DNA of 62,974 bases, counting the filler, from Stramenopiles sp. TOSAG23-6 (taxonomy: Eukaryota), in NCBI GenBank assembly GCA_900128565.1. It is 9 parts of 9 records of this genome, joined end to end, with 100 filler letters (N's around TTAATTAATTAA, not from the genome) between each part and the next. Parts side by side here need not be neighbours in the genome. Positions count along the whole stretch, not along the records: positions 43,396 to 51,942 come from LT636444.1; 8 more parts are not named here. One strand, 5' to 3'. Within the stretch, counting starts at the first letter, position 1. Each line of letters opens with the position of its first letter. The translations under genes were made by a program, and so were the position numbers. Shown here one piece after another: positions 1 through 62,974 of this stretch. The notes beneath the pieces were generated by a model. That model had not been told where the DNA came from. It did not search any database and saw only the letters and a list, made by a program, of their open reading frames with translations.

Positions 1-4
1 GTAC

Positions 5-102
5 ATATATTGTGAAAAAATATTTTTTTTTTGATTTTGTTTTTGTTAGGTACGAAATTTCGTATGAAAAAAAAATAAATTCGAAATTAAAAAAAAACAT
101 AC
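5..102 (-). mobile_element. Repeated non-canonical intron (GTATGT...AATATAT)
   Basis: Family 5' motif, palindrome+CCTAAC core and 3' motif all present; only 4 nt of downstream exon are visible. Confidence 0.7.
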
Positions 103-3100
103 GCAAATCAAAAGGAATACATCGTATTGAGACCCGAGCAACATAGTCAAACACAACAGAGCTTACCAGAGATTCGTCATCATGAACGGCCCACACTTTC
201 TTTTCAACATCATCCTTTTCAAATGTACTTATTTGTATATCTTTTATCTCATTTGGTTTTTCATCTTGAACAATTTTACGTCTTTTAGCAGAAGAAGATT
301 CAACTTTAGTTTTTCTAGAAGATGAAGACCTAAATCTACCCGAGCGTCGACGTTTATAATTTTGTTTCGCCCTCGTTTCCGAAATTTTGTGAGGCCAATG
401 CCGCTTACTGCGCAATTGATTCTTTATTGCCTTGTAATCATTCGTGACATGATTTTCAAAGCAAAATTCACGTTTACCACCAAGGCTAATTTGACCCAAT
501 GTCCGCCATAAAGATTCCACAGAAGCAACAGATTCTAGTTTTATATATTCAACCTGGACATTTGAATCTTTGTTTTTATTAGATTTCGTAGGGATTCGAA
601 CTTTTCGCATAATCGTAAAATCGTGTTGGTCAATTCGTGGATCTTTTATATTTTCATTTTCAGATCTTTTTAGAACACCAAAGGCGAGCAATGTTCGTAA
701 TTCATATAATGTATTTTTATACCGAACTTCTTTTGGATAATTCAAATGTTTTGATATCAATTCTTTTTCATTTCTATCCAGGGATCCTATAGTTCGACAA
801 TGTTCAACAAGCTTCAAAATCTCATCATCAGCGTCTTCAATATCTTCTTCGTCTTGTTTTGTTATACCAAACACAGCAATAAAATCAACAACAGGCATTT
901 GGTCTAATACAGTATTCCAACAAAAAGATATAGAATCTTCTGTACTCGTCTCAGAAATTGGCACAACAGAAACAGCGTGTGGTATTACAGGAGTACTATA
1001 CATTGAATGACTACTCATAGGTACTACTGGTGCAGGAAACATTGAATGATTACTAATAGGTACTACTGGTGCAGGATACATTGAATGACTACTTATAGGT
1101 ACTACTGGTGCAGGATACATTGAATGACTACTCATAGGTACTACTACTGGTTGTGGTACCGAAATATCCGTAGGGTTTATTGAATGACAACTAATTGGTA
1201 CTACTACTGGATGTGGTGNCAAAGTGCTTGATGAATTNTTTGACAACAAATGCCGAAACAAAAATTGGTGAAGACGTTCGCCTCTTACAAACTTCTTTTT
1301 GGAGTACTTTCCTAGAAATCTAGCTCTATTAAAAGTTTCTTCATCCATAGTTTCTTGTTTTACACCAGGCGTTTTAGTAGGTTTGCTTTTCAATTTTCCA
1401 GCGTATTGTTTCTGAAGCGAATCAGCAACATTTGCACCCCCAGGGGATGTCGCAGATTTTTCTAACGGTATTCCCGTGACACGTTTCAAAGTGACCACTC
1501 GTTCTTTTAAGAGTTTATCCGTATAAAGGCCATGTACTCGCGCCAAGTAATCAGTAAAATTTAAACCATCAATTCCTTTAAATTTGCGACCTTTTTTGGT
1601 AAACGTAAACAAACTTTTCCGAATTACATACACATTTTTAATATGTTGCGCATGATCAGCTACAGCTACTTCTTCACAAATAAACTCATCACTAAGTTCA
1701 TTGACTCTTTTACGAACTGTTCGCTTATCAATCAAACCTGTACCATGTGTCGGTGCATTTCCCTTCGTCCTGTCGCTTTGTAACATTCGAACAACTTCAT
1801 GCATATGCACACAATCATTTTCATTTACATACGTACGAATCAAATCATGGCAATGTTCTTTGTATGGATCAATGATGTCATCAGAGTTTTTGCCGCCTTG
1901 TTTTATACATGTTGATGTGATTTTTGATGGAACTTCGACAACATTTTGTACTGCTACAGAAACTATTTGAGTAGCATTTGTACTTATTTGAGCATCGCAG
2001 ATGACAGGAATAACTGGAACGACTGCGACATTTCTAACAGAAGAACTCGATAGCGTTTTCGGTGCTGTGTTGTTCAATACAAGAGTTGCGTCTACTATAG
2101 GTGATATTGAACGTCGACGAGAATGACGACCACGTAGAGGCGTTCGTGGAGTTGATTTTTCTAAACTACCTAGTGTAGGGTCAAAATACATTAGCTTTGT
2201 CTGTTTACCAATTCGTTCTTTCCGAATTCGTAAATTCAAATTTGTTTTTGCAAAATTTAAATAATTTTGACTTATTTTAGGCTTCAAACAGAAATAACGT
2301 TGAATGTTTGCACATGAACTCCCTTGTGCACCCAACGACAAAACAGATCGAGAAATCTGGGAATATAAATTTTCACCTACAACATAACCAAAACCAAGTG
2401 TCAAAGGAGTTGTAAACTTCTTCATTTCTTCTGTCTCTTTTGTCATTGTAGCATTGTCTAACTCTGATTTTGGTCGCAACATGTATTATGAAAAAATATT
2501 TGTTTTTCGTAAAAAAAAATCGTTAGGTACAAAATTTCGTATGAAAATAAATAAATTTGAAATTGAAAAAAAAATAAAACATACATGATACAGAGCAACA
2601 CAGAATTTCTTCCACCCGATGCAAATTTTTTACGGAAGCTCCGGAATGGAAAATCAGGCTTTTCATTATTTTCTGAAATCCAAGATGTTACTTGACCCCA
2701 ACCATTTTTACCCGAAGGGACCTTTATTTTCTTTTTCAAAAGTTCTGCAATCAAAACTTGACCGTCCGCTTTCAACAACGCTTCACGAAGTCTCCGAATT
2801 AACTCTGTTTTGTCATCACGTTTATAAAATGGTTGCATATTGGGTGCATTCTTTGCTAAATACCAACGATATGTTTGCTTTGGCATAAACCTTGTAATTA
2901 ATCCAACAGGTCCGAGTCGTGAAGTTCGTAAATGTAAGTTTCCAGATCCTTCATTATTTCTTCTTTTTGTTACAGCTTTTGCAGCATCTTTGATATTCAC
3001 TCCCCTACGGCCAGATCCCACGATTACTTCAAGGAAAGGAATGTCGCTAGAGAGAGGAAGTCCTTCTCGATATTGGATTCCAGAACATTTATACCAAAGC

Positions 3101-3414
3101 CGACGCTTAGCAACTACGATAACACCAAAATTGATCGCTTCATCTACCGTGCCCACAAGAATATTTTGAGGCAGGGGTTTTCCATGTTTGTCACCTATAT
3201 CTAAATTTGACAATCTCTTGAATCTAGATGAACCTTTTTGTGTCAAAGCAGACCAAATCATTAAAGGGAGACACTTTGAAAGTGTGTCAGGGGCAGACGT
3301 TGGAGTAAAGTCACCTGATATAGACTTCGATTTCAACTTTTCTAATGCAACTCCTTCGCTACAAAAAGAGGCGACGAAATCTTCAATACCTTGCATAATG
3401 CTATGCATACTCAT
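103..3414 (-). CDS. Large nuclear protein, probable TFIIIC subunit 1 (B-block binding)-like; exons 3414-2585 and 2480-103, continues beyond the window
   Basis: Removing intron 2481-2584 joins ...LCIM|LRPKSE... into a long frame; the phase matches at both ends. LEVIVGSGRRG...LGPVGLI resembles the B-block winged-helix segment (recalled family similarity). Confidence 0.5.
995..1215 (-). repeat. Coding tandem repeat, ~39-bp unit (PMSSHSMYPAPVV-like), ~5 degenerate copies
   Basis: Repeated attgaatgactactcataggtactactggt. Confidence 0.85.
2481..2584 (-). mobile_element. Repeated non-canonical intron, 104 nt (AT|GTATGT...AATACAT|)
   Basis: Family motifs; removal restores the reading frame. Confidence 0.88.
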
Positions 3415-3852
3415 TTGATAAACCACTATAACCACAAAGTTCCAATCAAAATAATGTAATGCTATGGAAATTTGGCTTTCTCTCAAATGCTGCGCAGTTT
3501 CTTAGAAGATGCTCTCTGCCTCTGGCCGTTTTTTTTTTTGCTACCGGGACACTGGATGGAATATACGTCGGTTAGTTTAAGTATTATTAGGGTTAGGGTT
3601 AAAAAGCTCGAGCGCGAGTTAGGGTTAGGGGTTGTTGCGCGCATTTGCTCGAAACTCTCTCGGGACAAACGAAGGAAAGACAACACTCTGCATGCTTTGC
3701 TGAATGTTTTTCGCGCTCTAAATTGTAACCTTTGTTCAGTTTTTCTGAATTCACTTATAGGAGAGTATAGACGAGGGTTTACGTGGTATTTCGCAAAGAA
3801 TCAAAAGTAATAGCTAAAGTAGTATATATAGATAACAGTAAATTTAGCAAAG

Positions 3853-4299
3853 ATGAATATGGACACAGATCCACCAAATAGAAACTTCGTTACCGCGGGC
3901 TTCCCTTTGACGCAGACACCGACAGTATGCACATTGGCGAGTATCAACCACAGCAAAATATCTAATTATAGACAAAATGCATATGTTGGATTCGGTCCTG
4001 CATATTGTGAAAAAGAAAATTATGCACGTCAAAAGGTTCCGCAGTGTTCATTTCCAAAAATGGCTATAGACTCATATTTTGACGAAAATACAAAACCACC
4101 GCAAAGCCCCACTAGTTCAATGAATTGTGATTCAGAAATATACACTGAAAAATCACAACCCAACTTTTACCATGTTTCTAGTAATCAGCGTCCAATTCGT
4201 TACAAAAGAAAATATTCCTCTGTTGATTTAAATAATCATTTCCACAACTTTGATGATCAGCGACAGAAGAAAACACGTTATACTCAAGAATATATATGA
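3853..4299 (+). CDS. Hypothetical protein, 148 aa
   Basis: ATG-initiated ORF divergent from the upstream gene; no family recognised. Confidence 0.5.
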   Translation: MNMDTDPPNRNFVTAGFPLTQTPTVCTLASINHSKISNYRQNAYVGFGPAYCEKENYARQKVPQCSFPKMAIDSYFDENTKPPQSPTSSMNCDSEIYTEKSQPNFYHVSSNQRPIRYKRKYSSVDLNNHFHNFDDQRQKKTRYTQEYI

Positions 4300-4520
4300 G
4301 CAATCAGATAAAGAAGTACAAATACCTATAAGTATTCTTTTGTTGAGGTTGAATATGTGTCGTATACTTTATTATATAATAGTAAAAATAAAATCTGGAA
4401 TGTGTACAATTACTAAAATATTGCTAAATAGTTTGTATGACAACTTTTTTTCAAATTTTCAAATTTTCAAATTTGAAAATTTTTAAAATTTGACGACGTA
4501 CCCCGCTGTACCCCAAAGGT

Positions 4521-5312
4521 ATGTGCTACTCAATTACACTGTATTTACCGGTCATTAGAATGGTAAAAACTCACACTCAATATACTGTCAAAGGTTATAA
4601 ACATGTCGATCGGTTTTCACGAGCAAGGCGGCTGATAAGTATATTTGACTCGGGTATCTGTCTCAGTGGTAGTTTTGGTTGGCTTTTCGCAAATTTCCAC
4701 GACTTCTACTTTCAATATGGATGTATAGCTTATTTTGTGGGTTGCATACTTAACTTCTTGGTAGTACTTCAAGAGTATTGCATTCTTCCAAAAACAGAGG
4801 CCATTGAAAAACGCTATTTAATAATAGTGGCAATGGGGCATTTTCTTTATTCTTTTGGGACAATTTTTTTATTTGACGGAGTACGCGAGTATACATCAAT
4901 ATTCGGTGAATGGAAAGTGGGAATCACTTTTACTGTTGGCAGTATCTTTTTCCTAGTAGCGGATAGAATTTATGCAAGAAAAGCTCCACCACCAGAAGGT
5001 AATGTCAAAAAAACAATATGTGGAATACGAAAATATGTTTTAGTCGAAGAAGTTGATCACATATGCTCTATGAATTTTCTAATGGGCTCTTGTCTATTCA
5101 TCCCTGTTGCCTGTGATGTACAGGCTGAGTTCCAATTTGGTACTCTACTATTTATAATTGGAGGCTTCATCCATCTTTCAAAGGCAATAATTATGGAATT
5201 CATATCAATTACAACGAAAACTGATGGAACAAAAACTGGAAACATTAGAGAACAAACTGGAAAACAAATACGAAACGTAGCGATATCGATAACGCTGAAA
5301 AGTAAGGGTTAG
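4521..5312 (+). CDS. Multi-pass membrane protein (YrhK-like hydrophobic pairs)
   Basis: About 6 hydrophobic segments, e.g. FLMGSCLF...GTLLFIIGG; the stop codon lies in a TTAGGG tract. Confidence 0.65.
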   Translation: MCYSITLYLPVIRMVKTHTQYTVKGYKHVDRFSRARRLISIFDSGICLSGSFGWLFANFHDFYFQYGCIAYFVGCILNFLVVLQEYCILPKTEAIEKRYLIIVAMGHFLYSFGTIFLFDGVREYTSIFGEWKVGITFTVGSIFFLVADRIYARKAPPPEGNVKKTICGIRKYVLVEEVDHICSMNFLMGSCLFIPVACDVQAEFQFGTLLFIIGGFIHLSKAIIMEFISITTKTDGTKTGNIREQTGKQIRNVAISITLKSKG

Positions 5313-5330
5313 GGTTAGGGTTAGGGTTAG
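5305..5330 (+). repeat. Interstitial telomeric repeat (TTAGGG)n
   Basis: agggttagggttagggttagggttag. Confidence 0.9.
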
Positions 5331-5449
5331 CTATAGTAGTGAAGGCTATAAATTTTATCCTTCACGCATATGGGATATGGATATCGATAAGATAAATGTT
5401 ATTAAGATAAATGTTTAAGATTTCGTGTTCTCCAATATGGTAGTGAAGA

Positions 5450-7605
5450 CTAAAAAACTTATTTAAACATAAAATTTTAAGTTTTTAAGTATGAAAATTT
5501 GTATACTTTTTGATAAGTAAGAAAATTCGTATACTTCTTGTAAATTACAGTTTCACTTTCATTTACTTTAATGTACTAAATAAGAATTATTAGGTATAAA
5601 ATGTTGTATACAATAATGTCTAAATATAAGATTTCGTATACATTTGTTATTATATTAATCTCCTATGAAATGTTGTATACAATTTCTTGATTTCGTTAAG
5701 TATAGAATTTCGTATACAATTTCTTGATTTCGTTAAGTATATAATTTCGTATACATTTGTTATTTTGTTTGTATATATTGGAAAAAAAATTTGTTTTTGA
5801 GTTGAATTTTTAATTTAAAACGAAATTATTCTATTTAAAAATGTGGATTATACACATGATATTTAAATACATGTTGCAGAGGTTGTTATTTTACAATAGA
5901 GTCATTTTATAACATATAAAACATCGTATAGATTTGAAATTAATTTCATATGAAATGTTGTATAAAATTTCTTCATTTAAGTATAAAAAATTGTATATTT
6001 GTTATTTTCTTTGAAAATATTAAAAATTTGTTTTTGAGTTTACTTTTTAATTTAAAAGGAAATTTTATTTAAGAATGGGAATTATGCATATGATCTAAGT
6101 ACATGTTGTAGAGGTTGTAGAAGTAGTTCTACGAATACTACCAGAATGTACCCAACCACCCCAACAAAATACAACAGCTATTTTTACTATAGGACACTTC
6201 CCTTAAAAAGTTAATGACCACGCAGTTTTATTTGAGTTTGAAGGAACAATTGCTTTCATTGTTGAGTGAGGAACTTTACCAGCTTTAAAGACAATAAATG
6301 ACAATGTTGAAAAAATTATTGAAATGAATGGTTTTTTTTGAGATTTCGTAGAGTGTCTATAGCTGTAGAGTTGTGTTTGTTTTATTTTTACTGAAAATGT
6401 CATTCCACTTTTTGCTGTTTTTAACTATATAGCCACACCTGGTATATGCTGTTTTGTCCGGTGGATCTTTATGATTGAATGAAGCATAATTACAAGTTAA
6501 CATTGATCAATAAATTGTTTTTCATCAGATGCCAATAACCCAAAAACAAATACAACCGCATATCAGGAATGTAAACCTAAAAATGAACAAATGGGAATTA
6601 TTAATTATTGATATTGTAAATTTATTACAAAGACACAACTTCAATATAAACATTCAACAATAAACTTCTTACAATAAATTGTTTTTCATCTATTGAAACA
6701 AATTACAATAATACAAACAGTCCATTTTAACCATACAACAATTATATACTATATCCTCATATACTACAAATTACAATCTATTATTCACATAAAACAATAA
6801 CCACATATCATTTAACATCAAACAAAATGAAAAATAAAAAATAAAAATGCGTGAAGATCAACTTAAAAGTTTATTTATAAAATTTTAAGTTTTTAGGTAT
6901 GAAAATTCGTATACTTTTTGATAAGTAAGAAAATTCGTATACTTCTTGTAAATTGCAGTTTCAATTTTAGCTTTATTTAGTTTCGTTTAGGTATGAAAAT
7001 TCGTATACTTTTTGAAAATTCGTATACTTTTCGTTAGGTATAAAATTTCGTATACAATTGTTACATTTCGTATATAGTATTACGTTGTTCAAAAGCTCGA
7101 GTTTCACTTTCACTTAGTTTGATGTATAATTTTGTTGTTTTGTAAAATTTATGAAATGTGCTTAATTTCTATAGTTTTTGTTGTATAAAATCGATAAAAC
7201 TATTATTGAACTATACGCAAGGTATTATCAAAAACCAATATATTTTCGGATTGACCAACACAAAAGATATTACTTTGTTGAAGGAGCTAAAAATTATTAG
7301 CTCCAGAAAGACTTTCTAATGGGGAACACACATCAACAATGTAAACTTAAAAATGAAGAACGGGGATTATTTATCATTGATATTGTAAATTTACATTATC
7401 ACAATGTAGAAATCCAACAATAAATTTCTCACAATAAACCTCACTTCATTTTTAAAACAAATTACAATATGTGTATATACAATATTTAACACACAACAAT
7501 TATTGAAAATATTATGTCATATCAAACAATCTCATATTTAGGACCTAACAAATTTCAAATTAAACCAAATCAAAAATAAAAATGCGTGAAGATCAACCTA
7601 AAGTT
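5450..7605. repeat. Non-coding AT-rich block of degenerate direct repeats with arrays of TTARGTATRAAATTCGTATAC
   Basis: 5470-5560 ~ 6878-6965; 6570-6870 ~ 7340-7605; 5760-5885 ~ 5998-6118. Confidence 0.8.
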
Positions 7606-8161
7606 TTATAATAATACTAACCAAAATGATCGGGTTAATCCATTTAAGGTATATAGTAATCAAAATACACACATTAGAACATATTACGACGCAAATAATC
7701 CATTTCATGTATATAGTAATCAAAATACACACAGTGGAACGTATTACAACGCAAATAATTCAGTGAACTCAGCATGCAACGCATACGCTAAAAACTCAAA
7801 TCGTGTGTACAGTCACAATCACTATGATTTCAGAGTGTATAATGGAAATGATTGCTGGAAATCATGTGGGCAGCGGTTCAGGATATCAAGTGATGATGCG
7901 GATAGCAACTCTGATTATGATAACTGGATATCATGTGGGCAGCAGCTTGATGATAATAGTAGAGACGTTGACAGTCAATGCAGTGAAACATCCAACCAGC
8001 AGATACATGATAGTAATAGTGAACAAAATCTCAGTGATAATGGGGATGAGAGCGGTAATACTTACGATAATTATGAAACTTACGATAATTATGAAGACGG
8101 ATCGGACGTACAAAATTTCAGTGATAATGAGGATGAGAGTGATAAAAATTCATTATACTAA
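7586..8161 (+). CDS. Possible low-complexity N/D/Y-rich protein with internal repeats
   Basis: 191-codon ORF with GTG start inside a repeat; true start unclear. Confidence 0.3.
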   Translation: MKINLKFYNNTNQNDRVNPFKVYSNQNTHIRTYYDANNPFHVYSNQNTHSGTYYNANNSVNSACNAYAKNSNRVYSHNHYDFRVYNGNDCWKSCGQRFRISSDDADSNSDYDNWISCGQQLDDNSRDVDSQCSETSNQQIHDSNSEQNLSDNGDESGNTYDNYETYDNYEDGSDVQNFSDNEDESDKNSLY

Positions 8162-8185
8162 GACTAAAAATTTAAATAACGTCAC

Positions 8186-8219
<34 letters not shown>

Positions 8220-8593
8220 CGATACCCAAGTCATATTGAAATTATAGGCATGTGGGCAGTATAATTATCAAACACATACCAGAAATAAACTTATCAACAC
8301 TTATTGTAAAACATAGACTACAAATCAGACAAAACTAGTAAATACAAACAAAATCAATCATATTACTGTACTCTTGGGCGGCTGAGCATAAAACAGCGAA
8401 ACTTTGTCTGGTAGCATTGAAATTTCCTGAAATTTCAACCACGTCATATTTGGTACAAAATTTATGTACGGGGCATTGGAATTTTTGAAATTTGCATTAT
8501 TTCTTACAAATTTCTTGAAATTTATGTCATTTTCACATGATTTTTCAGCCCCAACACTAAAATTTGTTAGGTACAAAATTATCTACGAAAAAA

Positions 8594-8693
8594 NNNNNNN
8601 NNNNNNNNNNNNNNNNNNNNNNNNNNNNNNNNNNNNNTTAATTAATTAANNNNNNNNNNNNNNNNNNNNNNNNNNNNNNNNNNNNNNNNNNNN
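8594..8693. other. Artificial contig spacer N-TTAATTAATTAA-N (also at 17285-17384, 25975-26075, 34642-34741, 43296-43395, 51943-52042, 60582-60681, 61779-61878)
   Basis: Identical six-frame-stop linker flanked by Ns; the first seven contigs are ~8.5-8.6 kb in descending size order. Confidence 0.97.
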
Positions 8694-8763
8694 TTTGTTA
8701 GGTACAAAATTTCGTACGAAAAATAAATTCGATTTTTTTGTAAAAAAATAAAATAAAACATAC

Positions 8764-9641
8764 ATGTATTGTGTGTTATAATTCTTATTCTTTTTTGTAT
8801 TGTTACATTGTATCATCCAGATATCTCCTTTATGAATTAAAAATAACTGTTTTGGGCGAAAACTATTTTGTTTCGATGCTTTATATCTATTTTTCTTATC
8901 AGTACACAATATTTCAGTTTCTACTTCAGTTTCTTTACACCATTCAACAGCTTCGAATCCTTGATCTAATCTAAGCCTTTCTCGACGCATTTGCTCATCG
9001 ATGGAAATTTTAAAGTTTGGTTTCTCCGCGTTACAATAAAAAGGCGTATTAGAAAGTAAAGAATATTCGGGTTCAGATACACTTCTTGCGTTGCTTGTTC
9101 CATCTACGCAACTATTATCATCTATTTCAAGAATGTGTAAAGAAGGGTTGCTAGAAGGAGAAGACATCTTTGAACTGGTATTATGTAGAATAGAAGCTGA
9201 AGAAGTATCGTTATCATTGACTGGAATAGAAAAATTTTGTACAAAAGATAGTAAAGAATCATCAGGAGAAAATTGAAATGAATGTGGTATTTCTGGTCTT
9301 TTCAAAGGGTCTTTGGTACTTTCGATTATTGAGTCAATTTGGGCCTCAACAAGCTGTGGCTTCCCACCTATAACCTTTTCTGTATTTTGAACCCAACTTT
9401 GTACAAAATTGAACGCAGAAAAAGGCTGTTTACAAGCTCCCTGAGAAGCAATACCATCAGTACTAGTACTTATACTAGATATACATCTCTTCTTCCCATT
9501 CGGAATTGCATTACTATTGTCAATCTCTGAAATAGGTCGAAGTTTATTGACGGTACTCACAACTTTCGACTCCTTATAGCGATTTATTGTAGCGCCTCTT
9601 GAGGATAAGCCTGGTATTTTTTGCTTGTGGTTATGGGACAT
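8764..9641 (-). CDS. Hypothetical Ser-rich protein, first exon; 3' truncated in a family intron (8694-8763)
   Basis: ATG ORF running to ...QYM at AT|GTATGT. Confidence 0.7.
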
Positions 9642-9924
9642 TTACCTATAAATATGAAACGAAAAGTCTAATAATAGACTTACTAATAAAAAGAAACGAT
9701 CTTTTTGATTTGACGACAAGGGACAACGTCAAAAGCGAAACGTTCAAAATTTATTCGTCGAATTTTTACGATAAAATTAACGTATTACGTACTAGTACTA
9801 CCGTATAACCACACTACGACCACGGGTGTACCAAATAATATCTTCTGAAAGGAATAAATCGGGAATAAATGAACATTTGATGATGCAAATCGTTGTGTAA
9901 TGTGCAGGCTGTTTTAAAGTGACA

Positions 9925-10299
9925 ATGGATGCAATCTTCTTCTTTGACTTTATTGGATATGTCGGCTCTTTTTTGTATTGCATAATGTATATACCCCAAA
10001 TTGTGAAAGTGTACGTCAGCAAGAGCGCTGGTGATTTGAGTTATATGATGTTATTTACGTCTTTTTTCGCAGCCACTTCGACATTAATATACTCCGTGGG
10101 AATCACGTCTACTCCTTTCTTACTTACTGGTATCATCAACTCAATACAGCTTATGATACTCATCTATATGAAGTACTATTACGGAATGGACGAAAGAAAA
10201 ACAAAAGATACAAAAGATATCATCGTCACTGTCAACACTCAAAACAATAATGCCCTCGATAGTGTGTTACCCACACAAGTGCTGAAGTTGCACAATTAG
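9925..10299 (+). CDS. PQ-loop / SemiSWEET-like 3-TM protein
   Basis: YIPQIVKVYVSKSAGDLSYMML PQ-loop motif and three hydrophobic helices. Confidence 0.8.
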   Translation: MDAIFFFDFIGYVGSFLYCIMYIPQIVKVYVSKSAGDLSYMMLFTSFFAATSTLIYSVGITSTPFLLTGIINSIQLMILIYMKYYYGMDERKTKDTKDIIVTVNTQNNNALDSVLPTQVLKLHN

Positions 10300-10406
10300 T
10301 TACTGAAAAATCAACAATCGAATAAATTTTGTTTGACTTTGCTTTATCATATAAGTTTTGAATTTTATTCATTTCTAAATATCATTTTTGTTTTGTATCA
10401 ATCGAA

Positions 10407-12565
10407 TCAATCAAGCTCAATGGCATTATCTGCACTACCAAAAATGCAGTTGTTTGACCCATCTTCATCATCAGAATCCAAATTAATCACATCAGTTGAA
10501 TTCGAAGTTGAATTCGAACTTCCACTAGTACTAGTACTACCATTATCGTTGCTATCTTTTGACAACTTCTGTTTTTTAGAAGTACTTGATGATTCACATG
10601 AACTGCGTTTCCGTTTAGTACCTTTTACTGGTGGCAAACTTTCAGTAGCATCAAGTGTATTTTTACATGCAATAACCTCCAAAACTTCAGTAGCATCATC
10701 TTCATCTTCAATTCCTTTTGATTCTTTTGGACTGGTAGGGTTAGGGTTTGTAGTAATTGTTCCACGCTTTCCAGTTAAAGAAAAATATTCAGGATATTTT
10801 TCAACATCAAAATCAATATTATTTTTATGTTTTACATATATATCACATGAACAATCCTGTGAAAAATCCGAAACACTTAGTCTAACTCCCTCTTTTATTC
10901 CACCAGCAGGTAAATCGCAAAGAAGACTTTGAAGATGTTCTTGTCCAAGACCATCTTCACCTGATTCGAAGATCGTTGCTATTCCGCCACTTTCAGTTTG
11001 CATGTCTATATCAGGAGAATTAAATGCAAGTCCATTTTGAGCTGTGAGAACTTTATCTACCAAAGTTTGTAATGTTACAGTTTTTGTATCAATCGTAAGT
11101 TCCATTATTCCAACGCCAGAGTTACAGACATAACAACTTGGAAAAGGCGCCATTGCCTCAGCCCCACACAATAATTGTTTCTTCCGATTACGTTCTCGAA
11201 GAATCCAAACTTTTTTACAGCATTCTCGTAATGGTTTTACTACACCTCCTTCAATATTAGCATTAGCTGAATTAGCCAATATTTTAAATGCTTCAAGCAC
11301 TTGAAGCCCAGCTGTTATGGCATTAGTAGTTGCAACGGCTGGGATAATATTGCCTGCAATTTCCTTTATCTTAAAAGTACTCTGTAATTCAATTCCAAAA
11401 GAATACGACCGAAGATTTGCTGCTGATGTAACAAAATCTAAACCAATTTTTTCATCTTTATCCCATACAGCCTTACCAATAATTTCACGGTTTTTTAAAT
11501 ACATTTCCACTATACAATCTATAAAAGATATAGCACATTCAGCTGGAGTTTGAGTCCTTTGTGACTGAAGTGCATGTGATGATGTTGTATTCGTTTCTGC
11601 AGTTGTCTTGATTAAGTTTTCAAAATCAATTGGAATAGGTTTTCGTTTTGCTCCTTTATACATATCACTCATTGACAATTTCTTTTCAATCTCTTTCTTA
11701 AATATGGCAGAGAAAACTTCATAAGCGTATTTTTTTATTTCTTCTTTTGAATCGTTTTCTTTTGGTTGGCTATCAATAGTATTCATTTATTTTGGAAAAA
11801 TATTCTTTTTTGATTTTTTTTGTTTTTTTATGTTAGGTACGAAATTTGCTATGAAAAAAAACATTAATTCCTGATTAGGGTTAGGGTTAACACATACATA
11901 TATACGGAGGTGGTCTCGGAGACATCCTCCCACATCATTGACTCATCTCGTTTTCCAAAAAGTAATTTATAAAATTCTTTTGCCCATACAATACAATGCA
12001 CTGGTTTGCTTGGAGTGCTACGAATTGTGCAAATTGGATACGTCTTCAAACTTTGGCGAGTCTCACAGTCGAAACATTTCGTGTCGCCTTTTTTAATGAC
12101 TTCAACCTGTCCAGTATCGCCTGTTGTACCACTCTCAATGAGCGGGACTTCAGCGGCAAGACACAAACGATTGACATGCCGCCGCGCCTCAAGGTTATCT
12201 AATGCATTGAAAACAATTGTAAATTTCTTGAAATAGTCTACACTAAACTTTCCCTGCTTTACATTTCCGTGGTGGGAAATTACATTAACAGATGGGTTAA
12301 AGGTAAGAATAGCTTCCCGAGCTATTTTTGACTTTGATTTGCCTACATGCCACTTTCTGAACAAAAACTGCCGATTTAGATTAGACACGTCAATGGTATC
12401 CAGATCAATGACTTCAATTGACTTAAATCCGGACAAAACGAGATTTTTGAGAAGCTCGCAGCCAATGCCTCCAGCACCGACAACACATACTTTTGCCGCA
12501 GAAACTTCCGTACAAACACCAGTACCAAGGGCTAAAGGAAGATTTGAGTCACGCTCGTTCATCAT
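10407..12565 (-). CDS. UBA2: SUMO-activating enzyme subunit 2; exons 12565-11898 and 11784-10407
   Basis: [39 protein letters not shown] (catalytic Cys), [14 protein letters not shown]-terminal ubiquitin-fold domain. Confidence 0.95.
11785..11897 (-). mobile_element. Repeated non-canonical intron, 113 nt (AT|GTATGT...AATAAAT|), containing CCCTAA repeats
   Basis: Removal gives in-frame ...TSVYM|NTID... in UBA2. Confidence 0.9.
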
Positions 12566-12924
12566 TTTCTCGTAAAATGGTAATTATAGAGCAATCAATA
12601 TCTGTGAAAATAAGATTCAAAATTAGAATTGTCCTTAGTTAATTTCCTCGAACTATTCCGTATTGTATTTTAATATCGATATATAGGTCCTACGTAGCTA
12701 GTAAGCATGCCGGTTGATTGTTTTTGACGTGAGTCAAAAAAAGGATTCAAGATTTCGTGTTTTTAACCGTTCGTCATGTGTGTGTAACGGGATTTTCTAC
12801 AACTTTACAGTAGGATACGAATTTCTGAATTTCTATTCCTCTGTGATTAGAATGATTGAGAGCACCAGTTATTGAAATTATTTCCAATATAGCAATACTA
12901 TTTACTTTGAAATAAGCAAGTATA

Positions 12925-14175
12925 ATGGAACATACAGATGTTTTAAAAGCAAAAATCCGACATGAAATTGAAAATGAGATTGTAAAACCTCAGAATAAAA
13001 TCATCAGTGAGTTGATTGACTCCCACCAGTTAAAGGTTGATCAACTTTCCAAACTAAAAGAGGAACATGAAAACACTCTACGTAAACATAAACTTGTTAT
13101 ATTAGAACATGAAGCACTTTTGAATCCAAGTCATAAACTTCAGATGGAAAATAAAATTAGAAATGAAATAGAGAAGGAGTTGGTGGAGCCCCAGAACAAC
13201 ATTATAGAAGAGTTACTTGAATCTCACCGCGAAAACATAGATCATTTAGAGACAGTGAAGCATGAACATGCTACTGAGGTTGCAATGCACCGAAAATTAA
13301 TAGTAGATCTTAAGCATTCAAACAGTATAAAACCAGCACTTTTGGAAGCCGATATAAGGTCAAAAGTACACTCAGAACTAGTTCAACCACAGAATGAAAT
13401 AATTCAAGAATTACTTAGCAAACATAAAGAGTATAAAGATGAAATTTCTACACTTCAAAAAGATGTAACATATATAAATGACGAAATTATGCTTGAATCA
13501 GAGATTGCTTCAAATAGACTCCGCGAAATGCATCAGATTCTCGATTCAAAGACTAATGTACAGAACGAGTTAGAAGAAGCTCGGTACAATATTGAAGCTC
13601 GAGACTATAAAATCTTTGANAGAGAAAAGTCGCATGATATGTGGCGATGTTCTTTAGAGGACAAACATGCAGACACTAAGCAAAAATTAGAACACCTTCA
13701 GGCTGAATATGACGGTATTAGACAAAAAGAAATTGATAGGGAAAATTTTCTGAACACAAAAGATGTACCAAAAGACCAATACGAAAGTGAGGTTAATGTT
13801 CTTCATAAGATATACGAAAAAGGATTAAAAGATTTACGAACAAATTTACACCACCGGTTTGCTGCTAAAGAGGATGCTTGGAAAAGTATGTTTTCGTTAG
13901 AATTTGACGAGCTTCAAAATGAATACAAAGCTGAGATAGATAATATGAAAGAAAAGCATTCTACACAAGTCATCGACATGGAAATTGCAGTACAAACTGC
14001 NATCCATACTATCGAGAACGGAGCTAAAAGAGAAATAAATTCTCTGAAAGATCAAATAAAGCAATATCAAAGTATGAAAATAAGTCAAGAAATGTCTTTC
14101 AAGAAGAAACAAAGACCGAGACAAGCACCGCCATTGCGACCAACAGATTCACCANCAACGTTTTCCATACGATGA
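12925..14175 (+). CDS. Coiled-coil protein with three internal repeats (IRxEIEKELVxPQNxIIxELL)
   Basis: 416-aa E/K/L-rich ORF. Confidence 0.8.
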   Translation: MEHTDVLKAKIRHEIENEIVKPQNKIISELIDSHQLKVDQLSKLKEEHENTLRKHKLVILEHEALLNPSHKLQMENKIRNEIEKELVEPQNNIIEELLESHRENIDHLETVKHEHATEVAMHRKLIVDLKHSNSIKPALLEADIRSKVHSELVQPQNEIIQELLSKHKEYKDEISTLQKDVTYINDEIMLESEIASNRLREMHQILDSKTNVQNELEEARYNIEARDYKIFXREKSHDMWRCSLEDKHADTKQKLEHLQAEYDGIRQKEIDRENFLNTKDVPKDQYESEVNVLHKIYEKGLKDLRTNLHHRFAAKEDAWKSMFSLEFDELQNEYKAEIDNMKEKHSTQVIDMEIAVQTXIHTIENGAKREINSLKDQIKQYQSMKISQEMSFKKKQRPRQAPPLRPTDSPXTFSIR

Positions 14176-14242
14176 TTCTACTATAATCAAATTAATTTTT
14201 ACATATAAAATTTATTCGCTTTTACAAAAATGTTCTCAATGA

Positions 14243-15532
14243 TTAATGGGTTTTCATCCTCTTACCACGTTTCTCCTCCGGTACTACACTCTGAGGTCGT
14301 TTTTGTGCTCGATTTATCTGATTTTCAATTCTAATTGGTAGTAGTCTACTGCGCCCTTCACCAGTTCTAATAAATTCACGAGTTTTGAAATTTTCATACA
14401 ACTTCGCAAAGCGTAAATGAGCGCTTGCATCAAAGAAACTTTGCAAACTATAATCGATTCCTTCAAAGATTACTATCTTGCCAGGTAAAGTGTTCCAATA
14501 CAGCGCTTTAGCAACAGCCAATCTAGTATGAGCTATGTATTCATTTGCACGTTCACGTTGCTTCTTCGAATTTAAAATTAAGTCTTGCAAGTGATTTTTG
14601 TGTGTAAGAGAAGAAGAGCCTCGTAAACTACATANAACACGATTTAATCTGTGGAGATCAGTGACAGGCTTTTCGTGAAGTGTTTCCACAAATACAGCGT
14701 TGAAGAACTCCCTTGGAATTCCAACCGGTTTACACAAATTTCTATTAAATAATTCCCGAAGCTTTTCGTAGAAATAGAATGACTTCAAAGAATCTAATTT
14801 TCTGTCTGTTTTTTTCAAAAAAGATAAAGACGCCCCTTTATTTAGAAGGAGTTTCACTGCATCTAATTGTCCCCACCTCATGGCTCTTTCTAAAGCTGAC
14901 ATATTCTTACTGTCCACTGCATCAATATTTGCTCCATGGCGTATCAACGTTTCTAGAGTACTTATATGACCTTCAGTCGCAGCAACGCTCAACGCTGAAC
15001 TACATACCATCACTCGTTGACCATGGAATGGAAATAAACTAAAACCTGGGAACAACAGGGACAACCGATGGAGTGAGACAATGCTTTCTCCTACACTATC
15101 AACATTTGCACCATGTTTTATGAGAATTTCAACAATAACATTGTTCTTTTGAGAAGCTGCGACTTGGAGCGCCGTATAGTTCAATAGTTTGCATCGAATA
15201 TTGACATCTGCGTTGTTCTCCAATANTATCTTTACGATTTCTGCATGTCCAGCTCGTGCAGCTACCATTAAAGGAGTTTCTCGGTTTAATGTGCGTGTGT
15301 TCTTTGCTTTAACATTTATTGGTACTCCTTTACGCAACAAGGTTTTAAGAGTTTTAACGTCTCCACTCTCTGCAGCGAGAAAAAAATCCACGCAACTACC
15401 GGTGCAACTAATGCAAGGAATTAAGAACCCAATTGCAAAGAGGAAAGCTAAAACTTGTTTCATCTGCATAATATAATTCATTGTATGTAGGTAGCCTACC
15501 GTATTTACCATGGTCCATGAAAGTGTAGACAC
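14243..15532 (-). CDS. Ankyrin-repeat protein with N-terminal hydrophobic segment (start uncertain)
   Basis: TPLMVAARAGHAEIVK.LENNADVN, TALQVAA, SALSVAATEGH repeats. Confidence 0.85.
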   Translation of the reverse strand: MSTLSWTMVNTVGYLHTMNYIMQMKQVLAFLFAIGFLIPCISCTGSCVDFFLAAESGDVKTLKTLLRKGVPINVKAKNTRTLNRETPLMVAARAGHAEIVKIXLENNADVNIRCKLLNYTALQVAASQKNNVIVEILIKHGANVDSVGESIVSLHRLSLLFPGFSLFPFHGQRVMVCSSALSVAATEGHISTLETLIRHGANIDAVDSKNMSALERAMRWGQLDAVKLLLNKGASLSFLKKTDRKLDSLKSFYFYEKLRELFNRNLCKPVGIPREFFNAVFVETLHEKPVTDLHRLNRVXCSLRGSSSLTHKNHLQDLILNSKKQRERANEYIAHTRLAVAKALYWNTLPGKIVIFEGIDYSLQSFFDASAHLRFAKLYENFKTREFIRTGEGRSRLLPIRIENQINRAQKRPQSVVPEEKRGKRMKTH

Positions 15533-15685
15533 ACTCGTTCAAAAAGAATTTGCTACCCAAAAAAGAGTCAGCTTTTTTATTATTTTTTAATTTTACACGA
15601 AATATTCGGAAATAACTGTGAAATGAAGTCTTTGATAACAAAAAAGGTATTCTTAACTTCAATAATTCAATTTTATAATTTATAA

Positions 15686-16540
<855 letters not shown>

Positions 16541-17284
16541 CAAAAGAATACGCCAAGGAAAAACTTGTTGGTGCTATTGTGCGAGTACAAAGCACTAAAC
16601 CTCGATCTGGACGAGTGATGTTGCAATTATTTGATGGAAAAATTATTTTTAGGAGATGTGTTTTGTCTAAAGCAAACTGCGGAGACGGAATTCAGTCTTT
16701 AAAGAAAGGTGACGTTATAAAGTTATTAAGCGTAAATGTGTGTAACACAAAAGAAAATAAAATGTTTCTTGTTTTAGAGAGTTACGAGTTAATGAAAGAT
16801 GTACAGTGGCCAATTAATTTATCCAATACAGCAAATAGACCGAAAATCCCCAAAAGTCCTGTATCAAATACCAAAGTGTACGAAAATTTGTGTCGCATTG
16901 TAACACAAGATGACTTACTAGATGACAATGGTGTTGCCAGGCGCCTTACACAAGAAAGAATGGCTATTCTTCGGAAGCGAGTAGAGTGTGAAATGGGTGA
17001 ACCACAAAACTCACATCGTATTTCAGTAAAGCAAATCAGAGATGCATATGATACTTGTGTCGAAGATGCAAAACAAAAATTGCAAAGTAAGTCTTTTCAT
17101 ACACAGCCAAAAAGCGAAGAATCAGAAACAGACGAGGAGGAGGCTGAATTGAGTGAAGGTGAAGAAATGCGTCGTTATCTTGCACGCAGAGAAAAGCGTG
17201 TTCGACAGCGCGTTGGAAATTCGCAATATCTCGAAGAATCTCAACGTGAAAATGAAAATTCAATAAACGAAATGAAACCTAACC
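16541..17284 (+). CDS. Start-less fragment with an RPA1-N-like OB-fold segment, abutting RecQ back-to-back
   Basis: RVMLQLFDG...RCVL...LKKGDVIKL resembles an OB fold; no ATG or promoter space. Confidence 0.5.
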
Positions 17285-18420
17285 NNNNNNNNNNNNNNNN
17301 NNNNNNNNNNNNNNNNNNNNNNNNNNNNTTAATTAATTAANNNNNNNNNNNNNNNNNNNNNNNNNNNNNNNNNNNNNNNNNNNNTTTTTTTTTTCAATTT
17401 CGAATTTATTTTTCGTACGAAATTTTGTACCTAACGATTTTCTTTTGAAATATTTTTCCAAAATACATGGTCTGGAAGAAACAAACACACAAAAAAATGA
17501 GGTCGGATTGAAGGTCTGATTTTTGTTTGATTTATGAAATTCATTATTGTCTGGAAAATAACCAATCACAAATTTTAAACTTTAAATGAAAAAATAAATT
17601 TGTTGTACATATTCTTTTTTTTTTTAAATTTCATGCACAAAAAAAAATATAATTGTAAATAATTAGACGTGTAATATATTTATTGTATAGTGTATAAAAA
17701 AATCATTTACGTTTGTTATTGATACTACGATACGTATGCTTCATTGAAGTTATCTGTAGAAGTATCTTTCTAATATTTGATGCGTTTCAACTTGTCAGTT
17801 TCAAAAACGCCAAAAGTTCGTCATCTGTCAAAAAACCCACACCAGCAGCTCTGGATAACTCCTCAAATAATTGTGTAATAATTGCACTATTGTTGACCTG
17901 TCAGCTTGAAGTACTTGGATTCGCTTTCACTTGACTCTGTTTTTCATTGAGTTCCGTGGAAAGGTTTGGGGATGCTGTGCATATTTGGCTCGAATCCCTT
18001 TTAACATGATTGATACTTTGACTGCCTCCCAGTCACTTCGAATCTTGAATTAGTGATTGGCCTAAAACCATGCTTCTCCGTGGTTAAAAGCTGCTTTATA
18101 ATTGAATTCGAATCGTCTCGTCAAAAATAAGCAAAGTTATTCCCACACTTTACTTTCAGTGGGCCCTCTTTTGTTTTTTTTTTACTAGAAAAATAAATTT
18201 ATTCAATAAGCAATTAAAAGTAAATCCGCGCGTAATCCAAGAGAGTGCTGTTATGTCATCATCATTTTTTTTTGACTGGCTTGATCTTGACGTTGATGAT
18301 GGCGCAGGTTTGTGATTTTGATTGTGAAAAGCCAAACAGAAAAAAAAAAGCCAAAAAAAAAAAAAGCTAAAAAAAATGTTAAAAATCCTATTTTAATTTA
18401 AAGAGAAAGACTTTTAAAGA

Positions 18421-20155
18421 ATGAAGGCCTTTAGTATAAGTTTTATTGTTACGATTTTCTTCACCAAAAAAGTGAGTGGGAAAACAATAGAGGTGACTGC
18501 CATTCGCCACGGGGAGTCTCTCAATAATCTTGGTGTTAAACAGGCTTCGTCTTGGGGAATTTTAAGCGCGGGAAGTGATTTCTTCCGTCAATACCGTGAC
18601 ATTTGTCAGACTGGTATTTGTATCAATAAGGACCTAAAAGGAGATGAATACCCTGGAATTCAAGTTTTAGCTGACTTACCTACAAGTTCTGCGACACTAA
18701 GTTGCAAAATAGCCAAGGGATATTATGAGACTTGGTTTGATCATAAAAAAGAGTTTGAAAAAGCAGTGCTACGGGAACTAAACTACGCGAGTCGTGACAG
18801 TCTTCTTTCAGTAACAGGTGAAAAGACTGCCAATGAACTGGCACGTGTAATGCACCTAGACCAAAGATTTGCAAAGGAATGGTTACATACTGATATTCCT
18901 GTGTATGTCAGTGCCCTTCGTCGTAGTATTCAAACAGCATTTCATCTTTTTAGTGTAACACATAATCAATTTATCCCCAGCACAAATATCCGTGAAGCAT
19001 ATCATACCCACTCTGATTATGCATATCCTCCCAGAGTAGCTATAGATCTTGTCCATAACATCGTTAGACAACATATTCAGAGCAAACATGAAGTACTCAA
19101 AATCAATACAAAACAATTTGTGAAGGATTTATTAAGTCTTGGTGCAGATTGGCCTCAAAAAGAATATCAATATGTTTTCAATTCAAAATATTTTTTTTTT
19201 TTCAAATTTTTTTTTTCGTAGATAATTCCGTACCTAACAAAAAAAAACAAAAATGCAAAAATTAATTCATATTTTTTTTTTCAATTTTTTTTTGTAGATA
19301 ATTCCGTACCTAACAAAAAAAATTGCAAACATATTTTTTCTAGTATATTATAGAAAATATTTCAAAAGGAACATATGAAACACATCAATCTATTTGTAAA
19401 CGTATCATGTATGTTGTACTTTTTTTCAAATTCGAAATTTTTTTTCGTACGAAATTTTTGTNCCNAANANTTTTTTTTTNTTTTTTTTNAAANATTTTTT
19501 CCAAAATACATGTCATTTGAAAATAAAATTCGTCACTCTGGGACAAATAAAGCAATAATGGTCACTCATGGCGGAATTCTTGAATATTTATTTGGTCATG
19601 TTCTTCGAGTATTTTGAATTTTTTTTTTTTTTTTTGAAATTTTTTTTTTTTTTGAAATTTTTTTTTTTTTTCACGAGTACAAATAACATTACAAATACTA
19701 TACATATATATATATACCTAACATATTTGATATTTTTTGAAATATTTTCTAAATGAACATGGTGGATTTGAAAATCTTGCGTCAGTATTTGCTACTTTTG
19801 ACACAGACCTGCCTATTTCTGTGAGTCCTTGGACTACTATTGAATTTGTTAGGAACAAACTAGTCAGTTTTTCATCAACCCTAACCCTAATTTCATTTTT
19901 TTTTTTTTGTAAAAAAATTTTGTACCTAACANTTTTTTTTTTTTTTTTTTTTNACAAATACATAAAAATGAAGGCTTCCCAGGACCAAAAACAACAACGC
20001 TATTGAATGCGACATTGACAATGTCATGTGATAAAGATAGATGTCAAGAATATCGAGAGACAGTTGCACTAGGGTTAGGGTTAGGGTTAGGGTTAGAAAC
20101 AGTTGCAGTATCAGCAGATACAGTCAGTTTTGATGATGCTGTTTTCGTGTTTTAA
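18421..20155 (+). CDS. Secreted histidine phosphatase (phosphoglycerate-mutase superfamily), 5 exons; introns ~19170-19348, 19409-19511, 19600-19760, 19863-19963
   Basis: Signal-like N-terminus, IRHGES, VSALRRSIQTA, and after splicing ETHQSICKRIM|SF...VTHGG. Confidence 0.85.
19409..19511 (+). mobile_element. Repeated non-canonical intron (AT|GTATGT...AATACAT|)
   Basis: Family motifs; frame restored. Confidence 0.85.
19600..19760 (+). mobile_element. Diverged family intron (AT|GTTCTT...GAACAT|)
   Basis: TACCTAAC and GAAATATTTT present; joins FGH|GGFEN. Confidence 0.75.
19863..19963 (+). mobile_element. Family intron (TA|GTCAGT...AATACAT|) with internal CCCTAA repeats
   Basis: Joins NKL|KNEG in frame to TAA at 20155. 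Confidence 0.7.
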
Positions 20156-20446
20156 TGTCTAATTAAAAGTATGGAAATAATTCTTTACAAAGTAATAAAA
20201 TTATGAAAATTATGAAAATTAAAAAGTCATTTTTTTGAATATACACGAAATCAAATCAAATCAAATCGATCTTAAATTCAAAAAACCAAAACTTTTTTAT
20301 TATGACACGCTTCTTCGTCTGATGGCAAACAGTATCAGAAATCTGAAAGAAAGTAAACAACTCTCTTGGCTTGGCTCTTTTCAATTCCTTTTTTTTCAAT
20401 TGGCTTTTTGAAATTACGCTTTAAATCATCACACAAAGTGGCAGAC

Positions 20447-21510
20447 ATGTCGAATATAAACAAATTTGGGATGAATTATACTTCAATTGAAAAATTTCTG
20501 CATCATTCTAAATTTTCAAAGTCAATTAGACATGCAAAAGAGGAAAGTATACCTACACCTAAAAGACGTAATCCTTTTGAAAAAGGTCAACCACGAACTC
20601 CACCTTCAAGTGGTGATTCAAGTTTAGAAAGTATTCATAATGAAAAGGGAGATGATAATGTGTATTCATTAGATTATCGTACTCGGTCTTATTCACAAGT
20701 TACTGAGTCTACAGCATATGACGCTCGTGATGATGTGGGTGGACAAACCTATGCGTATCAATCCGAGTTACCTAGATTACCCATACCTTCATTGGAACAT
20801 ACTTGCTCTCAATATTTAGAAATTATTGCTCCTTTATTAACCCCTGAAGAATTTCAAGAGACACAACGTGTTACGCAAGAATTCCTTCTAAATGATGGCC
20901 CAAAACTTCATGAAAAACTTTTAGAATATATACGTTTTTCTTATCTTTCATTTTCATTTTCAATTTTTTTTTTTTCCTACGAAATTTCGTACCTAACGGA
21001 TTTTTTTTTATTATCCAAAAAAAAAAAAAAAAAAAAAATATTTTTTCACAAAATATGACAAATCACCAGAAGCTGGTAATAGTTATGTTGAAAAATTTTG
21101 GTATTCTGGTTATTTATCTCCAGATGATACTGTCGTTTTGAATTTAAATCCATTTTTTGTACTGGCAGATGATCCATATATGTTTTATTTTTTTTTACTT
21201 TAATTTTTTTTTTCGTACGAAATTTCGTACCTAACAAGTTTTTTTAGATTTTTTTTTGAAATATTTTTCCAAAATACATATATGACTGCACGGATTTCTA
21301 ATGTATCAAAATCATCAAACCCTAACCCTAATGAACCTGATCATAGCCCTAACCCTAATCATCCACAAATAAAACGTGCAGCATCGATTATTTACTCTGC
21401 ACTTCGATTTGTTGAGAAATTGAGGGATGAGTCACTAGAACCAGATGTATATTTTCATTATGAATTTTATATTTATATTTTTTTTTATACGAAATTTTGT
21501 ACCTAAGCAA

Positions 21511-21560
<50 letters not shown>

Positions 21561-21652
21561 CCAATTTTTTTTTTTCAAAGTAAAATTCGTACCTAAAAAA
21601 AATTTTTTTTTTTTTTTTTTCTCACAGTACATGAATTAGTTACCTTTTCACA
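20447..21652 (+). CDS. Choline/carnitine O-acyltransferase, 5' part; introns 20930-21056, 21178-21279, 21447-21632
   Basis: QSELPRLPIPSLEHTCSQYL, GPKLHEKLLEY|DK...SYVEKFWYSGYL...LNLNPFF, QIKRAASII. Confidence 0.92.
20930..21056 (+). mobile_element. Family intron with AT start, 127 nt (AT|ATACGT...AAATAT|)
   Basis: Frame and acyltransferase motifs restored. Confidence 0.85.
21178..21279 (+). mobile_element. Family intron with AT start, 102 nt (AT|ATATGT...AATACAT|)
   Basis: Joins DDPY|MTAR. Confidence 0.85.
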
Positions 21653-21707
21653 NNNNNNNNNNNNNNNNNNNNNNNNNNNNNNNNNNNNNNNNNNNNNNNN
21701 NNNNNNN

Positions 21708-21799
21708 TGTGAAAAGGTAACTAATTCATGTACTGTGAGAAAAAAAAAAAAAAAAAATTTTTTTTAGGTACGAATTTTACTTTGAAAAAAAAAAATTGG

Positions 21800-21849
<50 letters not shown>

Positions 21850-22913
21850 TTGCTTAGGTACAAAATTTCGTATAAAAAAAAATATAAATATAAAATTCAT
21901 AATGAAAATATACATCTGGTTCTAGTGACTCATCCCTCAATTTCTCAACAAATCGAAGTGCAGAGTAAATAATCGATGCTGCACGTTTTATTTGTGGATG
22001 ATTAGGGTTAGGGCTATGATCAGGTTCATTAGGGTTAGGGTTTGATGATTTTGATACATTAGAAATCCGTGCAGTCATATATGTATTTTGGAAAAATATT
22101 TCAAAAAAAAATCTAAAAAAACTTGTTAGGTACGAAATTTCGTACGAAAAAAAAAATTAAAGTAAAAAAAAATAAAACATATATGGATCATCTGCCAGTA
22201 CAAAAAATGGATTTAAATTCAAAACGACAGTATCATCTGGAGATAAATAACCAGAATACCAAAATTTTTCAACATAACTATTACCAGCTTCTGGTGATTT
22301 GTCATATTTTGTGAAAAAATATTTTTTTTTTTTTTTTTTTTTTGGATAATAAAAAAAAATCCGTTAGGTACGAAATTTCGTAGGAAAAAAAAAAAATTGA
22401 AAATGAAAATGAAAGATAAGAAAAACGTATATATTCTAAAAGTTTTTCATGAAGTTTTGGGCCATCATTTAGAAGGAATTCTTGCGTAACACGTTGTGTC
22501 TCTTGAAATTCTTCAGGGGTTAATAAAGGAGCAATAATTTCTAAATATTGAGAGCAAGTATGTTCCAATGAAGGTATGGGTAATCTAGGTAACTCGGATT
22601 GATACGCATAGGTTTGTCCACCCACATCATCACGAGCGTCATATGCTGTAGACTCAGTAACTTGTGAATAAGACCGAGTACGATAATCTAATGAATACAC
22701 ATTATCATCTCCCTTTTCATTATGAATACTTTCTAAACTTGAATCACCACTTGAAGGTGGAGTTCGTGGTTGACCTTTTTCAAAAGGATTACGTCTTTTA
22801 GGTGTAGGTATACTTTCCTCTTTTGCATGTCTAATTGACTTTGAAAATTTAGAATGATGCAGAAATTTTTCAATTGAAGTATAATTCATCCCAAATTTGT
22901 TTATATTCGACAT
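21708..22913 (-). CDS. Mirror copy of the carnitine acyltransferase fragment
   Basis: Reverse complement of 20447-21652. Confidence 0.6.
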
Positions 22914-23204
22914 GTCTGCCACTTTGTGTGATGATTTAAAGCGTAATTTCAAAAAGCCAATTGAAAAAAAAGGAATTGAAAAGAGCCAAGCCAAGAGAGT
23001 TGTTTACTTTCTTTCAGATTTCTGATACTGTTTGCCATCAGACGAAGAAGCGTGTCATAATAAAAAAGTTTTGGTTTTTTGAATTTAAGATCGATTTGAT
23101 TTGATTTGATTTCGTGTATATTCAAAAAAATGACTTTTTAATTTTCATAATTTTCATAATTTTATTACTTTGTAAAGAATTATTTCCATACTTTTAATTA
23201 GACA

Positions 23205-24939
23205 TTAAAACACGAAAACAGCATCATCAAAACTGACTGTATCTGCTGATACTGCAACTGTTTCTAACCCTAACCCTAACCCTAACCCTAGTGCAACTGT
23301 CTCTCGATATTCTTGACATCTATCTTTATCACATGACATTGTCAATGTCGCATTCAATAGCGTTGTTGTTTTTGGTCCTGGGAAGCCTTCATTTTTATGT
23401 ATTTGTNAAAAAAAAAAAAAAAAAAAANTGTTAGGTACAAAATTTTTTTACAAAAAAAAAAAAATGAAATTAGGGTTAGGGTTGATGAAAAACTGACTAG
23501 TTTGTTCCTAACAAATTCAATAGTAGTCCAAGGACTCACAGAAATAGGCAGGTCTGTGTCAAAAGTAGCAAATACTGACGCAAGATTTTCAAATCCACCA
23601 TGTTCATTTAGAAAATATTTCAAAAAATATCAAATATGTTAGGTATATATATATATGTATAGTATTTGTAATGTTATTTGTACTCGTGAAAAAAAAAAAA
23701 AATTTCAAAAAAAAAAAAAATTTCAAAAAAAAAAAAAAAAATTCAAAATACTCGAAGAACATGACCAAATAAATATTCAAGAATTCCGCCATGAGTGACC
23801 ATTATTGCTTTATTTGTCCCAGAGTGACGAATTTTATTTTCAAATGACATGTATTTTGGAAAAAATNTTTNAAAAAAAANAAAAAAAAANTNTTNGGNAC
23901 AAAAATTTCGTACGAAAAAAAATTTCGAATTTGAAAAAAAGTACAACATACATGATACGTTTACAAATAGATTGATGTGTTTCATATGTTCCTTTTGAAA
24001 TATTTTCTATAATATACTAGAAAAAATATGTTTGCAATTTTTTTTGTTAGGTACGGAATTATCTACAAAAAAAAATTGAAAAAAAAAATATGAATTAATT
24101 TTTGCATTTTTGTTTTTTTTTGTTAGGTACGGAATTATCTACGAAAAAAAAAATTTGAAAAAAAAAAAATATTTTGAATTGAAAACATATTGATATTCTT
24201 TTTGAGGCCAATCTGCACCAAGACTTAATAAATCCTTCACAAATTGTTTTGTATTGATTTTGAGTACTTCATGTTTGCTCTGAATATGTTGTCTAACGAT
24301 GTTATGGACAAGATCTATAGCTACTCTGGGAGGATATGCATAATCAGAGTGGGTATGATATGCTTCACGGATATTTGTGCTGGGGATAAATTGATTATGT
24401 GTTACACTAAAAAGATGAAATGCTGTTTGAATACTACGACGAAGGGCACTGACATACACAGGAATATCAGTATGTAACCATTCCTTTGCAAATCTTTGGT
24501 CTAGGTGCATTACACGTGCCAGTTCATTGGCAGTCTTTTCACCTGTTACTGAAAGAAGACTGTCACGACTCGCGTAGTTTAGTTCCCGTAGCACTGCTTT
24601 TTCAAACTCTTTTTTATGATCAAACCAAGTCTCATAATATCCCTTGGCTATTTTGCAACTTAGTGTCGCAGAACTTGTAGGTAAGTCAGCTAAAACTTGA
24701 ATTCCAGGGTATTCATCTCCTTTTAGGTCCTTATTGATACAAATACCAGTCTGACAAATGTCACGGTATTGACGGAAGAAATCACTTCCCGCGCTTAAAA
24801 TTCCCCAAGACGAAGCCTGTTTAACACCAAGATTATTGAGAGACTCCCCGTGGCGAATGGCAGTCACCTCTATTGTTTTCCCACTCACTTTTTTGGTGAA
24901 GAAAATCGTAACAATAAAACTTATACTAAAGGCCTTCAT
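23205..24939 (-). CDS. Mirror copy of the histidine phosphatase
   Basis: Reverse complement of 18421-20155. Confidence 0.6.
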
Positions 24940-26130
24940 TCTTTAAAAGTCTTTCTCTTTAAATTAAAATAGGATTTTTAACATTTTTTTTAGCTTTTTT
25001 TTTTTTTGGCTTTTTTTTTTCTGTTTGGCTTTTCACAATCAAAATCACAAACCTGCGCCATCATCAACGTCAAGATCAAGCCAGTCAAAAAAAAATGATG
25101 ATGACATAACAGCACTCTCTTGGATTACGCGCGGATTTACTTTTAATTGCTTATTGAATAAATTTATTTTTCTAGTAAAAAAAAAACAAAAGAGGGCCCA
25201 CTGAAAGTAAAGTGTGGGAATAACTTTGCTTATTTTTGACGAGACGATTCGAATTCAATTATAAAGCAGCTTTTAACCACGGAGAAGCATGGTTTTAGGC
25301 CAATCACTAATTCAAGATTCGAAGTGACTGGGAGGCAGTCAAAGTATCAATCATGTTAAAAGGGATTCGAGCCAAATATGCACAGCATCCCCAAACCTTT
25401 CCACGGAACTCAATGAAAAACAGAGTCAAGTGAAAGCGAATCCAAGTACTTCAAGCTGACAGGTCAACAATAGTGCAATTATTACACAATTATTTGAGGA
25501 GTTATCCAGAGCTGCTGGTGTGGGTTTTTTGACAGATGACGAACTTTTGGCGTTTTTGAAACTGACAAGTTGAAACGCATCAAATATTAGAAAGATACTT
25601 CTACAGATAACTTCAATGAAGCATACGTATCGTAGTATCAATAACAAACGTAAATGATTTTTTTATACACTATACAATAAATATATTACACGTCTAATTA
25701 TTTACAATTATATTTTTTTTTGTGCATGAAATTTAAAAAAAAAAAGAATATGTACAACAAATTTATTTTTTCATTTAAAGTTTAAAATTTGTGATTGGTT
25801 ATTTTCCAGACAATAATGAATTTCATAAATCAAACAAAAATCAGACCTTCAATCCGACCTCATTTTTTTGTGTGTTTGTTTCTTCCAGACCATGTATTTT
25901 GGAAAAATATTTCAAAAGAAAATCGTTAGGTACAAAATTTCGTACGAAAAATAAATTCGAAATTGAAAAAAAAAANNNNNNNNNNNNNNNNNNNNNNNNN
26001 NNNNNNNNNNNNNNNNNNNTTAATTAATTAANNNNNNNNNNNNNNNNNNNNNNNNNNNNNNNNNNNNNNNNNNNNCATACGAAATTTCGTACCTAACGAT
26101 TTTTTTTTGAAATATTTTTTCACAATACAT

Positions 26131-26333
26131 TTAAGATGAGTACCAGACGACCTATGAGTGCCGATGCTCTTCGTGACGGGTTAGGGTTTTCATCAACTTT
26201 ATCGTCGACTACTAGTCTTTCTCAATATAAGAAAAATATTTGGAATGTAAATGAGCTCAAACCTCTTGGAAAGAAAAAATCTAAGAGGAGTCGAATTGTA
26301 GTTAAAAGTGAATCTTCATCATTATTTTTTTGA
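26131..26333 (+). CDS. Terminal exon of an unknown gene after a truncated family intron (26076-26130)
   Basis: ...CACAATACAT| followed by an open frame to TGA. Confidence 0.6.
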
Positions 26334-26573
26334 TTAAAAAACCTAAAAAACAAAATCCAATGAAATAATAAATAAATAAATTGAAAAAAAAACATTTGAA
26401 GAAGACGTTTAATCTTTAATTCATTAATAAACGAAAGAAATATAGAAATAAAAAAAAAAAAAAAAGAGTTATAATATTTATTTTTCATTATTTACAGATT
26501 GGACAAGAAGATATCAATATGACATTTCCTGCCTCTACGGGGGGGGCAAAGAGCTTTTGGTATCACTTGTGGT

Positions 26574-26666
26574 TGATGTATTAATAGATTCCGTAGCAAT
26601 TTTTCGCACTCTAAAAAAAATGAAAATTAGGTACAAAAACATGGTACGAATCTATTAATACGTCGA
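26574..26666. mobile_element. Intergenic MITE-like imperfect inverted repeat sharing the intron core motif
   Basis: GTATTAATAGATTCCGTAGC...CTAA versus TTAGGTAC...GTACGAATCTATTAATAC. Confidence 0.5.
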
Positions 26667-26681
26667 TCATTACACATGACA

Positions 26682-28016
26682 TTACTTAAATTGATTTTGT
26701 TGTTGAAATTTCTTCATGAACTCATTAAATCCAGTATTCCCATACGTTTGTTGAGTGTTTAGTGGAGATACTAAATTTTCTCTTGCGATATCATGCGAGA
26801 CAGTGATAGCTTCTTTTGTCAAGATTCGAATTTGAGCTCTTAAATGTATCAAAAGATTTCGTGCACCTGTGAGTATAGATACTTTATCATTTTTGACGAC
26901 ATTTCCTGAATCTTCGATTTCTCTTTTCAATTCGCTGATGACTTTAATTATTCTACGACTTCGTTTTCGCTCAACTTCTGCGTGTTTTGATTTTCGAGTG
27001 ACAGTTCCTTTCTCTTTTCCTTTTCCTTTAGCACCGCTAGATCTTTTTCTTTTTTTGGTTCGTCTTGGTGCATTTTTTGGGTTTTTTGCAAGAGGTGGAG
27101 GAAGAATAGAAATATTCGAGTAAAGACCTTCATTAGGGTTAGTGGGATAAGTACCCACCGTACCAACACCTTTCAAAGTATTATTCACTGTATTTGAAGT
27201 GAATATCTTATTATTCGCTCTCATGAGTTCAAAGGATTTTTTGTCAAGTTCTGTAGTATTGTATATCGACATCTGCATACTAGGTATATTGTTCATAGTA
27301 TTCATAGAAAATGCAAAGGAGCCCATAGAACCAACAGCTTGTAATGGTTTTGGCGAATACAATGCATTTATAGCAAAATTTGAGGAATTACTCATTGCAC
27401 TCATCAAGTTGATGTGTAAGTCGTTACCAGTTCCAATTGAGGAAACATTTTGCCGCTTTGATGGTTGTTCCCTTGGGTTTTCATTCGAACCACTGTGACT
27501 GTTGGGTTGAATATTTGGGATATTTTTTGGGTCAATGTTATCTAGAAACCTATTTTCTCCAGCTTTCTCTCCTTGGGATAGACTTGATAGACTGTTTTTT
27601 CGTAGGGTTTCACTTTGAATTTGTAAAGTATTCCAAGTTTGAAGAGTTGCGTTTTCGTTGGACTTGGAGGTTTTGCTTTCGTTATTTTGGTCACTTTGAT
27701 TGATTGGTGTCATTTCTTTCGATTTCACGTTCAGACTGACCAAAGTACGCGACGGCCGTTCACTCACAGTTTTATCATTATCGTATTCACTCACAGTATC
27801 ACCACTTTCTGCAACACCGCTTTGCTTTGAAAGGAGATGACCAGTTGTAGCTTTCAAAACGTTTGTAGAACTTTTTTCATTTACCATAGAAAGTCGCTTA
27901 CCTGTAGGAGTTATATCTGTAATGTCCTTGCTTACAATAGAACTCGAAGAGGCTTGAGATGAGGGTAATGTGTGTTCGAGAGGAAGGGGGGTAATTGTGT
28001 CGATTGTGTTATTCAT
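26682..28016 (-). CDS. bHLH transcription factor
   Basis: RKSKHAEVERKRSRRI...ISELK...KNDKVSILTGARNLL. Confidence 0.88.
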   Translation of the reverse strand: MNNTIDTITPLPLEHTLPSSQASSSSIVSKDITDITPTGKRLSMVNEKSSTNVLKATTGHLLSKQSGVAESGDTVSEYDNDKTVSERPSRTLVSLNVKSKEMTPINQSDQNNESKTSKSNENATLQTWNTLQIQSETLRKNSLSSLSQGEKAGENRFLDNIDPKNIPNIQPNSHSGSNENPREQPSKRQNVSSIGTGNDLHINLMSAMSNSSNFAINALYSPKPLQAVGSMGSFAFSMNTMNNIPSMQMSIYNTTELDKKSFELMRANNKIFTSNTVNNTLKGVGTVGTYPTNPNEGLYSNISILPPPLAKNPKNAPRRTKKRKRSSGAKGKGKEKGTVTRKSKHAEVERKRSRRIIKVISELKREIEDSGNVVKNDKVSILTGARNLLIHLRAQIRILTKEAITVSHDIARENLVSPLNTQQTYGNTGFNEFMKKFQQQNQFK

Positions 28017-28425
28017 TTTATATAAATCGATAGCAAATCAATAGAATCCGTCTGACTTTTCGTTCTTCGATCAGATGACCGGTCGCGCTGAATGTTTTTT
28101 TGGAAAAACGCCAAAAGCTCCAAATTTGTACCAATTAAGTACGAATCGTTAATGGTAGCAAAAATGACAATCGAGGAACTCAGAATTTGGGCGCGTCATC
28201 AGTTGACATCAGCTATACCTAATACTGGCTAGTTATACTACGTTAATATCCATAATTTAGTTGTAATCTAGTGTATTTAATTTTAACTTAACTCTCATAC
28301 ACTCATCACACAGAATAACTCTCATACACTCATCACACAGAATAACCCTCATAGAACACTCTTTACTTTAATACTCATCCAACGGGCATATTATTACCTT
28401 TTGCTGCTCAATGTGCTGAACAGCT

Positions 28426-30351
28426 TTAACTCAACTTACACCTCCGTTTCGGCTCCTTAAAGCGAAGCTCAAAACATTGCTTTCCAAGTGTAGAGCCAAA
28501 AATTGGATCTTTTAAATTTTTCCAACCTGAGACACCTCCAAGAGCTTTACTTTCTTCCTCTGTAAGCAATGCAGATCGCAATAGTTTACGAATCTTCTCT
28601 TTATCCAGATCGACACCGATCAAAACGAGTTCACTTTGCCTATCGCCCCATTTTTCACTCCATTTACCTGCTAGTTTCAATCGTCTTATCGCTTCTTTTT
28701 CTGCAGGTGAAGACCTGAAACGTTCTGGTTTCGCTGCTATAAACGGCATTGGATTGGGTTTTATATCAACCTGCTTCCCTGCAGTATGAAATGCCATTGG
28801 GAATGCATTCGCGTTTGCAAACCATAACAGTCCTTTGCTTCTGACTACACCCGTGAAAACATGATTATTGTCTTTTTCATTTTCTTCATTCATTGAACAT
28901 TTGAATCCGGTCTTCAACACCTGAAAAAATCTTTCAGGATGAAATGGCATGTTTTTTTCACGAAATACCAAGGAACTAATACCATACTCCTCAGTTTCTG
29001 GTGTATGCTCTCCTTTGCGCAATTCCGCGAGCCATCCAGAACTAGTTTGAATTTCTTTCATATTAAACAATTTCGTGTTGAGTAGCTCCTTTGCTACATC
29101 AAGATCCTTGTAGTGATACAATTCTGGTACAAGAATACGAGCTTTTGGGCATAATTTCCGCAATAATGCTTTGATCTTTTTGATCTTTTCATCACGTTTA
29201 TCTGTAATCAAGGCAACTTTACTGATGATAATTACATTAGAAAATTCAATTTGATCAATCATTAATTGAGCAATAGATCGATCATCAACTGTTTCAGTAG
29301 AACTTTTCTTATCATTAGCGCCAGGATTTTCAGTGGAGCTTTTCTTATCATTAGCGCCAGTATTTCCAATCATTCCAGTAGAATTGTTTTTATCCGCAAG
29401 AGTCTCGATTGAGCTCAAGACTTCAAAGAAGTTTAATGCATCAACAACAGTGCAAAGTGTATCCAACTCTGCAAAATTGGAGAGAGATTTAAGTTCATCT
29501 TGAGCCACAACGAGCCCTTTTACGACAAACCCTTTTGATTGTTTTGACTTTTTTGATGAAGGCTGTGCCTCGGCTTGATCAACATCCATTACAAAAGTCT
29601 GTGCGACTGGGAGTGGTTCACTGATACCTGTACTTTCAATGACAAGGTATTCAATATTTTTTTCCAAGCTCAAAAGTTTAACCGTTTTGAGTAAATCTCC
29701 ACGTAGTGTGCAACATATACAACCATTATGCATTTCCACCATTTGAGCTTCTTCCTGAATCAACTTTGTCTCCTTGATTTCATCTGCGTCGAGATTAATC
29801 TCACCCATATCATTCACAATGACTGCGATATTGAGTTTCTCATCTTCACTTTTTTCATTGTTTAGTCGAAGAATGCGCTTCAACAGGGTGGTTTTTCCTG
29901 CACCTAGAAAACCAGAAAGCAGAGTTACTTTAAGCTTCTTCGCAGCCTTAATTAAGAGGTCAATGTTGGGACGAAGAACATTGGAGAAGACGCCACGTTT
30001 ATCCTCTGGGAGGGAATTATAGGCTTCTTCACAGATGTTGTACGTGATACCCTTTTTTTCGGCAGTGTAGCGTGGTCCGATAATCGGTGTGATACGAAAA
30101 AAGGTGCAAGTTGTACCGAGATGTTCACACTTAAGAAGTCCAAGCATTACGCTCTTGGTCTGAAGCTTTGTCAGTCCTGCTTTTGTACAAGCTCGCATCG
30201 CATTAGATTCCTCTTCAATTGTTAGTGGGTACTTGATTCCTGCTTCTTCTTGAGGATTTAATTTGGAAGCATGTAAAGCACGAGCTATTTGGGTTATTAC
30301 ATGTTTAGCTTCTTTATCTTTTGACGAAAATTCACTTTCCGCATGACCCAT
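28426..30351 (-). CDS. COG0523/CobW (ZNG1-type) G3E metallochaperone GTPase with N-terminal ZZ-like extension
   Basis: LSGFLGAGKTT, NGCICCTLRGDL, IESTGISEP, PFHPERF, VRSKG, DRQSELVLIG. Confidence 0.93.
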   Translation of the reverse strand: MGHAESEFSSKDKEAKHVITQIARALHASKLNPQEEAGIKYPLTIEEESNAMRACTKAGLTKLQTKSVMLGLLKCEHLGTTCTFFRITPIIGPRYTAEKKGITYNICEEAYNSLPEDKRGVFSNVLRPNIDLLIKAAKKLKVTLLSGFLGAGKTTLLKRILRLNNEKSEDEKLNIAVIVNDMGEINLDADEIKETKLIQEEAQMVEMHNGCICCTLRGDLLKTVKLLSLEKNIEYLVIESTGISEPLPVAQTFVMDVDQAEAQPSSKKSKQSKGFVVKGLVVAQDELKSLSNFAELDTLCTVVDALNFFEVLSSIETLADKNNSTGMIGNTGANDKKSSTENPGANDKKSSTETVDDRSIAQLMIDQIEFSNVIIISKVALITDKRDEKIKKIKALLRKLCPKARILVPELYHYKDLDVAKELLNTKLFNMKEIQTSSGWLAELRKGEHTPETEEYGISSLVFREKNMPFHPERFFQVLKTGFKCSMNEENEKDNNHVFTGVVRSKGLLWFANANAFPMAFHTAGKQVDIKPNPMPFIAAKPERFRSSPAEKEAIRRLKLAGKWSEKWGDRQSELVLIGVDLDKEKIRKLLRSALLTEEESKALGGVSGWKNLKDPIFGSTLGKQCFELRFKEPKRRCKLS

Positions 30352-30631
30352 ATTCTTTATAAATACGTATATATCGATATGTATAATATTAATATGGCCA
30401 CATGTCACTTTCGAATGCGAATTCATGGCCGCCAACGGCGTTCGAATTTTGATGGCCAATCCAATCACGATCACGGTCAAAAAGACTTCCCCAAAAAGAC
30501 CCAAGCCAATGGAAACAAAAGTTGACCAGAATATCATCCAATCCACATAGCTACATGACATTCTAATCACTCACAAACAACTAGTGGCCAACGGTTTCTA
30601 AATCAATACGAGTCCATTGCGTATATTTTTG

Positions 30632-32638
30632 ATGCTTTATCAGTGTACGTGTTGTATACTTTTGCTGGCTATTTTACATGTTGTAAAAAAGTACATTAAT
30701 TTATCCTTTAGGTTTGTATCTGCGTTTATATCTGCGTTTATTCTGTGTCTTGGAATTTTCATCACCCAACATTCAGTACCTAATCAAATATTCAATGTTG
30801 GTGCTGGATATGGTGCAAAAGTGGGATGTTCTGTCGTTTATGTAGGGAAACGAACACTTAAGTCTGCAATTGAGGCAGAATTGACATTTCCTCCTATTCG
30901 GTTCCTGTACTCTCTTCACCAAGATTGCAGAAATAAATGTGTCACTGCGTCCCTATGGAACGTTAGCCGAACTGCTTGCTGGCGGCCCAACTTAGGTTGC
31001 AGTCTTCAGCCATACAATGCCGAACCTAAAGAAGATTCTAGGGAATATTGCGATGCTAGTCATGTAAAAGAATATGTATGTTTTATTTTTTTTTTACAAA
31101 AAAAATCGAATTTATTTTTTTATAGGAAATTTTGTACCTAACAAATTCAATTTTTTTTTTGAAATATTTTTCCAAAATACATAAAACTCGTCCTGAAATG
31201 TGGCCTGTTGGTGATACAGTAGAACTGAATACTGCTGATAATTCTGTAGATTGGTCTGAATTAAATCGTGTCATTAATGCCCATTTTGATGACTCACGTT
31301 TGAAAGCTCGAGCAGTTTTAATTGTAAAGGATGGTAGAATAGTCTATGAAAAATACGGGGACAAACATGTTTGTTGTCATCTCAATTTTTTTTTTTTTTT
31401 TTTTTTTTTTTGGAATTTTTTTTTAAAGTAAAAATTTGGACTAAAAAGGAAAATTATTTTTTTTCCTCAAAATACATGATAAAGATAGTATGCTGATTGG
31501 TTGGTCTGCCACAAAGAGTGTAATCAATGCTTTAATCGGTATAATGATTAAAAAAAACATGATTAAACATGGATTAGAGTCCTTAATTAAAACATTTGTA
31601 CCTGAATGGAAAGGCGCAAATCAGTTAACTTTACGAGATATGTTACAAATGGTAGATGGAACTGATTTTGATGAATTCTATGAACCAGGGTATGACGTTA
31701 CTACAATGTTATTCAATAAAAAAAGTACTTTGTTTCCAATGCGCGACAAACGAACGGCTATAAAAAAAAGTGATTTATTTGATATATTGAACAAAATTGG
31801 TTTATTTGATATATTGAACAAAATTGGTTTATTTGACATATTGAACAAAATTGGTTTATTTGATATATTGAACAAAAGTGATTCAAACTTGAACTCTTCA
31901 GTGTCTTGTTGGCAATATAACTCACATACAACAAATGTTATTTCTCTGTACATTCGAAGAGTCATTGAAAGTCTCCATCCCTCCGAGGCTAAACAAATCC
32001 AAACTGAAATCTATCATAATTTACCACGTACATTACTATTTGACCGCATTCATGCAAAATCTTTCATGATTGAAACCGATCCTTCAGATACTTTTATTGG
32101 TTCAAGTTTTGGTTGGGCTACAGCCAGAGATTGGGCACGTTTAGGTTTACTCTTTTTAAATAAAGGCAATTGGTTTGGCGAACAAATATTTTCAGAGGAT
32201 TGGGTCGAATTTAGCACAAAAGAAACAAAAACAAGCTTGGGTCGTTATGGCGCTCATGTATGTTTTATTTTTTTTCAAATTGAATTATTTTTTATAGTAA
32301 ATTTCGTACCTAACGATTCCGTTTTGAAATATTTTTTCACAATACATTTTTGGAGAGGTGGTAACTCAAATACTACAATTACAAGTGAAACAAAAACATG
32401 TGATGCTTTATTTCCAAGCAGAGTGTATAAACCAGATCGATCTTGGTGGGATAAAGCATTTCCTAAAAATTCTGGAACTTTTGCAATGCATGGATTTGAG
32501 TCACAGATGATTGCCATTGTTCCTTCAAAAGATCTCGTTGTTGTTAGACTTGGATGTACTAAAGAAGTTGTTCTGAATTGGGACCGTATTGAATTTTATT
32601 CAACCATTGTTGATGCATTTCCAAATGTTGATGAATAA
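30632..32638 (+). CDS. Beta-lactamase class C-like serine hydrolase with N-terminal TM segments; introns 31076-31182, 31369-31477, 32258-32347
   Basis: WSATKS (SxxK), WQYNS, ARDWARLGLL, YGAH|FW, MHGFESQ, DLVVVRLG. Confidence 0.9.
31076..31182 (+). mobile_element. Family intron, 107 nt (AT|GTATGT...AATACAT|)
   Basis: Corrects the frame shift between ORFs 30617 and 31132. Confidence 0.9.
31369..31477 (+). mobile_element. Family intron, 109 nt (AT|GTTTGT...AATACAT|)
   Basis: Joins YGDKH|DKDSMLIGWSATKS. Confidence 0.85.
31774..31880 (+). repeat. 27-bp coding tandem repeat x4 (LFDILNKIG)
   Basis: tttatttgatatattgaacaaaattgg repeated. Confidence 0.92.
32258..32347 (+). mobile_element. Family intron, 90 nt, in frame and stop-free (AT|GTATGT...AATACAT|)
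   Basis: Removal yields the YGAHFW motif. Confidence 0.9.
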
Positions 32639-32930
32639 AATTAGAATTTTTTTTTCCTTGTTTTTAGTAGTTGGGTATATAAAATTTAATGACTTTACAG
32701 CCATCATTAGGATCTAAATGGCAAAGTGGATGGATGGGTTAGTATGATTCTTGTGTGTATTACATTTAAAACTATAAGTATAAAATGATCAATGTTTTAA
32801 AAATATAAAAAAAGAGAATTTGATGAAATATGGATTAAATTTTTTTTTAAGCGAGGTGGACAAAATTGGGTACCCGGTAACTTTATTATTTTTTTTAAAT
32901 AATTATTCATCAAAATTGAAAAAGAGATTA

Positions 32931-33019
32931 TCCCTCCGGCCGGAATCGAACCAGCGACCGCTCGGTATATGCTTTTTAACTATTACAGCCGAGCGCTCTA
33001 CCAACTGAGCTACAGAGGT
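32931..33019 (-). tRNA. tRNA-Tyr(GTA) with 16-nt canonical-position intron
   Basis: D arm GCTCAGTTGGTAGAGC, anticodon stem CTCGG/CCGAG, GTA anticodon, T arm GCTGGTTCGATTCCGGC, discriminator A; position 1 reads A opposite G72. Confidence 0.92.
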
Positions 33020-33392
33020 TATATGCAACACTGTCCGCATCAAGTATTATATAGTTAGTATGTAAAAACAAAATGAAAAAAAATGAAAAAAATAAATGTA
33101 TAAAAAGTTTGTCATTCGTTCATAAAAAAGTTTGTCATTCGTTTAATATTTCTACATTTTGTTTTGTGAGGGCATACTAATTTGTTTATGAATATCAAAA
33201 TATTTTGAAAATATTATTGTAGTGACTACATTTATGTTTAAGCGAAGAAAAACAAAACAAAAACCATTTTGTCACAAACCTGCTATTCTATCCTATATTC
33301 TTGATAAATCTGTTCAGCTCAGCTCACGATCTCTTTAGTTACAAACAACATCTACTAACAACAACTCCCTCCAACAAAACAACCTCCCAACA

Positions 33393-34641
33393 ATGACAGT
33401 ATCAAGTGTAAACGAAGAGGGTGTTTGGTTGAATAAATTGCTCGCTTCACGTGGTCTTTGTGGTCGTCGCGATGGTGAAAAATTCATCAAACAAGGATTA
33501 GTTATAGTTGACGGTAAAGTGGCTACTTCTGGTACTCGTGTACATGCTGATGCAATTGTAAGATTATTACCAGAGGCTCAAAATAGTGTATCTAAAAATA
33601 TAGCTAAAACAAAAAAGAGTGTCTCTACAGTAGTAGCAGCTCCTGGTGCTTTGAAGCCACCAAGTGGTCTCAATCGCGCTGCACGTCGTGCGTTGAAGTT
33701 TGCAAACAAAACAGCACAAAAAGAAGAGATTACTACGACCCAACAAATAGCTACATCAACAATGCCACCAACAATAACAATACAAAAGACTCAAAACAAT
33801 GCTACCCTCAATACACACAATACACACAATACCTCCAAAGCGAAAAAAGAAAACATAAAGGGCTTCACTACTCCATCGGGACTTGTTCGGCTAACAAAGC
33901 TTCTTGCTCTTCGTGGGTTATGTTCTCGTAGAAATGCAATCAAATTTGTCAAAGAAGGTCTTGTTCGAATTGATGGTATTGATGCTTCCATTGATGGGCC
34001 AGGACAATTAATCAAACCATCATCAATTCTTGAAGTCATTTCACAAGAAAATGTTACAGAGAAAACAACTAGTAGTCGTATTATGAGTAAAGAACCAATC
34101 GTCAATAAAACATATAAGACTAAAATCGAGGCCAAGCATGATGCTACTATGAGAAGACTAAAAGCTCAAGATGCATTGAAACAGCATTCTATATCAAAAT
34201 CATCCCAGGGTATGATTTCATCTATATCAATCGATCCTTTACAATCAAATAAGGTTGTATTTGATCAGGAGAAAGTATCTAGTAGCAATGTTATTGTTGA
34301 TAAATCATCTAGTAGTAGCAATGATATTTTTGATAAATCATCTAGTAGTAGCAATGATATTGTTGATAAATCATCTAGTAGTAGTAGTGAGTCCGAGTTT
34401 GAAGTGGACGATTTTGGCTTGATTGCGGCTGTACAAAATGAAGCAAAAAAATCTGTTACTATTATACCCGATGTTATCCCAATGAAAATAAGTAATTCAA
34501 TGTCTGATGTTATCCCAATGAAAATAAATAATTCAATGTCTGATAATATGACCAAACGTGGTGATGAGGATATTTTGGAGTCGTCGTCATCATCTGAATC
34601 ATCATCTGAATCATCATCTGAATCATCATCTGAATCATCAT
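33393..34641 (+). CDS. Protein with two S4 RNA-binding domains (RsuA/RluF-type N-terminus); 3' truncated
   Basis: VWLNKLLASRGLCGRRDGEKFIKQGLVIVDG and VRLTKLLALRGLCSRRNAIKFVKEGLVRIDG. Confidence 0.8.
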
Positions 34642-35021
34642 NNNNNNNNNNNNNNNNNNNNNNNNNNNNNNNNNNNNNNNNNNNNTTAATTAATTAANNN
34701 NNNNNNNNNNNNNNNNNNNNNNNNNNNNNNNNNNNNNNNNNGGAAAATCGTCTCAAAGATGTTAAAATTCAACCTGAACCTGAACCTGAACCTGAAATTG
34801 TAATTGAACGTGAAGCTGAACCTGAAGCTGGAATTACAATTGAAGAACTCCAATCTGGATTTTAATCCTTTAGGACTGATAAAATTTTAAAAATTTTAGA
34901 AANTTNCAAAAATTTTCAAAATAATCATTTTAATGGTAATTGAATTTAATTTAAAAAACAAAACCAACTTTGATTTTTATAATTTTATAAATACTAGATA
35001 CTACACAATACTACAATACTA

Positions 35022-38000
35022 CTACACATTCAATTCTACATTGTTATTAGAAAATTTTGAATAAATTTCAATTATATTTTGTTCAAGTTGAGTAACCCTT
35101 GAATTAAGTTCCTTGATCACATTGTTTTGATTCACCATTTTTTGTTTCTCAGTATCAAGATTGCTTTCCAGTTGTCTACCTTTGGCTTGTAGATCCAAAA
35201 CATTTTTATGCAATTGAAGAATATACAATGAGGATTCTTCTACTTTTTCTAAAAGTCTTTTTATCCATAAACCTAAGTTAAACCCTTCTGATTTCATATC
35301 AGCGGCGCTTGTGACGTTGGGTAAATGTTTCTCTTTTTCTATAAATTTTTGAAATGCATCAAGTGGCATTAAAGGATAGTCTGGCTCAAAAACATAATCT
35401 GGCCAAGTGTCACCATTCGCATGAAAAATTGATCCACCGACTACAATATTCCCACCAGTTTCAATAGCCCCACCAATATTCAAATCTTGCATGATACCTA
35501 CACCTCCTGCAACAGTGAAAGTACCTGTGAGAGAAGAAGTAGAACCTGCATCTCCTTGTATATGTACTCCACCTCCGGTGTATACAGACATAGCGACCCC
35601 GACACCACCACCAACAATTAATGAACCCGAGTCCGTTGAAGTTGAAGGAAAACTAGTTGCAATTCCATCTTGCCAACCATCAACGGTTAGTCTCTGGTGA
35701 ACTTTCACACTACCACCAAGAAAACTTTCAGCATCAATATCAGTTTGTTGATTTATGTGAATCCGTTCACCAACATACAATTGCTTCCCGATTCCAGCAC
35801 CGCCAGCAGCAACAAATGAACCTGTGAGTGTGCTATCGCTTTGTGTGGTACCAGATGTTGATACATCGCCACCTGCATTCAATCCCCCCACAATACCAAC
35901 ACCACCAGCAATAGTAACCGTTCCACTAGTATTGTCTGTTGAGGCTGTCGAACCTGCTATGTGCAATCCATCTCCAATATATACATCTCCTGCTGCACTG
36001 AAACCACCAGCTGTGCTCAACGATCCGCTACTAGTATTTGTAGCAACACTAGTGCTTCCAATATTTACATCCCCTCCAATTCCTACACCACCACCAATTG
36101 TGACTGTTCCTGTTGTAGCTGAAGTTGAAGCCGTTGTCCCTTGTACATGTAAACCTCCTCCAATAAATGCAGTTTTCCCAATACCTGCACCACCACCTAC
36201 TACAAGAGAACCCGTGTGTGATGATGTACTGTCAGTAGTTGCATCAATACTAGTGATCCCACCAATGTTTACATTTTCACCAATACCAACACCACCAACA
36301 ACCGTGAGTGCACCATTGGTTGTTTGTGTAGATGTATTAACTGATTGGATATTTGCAGAGCCACCAACGAAAAGATTCATTGCTATACCAGCACCTCCAG
36401 ACGTAGTCAGTGCACCATGTAGACTTGAGTCGGCTTGTGTTGTACCACGACCATGAATTGATCGTCCAGAATAAATGTCATATGATACTCCAATACCACC
36501 AGTTACCGTTATAGTTCCTGTTTCAGCAGATTCAGAATGATGTCCACCTTTCACATTAATATGGTCACCAACATAAATACTTTTCTGTACTCCAAGACCA
36601 CCACTGACATTCAATGCACCTGATGTACTAGTTGNGGCATCTACCGAACCCGTTACTACCCCAATACCACCAACATAAAGGTCTGCAGCAACACCTACAC
36701 CTCCCGCAACAGTCACTGTACCTGAAGTAGCTGAAGTGGAATCAGATGTACCAACAACGCTTAACGTGGTGCCTACATTAACCGCCTTTGCAACACCAAT
36801 ACCGCCTGATAAAGTAAGAGCACCATTTAAACTGGAAGTTGAATCTGTAACACTTGCAATATCTAGATTACCACCAACAAACGCTTTTTTTGCAATGGCT
36901 GCGCCCCCAGATGTTGTGAATGAACCTCCTGTTGTAGCGTTTGATGCATCTGTATCATCAGTAATAGTTTGAGCTCCCGATACATTTAAATTCCCAGATA
37001 CTCCGATTCCTCCACCAAAAGTAGCAGCTCCTGATGTAGGTGATGTGGATTCAGTAGTCCCTTCTACATGAAGAGTTGCCCCAACATATAATTGTTTTGC
37101 AATACCTACACCACCAGCAACTTTCAATGAACCACTAGTACTTGAAGAAGATAGTGACTCGCCACCAATCGTAGCACCTTTTTTAATTCCAATACCACCC
37201 GCAAGAGTAATAGCCCCAGTTAATGATGACGATGTCACTGTAGCTGCACCAACATGTAAATCCTGACTTATACCAACTCCACCACTTACAGTAAGTGAGC
37301 CTGTTGATCCACTTGAAGATGAAAGATTTTTACCAATGTGAACAACTCCCCCAATGTAAAGATCTTCGCCTATACCAACCCCACCCATCGTAGTTAGTGC
37401 TCCCGTTGTACTTGACGTTGCACTGTAATCTCCTTCTACATGAAAAACTCCACCAACATATAAATTATCCGCAATGCCAACACCACCCAGTGTAGTGAAA
37501 GCTCCCGAACTAGCATCTGTTGCTGCTTCGGTGGACCCTATAGATAGTATCTCTCCTACATAAAGACCTTTTGCTATTCCAATGCCCCCTGCTACAGTAA
37601 TCGAACCACTAGAAGATGACGTAGAAACAGTCGTGGATGATATTATCGTCGATCCATCTGCTTTTACACGAAATACAGCGCCACCACTGTTCTCTGCCTG
37701 AATCAGATCAGGGCCTGATGACATGTTAGGAGCTTTAATGAGCAAAACGTCAACTGAGCTTGCTAGACTATTACCCTGTGATTCAATGGTAAATGTGTTA
37801 GAATTATTTACTGTTGTAGTAACAGTTGCAGCGTCGTTGAAAGTTGAAGTTCCAGCAACCGTAATTCCACCACCCTGCACATCCAAGCCGCCAGATGTAA
37901 TTGTAGCACCTCCTGCAGAAACAGTCAGCCCGCCAGCTGAAACTGTAATACCTCCAGCTGCTACTGAAAGCCCACCTGTGTGAATTGTAGTTTCACCATC

Positions 38001-39755
38001 GCCACCAATATCAAATACAGTAGTTGTAGTGCCAGCGATTGCACGAAATAGTTTAAATTCACATGGGTCATTATTGCATGAATTTGTTGTAGATGTAATG
38101 AAGACATTATCAGTAAAAGTTGCATCTGTTTCTTTATGAGCCAGCATGACATAGTCCTGGGTTAGTGTATGACTTCCATCTGTAGCCGCTACTAAACTCG
38201 ACATTGTCAAATTTCCTGTGACGGACACAGCACCAGCAAAGGTAACCGCGGCCGAAAATTCAGCTGTCGAGCAAAACATCTTACCATCAGCTCGAACGCG
38301 CCATTTTTCAACTGAACTTGCAGAAATGTATAATGCATTCGCTGTACTGGAAGCATTTGTATCAAGGTTAATAATAACAGCATTTCCAGAAAAAGAAGTA
38401 CCCGTCATATCAACTTTAAATCCACTATTTACATTACCAGCGTTATATGTGCTTGTTACTGCAACACCTGCAGTTGAAGTTGAGACAGCAAGACCTTCTG
38501 TTGTTGTCACATACTTAGTATTAATGGTATCAATAGATAACGCACCATCTCCTCTTACGGAAAAAACAGAGACATTGTTGGCTTGAGCGTCTAAAAACTT
38601 AAAATCCGTGCTTGCACTCTTCGTTGTTGAAAGTTGAAGAACATTGCTTGTAAAACCCGAATATTCGCTACCCAAGGTTAGTGCCGGGGTATTATCACCC
38701 CAAGCAATATTATCTGATGCAACATCGCATAAAGTACCCGTGTATCCTGAGAAGCATGTACACTGGCCACTTGTGAAATCACAAATTCCATTACCAGCAC
38801 AATATTCGTATTCCACAATGTTGGATACGGCAACATTTGTCGGATTAACTGCGACCGTACAAGTAGGAGTTGTACCGCCAGTAACATCATCAGTAAAACA
38901 TTGAAAACTTTCCACAGTGGGAATAGTTCCTTGAGAATATATATTATTCAAGGATGCTTGTTGTGTAAATACTAGACCTAATGTGTAAGTGACGCCTCCT
39001 TCAGCGTCTGCTGTACCAACTGTACATGTTGACGTCGCAGCTACATTGCTTAACGCTGATATAATTGAACTCGCACAGGTACTGTCAGTAGCATTGGCAC
39101 CATCTGCCGTAAAGGTTGCTTCAAAACCCTGATACAGTAATGAGAACGTTCCCGCCAGTGTTCCACCCGCTGCACCAGTTGTAATAGTCACTACGACGTT
39201 GGACTGTCCTGTAGTTTTTGGATTATCACCTTTTGGGCACGTTTTAAGGGAACAATCTGGGCCCGTATATCCGACATCACAAGCACAAATTCCCATAGTA
39301 TTTTTCTCCCAGTTCGTGTACACTGGGCCAAGTCCAGAACCAAGTTGTGATTGAGGTCCGTAGTACTTCGCAGCTTGACTCGTCGTCTTGCACACTCCAT
39401 GTTGACTACAATTGTTTGGACAACTTTTTTTTGCACAGTTATCGCCTTCCCAACCGTCAAAACAAATACACACACCCGTACGTCTATTGCATTTACCTGC
39501 ATTACTACACTCTACCAAGGAATGTGCAACCGTTGATCCGCTTGGTTTATCAAACCATGCCTCCCCAGAAGGACAGACCTGTTGTGAACAGTCATTGCTG
39601 TATCCATATCCTGGGTAGCAAGTACATGTCTGGCCGGAGCAAGTACCTTTCCCAGAGCAGTTATTTGGACATGCTGCGTGTATATATGATGCAATTAAAA
39701 CAAGAAATGTGAATAGTATGACTGATAGGTCATTAAAATTCCTTCTGCGCTGCAT
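35022..39755 (-). CDS. Secreted EGF-repeat (mastigoneme-like) / tail-fibre-like repeat protein with WPDYVF chaperone-like domain and coiled coil
   Basis: Signal peptide; CPNNCSGKGTC..CPSGEAWFD..ECSNAGKCNRRTGVC; >20 ST-x-TGALTVxGGVGIxxxLxVG repeats; WPDYVF...KHLP.V.SA...LLEKVEE..LYI. Confidence 0.9.
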   Translation of the reverse strand: MQRRRNFNDLSVILFTFLVLIASYIHAACPNNCSGKGTCSGQTCTCYPGYGYSNDCSQQVCPSGEAWFDKPSGSTVAHSLVECSNAGKCNRRTGVCICFDGWEGDNCAKKSCPNNCSQHGVCKTTSQAAKYYGPQSQLGSGLGPVYTNWEKNTMGICACDVGYTGPDCSLKTCPKGDNPKTTGQSNVVVTITTGAAGGTLAGTFSLLYQGFEATFTADGANATDSTCASSIISALSNVAATSTCTVGTADAEGGVTYTLGLVFTQQASLNNIYSQGTIPTVESFQCFTDDVTGGTTPTCTVAVNPTNVAVSNIVEYEYCAGNGICDFTSGQCTCFSGYTGTLCDVASDNIAWGDNTPALTLGSEYSGFTSNVLQLSTTKSASTDFKFLDAQANNVSVFSVRGDGALSIDTINTKYVTTTEGLAVSTSTAGVAVTSTYNAGNVNSGFKVDMTGTSFSGNAVIINLDTNASSTANALYISASSVEKWRVRADGKMFCSTAEFSAAVTFAGAVSVTGNLTMSSLVAATDGSHTLTQDYVMLAHKETDATFTDNVFITSTTNSCNNDPCEFKLFRAIAGTTTTVFDIGGDGETTIHTGGLSVAAGGITVSAGGLTVSAGGATITSGGLDVQGGGITVAGTSTFNDAATVTTTVNNSNTFTIESQGNSLASSVDVLLIKAPNMSSGPDLIQAENSGGAVFRVKADGSTIISSTTVSTSSSSGSITVAGGIGIAKGLYVGEILSIGSTEAATDASSGAFTTLGGVGIADNLYVGGVFHVEGDYSATSSTTGALTTMGGVGIGEDLYIGGVVHIGKNLSSSSGSTGSLTVSGGVGISQDLHVGAATVTSSSLTGAITLAGGIGIKKGATIGGESLSSSSTSGSLKVAGGVGIAKQLYVGATLHVEGTTESTSPTSGAATFGGGIGVSGNLNVSGAQTITDDTDASNATTGGSFTTSGGAAIAKKAFVGGNLDIASVTDSTSSLNGALTLSGGIGVAKAVNVGTTLSVVGTSDSTSATSGTVTVAGGVGVAADLYVGGIGVVTGSVDAXTSTSGALNVSGGLGVQKSIYVGDHINVKGGHHSESAETGTITVTGGIGVSYDIYSGRSIHGRGTTQADSSLHGALTTSGGAGIAMNLFVGGSANIQSVNTSTQTTNGALTVVGGVGIGENVNIGGITSIDATTDSTSSHTGSLVVGGGAGIGKTAFIGGGLHVQGTTASTSATTGTVTIGGGVGIGGDVNIGSTSVATNTSSGSLSTAGGFSAAGDVYIGDGLHIAGSTASTDNTSGTVTIAGGVGIVGGLNAGGDVSTSGTTQSDSTLTGSFVAAGGAGIGKQLYVGERIHINQQTDIDAESFLGGSVKVHQRLTVDGWQDGIATSFPSTSTDSGSLIVGGGVGVAMSVYTGGGVHIQGDAGSTSSLTGTFTVAGGVGIMQDLNIGGAIETGGNIVVGGSIFHANGDTWPDYVFEPDYPLMPLDAFQKFIEKEKHLPNVTSAADMKSEGFNLGLWIKRLLEKVEESSLYILQLHKNVLDLQAKGRQLESNLDTEKQKMVNQNNVIKELNSRVTQLEQNIIEIYSKFSNNNVELNV

Positions 39756-40024
39756 TGTTCGGGAAACCACACAAATTTATCTTTCCAAATGAAAACTATA
39801 ATTGTAGTTACGTTGTTACGTTGTGCCGTTAGGGTATCATAGTATCCGTACCATTAAAGTACGAAATTGAAAAGGGCAGTTACTTTATCGAGTACCCGGT
39901 ACCTCTATTTAGAAATTTTTCATTTATTTATTAGAATCAAAATAAACCAATAAAATGATATATCACACTTTGCTTTATATTGTTGTATCTATTATTTTTG
40001 TTTATTTTGTCAAATCATACCATG

Positions 40025-40129
40025 CCATACGTAGGGTTAGGGTTTAAAATATTGAAGTTCCATACATAGGGTTAGGGTTTAAAATATTGAAGTTCCATAC
40101 GTAGGGTTAGGGTTTAAAATATTGAAGTT
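40025..40129. repeat. 35-bp tandem repeat x3 containing TAGGGTTAGGG and the 3' end of the adjacent gene
   Basis: ccatacgtagggttagggtttaaaatattgaagtt repeated. Confidence 0.9.
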
Positions 40130-41456
40130 CAGACGCAACCATACCACAAGATTTGATATCATTAATTAGTGAAGTGGGACCGGCAACAAGTGCAGCTAAC
40201 TGGTCATCATTCGGTTTAAAGATGACCATTGAACTCACAATACATGCAGGAGTAGATTTAGGGAAATCAAAAAGAGGAATATGAAAATCTTGTGTTGTAG
40301 GGTTAGGGCTCCCATTTGGAAGTTTTACAACTTTTGCAAACTTTGACCAATTAGTAATTGCACCATATGTACNTTNAGTGATATGTTCCCAGTTAGTTGG
40401 CATGGATGAAGAACTATCACGTTTATATATTGGTCCTGTCACACTCTTTCGTATCAATGACGGTAATAGATAATCTTCTTTTCTATATGCTATTAAATCT
40501 TCATAGTTTCCAATTTGGTCATCATCAAGATTTTCAANCTTCCCTCTAAAATTAATAGCCATAATAGCAACATCACATTGAAGGACGTTGCAAAATGTTG
40601 AAACAAGAATGTCATTTGTTGAAATAAATGCTACATTACGGTTATCATTATTTTTTGATTTATGTTTTGATTTTTGTTCATCGAGCCAAGTTTTTGAAAT
40701 GTAGAAACCAAAAGAATCTGTTGAAGGGAAGAACATATTTTTCAATACACCANAAATGAAACGAAATAAAAACCCTGGTGGAGGTGACATGAACGACAAT
40801 TCACCTCCCATAGCTTCTTTGATTTTAGAGGGTATTTTTTGATTTCTATCAGGAGAGAGAGCTTCAACTTTTGCTTCACTCGAAAGCATGTTGAATATTC
40901 TATAATAACCGTGTCCGTCTAACAATGAGTGATTTGCACTTACAATTAGAGCAAACTTATTCCGACCATTCGGGATAAGTGTTACTCTCCAAAGAGGTTT
41001 ATTTGTACCTTCTGTTTCTTCACTTGTACCACACAGAAAGGGCGAAAGACTTTTAACCATCGAATGATAATTAGAAGACAAATCAACTGTTCGAACGGTG
41101 AACCAATATCCTTGTTCAATGAGTGGACCAGACGACGGTGGAATAAAGATAGTTAACTCACCGTTCTCGTCGCGATCAAGTATACCACATAACCAAGGAT
41201 TTGCAATAAGTATTTCTTTTGTGCGAGCAGAGAAATACTTTGTCGCTTCTGAAAGAGAACCTGAAAAGTAAGTGATCGTGCTCGTCGCTGGAGCTTTGCA
41301 AATCATGGGGCCAACCTCGTTAGGCAGAAGTTTAAGTCTTTTGTAACTCGAATACCGTTTTTTTCGTTGATGATAGCGGAACCAACTCCAACCTTGATGT
41401 GCCACAAAGAGACCAGCCACGACAGTTGCTGCTACGGCCATGTTAGAGTCCGTCAT
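40107..41456 (-). CDS. CoA-dependent acyltransferase-fold protein (HxxxD) with N-terminal anchor
   Basis: PLWRVTL...SANHSLLDGHG; ISTNDILVS. Confidence 0.75.
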   Translation of the reverse strand: MTDSNMAVAATVVAGLFVAHQGWSWFRYHQRKKRYSSYKRLKLLPNEVGPMICKAPATSTITYFSGSLSEATKYFSARTKEILIANPWLCGILDRDENGELTIFIPPSSGPLIEQGYWFTVRTVDLSSNYHSMVKSLSPFLCGTSEETEGTNKPLWRVTLIPNGRNKFALIVSANHSLLDGHGYYRIFNMLSSEAKVEALSPDRNQKIPSKIKEAMGGELSFMSPPPGFLFRFIXGVLKNMFFPSTDSFGFYISKTWLDEQKSKHKSKNNDNRNVAFISTNDILVSTFCNVLQCDVAIMAINFRGKXENLDDDQIGNYEDLIAYRKEDYLLPSLIRKSVTGPIYKRDSSSSMPTNWEHITXXTYGAITNWSKFAKVVKLPNGSPNPTTQDFHIPLFDFPKSTPACIVSSMVIFKPNDDQLAALVAGPTSLINDIKSCGMVASELQYFKP

Positions 41457-41645
41457 GATATTATATTGTACTTGTTTTTGTTTCCGAACAGAAAAATAGT
41501 TCATTGAAAAGAAACTAGATTTGATTGGATGGAAGAATTAAATAAATAGCTAATCGTAATTTGATGGGCGGTTACGGTTTCCTATATTTACAGTATAGAT
41601 TTTTTTTGAATAATAGGCTATGAAAAAAGATACAGACAGTATACC

Positions 41646-42029
41646 ATGTACGGATCAGGGAAGTCGCTTTTCAATAATGCCATGAATGGTACATCACAAA
41701 CAACTCCACATGATATCCATGGACACACTGATTTCACGAAACCCTATAAACATTATGATGAAAAAGGTCTTGAATATGCACATGGTCACTATGATCAGTA
41801 CGGAAATTATGATTCGCATTATACACATTACNATNAAAANGGTCAANTTGATNCACANGGTCANTATGATGAATGGGGCGAATATGATTCATATTATACC
41901 AATCATTCTACAACTAATCCTTCTACGACAACAAAGCCTTATCATTATAATTTTTCAAACGATGAACTTTCATATTTTGCAGCTATAGGTGGACAGTATA
42001 AAGACCAATACGCAAAAAAAAATTATTGA
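41646..42029 (+). CDS. Small Tyr/His/Gly-rich repetitive protein
   Basis: 127-aa ATG ORF with GHYDQYG-like repeats. Confidence 0.5.
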   Translation: MYGSGKSLFNNAMNGTSQTTPHDIHGHTDFTKPYKHYDEKGLEYAHGHYDQYGNYDSHYTHYXXXGQXDXXGXYDEWGEYDSYYTNHSTTNPSTTTKPYHYNFSNDELSYFAAIGGQYKDQYAKKNY

Positions 42030-42268
42030 GAAATAAAAAAATTCCTCATTTTAGATTGATAAAATTTATTAAAGTGCATTAGTTATTAGTATATTACGGA
42101 AAATTTCGTCCCAAGCGCAAGGAAATTTTCTTATTTAACGATATAGATTCAGTATAATGTCAGTTGTCCGTCGTTTTTAAAGTACCTGTATTTTGGATAC
42201 CTTTTGGTTTATTTGGGGTACCTTCACATACATACGTAACGAATGTAATAAATCGCGCAGGATATTTT

Positions 42269-43229
42269 TCAAGCATTTATGAAACATTCTTTCAAAAACG
42301 AAATGGAACATATTTCGTGTTCTAAAGCGGGTGCATATATATTTTCATTCGAAACATCTCGTTCTAGTGCTTGTATAAACATTACTGAATGTTTCTTATT
42401 CACACTACTTTTTATTTTATTTGAATCATGATTTTTTTTCGATTTTTTTATTTCATTTTGTGATTTGTTTGATTTTGGATTGGAGACCATTTTAATTCCA
42501 TTTACTACAGGGAAATTTCCTTCTTTACACTGCAAATATACAGAATTCCGTAAAGAATTTGCAATTTTTTCTTGAGTAATTTTTCCATGTTTTGNGACAA
42601 GATTGCGTACTGTTTTTTCTGCGTTTTTTTCTGATCTGTTGTGTACACTATTATTTACATCATCCTTTATTTTTGTTGTATTTTTTATTTTATGCCTTTT
42701 TTTCATTTGTTGAACTAAATTATGCAATGAAGATACACATGTTGGTATATACCTTAATAATGCTTTCTTTTTATTGGCAATATCTGAGCTTTCCTTTTTC
42801 TTTTTAATATGTTTGCGTAACTGTATACAACAACCAGTGAGTGCTTTAAGTATTGAATTTTGTAGTGGAACAATACCATCAGATATGAATTCTTTTCCTG
42901 TTCCTTTAAAAGGAATACATGTACTAACTATTGAAATAAAAACACCAACACAATTAGTTTTAGGACATATACCATAGGAAGACCATTTCACTCGTCTATT
43001 TGCTGTTCGGCTCATAACTCCACTGCCACCGTCGAAAAGAAGAGGGATTCTATTTGCAAATCGATATACTTGAATTCCAGGTTTAATACCATTTTTCATA
43101 TTAACTTTTGTACCTCCTTTTACAGTATTTCCCCCAAGAGCAACCGCAGCTTCTACAATAAATGGATGACCTTCCCAGGCACCCGATTCTGCATTTGATG
43201 TAGCCACTAAATCTGGTTGAAATTCCTTC
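42269..43229 (-). CDS. TOP6B: DNA topoisomerase VI subunit B, last exon (transducer domain), after a truncated family intron 43230-43295
   Basis: PDLVAT...EGHPFIVEAAVALGG, RFANRIPLLF, VFISIVSTCIPFKGTGKEFI. Confidence 0.9.
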
Positions 43230-43450
43230 ATGTATTGTGAAAAAATATTTAAAAAAAANCGTTNGGNAACAAANTTTTTATAAAAAAATAAATTCNNNNN
43301 NNNNNNNNNNNNNNNNNNNNNNNNNNNNNNNNNNNNNNNTTAATTAATTAANNNNNNNNNNNNNNNNNNNNNNNNNNNNNNNNNNNNNNNNNNNNTTTCG
43401 TACCTAACAAATTTAAGTTTTTTTTTTTGAAATATTTTTCCAAAATACAT

Positions 43451-43822
43451 CAACGTACTGGACGTTTGGTTTGGGTTAAAGTAGATGGTTTCCCGGATTG
43501 GCCTGCGGAGATTTGCTTTGATATTTCAGAAAAGAAAGCGAATGCACATTTTGATTTATCGCTTGTTGTGTTTTTTGGCGATGAGGAATCTACAGAGTTT
43601 CTTCATTCTCCAGAGGAAGATTTATCTCATTTTATTGGGAATGAAAATGATCCGTCTATATTACCTATTGGATGCCCTGAACGTGATGATGCGTATGAAA
43701 CTGCTCTAAAGGCTGCATTGACAAGGAAGTTAGTTCTAGAAAATGAGCATGGCCCGAGGCATTCATTTCGTGCGAGAAAGAAACATGCAGTGACACCAGG
43801 TAATGCTCAAATAGTAGTATAA
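43451..43822 (+). CDS. Terminal exon with PWWP domain, after a truncated family intron 43396-43450
   Basis: GRLVWVKVDGFPDWPAEI...VVFFGD. Confidence 0.8.
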   Translation, partial: QRTGRLVWVKVDGFPDWPAEICFDISEKKANAHFDLSLVVFFGDEESTEFLHSPEEDLSHFIGNENDPSILPIGCPERDDAYETALKAALTRKLVLENEHGPRHSFRARKKHAVTPGNAQIVV

Positions 43823-43943
43823 AAAAGTGACTTGACTGCAACTAAATTTTTGTGCTTTACAATTTAAAATTTTGATGTTTGTTTGCATATTCTCATAGTA
43901 AATGACACGGATTATATTTATCTTTATAGTTTATGTAGTACTT

Positions 43944-44525
43944 TTATCTTTGTACACCCATCATGTTTTTCTCTTCTAGAACTGACGCTGCAAACGTCGC
44001 TGGTGTCGCTGCTTTGAGGAAATTGTCTCCAGCGAAATGAGCAAATTTTGGGCAGTCAAGTGCCTTATCTGTACAAACAACATCCGCGCCAATCGCATTT
44101 TTCAACGCCGTCATAAAATCTATCTCGCCGCTAAAATCTGCTTCGGGTCTAATATAACCGCACACAACTAGTCGTATTTCTTCACCATAAAAATCTTCGG
44201 CAAATTCGTGCAATAAATAAGGTTCGACCACTTTATGTTGAGTTGCTTCAGTACCTTTAAAAGTTGGATTATGTCCGACACTTATAGCTGCTTTATATAT
44301 ACAAAGATCACTGTTAACATTTCCTACAGATGCCCAGCCACAATAAATTCCTGTATCCATTTTCTGAAGAGTAGAATACACCGCGGCTGAATTGTCTAGA
44401 TTTGCAGTCGGCCAACCTAATTCTTTCGAACCCCGTTGGAAACCTTTTGCAACCGTTGAACAAAACCGAATCGGTGGGTCCACGAGACTGACTGTTCTAT
44501 TTGCTACTGATTTGGTTGAAGCCAT
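43944..44525 (-). CDS. RFK: Riboflavin kinase (eukaryotic monofunctional)
   Basis: KGFQRGSKELGWPTANL, GIYCGWA, SVGHNPTF, EDFYGEEIRLVVCGYIRPE. Confidence 0.95.
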   Translation of the reverse strand: MASTKSVANRTVSLVDPPIRFCSTVAKGFQRGSKELGWPTANLDNSAAVYSTLQKMDTGIYCGWASVGNVNSDLCIYKAAISVGHNPTFKGTEATQHKVVEPYLLHEFAEDFYGEEIRLVVCGYIRPEADFSGEIDFMTALKNAIGADVVCTDKALDCPKFAHFAGDNFLKAATPATFAASVLEEKNMMGVQR

Positions 44526-44888
44526 GACGTAAACGATAAACAATATTATGTCTTGTTGACGCCTCAATGTAATGTATAATTTATAGGATAGAGTGGCAAT
44601 TTGCAAAATTGTGTCGGTATTTGTATTTTATAGTATGTGTTTCAGGTTTCAGCGAAAAAGACGAAGACGAAGACGAAGCAAAGCAGTCAAAGACGTCAAA
44701 CATTTTATTATTAATAGGGTTGGGTTAGGGTTTGCAATTTAAATTGGGCAAAATTAAAATTTCATAAAATTTTCAAATTTTTCGAAACCTCCGACTCCGA
44801 GTTCACATCCTTTTGCCGAGGAGTAGTCTACTATATATACATTACGACTCACCTGTCAGAGCGCGTCTGAGTAAGAATACATTATACT

Positions 44889-45896
44889 ATGTCGGAAAGT
44901 GACGCACAAAATACTAATCTTGTAGATGAGGCAAAAGTTTCGAAGTCTGATAATTACACTGGTAATAGATCTTCACCCGTCGCAGAATCCGTAGTCGACA
45001 ACGTTAAAAGTGAGGATTGTGAGGTATCTGTCGGAGACTCAACCAAAGAAGATATCGACAGAAAAAATGCAATGCTTTATCAACAGACTAGTTTAGAAAT
45101 GTTTTTGCAGAAAAATCCTGATAGAGAATTGCTTCTTGAATGGAGAGACGACAAGTCAGGAATATGGAAATTAATATCGATCGTGACATATGCATACCTG
45201 CTTTTTTCACCTATCTTACCTTTACTTCCACAAATGGAAAGGAAATTTTTTATAGTACTCATTTGGATATTCATTACCATGCTTGTATGGTTTAAAATTG
45301 AGTACGATAATTACGCTGAAATTTGGTGGATTTGTTTCGCCAGAGGCATTATTGTCGAATTTCCCGATACTGATACATGGAAGGGTTATTTGGTGACAAA
45401 ACCTATAATCATAGCAGTGTTGACTATGTTCACCTTTGGAGTTGTGGCATTTCTAGGTCTTACATACAACAACGATGCGAATAGTTGGAAAGACTTCCAT
45501 GTGTATGAGACCTCGTTTTTTCAAATTTTGTCAGCGTCGTTTGTGTTTGTTCTTACAAAAAATGTTGTCTGCTTGGAAGATTGTCAACACTTACTCTCAA
45601 TCAACCGTGCACTGAAATATTTGAAAGATCCATATTTGCTAACAAATAAAGGCTTTAAAAGCGTACATATAACTCAAATACAGAAATATGTATTTGATAT
45701 ACAAAGTAGACATTTTGTACGAAACCTACCAAATTTTTTACATAGCCATTCAAATCAAGAAATGCAGATTAAAAAATTTAGCTGGAATCATATTCATAGA
45801 TTAAGTCACAAACCTGTACAAGCTAATACGTTGAAGATTGGAGGAGGAATGAGGCTACTAGTATTTTTCCGGACAAAAAAAAATCTTGATGAATAA
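44889..45896 (+). CDS. Membrane protein of unknown function
   Basis: 335-aa ORF with about 4 hydrophobic helices. Confidence 0.75.
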   Translation: MSESDAQNTNLVDEAKVSKSDNYTGNRSSPVAESVVDNVKSEDCEVSVGDSTKEDIDRKNAMLYQQTSLEMFLQKNPDRELLLEWRDDKSGIWKLISIVTYAYLLFSPILPLLPQMERKFFIVLIWIFITMLVWFKIEYDNYAEIWWICFARGIIVEFPDTDTWKGYLVTKPIIIAVLTMFTFGVVAFLGLTYNNDANSWKDFHVYETSFFQILSASFVFVLTKNVVCLEDCQHLLSINRALKYLKDPYLLTNKGFKSVHITQIQKYVFDIQSRHFVRNLPNFLHSHSNQEMQIKKFSWNHIHRLSHKPVQANTLKIGGGMRLLVFFRTKKNLDE

Positions 45897-45958
45897 AAAA
45901 CTTGTAAAATACTTTTCCGGACAAAAAAAAATCTTGATGAATAAAAAACTTGTAAAAA
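45866..45958 (+). repeat. ~47-bp tandem duplication of the gene's stop region
   Basis: tttccggacaaaaaaaaatcttgatgaataaaaaacttgtaaaa x2. Confidence 0.88.
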
Positions 45959-46073
45959 ACTTCCAATATAAATTATACTTTACTAAAAACTACGTACTAT
46001 GCATAACCATACTAGAGTTATGAAATAATACTAAAATAGGTGGGGGCTGGAATCTATATAATATATAGTAGCA

Positions 46074-46835
46074 TTATTTTGTTTGATACCCTCTACCAGT
46101 GTGTGATCTAGGATTCTGAAATAATTCAGAAAGCTCTTCTAAGGAAACATTTTTTCTAAACATCTGAGTTTTACCTAATCTAGGATGGTCCAAGCAGGTT
46201 TTTACAGTCCCCGTCATGTATTTTGGAAAAATATTTCCCAAAAAAAAAACTAAAATTTGTAAGGTACAAAATTACGTATGAAAAAAACATTGAAATTGAA
46301 AAAAAAATAAAACATACGTATAATAAATCTCGAACTTACAAAAACCATCGTTTGTGTCACCTTCAAAAGCAACAACTCGTGATTGAGGATTAAATGCAAC
46401 TTCATCGAGACCATATATAGCAGCATAGTGGCGAACGTCATCTAAATCCAAACCAGAAGATTGTAAGTCATTTATGATATGCCTCAAAAATCGTTCATAC
46501 CTTTGAGCATTTTGTAAACCACAAACACCACGTGTGCCATTAGGAACCCTATAAGAACCAACAACGTTTTTCCATCCCTTGCATCTCAGAATTTTTACCT
46601 GGCATGGAAATCTCCCCCCCCAAGCAACATGTGACCAAGTAGCCGCTTCGCTATCAGCGATGAAAGGACCACAAAGTATCTTACTTTCAACGTTATATAA
46701 TAGCAATGGGAATCCCGGGGAAATGCGATTGGAACGACACGAATCTGAAAAACTCCCTTCTCTTGCTCCGAAAAGTCCTCTATTGTAACACTCCTCTTGT
46801 GTTTCATTATTACAGCAAAAAATATATGCTGCCAT
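46074..46835 (-). CDS. DCD-domain protein fused to a YYTTGTV..HPR.GKTQ..NPR.HTG.GY domain; intron 46216-46317
   Basis: YIFCCNNETQEECYNRGLFG...PGFPLLLYN...AWGGRFPCQV; spliced exon 2 is open to TAA at 46074. Confidence 0.85.
46216..46317 (-). mobile_element. Family intron, 102 nt (AC|GTATGT...AATACAT|), no flanking duplication
   Basis: GT-AT splicing gives IYYT|TGTV. Confidence 0.88.
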
Positions 46836-47043
46836 TATCACGGGGATATTATAGACTAAAAGGTAAACTTTTATTATATTTAGCGGTAGTCTTCCCCGAG
46901 GGATGCAATAATAACAATGATGATGGCGAAGTTGGCCAACTGCGCACTGGATGAATTTTCGAATTTTAAATTCGTCGTCGATGTCGGCCAAGACAACCTG
47001 GGCTAGTCAAGTAATTGTAGGTAGCTAGCTGTCATAGAGGCTA

Positions 47044-47910
47044 ATGCGTGTACGAGTTATTTTCCCGGGCAATGAAGCATTGGCTTTATCTCTAGATAGT
47101 AATCTAGAATGCTCTATGTCACACTTGAAAGCTGCAATTTACTCAAAATTAGATACTAAAGGCACGACTGTGATTTCTCTTTTCCATGACGGCAAACAAC
47201 TTGACGACGCCAAAGAAACATTTGCCTCTCAAGGGATTTCCGGGGGAAATGGATTAATTGTAGTTGTAGCTGTGATGCAGAAAAACGATATTGAAATGTC
47301 TACTCGTTCTAAACACTCTTCGGACGAGCCTATTAATGTCGAAAGTTGTTCTTCTCCTGTTTCTGCTCCAATATCAACAAATGTGAAGTCACTAATTGAC
47401 TTAGGTTTCTCAACAACGTTAGCTACCCGGGCTCTAGAGATGTGTGACGAAGATGTCAGTCAGGCTGCAAACCTATTATTCTCAGGAAGTATCAGTGATA
47501 TTCATGCAACACATTCGAGCCTTGGTACTAAAACTAGTGCTAATGAAACCAATAAAAAGTCGAATAATAAGTTAGCTTGGCTTCGATTTGATCCCCGCTT
47601 TTCCCGTCTGCTTAAAACATACAAAACTGATCCTTTTTGTGTTGGCGAAGTTCTGCATGATATTGGTGAATCACAGCCAGACCTATTGCAACTCATAAAT
47701 ACAAATCCAAAAGAATTTATTGAATTAGTTAACGAAAGTACTAACACTAGCCCTAACCCTATACGTGAGGAAACGGTACCAGTAAACAAAAAATACCGAA
47801 AACGAAAAAGAAAAGAAAATAGCAAAGATGATGGTATATCCAAGTCCGTAAAACAGGATGTAGTGTTTGATTTGTGCGAATCTTCTGATGAAAATGAGCT
47901 GTACATGTAA
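47044..47910 (+). CDS. Rad23-like UBL-UBA-XPC-binding protein
   Basis: UBL-like N-terminus, VKSLIDLGFS..A.RALEMC..DVSQAANLLF (UBA), IGESQPDLLQLINTNPKEFIEL (XPC-binding). Confidence 0.8.
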   Translation: MRVRVIFPGNEALALSLDSNLECSMSHLKAAIYSKLDTKGTTVISLFHDGKQLDDAKETFASQGISGGNGLIVVVAVMQKNDIEMSTRSKHSSDEPINVESCSSPVSAPISTNVKSLIDLGFSTTLATRALEMCDEDVSQAANLLFSGSISDIHATHSSLGTKTSANETNKKSNNKLAWLRFDPRFSRLLKTYKTDPFCVGEVLHDIGESQPDLLQLINTNPKEFIELVNESTNTSPNPIREETVPVNKKYRKRKRKENSKDDGISKSVKQDVVFDLCESSDENELYM

Positions 47911-48179
47911 AGTAGAACTTTGAAAACTTTCATTTTAGAGGTTATCAATTTATAATTGGGGTTTTTTTCGTACGAAATTTTGTGCCTAACCAAAAAACAA
48001 ATCCGTCTTCCCTAATAATTTAGAAAACTATATATGTACAGTTTTAAAGAAAAACTATCCCTTGCCACATATCATCATTTTATAATATAAATGCTATAAA
48101 TGTGAAAATAATATAAATAGTTCTAGAATATTACCTATAAGCATATTGAAAAGTCAACTGCTTTTCAATATCTTTCTTA

Positions 48180-48536
48180 TTATCCAAAGAAATCACCAAA
48201 GTGATTTGACTTTGGACGGTTTGCTTTGGTTTTAGCCAAACTTTCCATTTCATTTTTTGTAACTGGTTCAAGTATCATTTGATGCATTGGTACAACAGCA
48301 AGAAGCTCAAGTCTATTACATTCTCTACATATATTCGAAGTCATAGGGGTACCGCAAATATCGCAAACTCCACCGGTATCAGTAAAAGAAAGTGGGATGG
48401 CTTTTTTATCTACAGTGTGTTGCAGAATTGCCTGAGACGCAATAGAAAAACCTCTTCTTGAACAAGAATAATCACATTTTCTTGAGCTGCAACTAATAGG
48501 TCGAGTAAATGTTTGTTGAATCTTTGTGCGAAACAT
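48180..48536 (-). CDS. Small hypothetical protein with CxxC...CxxC
   Basis: ATG ORF; CDICGTP..CREC. Confidence 0.45.
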   Translation of the reverse strand: MFRTKIQQTFTRPISCSSRKCDYSCSRRGFSIASQAILQHTVDKKAIPLSFTDTGGVCDICGTPMTSNICRECNRLELLAVVPMHQMILEPVTKNEMESLAKTKANRPKSNHFGDFFG

Positions 48537-48719
48537 TTTAAATAATGAGAAAACTTTATCCCAGAGAATCTCAGGTACTAAGTCTTGAAGAAATCACTAA
48601 AATGAAGCGTTAAGAACTGAATATATTTTTTTCTGTTAAACGTGGAGGAACTTCTACGTAACTGCCTCACAAAAATACGTCTTTCCGTGGACTTCGCCGT
48701 CATCTCCGTAATTTTGCAG

Positions 48720-49603
48720 ATGGCAAATTGGAGGCAATTCTCCCCAGGGGGGTTCAAAGCCACGACTTCCCTTCCCGCGTCCTTTTTATCAGATGCTAAG
48801 CCAGTTCGTCGCAATATACCGAGAAAAATAAGTGGTCCACCAACTAGTCAAGGAAATTCACCCAAAATCAAACAAAAGAAACATCACTCACGGTTAAATA
48901 TTGGCAGTGCTGATTCAGCTTTGAGAGAATCATGTCATGATTCATTACCACCCCGTAATACTGTTTCAAAGCCATACACTTCTTCCCCTAGGCCTAGAAG
49001 GAAAACACCAGTCATACCTCCTCGCAACGCACCCCCTTTGCAACTATATAGTTTTCTTACTCGCACAGAAAAACTCGCAACTGATGAAGTCGAGCCCCCA
49101 AAGACAGGTATAGATGCAGATTTTATATGGCCACCCCCAAAACATATTAATATAGTTCCTCCAAAACAAGAACCATTAATGGAGGCCCCACAAAATCTCC
49201 TTGCCTCAATCTTAAAAAAAGAAACTTTTCGCGTTGTTCAACCTGAAAAACTCATCAATGAAGTTGTCTATGACTCAACTGATGTTTCTCCGTCAAACAG
49301 TCAAAAACGACATAAATTTAATAGTAGCTTTAATAGAACTCCGGGGAAGGCAAAACAAAATAGTGTTTCCCCATGGTATACCCCAAAAGGATCAGATGAT
49401 TCTGTGCTCGTCTTCGAGTCTCGCTTTGAAAGTGGAAATCTCCGACGTGCCATCCAAGTGTATGAAAATGAGTACGATCTTATATTAAAACCAGATTTTA
49501 ATACAAGAGGACATACACAATGGTATTATTTTTCTGTATCCAATACACGGCATGGAAGAGCATACAAATTTAATATCATTAATTTAGTTAAAAATGATTC
49601 ATT
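48720..49603 (+). CDS. Cytosolic carboxypeptidase (CCP/AGBL, M14D) N-terminal part
   Basis: LVFESRFESGNLRRA..EYDLILKPDFNTRGHTQWYYFSV..YKFNIINLVKNDSL. Confidence 0.88.
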
Positions 49604-49695
49604 GTATGTTTTATTTTTTTTCAAATTAGATTTTTTTTTCGTACGAAATTTTGTACCTAACGATTTTTTTTGTGAAATATTTTTTCACAATACTT
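49604..49695 (+). mobile_element. Family intron (TT|GTATGT...AATACTT|), possibly a chimeric join of two copies
   Basis: Family motifs present, but the downstream exon is not CCP-like. Confidence 0.7.
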
Positions 49696-50062
49696 GAATC
49701 TTTAAAGTTAAAATTGGGATCCAAAGATGCATCAAAATCGTTTACAAATTATGAATTGGAAGAAGAAAAACAAGAAGAGTTGAGTCGTTTGAAGAATAAA
49801 TTAGAAAAGCTATGGAAAGAAGTTGGTACAAGTCCTGATGTACGTTGTCCAGTTTCATTTCAATTTGTTTTTTCGTACGAAAGTTTGTACCTAACGATTT
49901 TTTTTTTTTTTTTTTTTCACAGTACATGAAATTGCAAATTTTTATGCTGGAATAGATTCAAAGATGCCATATAATGAGACTTTATTTGGAATTTACAAAG
50001 AAACTATGCAATCTTTATATGATATTGGAGGATTGGATCCTGAAACGACCAATAATTTTTAG
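49696..50062 (+). CDS. Last two exons of a helical protein; family intron 49840-49927 (AT|GTACGT...AGTACAT|)
   Basis: ESLKL...GTSPD|EIANF...NNF*. Confidence 0.6.
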
Positions 50063-50466
50063 GAGATTTAAAAAAATTGAAAAACAATAAAATTTACAAG
50101 TACAAAAAAATTTCTAAGTGTATATTTGTTTTTGTAGGTAATTTTGTACCTAACCAGCGTACTTATACCATAATTTTTTTTGATTCGTTTTTTTTAGTGG
50201 AGCTTATTGCCAATTCCTTGATATGTAACCATTGTAATGCTTATTACACATGTACGCACTGTAAACAAACACCATGTATTTATTTCATTTTTGGTCATCT
50301 TAATCTAAACCCAATATTTATAAAATTATTGATACGAAATACAAAATTCTACAAATCCAAAAATTAATAACTTTTCTATTTGATATGAAAAATACAAAAT
50401 TTTAACTTGAGAAGAAGAAGAAGAAGAAGAAAGAATCATTGTTTTGTAAAATTTAATATATTTGAA

Positions 50467-50829
50467 TTAAAATGTATCCTGTTGAGGTCTATCGGGTAGT
50501 CCCGTAAAAGGATTATTATTTGCAGATGTGTCCTCAGCAAATGGATACACGACATTACTAGAAATGTCTTCTTTATTAACTAATATAGGCTTCTTTTCAA
50601 TCTCAGACTCTGCAACTGTACCATGAACTATGTGTTCTCCATACGCATTCTTCATAAATGTATTATTAGCATGCATATACTCATTATTATTGTCTAAGTA
50701 AGGGTCCCCATCGTGACCAGGCAAAGGGTCATCACTGTCATCTGAAGCACAAGCACATTTACGAACATCAAAGTCACTTAGAGACATATTCGAAATACCT
50801 TCCTTTAAAGCACTTAATCGCTGACCCAT
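50467..50829 (-). CDS. Hypothetical protein, 120 aa (MG start, possible N-myristoylation)
   Basis: ATG ORF MGQRLS... Confidence 0.6.
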   Translation of the reverse strand: MGQRLSALKEGISNMSLSDFDVRKCACASDDSDDPLPGHDGDPYLDNNNEYMHANNTFMKNAYGEHIVHGTVAESEIEKKPILVNKEDISSNVVYPFAEDTSANNNPFTGLPDRPQQDTF

Positions 50830-51127
50830 TACACAAATATAAATACTAGTTTTGAAGAAACAATTGTCAAAATAATGCTACCGAGTATGCACAACGGTTT
50901 TTCAATTTATTTTTGTTGGTTTTTTGTTGTTGGTTCCAAAATAGTGTGGCCAAGAAATTGCAAGAAATTCACGAAATCTCAAAAAAAAAAAAAAACTTTT
51001 TCATCATCAAAATATTCAACATTGAAAAAATGTACCCCAAAATAAAATTTTATAAGTTATAGTCATCAAAATACTACATAGGAAAACCTCTTATTGATAA
51101 TGGGACAATTCATCATGAGAGATAGAC

Positions 51128-51855
51128 TTATTCTATAGCCACATTTTCTTCTCTATTATCACTAGAAGATACAATTGTTGTTGTAGATCGTAAATTTTTG
51201 TGTGAGAATGGAAATTCAGACAAAATTTTAAAGTTTGTATTCATACAAATATCTTTTGCCTTTGATCTTCGAGTTGTACATTGTTCAGCTTCAAATACAA
51301 TCCAAGAAGTTTTGCCTAATTTCACAAATTCATCTGGAGTTGGAGGATGATTTTCATTAGAAGAGTGTAGGCCTGTTTTTGACCCTAACCCTGGTATACC
51401 TGCAGCCATTGCAGGATCACTAGTTGTTACTTTTCCATTTTCTACATGTCCCATATATCTTCTAACAAATTGGTTATGTATTGCAGATATTGAGAAATCG
51501 TACCAATTATTACTACTTGTAATACTAATATAGTGTATTGAAGCAATATTATTAGAGACAGTTACGTTCCAAGGTCCACCAGTATTGTCAAAAAATATTC
51601 AAAAAAAATCGTTAAGTACAAAATTTCGTATGAAAAAAATAAATTTGAAATTAATGATGAAAACGAACCAGTATTGTATGCATTATCAACAATTTGAACA
51701 ACGACATTTTTATCTTCTTTTTTTATATTTTCTGCATCCCAATTTCCTTTTATGGAAATTTTCATTGCATCCATTTCAATATCATATTCTGTTCCAATTT
51801 GCAATTTTTGAGTGTATTTGTTACCTTTATAGAACCTAACAAATCCATTTGGTCC
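51128..51855 (-). CDS. Bacterial-type phosphocholine phospholipase C, C-terminal DUF756 region; intron 51580-51668, truncated intron 51856-51942
   Basis: (H)GPNGFVR, DNAY, NWYDFSI...FVRRYMGHVENG...SDPAM. Confidence 0.8.
51580..51668 (-). mobile_element. Family intron ending in TG, 89 nt (TG|GTTCGT...AATACTG|)
   Basis: Removal joins YNTG|GPWNV in frame with ORF 51128-51454. Confidence 0.85.
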
Positions 51856-52322
51856 ATGTATTGTGAAAAAATATTTTAAATTCAAAATTTGTTAGGTACG
51901 AAATTTGGTACAAAAAAAAATCCGAAATTGAAATGAATGATANNNNNNNNNNNNNNNNNNNNNNNNNNNNNNNNNNNNNNNNNNNNTTAATTAATTAANN
52001 NNNNNNNNNNNNNNNNNNNNNNNNNNNNNNNNNNNNNNNNNNGGAAAATCGTCTCAAAGATGTTAAAATTCAACCTGAACCTGAACCTGAACCTGAAATT
52101 GTAATTGAACGTGAAGCTGAACCTGAAGCTGGAATTACAATTGAAGAACTCCAATCTGGATTTTAATCCTTTAGGACTGATAAAATTTTAAAAATTTTAG
52201 AAANTTNCAAAAATTTTCAAAATAATCATTTTAATGGTAATTGAATTTAATTTAAAAAACAAAACCAACTTTGATTTTTATAATTTTATAAATACTAGAT
52301 ACTACACAATACTACAATACTA

Positions 52323-55300
52323 CTACACATTCAATTCTACATTGTTATTAGAAAATTTTGAATAAATTTCAATTATATTTTGTTCAAGTTGAGTAACCCT
52401 TGAATTAAGTTCCTTGATCACATTGTTTTGATTCACCATTTTTTGTTTCTCAGTATCAAGATTGCTTTCCAGTTGTCTACCTTTGGCTTGTAGATCCAAA
52501 ACATTTTTATGCAATTGAAGAATATACAATGAGGATTCTTCTACTTTTTCTAAAAGTCTTTTTATCCATAAACCTAAGTTAAACCCTTCTGATTTCATAT
52601 CAGCGGCGCTTGTGACGTTGGGTAAATGTTTCTCTTTTTCTATAAATTTTTGAAATGCATCAAGTGGCATTAAAGGATAGTCTGGCTCAAAAACATAATC
52701 TGGCCAAGAGTACCCACCAGACGGCTGAAAAATTGATCCACCAATGTCAATATCCCCACCAACATTCAAATCTTTCATGATACCTACACCTCCTGCAACA
52801 GTGAAAGTACCTGTGAGAGAAGAAGAAGAAGCTGCATCTCCTTGTATATGTACTCCACCTCCGGTATATACAGACATAGCGACCCCGACACCACCACCAA
52901 CAATTAATGAACCCGAGTCCGTTGAAGTTGAAGGAAAACTAGTTGCAATTCCATCTTGCCAACCATCAACGGTTAGTCTCTGGTGAACTTTCACACTACC
53001 ACCAAGAAAACTTTCAGCATCAATATCAGTTTGTTGATTTATGTGAATCCGTTCACCAACATACAATTGCTTCCCGATTCCAGCACCGCCAGCAGCAACA
53101 AATGAACCTGTGAGTGTGCTATCGCTTTGTGTGGTACCAGATGTTGATACATCGCCACCTGCATTCAATCCCCCCACAATACCAACACCACCAGCAATAG
53201 TAACCGTTCCACTAGTATTGTCTGTTGAGGCTGTCGAACCTGCTATGTGCAATCCATCTCCAATATATACATCTCCTGCTGCACTGAAACCACCAGCTGT
53301 GCTCAACGATCCGCTACTAGTATTTGTAGCAACACTAGTGCTTCCAATATTTACATCCCCTCCAATTCCTACACCACCACCAATTGTGACTGTTCCTGTT
53401 GTAGCTGAAGTTGAAGCCGTTGTCCCTTGTACATGTAAACCTCCTCCAATAAATGCAGTTTTCCCAATACCTGCACCACCACCTACTACAAGAGAACCCG
53501 TGTGTGATGATGTACTGTCAGTAGTTGCATCAATACTAGTGATCCCACCAATGTTTACATTTTCACCAATACCAACACCACCAACAACCGTGAGTGCACC
53601 ATTGGTTGTTTGTGTAGATGTATTAACTGATTGGATATTTGCAGAGCCACCAACGAAAAGATTCATTGCTATACCAGCACCTCCAGACGTAGTCAGTGCA
53701 CCATGTAGACTTGAGTCGGCTTGTGTTGTACCACGACCATGAATTGATCGTCCAGAATAAATGTCATATGATACTCCAATACCACCAGTTACCGTTATAG
53801 TTCCTGTTTCAGCAGATTCAGAATGATGTCCACCTTTCACATTAATATGGTCACCAACATAAATACTTTTCTGTACTCCAAGACCACCACTGACATTCAA
53901 TGCACCTGATGTACTAGTTGTGGCATCTACCGAACCCGTTACTACCCCAATACCACCAACATAAAGGTCTGCAGCAACACCTACACCTCCCGCAACAGTC
54001 ACTGTACCTGAAGTAGCTGAAGTGGAATCAGATGTACCAACAACGCTTAACGTGGTGCCTACATTAACCGCCTTTGCAACACCAATACCGCCTGATAAAG
54101 TAAGAGCACCATTTAAACTGGAAGTTGAATCTGTAACACTTGCAATATCTAGATTACCACCAACAAACGCTTTTTTTGCAATGGCTGCGCCCCCAGATGT
54201 TGTGAATGAACCTCCTGTTGTAGCGTTTGATGCATCTGTATCATCAGTAATAGTTTGAGCTCCCGATACATTTAAATTCCCAGATACTCCGATTCCTCCA
54301 CCAAAAGTAGCAGCTCCTGATGTAGGTGATGTGGATTCAGTAGTCCCTTCTACATGAAGAGTTGCCCCAACATATAATTGTTTTGCAATACCTACACCAC
54401 CAGCAACTTTCAATGAACCACTAGTACTTGAAGAAGATAGTGACTCGCCACCAATCGTAGCACCTTTTTTAATTCCAATACCACCCGCAAGAGTAATAGC
54501 CCCAGTTAATGATGACGATGTCACTGTAGCTGCACCAACATGTAAATCCTGACTTATACCAACTCCACCACTTACAGTAAGTGAGCCTGTTGATCCACTT
54601 GAAGATGAAAGATTTTTACCAATGTGAACAACTCCCCCAATGTAAAGATCTTCGCCTATACCAACCCCACCCATCGTAGTTAGTGCTCCCGTTGTACTTG
54701 ACGTTGCACTGTAATCTCCTTCTACATGAAAAACTCCACCAACATATAAATTATCCGCAATGCCAACACCACCCAGTGTAGTGAAAGCTCCCGAACTAGC
54801 ATCTGTTGCTGCTTCGGTGGACCCTATAGATAGTATCTCTCCTACATAAAGACCTTTTGCTATTCCAATGCCCCCTGCTACAGTAATCGAACCACTAGAA
54901 GATGACGTAGAAACAGTCGTGGATGATATTATCGTCGATCCATCTGCTTTTACACGAAATACAGCGCCACCACTGTTCTCTGCCTGAATCAGATCAGGGC
55001 CTGATGACATGTTAGGAGCTTTAATGAGCAAAACGTCAACTGAGCTTGCTAGACTATTACCCTGTGATTCAATGGTAAATGTGTTAGAATTATTTACTGT
55101 TGTAGTAACAGTTGCAGCGTCGTTGAAAGTTGAAGTTCCAGCAACCGTAATTCCACCACCCTGCACATCCAAGCCGCCAGATGTAATTGTAGCACCTCCT
55201 GCAGAAACAGTCAGCCCGCCAGCTGAAACTGTAATACCTCCAGCTGCTACTGAAAGCCCACCTGTGTGAATTGTAGTTTCACCATCGCCACCAATATCAA

Positions 55301-57041
55301 ATACAGTAGTTGTAGTGCCAGCGATTGCACGAAATAGTTTAAATTCACATGGGTCATTATTGCATGAATTTGTTGTAGATGTAATGAAGACATTATCAGT
55401 AAAAGTTGCATCTGTTTCTTTATGAGCCAGCATGACATAGTCCTGGGTTAGTGTATGACTTCCATCTGTAGCCGCTACTAAACTCGACATTGTCAAATTT
55501 CCTGTGACGGACACAGCACCAGCAAAGGTAACCGCGGCCGAAAATTCAGCTGTCGAGCAAAACATCTTACCATCAGCTCGAACGCGCCATTTTTCAACTG
55601 AACTTGCAGAAATGTATAATGCATTCGCTGTACTGGAAGCATTTGTATCAAGGTTAATAATAACAGCATTTCCAGAAAAAGAAGTACCCGTCATATCAAC
55701 TTTAAATCCACTATTTACATTACCAGCGTTATATGTGCTTGTTACTGCAACACCTGCAGTTGAAGTTGAGACAGCAAGACCTTCTGTTGTTGTCACATAC
55801 TTAGTATTAATGGTATCAATAGATAACGCACCATCTCCTCTTACGGAAAAAACAGAGACATTGTTGGCTTGAGCGTCTAAAAACTTAAAATCCGTGCTTG
55901 CACTCTTCGTTGTTGAAAGTTGAAGAACATTGCTTGTAAAACCCGAATATTCGCTACCCAAGGTTAGTGCCGGGGTATTATCACCCCAAGCAATATTATC
56001 TGATGCAACATCGCATAAAGTACCCGTGTATCCTGAGAAGCATGTACACTGGCCACTTGTGAAATCACAAATTCCATTACCAGCACAATATTCGTATTCC
56101 ACAATGTTGGATACGGCAACATTTGTCGGATTAACTGCGACCGTACAAGTAGGAGTTGTACCGCCAGTAACATCATCAGTAAAACATTGAAAACTTTCCA
56201 CAGTGGGAATAGTTCCTTGAGAATATATATTATTCAAGGATGCTTGTTGTGTAAATACTAGACCTAATGTGTAAGTGACGCCTCCTTCAGCGTCTGCTGT
56301 ACCAACTGTACATGTTGACGTCGCAGCTACATTGCTTAACGCTGATATAATTGAACTCGCACAGGTACTGTCAGTAGCATTGGCACCATCTGCCGTAAAG
56401 GTTGCTTCAAAACCCTGATACAGTAATGAGAACGTTCCCGCCAGTGTTCCACCCGCTGCACCAGTTGTAATAGTCACTACGACGTTGGACTGTCCTGTAG
56501 TTTTTGGATTATCACCTTTTGGGCACGTTTTAAGGGAACAATCTGGGCCCGTATATCCGACATCACAAGCACAAATTCCCATAGTATTTTTCTCCCAGTT
56601 CGTGTACACTGGGCCAAGTCCAGAACCAAGTTGTGATTGAGGTCCGTAGTACTTCGCAGCTTGACTCGTCGTCTTGCACACTCCATGTTGACTACAATTG
56701 TTTGGACAACTTTTTTTTGCACAGTTATCGCCTTCCCAACCGTCAAAACAAATACACACACCCGTACGTCTATTGCATTTACCTGCATTACTACACTCTA
56801 CCAAGGAATGTGCAACCGTTGATCCGCTTGGTTTATCAAACCATGCCTCCCCAGAAGGACAGACCTGTTGTGAACAGTCATTGCTGTATCCATATCCTGG
56901 GTAGCAAGTACATGTCTGGCCGGAGCAAGTACCTTTCCCAGAGCAGTTATTTGGACATGCTGCGTGTATATATGATGCAATTAAAACAAGAAATGTGAAT
57001 AGTATGACTGATAGGTCATTAAAATTCCTTCTGCGCTGCAT
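52323..57041 (-). CDS. Second variant of the EGF/tail-fibre-like protein (5 aa shorter)
   Basis: Identical to 35022-39755 except the segment preceding WPDYVF. Confidence 0.88.
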   Translation of the reverse strand: MQRRRNFNDLSVILFTFLVLIASYIHAACPNNCSGKGTCSGQTCTCYPGYGYSNDCSQQVCPSGEAWFDKPSGSTVAHSLVECSNAGKCNRRTGVCICFDGWEGDNCAKKSCPNNCSQHGVCKTTSQAAKYYGPQSQLGSGLGPVYTNWEKNTMGICACDVGYTGPDCSLKTCPKGDNPKTTGQSNVVVTITTGAAGGTLAGTFSLLYQGFEATFTADGANATDSTCASSIISALSNVAATSTCTVGTADAEGGVTYTLGLVFTQQASLNNIYSQGTIPTVESFQCFTDDVTGGTTPTCTVAVNPTNVAVSNIVEYEYCAGNGICDFTSGQCTCFSGYTGTLCDVASDNIAWGDNTPALTLGSEYSGFTSNVLQLSTTKSASTDFKFLDAQANNVSVFSVRGDGALSIDTINTKYVTTTEGLAVSTSTAGVAVTSTYNAGNVNSGFKVDMTGTSFSGNAVIINLDTNASSTANALYISASSVEKWRVRADGKMFCSTAEFSAAVTFAGAVSVTGNLTMSSLVAATDGSHTLTQDYVMLAHKETDATFTDNVFITSTTNSCNNDPCEFKLFRAIAGTTTTVFDIGGDGETTIHTGGLSVAAGGITVSAGGLTVSAGGATITSGGLDVQGGGITVAGTSTFNDAATVTTTVNNSNTFTIESQGNSLASSVDVLLIKAPNMSSGPDLIQAENSGGAVFRVKADGSTIISSTTVSTSSSSGSITVAGGIGIAKGLYVGEILSIGSTEAATDASSGAFTTLGGVGIADNLYVGGVFHVEGDYSATSSTTGALTTMGGVGIGEDLYIGGVVHIGKNLSSSSGSTGSLTVSGGVGISQDLHVGAATVTSSSLTGAITLAGGIGIKKGATIGGESLSSSSTSGSLKVAGGVGIAKQLYVGATLHVEGTTESTSPTSGAATFGGGIGVSGNLNVSGAQTITDDTDASNATTGGSFTTSGGAAIAKKAFVGGNLDIASVTDSTSSLNGALTLSGGIGVAKAVNVGTTLSVVGTSDSTSATSGTVTVAGGVGVAADLYVGGIGVVTGSVDATTSTSGALNVSGGLGVQKSIYVGDHINVKGGHHSESAETGTITVTGGIGVSYDIYSGRSIHGRGTTQADSSLHGALTTSGGAGIAMNLFVGGSANIQSVNTSTQTTNGALTVVGGVGIGENVNIGGITSIDATTDSTSSHTGSLVVGGGAGIGKTAFIGGGLHVQGTTASTSATTGTVTIGGGVGIGGDVNIGSTSVATNTSSGSLSTAGGFSAAGDVYIGDGLHIAGSTASTDNTSGTVTIAGGVGIVGGLNAGGDVSTSGTTQSDSTLTGSFVAAGGAGIGKQLYVGERIHINQQTDIDAESFLGGSVKVHQRLTVDGWQDGIATSFPSTSTDSGSLIVGGGVGVAMSVYTGGGVHIQGDAASSSSLTGTFTVAGGVGIMKDLNVGGDIDIGGSIFQPSGGYSWPDYVFEPDYPLMPLDAFQKFIEKEKHLPNVTSAADMKSEGFNLGLWIKRLLEKVEESSLYILQLHKNVLDLQAKGRQLESNLDTEKQKMVNQNNVIKELNSRVTQLEQNIIEIYSKFSNNNVELNV

Positions 57042-57392
57042 TGTTCGGGAAACCACACAAATTTATCTTTCCAAATGAAAACTATAATTGTAGTTACGTT
57101 GTTACGTTGTGCCGTTAGGGTATCATAGTATCCGTACCATTAAAGTACGAAATTGAAAAGGGCAGTTACTTTATCGAGTACCCGGTACCTCTATTTAGAA
57201 ATTTTTCATTTATTTATTAGAATCAAAATAAACCAATAAAATGATATATCACACTTTGCTTTATATTGTTGTATCTATTATTTTTGTTTATTTTGTCAAA
57301 TCATACCATGCCATACGTAGGGTTAGGGTTTAAAATATTGAAGTTCCATACATAGGGTTAGGGTTTAAAATATTGAAGTTCCATACGTAGGG

Positions 57393-58742
57393 TTAGGGTT
57401 TAAAATATTGAAGTTCAGACGCAACCATACCACAAGATTTGATATCATTAATTAGTGAAGTGGGACCGGCAACAAGTGCAGCTAACTGGTCATCATTCGG
57501 TTTAAAGATGACCATTGAACTCACAATACATGCAGGAGTAGATTTAGGGAAATCAAAAAGAGGAATATGAAAATCTTGTGTTGTAGGGTTAGGGCTCCCA
57601 TTTGGAAGTTTTACAACTTTTGCAAACTTTGACCAATTAGTAATTGCACCATATGTACCTTTAGTGATATGTTCCCAGTTAGTTGGCATGGATGAAGAAC
57701 TATCACGTTTATATATTGGTCCTGTCACACTCTTTCGTATCAATGACGGTAATAGATAATCTTCTTTTCTATATGCTATTAAATCTTCATAGTTTCCAAT
57801 TTGGTCATCATCAAGATTTTCAATCTTCCCTCTAAAATTAATAGCCATAATAGCAACATCACATTGAAGGACGTTGCAAAATGTTGAAACAAGAATGTCA
57901 TTTGTTGAAATAAATGCTACATTACGGTTATCATTATTTTTTGATTTATGTTTTGATTTTTGTTCATCGAGCCAAGTTTTTGAAATGTAGAAACCAAAAG
58001 AATCTGTTGAAGGGAAGAACATATTTTTCAATACACCAAAAATGAAACGAAATAAAAACCCTGGTGGAGGTGACATGAACGACAATTCACCTCCCATAGC
58101 TTCTTTGATTTTAGAGGGTATTTTTTGATTTCTATCAGGAGAGAGAGCTTCAACTTTTGCTTCACTCGAAAGCATGTTGAATATTCTATAATAACCGTGT
58201 CCGTCTAACAATGAGTGATTTGCACTTACAATTAGAGCAAACTTATTCCGACCATTCGGGATAAGTGTTACTCTCCAAAGAGGTTTATTTGTACCTTCTG
58301 TTTCTTCACTTGTACCACACAGAAAGGGCGAAAGACTTTTAACCATCGAATGATAATTAGAAGACAAATCAACTGTTCGAACGGTGAACCAATATCCTTG
58401 TTCAATGAGTGGACCAGACGACGGTGGAATAAAGATAGTTAACTCACCGTTCTCGTCGCGATCAAGTATACCACATAACCAAGGATTTGCAATAAGTATT
58501 TCTTTTGTGCGAGCAGAGAAATACTTTGTCGCTTCTGAAAGAGAACCTGAAAAGTAAGTGATCGTGCTCGTCGCTGGAGCTTTGCAAATCATGGGGCCAA
58601 CCTCGTTAGGCAGAAGTTTAAGTCTTTTGTAACTCGAATACCGTTTTTTTCGTTGATGATAGCGGAACCAACTCCAACCTTGATGTGCCACAAAGAGACC
58701 AGCCACGACAGTTGCTGCTACGGCCATGTTAGAGTCCGTCAT
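57393..58742 (-). CDS. Duplicate of the HxxxD acyltransferase-fold gene
   Basis: Same sequence as 40107-41456. Confidence 0.75.
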   Translation of the reverse strand: MTDSNMAVAATVVAGLFVAHQGWSWFRYHQRKKRYSSYKRLKLLPNEVGPMICKAPATSTITYFSGSLSEATKYFSARTKEILIANPWLCGILDRDENGELTIFIPPSSGPLIEQGYWFTVRTVDLSSNYHSMVKSLSPFLCGTSEETEGTNKPLWRVTLIPNGRNKFALIVSANHSLLDGHGYYRIFNMLSSEAKVEALSPDRNQKIPSKIKEAMGGELSFMSPPPGFLFRFIFGVLKNMFFPSTDSFGFYISKTWLDEQKSKHKSKNNDNRNVAFISTNDILVSTFCNVLQCDVAIMAINFRGKIENLDDDQIGNYEDLIAYRKEDYLLPSLIRKSVTGPIYKRDSSSSMPTNWEHITKGTYGAITNWSKFAKVVKLPNGSPNPTTQDFHIPLFDFPKSTPACIVSSMVIFKPNDDQLAALVAGPTSLINDIKSCGMVASELQYFKP

Positions 58743-58931
58743 GATATTATATTGTACTTGTTTTTGTTTCCGAACAGAAAAATAGTTCATTGAAAAGAAA
58801 CTAGATTTGATTGGATGGAAGAATTAAATAAATAGCTAATCGTAATTTGATGGGCGGTTACGGTTTCCTATATTTACAGTATAGATTTTTTTTGAATAAT
58901 AGGCTATGAAAAAAGATACAGACAGTATACC

Positions 58932-59315
58932 ATGTACGGATCAGGGAAGTCGCTTTTCAATAATGCCATGAATGGTACATCACAAACAACTCCACATGAT
59001 ATCCATGGACACACTGATTTCACGAAACCCTATAAACATTATGATGAAAAAGGTCTTGAATATGCACATGGTCACTATGATCAGTACGGAAATTATGATT
59101 CGCATTATACACATTACNATNAAAANGGTCAANTTGATNCACANGGTCANTATGATGAATGGGGCGAATATGATTCATATTATACCAATCATTCTACAAC
59201 TAATCCTTCTACGACAACAAAGCCTTATCATTATAATTTTTCAAACGATGAACTTTCATATTTTGCAGCTATAGGTGGACAGTATAAAGACCAATACGCA
59301 AAAAAAAATTATTGA
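58932..59315 (+). CDS. Duplicate of the small Tyr/His/Gly-rich ORF
   Basis: Same as 41646-42029. Confidence 0.5.
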   Translation: MYGSGKSLFNNAMNGTSQTTPHDIHGHTDFTKPYKHYDEKGLEYAHGHYDQYGNYDSHYTHYXXXGQXDXXGXYDEWGEYDSYYTNHSTTNPSTTTKPYHYNFSNDELSYFAAIGGQYKDQYAKKNY

Positions 59316-59554
59316 GAAATAAAAAAATTCCTCATTTTAGATTGATAAAATTTATTAAAGTGCATTAGTTATTAGTATATTACGGAAAATTTCGTCCCAA
59401 GCGCAAGGAAATTTTCTTATTTAACGATATAGATTCAGTATAATGTCAGTTGTCCGTCGTTTTTAAAGTACCTGTATTTTGGATACCTTTTGGTTTATTT
59501 GGGGTACCTTCACATACATACGTAACGAATGTAATAAATCGCGCAGGATATTTT

Positions 59555-60515
59555 TCAAGCATTTATGAAACATTCTTTCAAAAACGAAATGGAACATATT
59601 TCGTGTTCTAAAGCGGGTGCATATATATTTTCATTCGAAACATCTCGTTCTAGTGCTTGTATAAACATTACTGAATGTTTCTTATTCACACTACTTTTTA
59701 TTTTATTTGAATCATGATTTTTTTTCGATTTTTTTATTTCATTTTGTGATTTGTTTGATTTTGGATTGGAGACCATTTTAATTCCATTTACTACAGGGAA
59801 ATTTCCTTCTTTACACTGCAAATATACAGAATTCCGTAAAGAATTTGCAATTTTTTCTTGAGTAATTTTTCCATGTTTTGCGACAAGATTGCGTACTGTT
59901 TTTTCTGCGTTTTTTTCTGATCTGTTGTGTACACTATTATTTACATCATCCTTTATTTTTGTTGTATTTTTTATTTTATGCCTTTTTTTCATTTGTTGAA
60001 CTAAATTATGCAATGAAGATACACATGTTGGTATATACCTTAATAATGCTTTCTTTTTATTGGCAATATCTGAGCTTTCCTTTTTCTTTTTAATATGTTT
60101 GCGTAACTGTATACAACAACCAGTGAGTGCTTTAAGTATTGAATTTTGTAGTGGAACAATACCATCAGATATGAATTCTTTTCCTGTTCCTTTAAAAGGA
60201 ATACATGTACTAACTATTGAAATAAAAACACCAACACAATTAGTTTTAGGACATATACCATAGGAAGACCATTTCACTCGTCTATTTGCTGTTCGGCTCA
60301 TAACTCCACTGCCACCGTCGAAAAGAAGAGGGATTCTATTTGCAAATCGATATACTTGAATTCCAGGTTTAATACCATTTTTCATATTAACTTTTGTACC
60401 TCCTTTTACAGTATTTCCCCCAAGAGCAACCGCAGCTTCTACAATAAATGGATGACCTTCCCAGGCACCCGATTCTGCATTTGATGTAGCCACTAAATCT
60501 GGTTGAAATTCCTTC
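59555..60515 (-). CDS. TOP6B: Duplicate of the TopoVIB last exon
   Basis: Same as 42269-43229. Confidence 0.88.
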
Positions 60516-60705
60516 ATGTATTGTGAAAAAATATTTAAAAAAAANCGTTNGGNAACAAANTTTTTATAAAAAAATAAATTCNNNNNNNNNNNNNNNNNNN
60601 NNNNNNNNNNNNNNNNNNNNNNNNNTTAATTAATTAANNNNNNNNNNNNNNNNNNNNNNNNNNNNNNNNNNNNNNNNNNNNAAAAAATATTTTTTCACAA
60701 TATAT

Positions 60706-60960
60706 GTACCATTACGTGATGCTGCCTGGAAATGTTTACAGATTTCGTACTTACCAAGTATTCCAGTAACATTTGCTTTTCAGGAGCTTGGTTTTAAATT
60801 AAGTTGTACTAATAATGACGAGACTAGTAACAATGAGGTTGAGAGAGCCTTTTTATATTTTGAAAATGTTGGAGCAGTTTTGTCTAATTGTAAAAAATAT
60901 ATCGATGTACGAGCCACTCGTGATGGGAAAAAAAAAAAAAGTTATAAAACACAGAGTTGA
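60706..60960 (+). CDS. Terminal exon, SAC3/GANP/THP3 (LENG8-like) C-terminus; not in the ORF track
   Basis: After ...CACAATATAT| reads VPLRDAAWKCLQISYLPSIPVTFAFQELGF... to TGA. Confidence 0.6.
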   Translation, partial: VPLRDAAWKCLQISYLPSIPVTFAFQELGFKLSCTNNDETSNNEVERAFLYFENVGAVLSNCKKYIDVRATRDGKKKKSYKTQS

Positions 60961-61239
60961 AAAAGACTGCGTAAAGTTTAAAAAAGTAAAAATAATATAA
61001 TGATATATATTATACTATATTTAATATTATATGTAAATGAAGGAGTAACCCCAGCCCTTGTCTTTTTAGCTAGTATATATATATCAAAAAAAAAGTTTTG
61101 GTTATTCGCTATAGTACCTACTAGCGCGTCAAGTTTTTTTTGGCGACGACGACATATTTTTTTGTATCAAAGGTCGTATAGAGTAGTATTGTGTATTTGG
61201 TGTTGCATTATTTAGCGAAGAGTATAAGCACATTGTGAT

Positions 61240-61724
61240 ATGCCTAATCCAACAGTTTTACCACCAGGCTGTAACACAGATTTTTATGTATGTATTTTAT
61301 TAAATTCTTCTTGCGGTATTTCAATCGTCTTTCGGTGTCTATTTGTGGAGTCGATTGTTTTACTCTCTACCTATTTGTAATCTTATGTCCTCTATCTAAC
61401 TTATTCATAATTTATACGGTACTTTTCACATTATAGGAAAACTGGTACGATGTATTATCTTGTAGTAACCCATATCTCTATGCTTATATGGGTTGTGCGA
61501 TAGGTCTTTTTTGCTCAGTTGTGGGCGCAGCGTGGGGAATTTGGCTCACTGGCTCAACAATGGTAGGCGCTGCTGTGAAAGCACCTCGTATCAAGTCGAA
61601 AAATCTTATCAGTGTTATTTTCTGTGAAGCAACTGCGATTTATGGTGTCATTATTGCTATTATTTTGACTGAAAAAATGAGTTATCCTTCAAATCTTTCT
61701 GGGACTGAAAACCAGTTTGATTAT
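61240..61724 (+). CDS. ATP6V0B: V-ATPase proteolipid subunit c'' (21 kDa); canonical intron 61288-61436, then truncated family intron from 61725
   Basis: SVVGAAWGIWLTGS..GAAVKAPRIKSKNLISVIFCEATAIYG. Confidence 0.93.
61288..61436 (+). other. Canonical GT-AG spliceosomal intron, 149 nt, unrelated to the repeat family
   Basis: GTATGT...ATCTAAC...TTATAG; joins TDFY|ENWY in frame with ATG 61488. Confidence 0.85.
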
Positions 61725-61916
61725 GTACGTTTTCATTTCAATTTCGAATTTATTTTTTTTTCGTACGAAATTTTGTACNNNNNNNNNNNNNNNNNNNNNN
61801 NNNNNNNNNNNNNNNNNNNNNNTTAATTAATTAANNNNNNNNNNNNNNNNNNNNNNNNNNNNNNNNNNNNNNNNNNNNCGAAAAAAAATCGAATTTGAAA
61901 AAAAACTAAAACATAC

Positions 61917-62926
61917 ATAAACTTTGCTTCACTGGGAAGACCTTTCTGAGCCATTACATTTATGAGCGTTGAGTATGTCACAACATCTGGTGTCAAACCT
62001 TTTTCTTTCATCACGGATAACACAGCCTTTGCTTCCAGTGTAAGGCCATTTCTAGCCATTGCATGTATTAAGCTATTGTATGTGATGACATTGGGCTCGA
62101 GGCCTTGTAACACCATCTGATCAAACACAGCCATTGCTTCTGATGCTAAACCTCGATGTGCCATTGCGTTAATCAAAGATGAGTATGTGATAACATTTGG
62201 TTCTAACCCAGAAAGTATCATTTGATCAAACCTGTCCTTCGCTTCACTGACGAGACCTTTCTGAGCAAGTGCGTTAATTAAGGACGAGTACATCACAACA
62301 TTCGGTTTCAATCCTTCACTAAGCATTTGATCAAAATATTTCTGAGCTTTCACAAAAGCAACTGGGCGAGCACGAGAACAAGCCTTGATAAGAATACCAA
62401 GTTCCTCTACCTCATGAATACTACCTTGACTCGCAATTTTATTCATACGTTTGTGATAAGCGATTAATGCTGGTGAATCGGAAGGTCGGCCTCGTCCACG
62501 TCCTTTACTACCACGACCACGACCACTACTTTTACTACCACGACCGCGACCACTACGAGCAGCAGTATAGTCGTAGGTGTATCGCTGTTGATTAGAACTA
62601 CGCCTCGATGATTTTCCATTATCTTCTTTGTGCTTGTTGCTATTAGCATCAGATTTTTGATTGGATTTATATGATCGGCCTTGATTGTTCGATTTTTGTT
62701 TATTGTTTATCAACGACATATTTTTCATGGCGTCATTTAATTGAACATGGTCTAAGCCATCTCCACTTTGTAACATTTTACCATCAACTGACATATCACC
62801 AAATACAGGGTGAGGAATACTATTGCCTTGTTTATTGCCAGTGCTGAAAGAACTATTTAACCCCATAGCAGGAGCCTCTCTATATAGCCTACTACTGAGG
62901 GCTGTACCAGATGCATTCTCACGACC
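61917..62926 (-). CDS. Pentatricopeptide-repeat protein, internal exon flanked by two family introns
   Basis: Repeated GLxPNVITYSSLINAMA 35-aa motifs; RGRG-rich segment. Confidence 0.92.
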
Positions 62927-62974
62927 ATGTATTGTGAAATTTTGTTTTTGTAATTGTTTTTGTTAGGTACAAAA

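Follow-up and report, generated by a model that had tools for sequence, protein, structure and literature searches.

A stramenopile gene predicted to encode a secreted fibre with an EGF base of mastigoneme type, a repeat shaft shared with viral fibres and a bacterial-type C-terminal module

The window analysed (62,974 nt in all, from Stramenopiles sp. TOSAG23-6, assembly GCA_900128565.1) is non-contiguous, being made up of separate contigs of ~8.5–8.7 kb that are ordered by size and joined via eight linkers, each reading N44-TTAATTAATTAA-N44. The true contig of the gene described here spans 34742–43295, and the genomic context is thin because this contig is only 8.5 kb long. The open frame including upstream codons covered 35022..39770(-) without interruption, and translation from the ATG at 39755 gave a product of 1577 aa with one X, which is due to a single N at 36635. 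The gene is intronless over 4.7 kb, as the original prediction had stated. Five parts were distinguished in the ORF: after the signal peptide come an EGF module rich in Cys, a middle region of 366 aa, the 21 Gly-rich units, and finally a C-terminal module with a coiled coil. The features are as follows.

34642..34741, no strand: artificial linker N44-TTAATTAATTAA-N44, left boundary of the gene's true contig
35022..39755, minus strand: fibre gene copy 1, one uninterrupted frame with 1577 codons and a stop
39672..39755, minus strand: predicted signal peptide, aa 1–28
38718..39671, minus strand: Cys-rich EGF base, aa 29–346 (Pfam EGF_Teneurin, EGF_2 and EGF_TEN)
37620..38717, minus strand: middle region, aa 347–712
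35451..37619, minus strand: shaft, aa 713–1435, 21 Gly/Ser/Thr-rich units with the consensus SxxxGxxTxxGGxGIxxxLxVGG
35211..35450, minus strand: bacterial-type C-terminal module, aa 1436–1515 (PDYVF...KHLP...LLEKVEE..LY)
35025..35270, minus strand: C-terminal helix/coiled coil, aa 1496–1577, overlapping the module end
43296..43395, no strand: artificial linker, right boundary of the gene's true contig
52323..57041, minus strand: second copy of the fibre gene (1572 aa), carried by a different, redundant contig

The two copies agreed at 1558 of the 1578 positions aligned, with the differences concentrated where the shaft meets the module; copy 2 is the form present in independent metagenome and RNA contigs. 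The description of sequence features given in the original prediction was confirmed, and its interpretation as a whole was partly supported.

The N-terminus has a basic start followed by a hydrophobic core at aa 10–28, which was the sole strongly hydrophobic 19-aa window in the protein (Kyte–Doolittle 2.17; the runner-up, at 1.67, lay within a Gly-rich repeat), in agreement with the proposed signal peptide; the cleavage site was placed by eye. Pfam matched only EGF families in the EGF region, including EGF_Teneurin (E 3.9e-18, four stretches) and EGF_2 (E 4.4e-13, three stretches). The EGF domains at aa 29–176 and 319–346, with a Cys-containing insert domain between them, correspond to the Cys-rich region that had been noted at ~39670–38720. 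All 19 Cys residues of aa 29–173 were conserved in 11–12 of the 12 aligned relatives. Relatives of aa 1–360 numbered 43, and the named ones were oomycetes, with the exception of one frog tenascin. The Atlas clusters closest to the base in a language-model look-up were 'Tubular mastigoneme protein family protein' (0.96) and 'Sig2 family protein' (0.94). Together with the Pfam families and the oomycete relatives, these names bear out the suggested resemblance to stramenopile mastigoneme proteins and support assignment of the base, on sequence grounds, to the Sig/tubular-mastigoneme kind; the link to the named Sig1, Ocm1 and PnMas proteins is based on automatic cluster names and common EGF families. 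According to two reports, Sig/mastigoneme proteins possess a signal peptide and three to four tenascin-like EGF domains (PMC12223298, PMC3652789), and Sig1-3, Ocm1 and PnMas1-3 resemble the present protein in their signal peptide, tenascin-type EGF domains (PF07974, PF23106) and lack of a membrane anchor. The known members described there are of ~64 kDa and have no fibre part, whereas the present protein adds a fibre of ~1200 aa and exceeds the 64-kDa PnMas1 about threefold in length (PMC12223298).

The middle region, which is common to P0004, P0005, P0008 and P0023, contained four '...VFxVxxDG...' motifs, a run of 7-aa GGxTV units and a 21-nt DNA repeat at 37908–37960. No Pfam family or PDB sequence match was found for it. 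P0005 aligned over aa 25–633 and then again over aa 594–1576.

The shaft, which contains no Cys, was resolved by an HMM made from its own units into 21 copies at aa 713–1438 (25.8–50.3 bits each, i-Evalue 3e-10 to 7e-18), in line with the more than 20 repeats reported at ~37630–35410. The period was mostly 34 aa and in some units 28, with one 31-aa insert. At the DNA level Tandem Repeats Finder revealed no period of ~102 nt, which marks the units as old and diverged. Shaft unit relatives were found in 1020 of 7999 scored proteins at E ≤ 1e-3, and the unit was confirmed in all 119 relatives that were re-scanned (median 15 copies). Relatives of the P0264 type sit on IMG/VR records, of which two out of three searched carried NCLDV capsid genes (E 1e-54), and the tail-fibre-like proteins of P-SSM2 and P-SSM5 matched the shaft at E 1e-5; the likeness to giant-virus fibres and, at a greater distance, to marine phage fibres was thus upheld. 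Viral fibres ending in Peptidase_S74 (S74), including that of cyanophage P-SSM2, share with the present protein a 34-aa Gly-rich unit, after which come a folding domain at the C-terminus and a coiled coil. They differ in that no EGF family occurred in the Pfam columns of the listed shaft relatives and the PDYVF motif of the C-terminal module occurred in none of 119, whereas the present protein lacks S74.

The C-terminal module, with WPDYVF beginning at aa 1451 and a long helix following, had been described correctly as a WPDYVF...KHLP...LLEKVEE motif preceding a coiled coil. It is a clear member, by sequence, of a family with 32,682 cluster representatives at E ≤ 1e-3, the best being 35–59 % identical to the query; searches of Pfam, NCBIfam and the PDB gave no match to this family. 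In a GTDB scan 547 of 600 stretches were confirmed, and the family was bacterial and mostly from Bacteroidota, as had been anticipated. In IMG/VR the module adjoined a baseplate wedge gene and was also found inside an ORF matching tail-fibre PHROGs. All other members examined looked bacterial or phage-borne and shared the C-terminal position and trailing coiled coil, and none of 151 had the 34-aa shaft unit. The stretches directly upstream of the module in bacterial members matched crystal structures of trimeric Bdellovibrio MAT fibres (8ond, E 1.5e-7; 8ol4, E 1.7e-4). Neighbours of two Bacteroidota members carried a type IX secretion sorting domain. In a tree of the 85-aa module the query was not assigned to any bacterial group, its nearest path lengths being ~1.5, and no starred clade held it apart from one with its two gene copies.

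It had been proposed that the module resembles S74, and hence that it may be a divergent intramolecular chaperone of this type, which would trimerize the shaft and then cleave itself off. Its position is indeed that of S74 in 24 of the 120 listed shaft relatives (PF13884) and in the full-length sister proteins P0005 and P0008, which have the same base, and a coiled-coil helix follows it, as it follows S74; one Atlas row, at 0.82, was an S74 cluster, at such a score a lead only. No resemblance was detected, however, in any direct comparison. PF13884 had no match to the query at E ≤ 10 or to any of 20 module family members at E ≤ 1, and hhalign of the module against an alignment of S74-bearing fibres gave a probability of 3.5 %, over 15 coiled-coil columns only. 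The SDxRxK motif was absent from the module, no invariant Ser was present among its 12 invariant columns (alignment A1), and fold searches returned no S74 structure among the matches listed. Some bacterial proteins contain two or three internal copies of the module, which would be odd for a terminal self-cleaving unit. We therefore consider an S74-type chaperone improbable; as judged from these comparisons the likeness is one of position, S74 having been replaced by the PDYVF module among the homologues.

AlphaFold2 predicted a helix at aa 1496–1570 (residues 61–135 of a 142-aa piece) with pLDDT 95–98. A model of three copies of module plus coil reached an ipSAE of 0.87 in three of three runs versus 0.52 for the best control, the modelling being confined to three copies; the mark was calibrated with two copies rather than three, and was attained there by 21 of 30 solved homo-pairs but by 0 of the 23 single chains. 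Contact agreement was ≥ 92 %, partner pLDDT was ≥ 85 and the coil formed a parallel, in-register core. The core has V/I at one position and L at the other, a pattern that by model-peptide rules is compatible with dimers and trimers alike. The C-terminal part thus passed as a trimer with controls, and on this model the module and coil probably hold three chains together.

For the shaft we infer a beta-helical fold. The fibre could be real without being a trimeric intertwined beta-helix, for example with single-chain beta-solenoid arms that the coiled coil joins in twos, threes or fours. The units resemble hexapeptide strings, and their weak structure matches were to left-handed beta-helix acyltransferases (E 0.35–1.7), with no match to a solved structure better than E 0.35 in the PDB; some shaft relatives bear the JGI label 'DUF342 acyltransferase', and the oligomer model was confined to three copies. 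Nevertheless, AlphaFold2 gave no confident single-chain solenoid for six units (pLDDT 52.5), although a shallow alignment makes this weak evidence, and many proteins with the 34-aa unit end in S74, which is known from trimeric beta-helix fibres (PMC10769870). A fibre other than an intertwined trimer, such as one with solenoid arms, is unlikely.

Relatives of the shaft and end piece occur in viruses and bacteria, and matches of these parts were not confined to eukaryotic families. Such a gene might belong to a giant virus or a bacterium, be part of a viral element that has integrated, or be a chimera of eukaryotic and foreign DNA created in assembly, and the assembly does contain amplification artefacts (a perfect 4395-nt palindrome and redundant contigs), whilst the short contig carries a 465-aa neighbour without a Pfam family. 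The N-terminal 350 aa, beginning with the signal peptide, nevertheless belong to a stramenopile-type family, and the listed shaft relatives show neither an EGF family in their Pfam columns nor the module motif. Fusions of EGF and fibre recur in P0004, P0005 and P0008, and the protein closest to the fibre was EukProt CDS P0002 (96 % identical). A Topo-VIB transducer ORF lies on the gene's own contig, and HLH, Rad23 XPC-binding and cytosolic carboxypeptidase domains are encoded elsewhere in the assembly. GC3 varied little between the parts of the gene (0.19–0.31 in all of them) and was like that of the other ORFs (0.17–0.34). Three contigs from an independent seawater metagenome run covered 30 of 30 bins of the gene, and RNA-library contigs matched it at ≥ 99 % identity. 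One of these, of 1845 nt, ran seamlessly from coiled coil through module into shaft units, and a polyA-selected library gave three further contigs of the gene; coverage by RNA libraries was partial (11, 17 and 5 of 30 bins), and such libraries can contain DNA. Since the junctions between domains are bridged by independent contigs from metagenome and RNA data, the gene is not an assembly chimera. A foreign origin of the gene is very improbable.

In design the protein is comparable to the Bdellovibrio MAT fibres (8ond, 8ol4, 8oml, 8ojn), which are likewise an organism's own surface fibres on a phage-like trimeric shaft. According to the MAT report, the predator handles prey with these fibres and their C-terminal end is S74 or a substitute, 'NS74' (PMC10769870). 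MAT fibres are bacterial, with beta-sandwich or TNF-like lectin tips, whereas the tip modelled here consists of a helical cap and a coiled coil. GxG[TS]xxP, a loop motif that contains Pro, had no match in the query, and a looser form had none in three bacterial module members. Myelin regulatory factor (MyRF; weak PDB match 7dc3, E 0.18) is likewise a eukaryotic protein that trimerizes via a phage-fibre-type module (PMC10769870), and is the established case of a eukaryote using an S74 stalk and chaperone of phage type. It is a membrane-bound transcription factor with S74 self-cleavage, whereas the present protein is predicted to be secreted and lacks S74.

The reading that we moderately favour is that an uncultured marine flagellate of stramenopile type expresses, from a nuclear gene, a secreted, Cys-anchored fibre whose three parts differ in ancestry. 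The protein would enter the secretory pathway, where the C-terminal module and coiled coil would gather three chains in parallel register, the small helical module clasping the coil of the adjacent chain. The trimerized C-terminus would let the repeat shaft fold from that end into a beta-rich fibre, a role that S74 domains would play in the sister proteins; the module is probably retained on the mature fibre because, unlike S74, it has no protease signature. The disulfide-rich base may link the fibre to further EGF proteins, either on the cell surface or on flagellar hairs, with the shaft pointing outward as a candidate adhesin.

Attachment to the flagellar hairs themselves is somewhat doubtful. 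A place in the coat of the cell, in the matrix of a cyst or stalk, or on a feeding surface of the cell body, unrelated to hairs, is a realistic prospect, if short of even: oomycetes have many EGF proteins of the family, of which only three have been established as mastigoneme proteins (PMC12223298), and the present protein is far larger than these. The Atlas cluster names and the family's known link with hairs (PMC3652789, PMC12223298) point the other way. Wherever the fibre is located, its end piece belongs to a widespread bacterial family that has so far been undescribed.

On the minus strand, 35022-39770 formed a single open frame, and its first ATG, at 39755, gave a fibre protein of 1577 residues with a single X, caused by one N at 36635. 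The features that define the setting of this gene were as follows.

8594, 17285, 25976, 34642, 43296, 51943, 60582 and 61779: linkers N44-TTAATTAATTAA-N44, 100 nt each
34742-43295: true contig of the fibre gene
35022-39755, minus strand: fibre gene
40107-41504: 465-aa ORF adjoining the fibre gene
52043-60581: second, redundant copy of the whole contig, with the same three ORFs (fibre, 465-aa and Topo-VIB)
52323-57041: fibre gene of the second contig (copy 2)
57393-58790: second copy of the 465-aa ORF

The eight linkers split the window into separate contigs of approximately 8.7 to 8.5 kb, ordered by size, so that adjacency over a linker does not reflect adjacency in the genome; an S4-domain ORF at 33393-34697, which extends into a linker, is an example. 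On 34742-43295, the real neighbours of the fibre gene were only the 465-aa ORF and an ORF with a Topo-VIB transducer domain. The 465-aa ORF at 40107-41504, the sole close neighbour, had a hydrophobic stretch at its N-terminus and matched no Pfam family. The two fibre proteins were identical at 1558 of 1578 aligned positions, and most of the differences, including a 6-aa gap, fell within 45 residues around the junction of shaft and C-terminal module. Tandem duplication was rejected for the two copies, which lie on separate contigs with artificial linkers between them; 34742-43295 and 52043-60581 are redundant contigs. The contig at 17385-25975 was a perfect palindrome, with a 4395-nt inverted repeat around an N55 gap (17285-26075), and its appearance is that of a chimera produced by amplification or assembly.

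The fibre gene was found, at least in part, in 19 public runs from 10 studies. In an independent seawater metagenome, 30 of 30 bins of copy 2 were covered by three contigs (762, 2023 and 2501 nt), each differing from copy 2 by two to three letters, and it is the copy-2 form that occurs there. The 762-nt contig covered the stop codon, the coiled coil, the module and the last repeats, and the 2501-nt contig the first repeat, the middle region, the EGF base and DNA upstream; the whole gene is held by no single record, a 19-nt overlap in the first repeat being bridged by the original assembly only. An RNA-library contig of 1845 nt reached from the coil, by way of the module, to the shaft units in one unbroken run. 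A second RNA run yielded six contigs of the fibre gene and a polyA-selected run three, gene parts outside RNA-contig cover carrying no evidential meaning. The original prediction depended on reads spanning the domain junctions; these were crossed by independent DNA and RNA contigs, which makes an assembly chimera unlikely.

The closest protein, P0002, was a EukProt CDS (GSMAST32.ASY1.ANO1.325.1, 96 % identical, 1376 aa) and represents the same gene as copy 2, with several repeat stretches dropped from the gene model as introns. The 1845-nt RNA-library contig follows the genome without a break through at least one of the stretches removed, and the P0002 model looks over-spliced. Other contigs of the assembly encoded HLH, Rad23 XPC-binding and cytosolic-carboxypeptidase domains. 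GC3 was 0.19-0.31 across all five parts of the fibre gene, compared with 0.17-0.34 in other ORFs; by this measure no gene part stands out as a recent import.

The sole strongly hydrophobic 19-residue window of the fibre protein was aa 10-28, directly after a basic start, in agreement with the signal peptide proposed originally (by hydropathy scan, not a dedicated predictor), and the same scan revealed no later segment resembling a membrane anchor. Pfam identified EGF families only, at aa 29-176 and 319-346: EGF_Teneurin (E 3.9e-18, four stretches), EGF_2 (E 4.4e-13, three stretches) and, just under its cut-off, EGF_TEN (E 2.9e-16). Outside the EGF region no Pfam or NCBIfam family was found, and PHROGs gave nothing beyond E 4e-4. 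All 31 Cys residues of the protein preceded aa 600, and all 19 of those in aa 29-173 were conserved in 11-12 of 12 aligned relatives. When aa 1-360 served as query, 43 proteins were returned at E<=1e-3, of which those with names were from oomycetes (Thraustotheca, Pythium and Phytophthora), with the addition of one frog tenascin; the oomycete EGF proteins matched the base at E 1e-30 to 1e-57. Vertebrate tenascins were also recovered in the full-length search, with far weaker scores. In the Atlas, a language-model look-up of protein clusters, the clusters nearest to the base were 'Tubular mastigoneme protein family protein' (0.96, 212 of 256 features) and 'Sig2 family protein' (0.94); these names are automatic and such a match is a lead, not an alignment.

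Passages of one study describe the Sig homologues of brown algae as EGF proteins of tenascin-like type that have been given the annotation of tubular mastigoneme protein (PMC3652789). Like Sig/mastigoneme proteins, the fibre protein has an N-terminal signal peptide and no transmembrane segment, and its tenascin-like EGF domains of the PF07974 type agree with the family's number of three to four. The base is likely to be a member of the Sig/tubular mastigoneme family, to which it is likened through cluster names and EGF families, not through named reference proteins. The mastigoneme-type N-terminus first suggested for this gene is thus upheld as regards EGF domains, signal peptide and oomycete relatives, with the cluster names standing as a lead only.

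Behind the base and middle region, an HMM built from the repeats detected 21 units at aa 713-1438, each scoring 25.8-50.3 bits, which confirmed the coordinates and the count of more than 20 repeats reported originally. The period was mostly 34 aa and sometimes 28, with one 31-aa insert, and the shaft contained 22 % Gly and no Cys. A tandem period of approximately 102 nt was absent from the shaft DNA, which argues that the units are old. When aa 700-1440 was used as query, 1020 of 7999 scored proteins matched at E<=1e-3, the relatives showing 29-41 % identity across as much as 99 % of the region (E down to 2.4e-139). Among the relatives listed, all 119 other than P0002 held the unit (median 15 copies, maximum 26); 25 of these 119 carried SDxRxK, the context of the Ser-Lys dyad, and none carried the PDYVF motif or, in the precomputed Pfam column, an EGF family. 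The same column assigned Peptidase_S74 (PF13884; S74 hereafter) to 24 of the 120 listed.

The resemblance of the repeats to marine phage and giant-virus fibres held up in viral records. The subgroup typified by P0264, a shaft relative labelled 'viral metagenome' in UniRef, was found at 78 loci in IMG/VR. Two of three viral records searched (L116 and L180; 159 and 202 kb) contained NCLDV major-capsid genes (E about 1e-54), each with 8-10 separate NCLDV capsid matches and a fibre gene of 1535 aa that bears the 34-aa unit. On L116 this gene lay close to a 1357-aa ORF matching tail-fibre PHROGs. The third, a 219-kb record with a relative of the shaft protein P0223, had no NCLDV capsid gene; it was rated 49 % complete, and absence from the virus is not implied. 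S74 fibres of the type of P0227 had no relatives in IMG/VR. The only matches in GenBank phages were to the tail-fibre-like protein of Prochlorococcus phages P-SSM2/P-SSM5 (41-42 %, 119 aa, E 1e-5) and to one marine virus record. The repeats are thus not confined to eukaryotic families. The unit is common in giant-virus fibres and is without a matching solved structure: a PDB sequence search gave nothing significant for the shaft (best E for the unit profile 0.35) and nothing for the middle region. The loop motif GxG[TS]xxP, which stands for the Pro-containing capping loops of intertwined beta-helix shafts, had no match in the fibre protein; a looser pattern also failed to pick it up in three bacterial members. 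The AF2 monomer of six shaft units (pLDDT 52.5, pTM 0.36) was too poor to inform on the fold; copies of the repeats that had been shifted brought no further alignment depth, because MAFFT aligned them at identity.

The C-terminal module has other relatives. WPDYVF begins at aa 1451 and is followed by a helix of approximately 75 residues; likeness to bacterial proteins begins approximately 15 residues ahead of WPDYVF, just where the last shaft unit ends. In an exhaustive phmmer search the last 142 aa matched 32,682 cluster representatives at E<=1e-3, 8100 of them at E<=1e-10; the closest were 35-59 % identical (non-self E down to 5.9e-40). This family is missing from Pfam and NCBIfam, the module itself has no match in the PDB, and 'PDYVF' occurred in the full-text literature in one unrelated paper. 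The family core, in the alignment of its members, comprised approximately 65 aa, in which D, V, F, Y, L, L-P, E-K-x-E-E and L are invariant, and had a coiled coil behind it; the fibre protein has all of these. The module was nearly always at the C-terminal end; some proteins carried two or three copies, with a coiled coil after each (example P0072; family P0066-P0214, loci L001-L107). Examples read were bacterial-looking secreted proteins ending in module and coiled coil, one of them from an Ignavibacteria MAG. The 34-aa shaft unit was found in none of 151 module-bearing proteins.

A GTDB scan with the single protein gave no match; a profile scan confirmed at least 547 of 600 candidate stretches. 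The GTDB rows in the module tree comprised 53 Bacteroidota, 11 Acidobacteriota and 5 Pseudomonadota. The module, described originally as common in Bacteroidetes, does belong to a very large bacterial family and is not restricted to eukaryotes. That tree (FastTree, 85 aa, 96 rows) did not assign the fibre protein to any bacterial group. The module occurred at 28 loci in IMG/VR, one directly behind a baseplate-wedge gene, and another module ORF there matched tail-fibre PHROGs and lay close to a terminase gene; tblastn of the last 142 aa against phage GenBank records gave no match at E<=0.01. In two Bacteroidota genomes, neighbours of the module carried a type IX secretion sorting domain. On a Brumimicrobium oceani contig (L015, 835-5330), at least five tandem ORFs of approximately 205-220 aa lay upstream of a module-bearing 388-aa ORF, which was followed by a type IX secretion substrate; the ORFs resemble a cassette array made up of small paralogues.

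The original prediction had likened this module to the S74 intramolecular chaperone, and the sequence comparisons gave no support for this. PF13884 did not match the C-terminal piece at E<=10, nor any of 20 family members at E<=1; hhalign against an alignment of S74-ending fibres gave 3.5 % probability over 15 coiled-coil columns only; SDxRxK, present in the relatives P0005 and P0008, was absent from the fibre protein, and the module alignment had no column of invariant Ser. With the C-terminal model, which took the small domain and the coil together, Foldseek found nothing in the PDB at E<=0.001 and the wide VIA-align search only generic coiled coils (Z<=6.5). What survives is position: the module lies behind the shaft and before a helix, as S74 does in P0005 and P0008.

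These two full-length sister proteins (2228 and 2107 aa) have a signal peptide and EGF base in common with the fibre protein, then Gly-rich beta repeats, and end in S74 and a coiled coil. P0005 also has the middle region; it aligned to the fibre protein twice, over aa 25-633 and over aa 594-1576. P0004 combines the base with four shaft units and a further kind of end, and P0003 (1004 aa) the same EGF base with a different short helical motif in its last 40 aa. Judged from these sequences, which have the same base and differing ends, the family keeps its base and changes its C-terminal end, and the PDYVF module stands in place of S74. A 60 %-identical relative of P0004 was located on a 41.6-kb low-GC metagenome contig (L187, 4072-9834), in a 1919-aa ORF without a Pfam family; because the match begins only at residue 87, an exon of its own may encode the first part of the protein. 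The neighbours of this ORF (RING, pectinacetylesterase and M23) fit a eukaryote and are not decisive.

A trimeric fibre had also been proposed, and modelling of its C-terminal part was in accord with this. AF2 predicted for the last 142 aa two short helices and then the helix of approximately 75 residues (pLDDT 85.5). With three copies, the only number modelled, ipSAE was 0.87 in three of three runs, compared with 0.52, 0.10 and 0.00 for controls, with contact agreement of at least 92 % and partner pLDDT of at least 85. Calibration of the mark applied had used two copies, not three; of 30 solved homo-pairs 21 reached it, and of 23 single chains 0 did. In the modelled contacts the coil was parallel and in register, and each chain's short helices packed against the coil of its neighbour. 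By model-peptide rules the coil core, V/I alternating with L, suits a dimer too. The trimer is favoured by the S74-ending relatives and by bacterial members of the module family that match crystallized trimeric fibres: upstream of the module, and only there, these matched Bdellovibrio MAT fibres in the PDB (8ond, E 1.5e-7; 8ol4, E 1.7e-4).

In the trimer model, the module would act as a C-terminal registration cap that brings three chains together and lets the shaft fold, which is the job of S74 in the sister proteins, probably without self-cleavage. The module may be a general trimerization cap for surface fibres. By analogy with its family, the EGF base would be the attachment end, and the shaft would be an adhesin by analogy with phage and MAT fibres (passages of PMC10769870).

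In design, the closest known counterpart is the phage tail fibre, together with the Bdellovibrio MAT fibre, a cellular fibre derived from it; in the passages concerned the MAT fibre has an S74 end or a swapped end (PMC10769870). The same passages give the transcription factor MyRF as the established eukaryotic use of such a stalk (PMC10769870). Three features are new: a fibre that a eukaryote secretes is built on an EGF base of Sig/mastigoneme type, its sister proteins bear S74 on the same base, and its end-piece comes from a huge bacterial family that Pfam and NCBIfam do not list. No such fibre was found in searches of the literature on Peptidase_S74 or tail fibres in eukaryotes and on horizontal transfer in stramenopiles, main texts being covered. 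A eukaryote's own hair or surface EGF module is fused to fibre parts with viral and bacterial relatives, and the same chassis bears a different folding end, S74, in sister proteins.

Among the grazers of ocean bacteria, uncultured marine stramenopile flagellates are of major importance, and we know of no molecule by which they touch their prey. Speculatively, and at rather long odds, the protein could be a capture fibre on the hairs or surface of a bacterivorous marine flagellate, made of an EGF foot, a domesticated giant-virus or phage shaft and exchangeable ends. The mastigoneme-type foot would then plant the shaft on flagellar hairs, a candidate site being the fine terminal or lateral filaments of tubular hairs, for which, to our knowledge, no proteins have been identified. 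If so, paralogues would exchange C-terminal ends (S74, the PDYVF cap and others) as phages exchange host-range cassettes, and a eukaryotic predator would have rebuilt a viral and bacterial toolkit for recognizing bacterial surfaces. The fibre gene provides a concrete, expressed candidate for a prey-contact molecule.

What the first reader, a model, noticed from the sequence alone, without database searches (positions are those of the whole stretch)
51580..51668. The acceptor dinucleotide looks like a co-opted 2-bp target-site duplication (TG here)
The upstream exon ends in AT in 16 of the 22 copies with a visible 5' end. The only two copies not ending in AT end in TG (this one) and TT (49604-49695), and in both the upstream exon ends in the same dinucleotide. 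The element proper has short inverted termini (GTAT...ATAC). Inference: a MITE-like element with an AT-preferring 2-bp TSD, whose 3' splice site is set by position (AATAC+2) rather than by dinucleotide identity, giving scarless intron gain. Caveats: this copy shares a longer ACAATACTGGT at both ends, so its register is ambiguous, and the TT copy may be chimeric.
Basis: partly seen in the sequence, partly recalled or inferred. Interest (0 to 1): 0.8.

Follow-up and report, generated by a model that had tools for sequence, protein, structure and literature searches.

The report
Introner copy ending in TG
An 89-base copy of a repeated, intron-like mobile element interrupts a phospholipase-C-like gene and ends in TG instead of the family's usual AT, repeating the exon bases in front of it, which hints at, but does not prove, a copied insertion site serving as the splice acceptor.

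Summary
Window 51580-51668 (minus strand) is a real, diverged copy of a ~90-125-nt element family (GTAYGT ... TACCTAAC ... AATAC+2). It ends in TG, the exon before it ends in TG, and an 11-nt repeat sits at both borders. Homologues show that removing exactly one repeat period restores DNAY-NT-GGPW without an indel, so no AG or AT acceptor is available if the intron starts at GT.

The supporting tally is weaker than stated.
- After removing assembly duplicates, 13 of 17 visible 5' flanks end in AT, and 20 of 22 3' ends are AT.
- The TT copy is mis-registered: its exon runs 4 nt further and ends in AT, and the contig is probably mis-joined there.
- Two copies have non-AT upstream flanks (AC, GC) but AT termini.

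The correlation therefore rests on one copy. That copy shares 9 nt, not 2, with its upstream exon, and a second copy shares 10. This points to insertion next to sequences that resemble the element's own 3' end.

A target-derived terminal TG is likely. A fixed 2-bp staggered-cut duplication is plausible (ISL2EU transposons make AT duplications) but unproven. I saw no RNA evidence of splicing, no empty site and no transposase.

The parts
51580..51668 (-). Focal element copy / inferred intron, 89 nt. It starts GTTCGT, carries the branch-like TACTTAAC and ends GACAATAC+TG.
   Evidence: nhmmer E=3.8e-9; read; the frame test joins 74 and 150 open codons.
51667..51677 (-). Upstream copy of the 11-nt direct repeat ACAATACTGGT (9 exon bases plus the intron's first GT).
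   Evidence: 9-nt suffix identity between the exon end and the intron end.
51578..51588 (-). Downstream copy of the 11-nt direct repeat (the intron's last 9 bases plus the first GT of the next exon).
   Evidence: RNA-library contig X6 record 16 stops matching at 51577, the edge of this repeat.
51669..51855 (-). Upstream exon of a phospholipase-C-like gene (GPNGFVR...VDNAYNT + G).
   Evidence: Aligns to P0123 residues 456-505; weak PF05506 match.
51131..51579 (-). Downstream, last exon (GPWNVTV...WYD...TTSDPAMA...), with the stop codon just below 51131.
   Evidence: PF05506 E=3.7e-5; 112 homologues at E<=1e-3; aligns to P0123 from residue 507.
51856..51942 (-). Neighbouring copy in the same gene. 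Its 3' end is CACAATAC+AT; its 5' end is lost at the contig end.
   Evidence: nhmmer E=1.7e-11.
49604..49695 (+). The exon really runs to 49607, so the upstream dinucleotide is AT. The terminus is TT, and the contig is probably mis-joined here.
   Evidence: X3 record 5.
16252..16349 (-). Reference copy in a RecQ helicase gene (AT|GTACGT...AACAC+AT). The excision is exact by profile.
   Evidence: Helicase_C profile positions 85 / 86 / 87 run contiguously across the junction; frame test.
46216..46317 (-). Counter-example copy: the upstream exon ends AC, the terminus is AT, and the frame is intact (199/47 codons).
5..102 (-). Counter-example copy: the upstream exon ends GC and the terminus is AT (AATAT+AT). 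The downstream exon lies off the window.
8764..8773 (-). Exon bases CACAATACAT directly in front of copy 8763>. They are 10 nt identical to the family's usual 3' end (a 'pseudo-end').

Best explanation
The stretch is a genuine member of an introner-like family: short non-autonomous elements that sit in the sense strand of unrelated genes. Each brings its own donor (GTAYGT) and branch-like box (TACCTAAC).

Shown:
- The stretch belongs to the family.
- The 11-nt border repeat is present.
- The mature message must keep exactly one copy of that repeat.

Inferred:
- The element integrates with a short target duplication, normally at (Y)AT(G). The copied dinucleotide lies just after the element's ...AATAC end and serves as the last two intron bases.
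- In this copy the integration machinery was drawn to an exon sequence that mimics the element's own 3' end (ACAATAC). The next two bases, TG, were duplicated instead of AT.
- The splicing machinery then cuts at GT and two bases past AATAC, whatever those two bases are.
For: Family and anatomy.

Element-plus-2 excision restores ORFs in 12 of 13 complete unique copies. This fixes the removed length only modulo 3.

Exact junctions:
- RecQ Helicase_C profile 85|86|87.
- Carnitine acyltransferase, profile 50 then 57 at residue 6.
- Focal gene against P0123, residues 505|506|507. P0125 and P0133 show the same DNAY-xx-GGPW spacing.

The exon's ACAATACTGG is therefore ancestral coding sequence, and the second TG is the added one.

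Upstream AT occurs in 13 of 17 flanks against a background of 0.095. Exon +1 is G in 14 of 21 and exon -3 is a pyrimidine in 14 of 17 (uncorrected tallies). This gives a partly palindromic C-AT-G target, as cut-and-paste transposases tend to show.

A known eukaryotic transposon group, ISL2EU, makes 5'-AT-3' duplications (PMC4482050, passages read). Recruitment of splice sites from target duplications is documented for introners (PMC9860276 and bioRxiv 10.1101/2020.10.14.339549, passages). Non-AG acceptors preceded by an exonic TAC are reported for Fritillaria (review PMC11282704, passages).

Two of 17 flanks match the element's 3' end over 9-10 nt. Background P(k>=7 | AT) is 0.0034, and that figure is inflated by true element ends.
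Against: - Only one valid non-AT terminus has a visible, trustworthy upstream flank.
- Two copies with non-AT upstream flanks (AC, GC) end in AT.
- The TT copy does not match once it is re-registered.
- A 2-bp duplication does not predict the 9-11-nt identity.
- The inverted termini are only 4 nt long.
- The window holds no transposase: 27 different exon or ORF stretches were scanned, and none matched one.
- No empty site was available.
- No spliced RNA was seen. One RNA-library contig covers an exon plus 56 nt of another copy, so it is unspliced RNA or DNA (X9 record 27).
- The focal donor GTTCGT is off-consensus.
- AT is the most conserved feature of the 3' end, so identity may matter.
Confidence: 0.4

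Rival explanations
1. Microhomology-guided integration, not a fixed 2-bp staggered cut. The terminal AT belongs to the element. A new copy joins where the target matches the element's 3' end over a variable length (0-10 nt, usually just AT or CAT). The last bases of the new copy are templated by the target. The TG copy is then a 7-nt match (ACAATAC) followed by two target bases.
For: Suffix identities between the upstream exon and the intron end are 0, 0, 2 (x8), 3 (x4), 5, 9 and 10 in 17 copies. That is an excess of long matches. The two copies with no identity (AC, GC flanks) still end in AT, as an element-owned AT predicts.
Against: - It needs an unspecified repair or priming pathway.
- It does not explain the preference for G at exon +1 and a pyrimidine at -3.
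- With so few copies, the excess at k=3 (6 of 17 with k>=3, against 0.19 expected) is modest.
Confidence: 0.3
2. RNA-mediated spread (reverse splicing and reverse transcription) with no duplication. The upstream AT and downstream G are a proto-splice-site preference. The TG/TG match arose by later change or gene conversion.
For: The elements carry complete donor and branch signals, and every copy read inside an ORF is in the sense orientation. The inverted termini are minimal.
Against: A 9-nt identity with ancestral coding sequence is very unlikely to arise by later mutation. The terminal AT would have to become TG by two changes that happen to copy the flank.
Confidence: 0.12
3. The focal copy is not a working intron: it is either a recent disabling insertion that is not spliced or an assembly artefact.
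For: The assembly holds a palindromic contig, a duplicated contig and a probable mis-join inside an element 2 kb away. The donor is GTTCGT. No spliced read was seen.
Against: Both exons are open (74 and 150 codons) and keep the family's conserved residues with exact spacing. An artefact would need two joins that return to the same gene in register.
Confidence: 0.08

Closest known systems
Introners / introner-like elements that recruit a splice site from their target-site duplication (Micromonas, Aureococcus, Symbiodinium, Polarella, Chrysochromulina)
   Same: A multi-copy short element in unrelated genes. It carries one or more splice signals, and the other border lies in or beside a short direct repeat of the target. 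Excision leaves the coding sequence intact (PMC9860276, bioRxiv 10.1101/2020.10.14.339549 and review PMC11282704; passages read).
   Different: In those families the recruited bases still spell AG (or GH at the donor). Here the last two intron bases are AT in 20 of 22 ends and TG in this copy, and there is no AG at all.
Non-canonical MITE-derived introns of Fritillaria borealis (AG-AC, AG-AT)
   Same: Non-AG acceptors that repeat the exon bases in front of the intron (exonic TAC). The introns have a transposon origin and are thought to be spliced by a tolerant major spliceosome (as summarised in review PMC11282704; the primary paper was not held).
   Different: There the donor is also non-canonical (AG). 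Here the donor is a strong GTAYGT and a yeast-like branch box is present. The organism here is a marine protist whose best named protein matches are stramenopiles.
ISL2EU transposons (PHIS superfamily)
   Same: Cut-and-paste elements with a 2-bp 5'-AT-3' target duplication (PMC4482050).
   Different: The reported target is A|AT|T and the inverted repeats usually start with GG. Here the flanks are Y-AT-G and the termini are GTAT. No transposase was found.
Nonconventional and 'intermediate' introns of euglenids and hemistasiid diplonemids
   Same: Variable non-GT-AG borders, short direct repeats at the junctions, intron ends able to pair, and a suspected MITE origin (PMC12621601, PMC6221363, PMC11282704).
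   Different: Those introns lack a U1-type donor and depend on an end-pairing structure. Here the folds are no more stable than shuffles (z from +0.4 to -1.7), and the host does not look euglenozoan.

Membership tests
Introner / introner-like element | Many similar copies forming introns of unrelated genes | tested here: met
   48 nhmmer matches at E<=10; 41 of them, at E<0.01, were read. De-duplicated copies lie in RecQ, UBA2, carnitine acyltransferase, DCD-domain and PLC-like genes, among others.
Introner / introner-like element | Precise removal restores the reading frame and the protein | tested here: met
   12 of 13 complete unique copies in the frame test. Junctions are exact in RecQ and the focal gene, and contiguous at the first carnitine acyltransferase junction.
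Introner / introner-like element | Spliced from RNA | tested here: inconclusive
   Reads were laid once. Element repeats swamp the joint table and no junction for this copy is listed. One RNA-library contig retains part of another copy.
Introner / introner-like element | Canonical acceptor (AG), carried or recruited | tested here: not met
   None of 22 unique 3' ends is AG. The RecQ junction excludes a downstream AG.
MITE with a 2-bp target-site duplication | Identical dinucleotide on both sides, whatever its sequence | tested here: inconclusive
   Of the 14 copies with both ends visible: AT/AT in 10, TG/TG in 1, AC/AT in 1, GC/AT in 1, and the TT copy, which reads AT/TT once re-registered.
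MITE with a 2-bp target-site duplication | Terminal inverted repeats | tested here: inconclusive
   Only GTAT/ATAC (4 nt), or 6 nt counting the AT. This is too short to stand above chance.
MITE with a 2-bp target-site duplication | Empty sites and an autonomous partner | not testable with these tools
   No genome is held. The metagenome scan gave only chance hits. No transposase domain appeared in the ORFs scanned.
ISL2EU | A|AT|T target and GG-starting inverted repeats | tested here: not met
   Position -3 is C or T in 14 of 17, position +1 is G in 14 of 21, and the termini start GT. The criteria come from PMC4482050.
U12-type AT-AC intron | ATATCCTT donor and a TCCTTAAC branch site 10-20 nt from the acceptor (criteria recalled, not from a call) | tested here: not met
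   In the AT...AC register the donor reads ATGTATGT. The branch-like box lies 32-46 nt from the 3' end (reading).
Helitron-type insertion between A and T | 5' TC and 3' CTRR ends with no duplication (criteria recalled) | tested here: not met
   In that register the ends read TG...CA. The focal copy would need both ends changed (reading).

The most novel reading that the evidence does not exclude
In this uncultured marine protist, a large family of mobile introns is removed by machinery that finds the 3' cut from the element's ...AATAC end (or from pairing of the two borders), not from an AG. The last two intron bases are then simply whatever the insertion duplicated. Any site the element enters becomes a scarless intron.
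Probability: 0.3. Interest if true: 0.85.

Novelty: new variant of a known kind. Interest (0 to 1): 0.6.

Why it matters
Introners are the best-supported route to bursts of intron gain. In every described family, however, the recruited bases must still spell the spliceosome's AG, which limits where a viable intron can form.

This family has a canonical donor and branch site but an AT acceptor, and here a TG acceptor. If confirmed, 3' splice-site choice would be decoupled from AG in a lineage outside tunicates and euglenozoans. The family would also offer a natural series of variants for studying how the second catalytic step picks its site.

The pseudo-end observation is separate. Two insertions sit beside exon sequence that mimics the element's 3' end. 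This is a testable clue to how the element chooses targets.

Tried and rejected
- **Collection scans:** the viral-contig scan with the 3'-end motif gave 2 chance hits. The single metagenome-contig scan was aimed at copies whose terminus does not start with A. It gave 65 loci, all chance matches, and none of the 67 loci matched the element model at E<=1e-3.
- **Laying reads:** the element is extremely abundant in seawater DNA and RNA-library contigs, so repeat joints fill the tables. No joint for 51669|51579 is listed. X6 record 16 stops at 51577 with 56 letters unplaced, which I could not read. Absence of a listed joint says nothing either way.
- **Near-length homologue search** for the focal exon: no hits. 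The exhaustive search succeeded.
- **Diplonemid hypothesis:** prompted by reports of non-canonical introns in single-cell diplonemid data (PMC12621601, sections read). The best named UBA2 matches are oomycete, brown-alga and pelagophyte proteins, so I dropped it.
- **End-pairing structure:** the 6 folds have z-scores from +0.4 to -1.7. An AUGUAU/AUACAU helix appears in 3 of 6 minimum-energy folds but not in the focal copy.
- **3-bp duplication (AT plus the next base):** it fits copy 21178 but fails in 31076, 32258 and 20930.
- **TA duplication register:** it would require an 8-bp constant target inside exons, so I rejected it on reading.
- **Rfam:** only a tRNA-Leu was found.
- **Earlier notes of this scan:** nothing relevant.
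- **Literature:** a whole-word search for 'GT-AT' with 'introns' and 'introner' (at least 2 of the 3 terms) listed 15 of 116 papers, and none of the 15 holds 'GT-AT'. A search for MAST-4, introns, single-cell genomics and non-canonical gave nothing relevant. The Current Biology diplonemid paper is not held. Supplements were closed and might hold intron tables that bear on novelty.

Full report
**What the window is.** The 62,974 bases are not one molecule. Eight linkers of the form N44-TTAATTAATTAA-N44 join nine contigs. Seven are about 8.5 kb long and two about 1.1 kb.
- Contig 17385-25975 is a perfect palindrome, with arms of 4,395 nt that are 100% complementary.
- Contig 34742-43295 is 99.56% identical to 52043-60581.
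- Many contigs end inside the repeated element.

Counts of copies must therefore be de-duplicated, and joins inside elements are suspect. No whole genome is held. The DNA is about 33% G+C, uses the standard code and has long ORFs. The best named matches of its SUMO-E1 exon are oomycete, brown-alga and pelagophyte proteins at 63-64% identity. The host therefore looks like a marine stramenopile-type protist, not a euglenozoan. A run search found the stretch in seawater DNA and RNA-library contigs.

**The element family.** I built a profile from nine full copies. It finds 48 matches at E<=10 in the window, and I read the 41 with E<0.01. In the sense orientation of the host gene, a typical copy reads: exon ...AT | GTAYGTTTT(A/C)... 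a palindrome GTACGAAATTTCGTAC running into TACCTAAC ... T-rich ... CA(C/A)AATAC AT | G... exon.
- Lengths run from 88 to 127 nt.
- The branch-like box lies 32-46 nt from the 3' end, so the 3' border is not set by distance from it (reading).
- There is no AG at the 3' end. Of 22 unique visible 3' ends, 20 are AT, one is TT and one is TG (with three coordinates corrected by one base on reading).

**Are these introns, and where are the cuts?** I took the 13 complete, unique copies. I cut at the G of the donor and two bases after ...TAC, then asked whether long ORFs join.
- They do in 12 of 13, with open codons from 21/35 up to 199/200. The exception is the TT copy.
- The test fixes the removed length only modulo 3, since shifts of -3 and +3 are equally open.

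Homology gives exactness in three genes.
- In RecQ, the Helicase_C profile ends at position 85 one residue before the exon end and resumes at position 87 with the first residue of the next exon. The message reads ...HVRY|VIH...
- In a carnitine acyltransferase, profile position 50 is followed by position 57 at residue 6 of the next exon. That gives six residues for six profile positions.
- The focal gene is treated below.

Because AT stands on both sides, the registers GT...AT, TG...CA and AT...AC give the same message and cannot be told apart in AT copies.

**The focal copy.** On the minus strand the exon ends ...GATAATGCATACAATACTG. The copy then runs GTTCGTTTTCATC ... TACTTAACG ... TTTTTTGACAATACTG (51668 down to 51580, 89 nt), and the next exon starts GTGGACC. 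The 11-mer ACAATACTGGT stands at both borders (51667-51677 and 51578-51588).

The gene is phospholipase-C-like.
- The downstream exon matches PF05506 at E=3.7e-5, 25.0 bits against a cut-off of 24.4.
- An exhaustive search found 112 homologues at E<=1e-3, the best at 2.5e-18.
- Three homologues (P0123, P0125, P0133) read DNAY-xx-GGPW. The window gives DNAY-NT-G|GPW.
- The upstream exon aligns to P0123 residues 456-505. The split codon takes residue 506, and the downstream exon starts at 507.

So exactly one 89-nt period must be absent from the message, and the exon's TAC AAT ACT GG is ordinary ancestral coding sequence, not element debris. No register gives both a GT start and an AT end. The options are GT...TG, TG...AC, AC...AT and AT...CA. 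If the donor GT is used, the acceptor dinucleotide is TG.

The window-wide AT frequency is 0.095. The four others are TG (focal), TT, AC and GC.

The TT case fails on three counts.
- An independent seawater DNA contig (X3 record 5) follows the window from 48128 exactly to 49607, and its remaining 308 letters go elsewhere.
- The CCP N-domain is cut at profile position 58 of 107 and the downstream exon does not continue it.

The upstream dinucleotide of that copy is therefore AT. The contig is probably mis-joined inside the element, so its TT terminus has no trustworthy partner.

The AC copy (46317>46216) keeps its frame (199/47 codons) and ends in AT. The GC copy (102>5) also ends in AT. This is neither a correlation nor its absence.

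**Something the 2-bp model does not predict.** I measured how far each upstream exon end matches the 3' end of its own copy, or the family's usual 3' end where the copy is cut. The lengths are 0, 0, 2 (eight times), 3 (four times), 5, 9 and 10.
- The 9 is the focal copy.
- The 10 is the copy at 8763, whose exon ends CACAATACAT. This lies inside an ORF that reads ...NYNTQY.
- Among 9,383 window positions preceded by AT, matches of 7 or more occur at 0.0034, and most of those are true element ends.

Two of 17 insertions therefore lie directly behind exon sequence that mimics the element's own 3' end. The flanks also show a pyrimidine at -3 (14 of 17) and G at +1 (14 of 21).

**Reading.** How it was made is open.
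- *A staggered 2-bp cut, normally at (Y)AT(G).* This fits the near-universal AT and the partly palindromic C-AT-G flanks. It has a precedent in ISL2EU transposons, which make 5'-AT-3' duplications (PMC4482050). The family fails ISL2EU's A|AT|T target and GG termini, however. The pseudo-end would explain why an off-target dinucleotide was used here.
- *Annealing between the element's 3' end and the target over a variable length.* This explains the long matches, and it explains the AT kept by the two copies with no match at all.

I put these at 0.40 and 0.30. An RNA route with no duplication gets 0.12, and a dead or artefactual copy 0.08.

**What was not obtained.**
Element-containing bins reach depths in the thousands to tens of thousands, against about 9 in single-copy bins of the DNA run. 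The tool warns that these depths sum over organisms. An RNA-library contig (X6 record 16) matches 51339-51577 and stops at the edge of the repeat with 56 letters unplaced. Another (X9 record 27) covers 46262-46436, which is an exon plus part of an intron.
- *More copies or empty sites.* The only metagenome-contig scan returned 65 chance matches.
- *A transposase.* None is in the window.
- *A stable fold.* The folds are not more stable than shuffles.

**Comparison with what is known.** Recruiting a splice site from a target duplication is established for introners. A non-AG acceptor that repeats the exon end is reported for Fritillaria (review only). What differs here is a canonical donor and branch box combined with an AT acceptor, in a different lineage, and one copy where the acceptor is TG. 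In the searches run, none of the listed papers describes GT...AT introners. Supplements and the non-held papers were not seen.

**Verdict.** The finding is a real and interesting copy.

Noticed in passing
window 8594-8693, 17285-17384, 25976-26075, 34642-34741, 43296-43395, 51943-52042, 60582-60681, 61779-61878: The window is a chain of contigs joined by 100-base linkers (N44, a 12-base all-frame stop block, N44). Contigs often break inside the repeated element.
   Followed up: yes
window 17385-25975; 34742-43295 versus 52043-60581: One contig is a perfect palindrome around a 55-N gap. Another pair of contigs is 99.56% identical, differing mainly near the C-terminus of a 1,580-residue teneurin-EGF repeat protein. 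These are assembly or amplification artefacts, or alleles.
   Followed up: partly
window 20930-21056 (+) and 21178-21279 (+): Two introns of one carnitine acyltransferase gene begin ATACGT and ATATGT instead of GT. Copy 21178 has a 7-nt border repeat (CATATAT) that also allows a GT...AT register starting at GTTTTA. Copy 20930 has no GT register that keeps the 3' cut after AT.
   Followed up: partly
window 49604-49611 (+); also 19173 and 21182 regions: A second possible donor, GTTTT(A/C), lies 4 nt inside the usual GTAYGT. The CCP exon appears to use it. The family may therefore offer two donors 4 nt apart, which would let it form introns in more than one frame.
   Followed up: partly
window 11860-11890 (-) and 19868-19895 (+): Two element copies carry telomere-like CCCTAACCCTAA just after their 5' end. 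A 35-nt tandem repeat containing GGGTTAGGGTTT stands at 40025-40130 (and at 57311-57416 in the duplicate contig).
   Followed up: no
family-wide, e.g. window 49641-49656 (+): Most copies hold a perfect 16-nt palindrome (GTACGAAATTTCGTAC) whose 3' arm runs into the branch-like TACCTAAC. It could be a protein-binding site in DNA or a hairpin that presents the branch site in RNA.
   Followed up: no
window 19173-19340 (+): A composite intron made of two partial element copies in tandem (two CGTAGATAATTCCGTACCTAAC cores 76 nt apart).
   Followed up: no
window 43396-51942, runs X3, X6, X9: Element-matching contigs are laid in very large numbers in seawater DNA and polyA RNA libraries: 6,807, 1,118 and 980 records. 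The family, or close relatives of it, is abundant in the sea. The RNA libraries hold it about as richly as the DNA run, but the tool warns that such depths cannot be ranked.
   Followed up: partly
window 32931-33019 (-): A tRNA-Leu(TAA) gene of 89 nt, of the long-variable-arm type. It is the only Rfam match in the window.
   Followed up: yes
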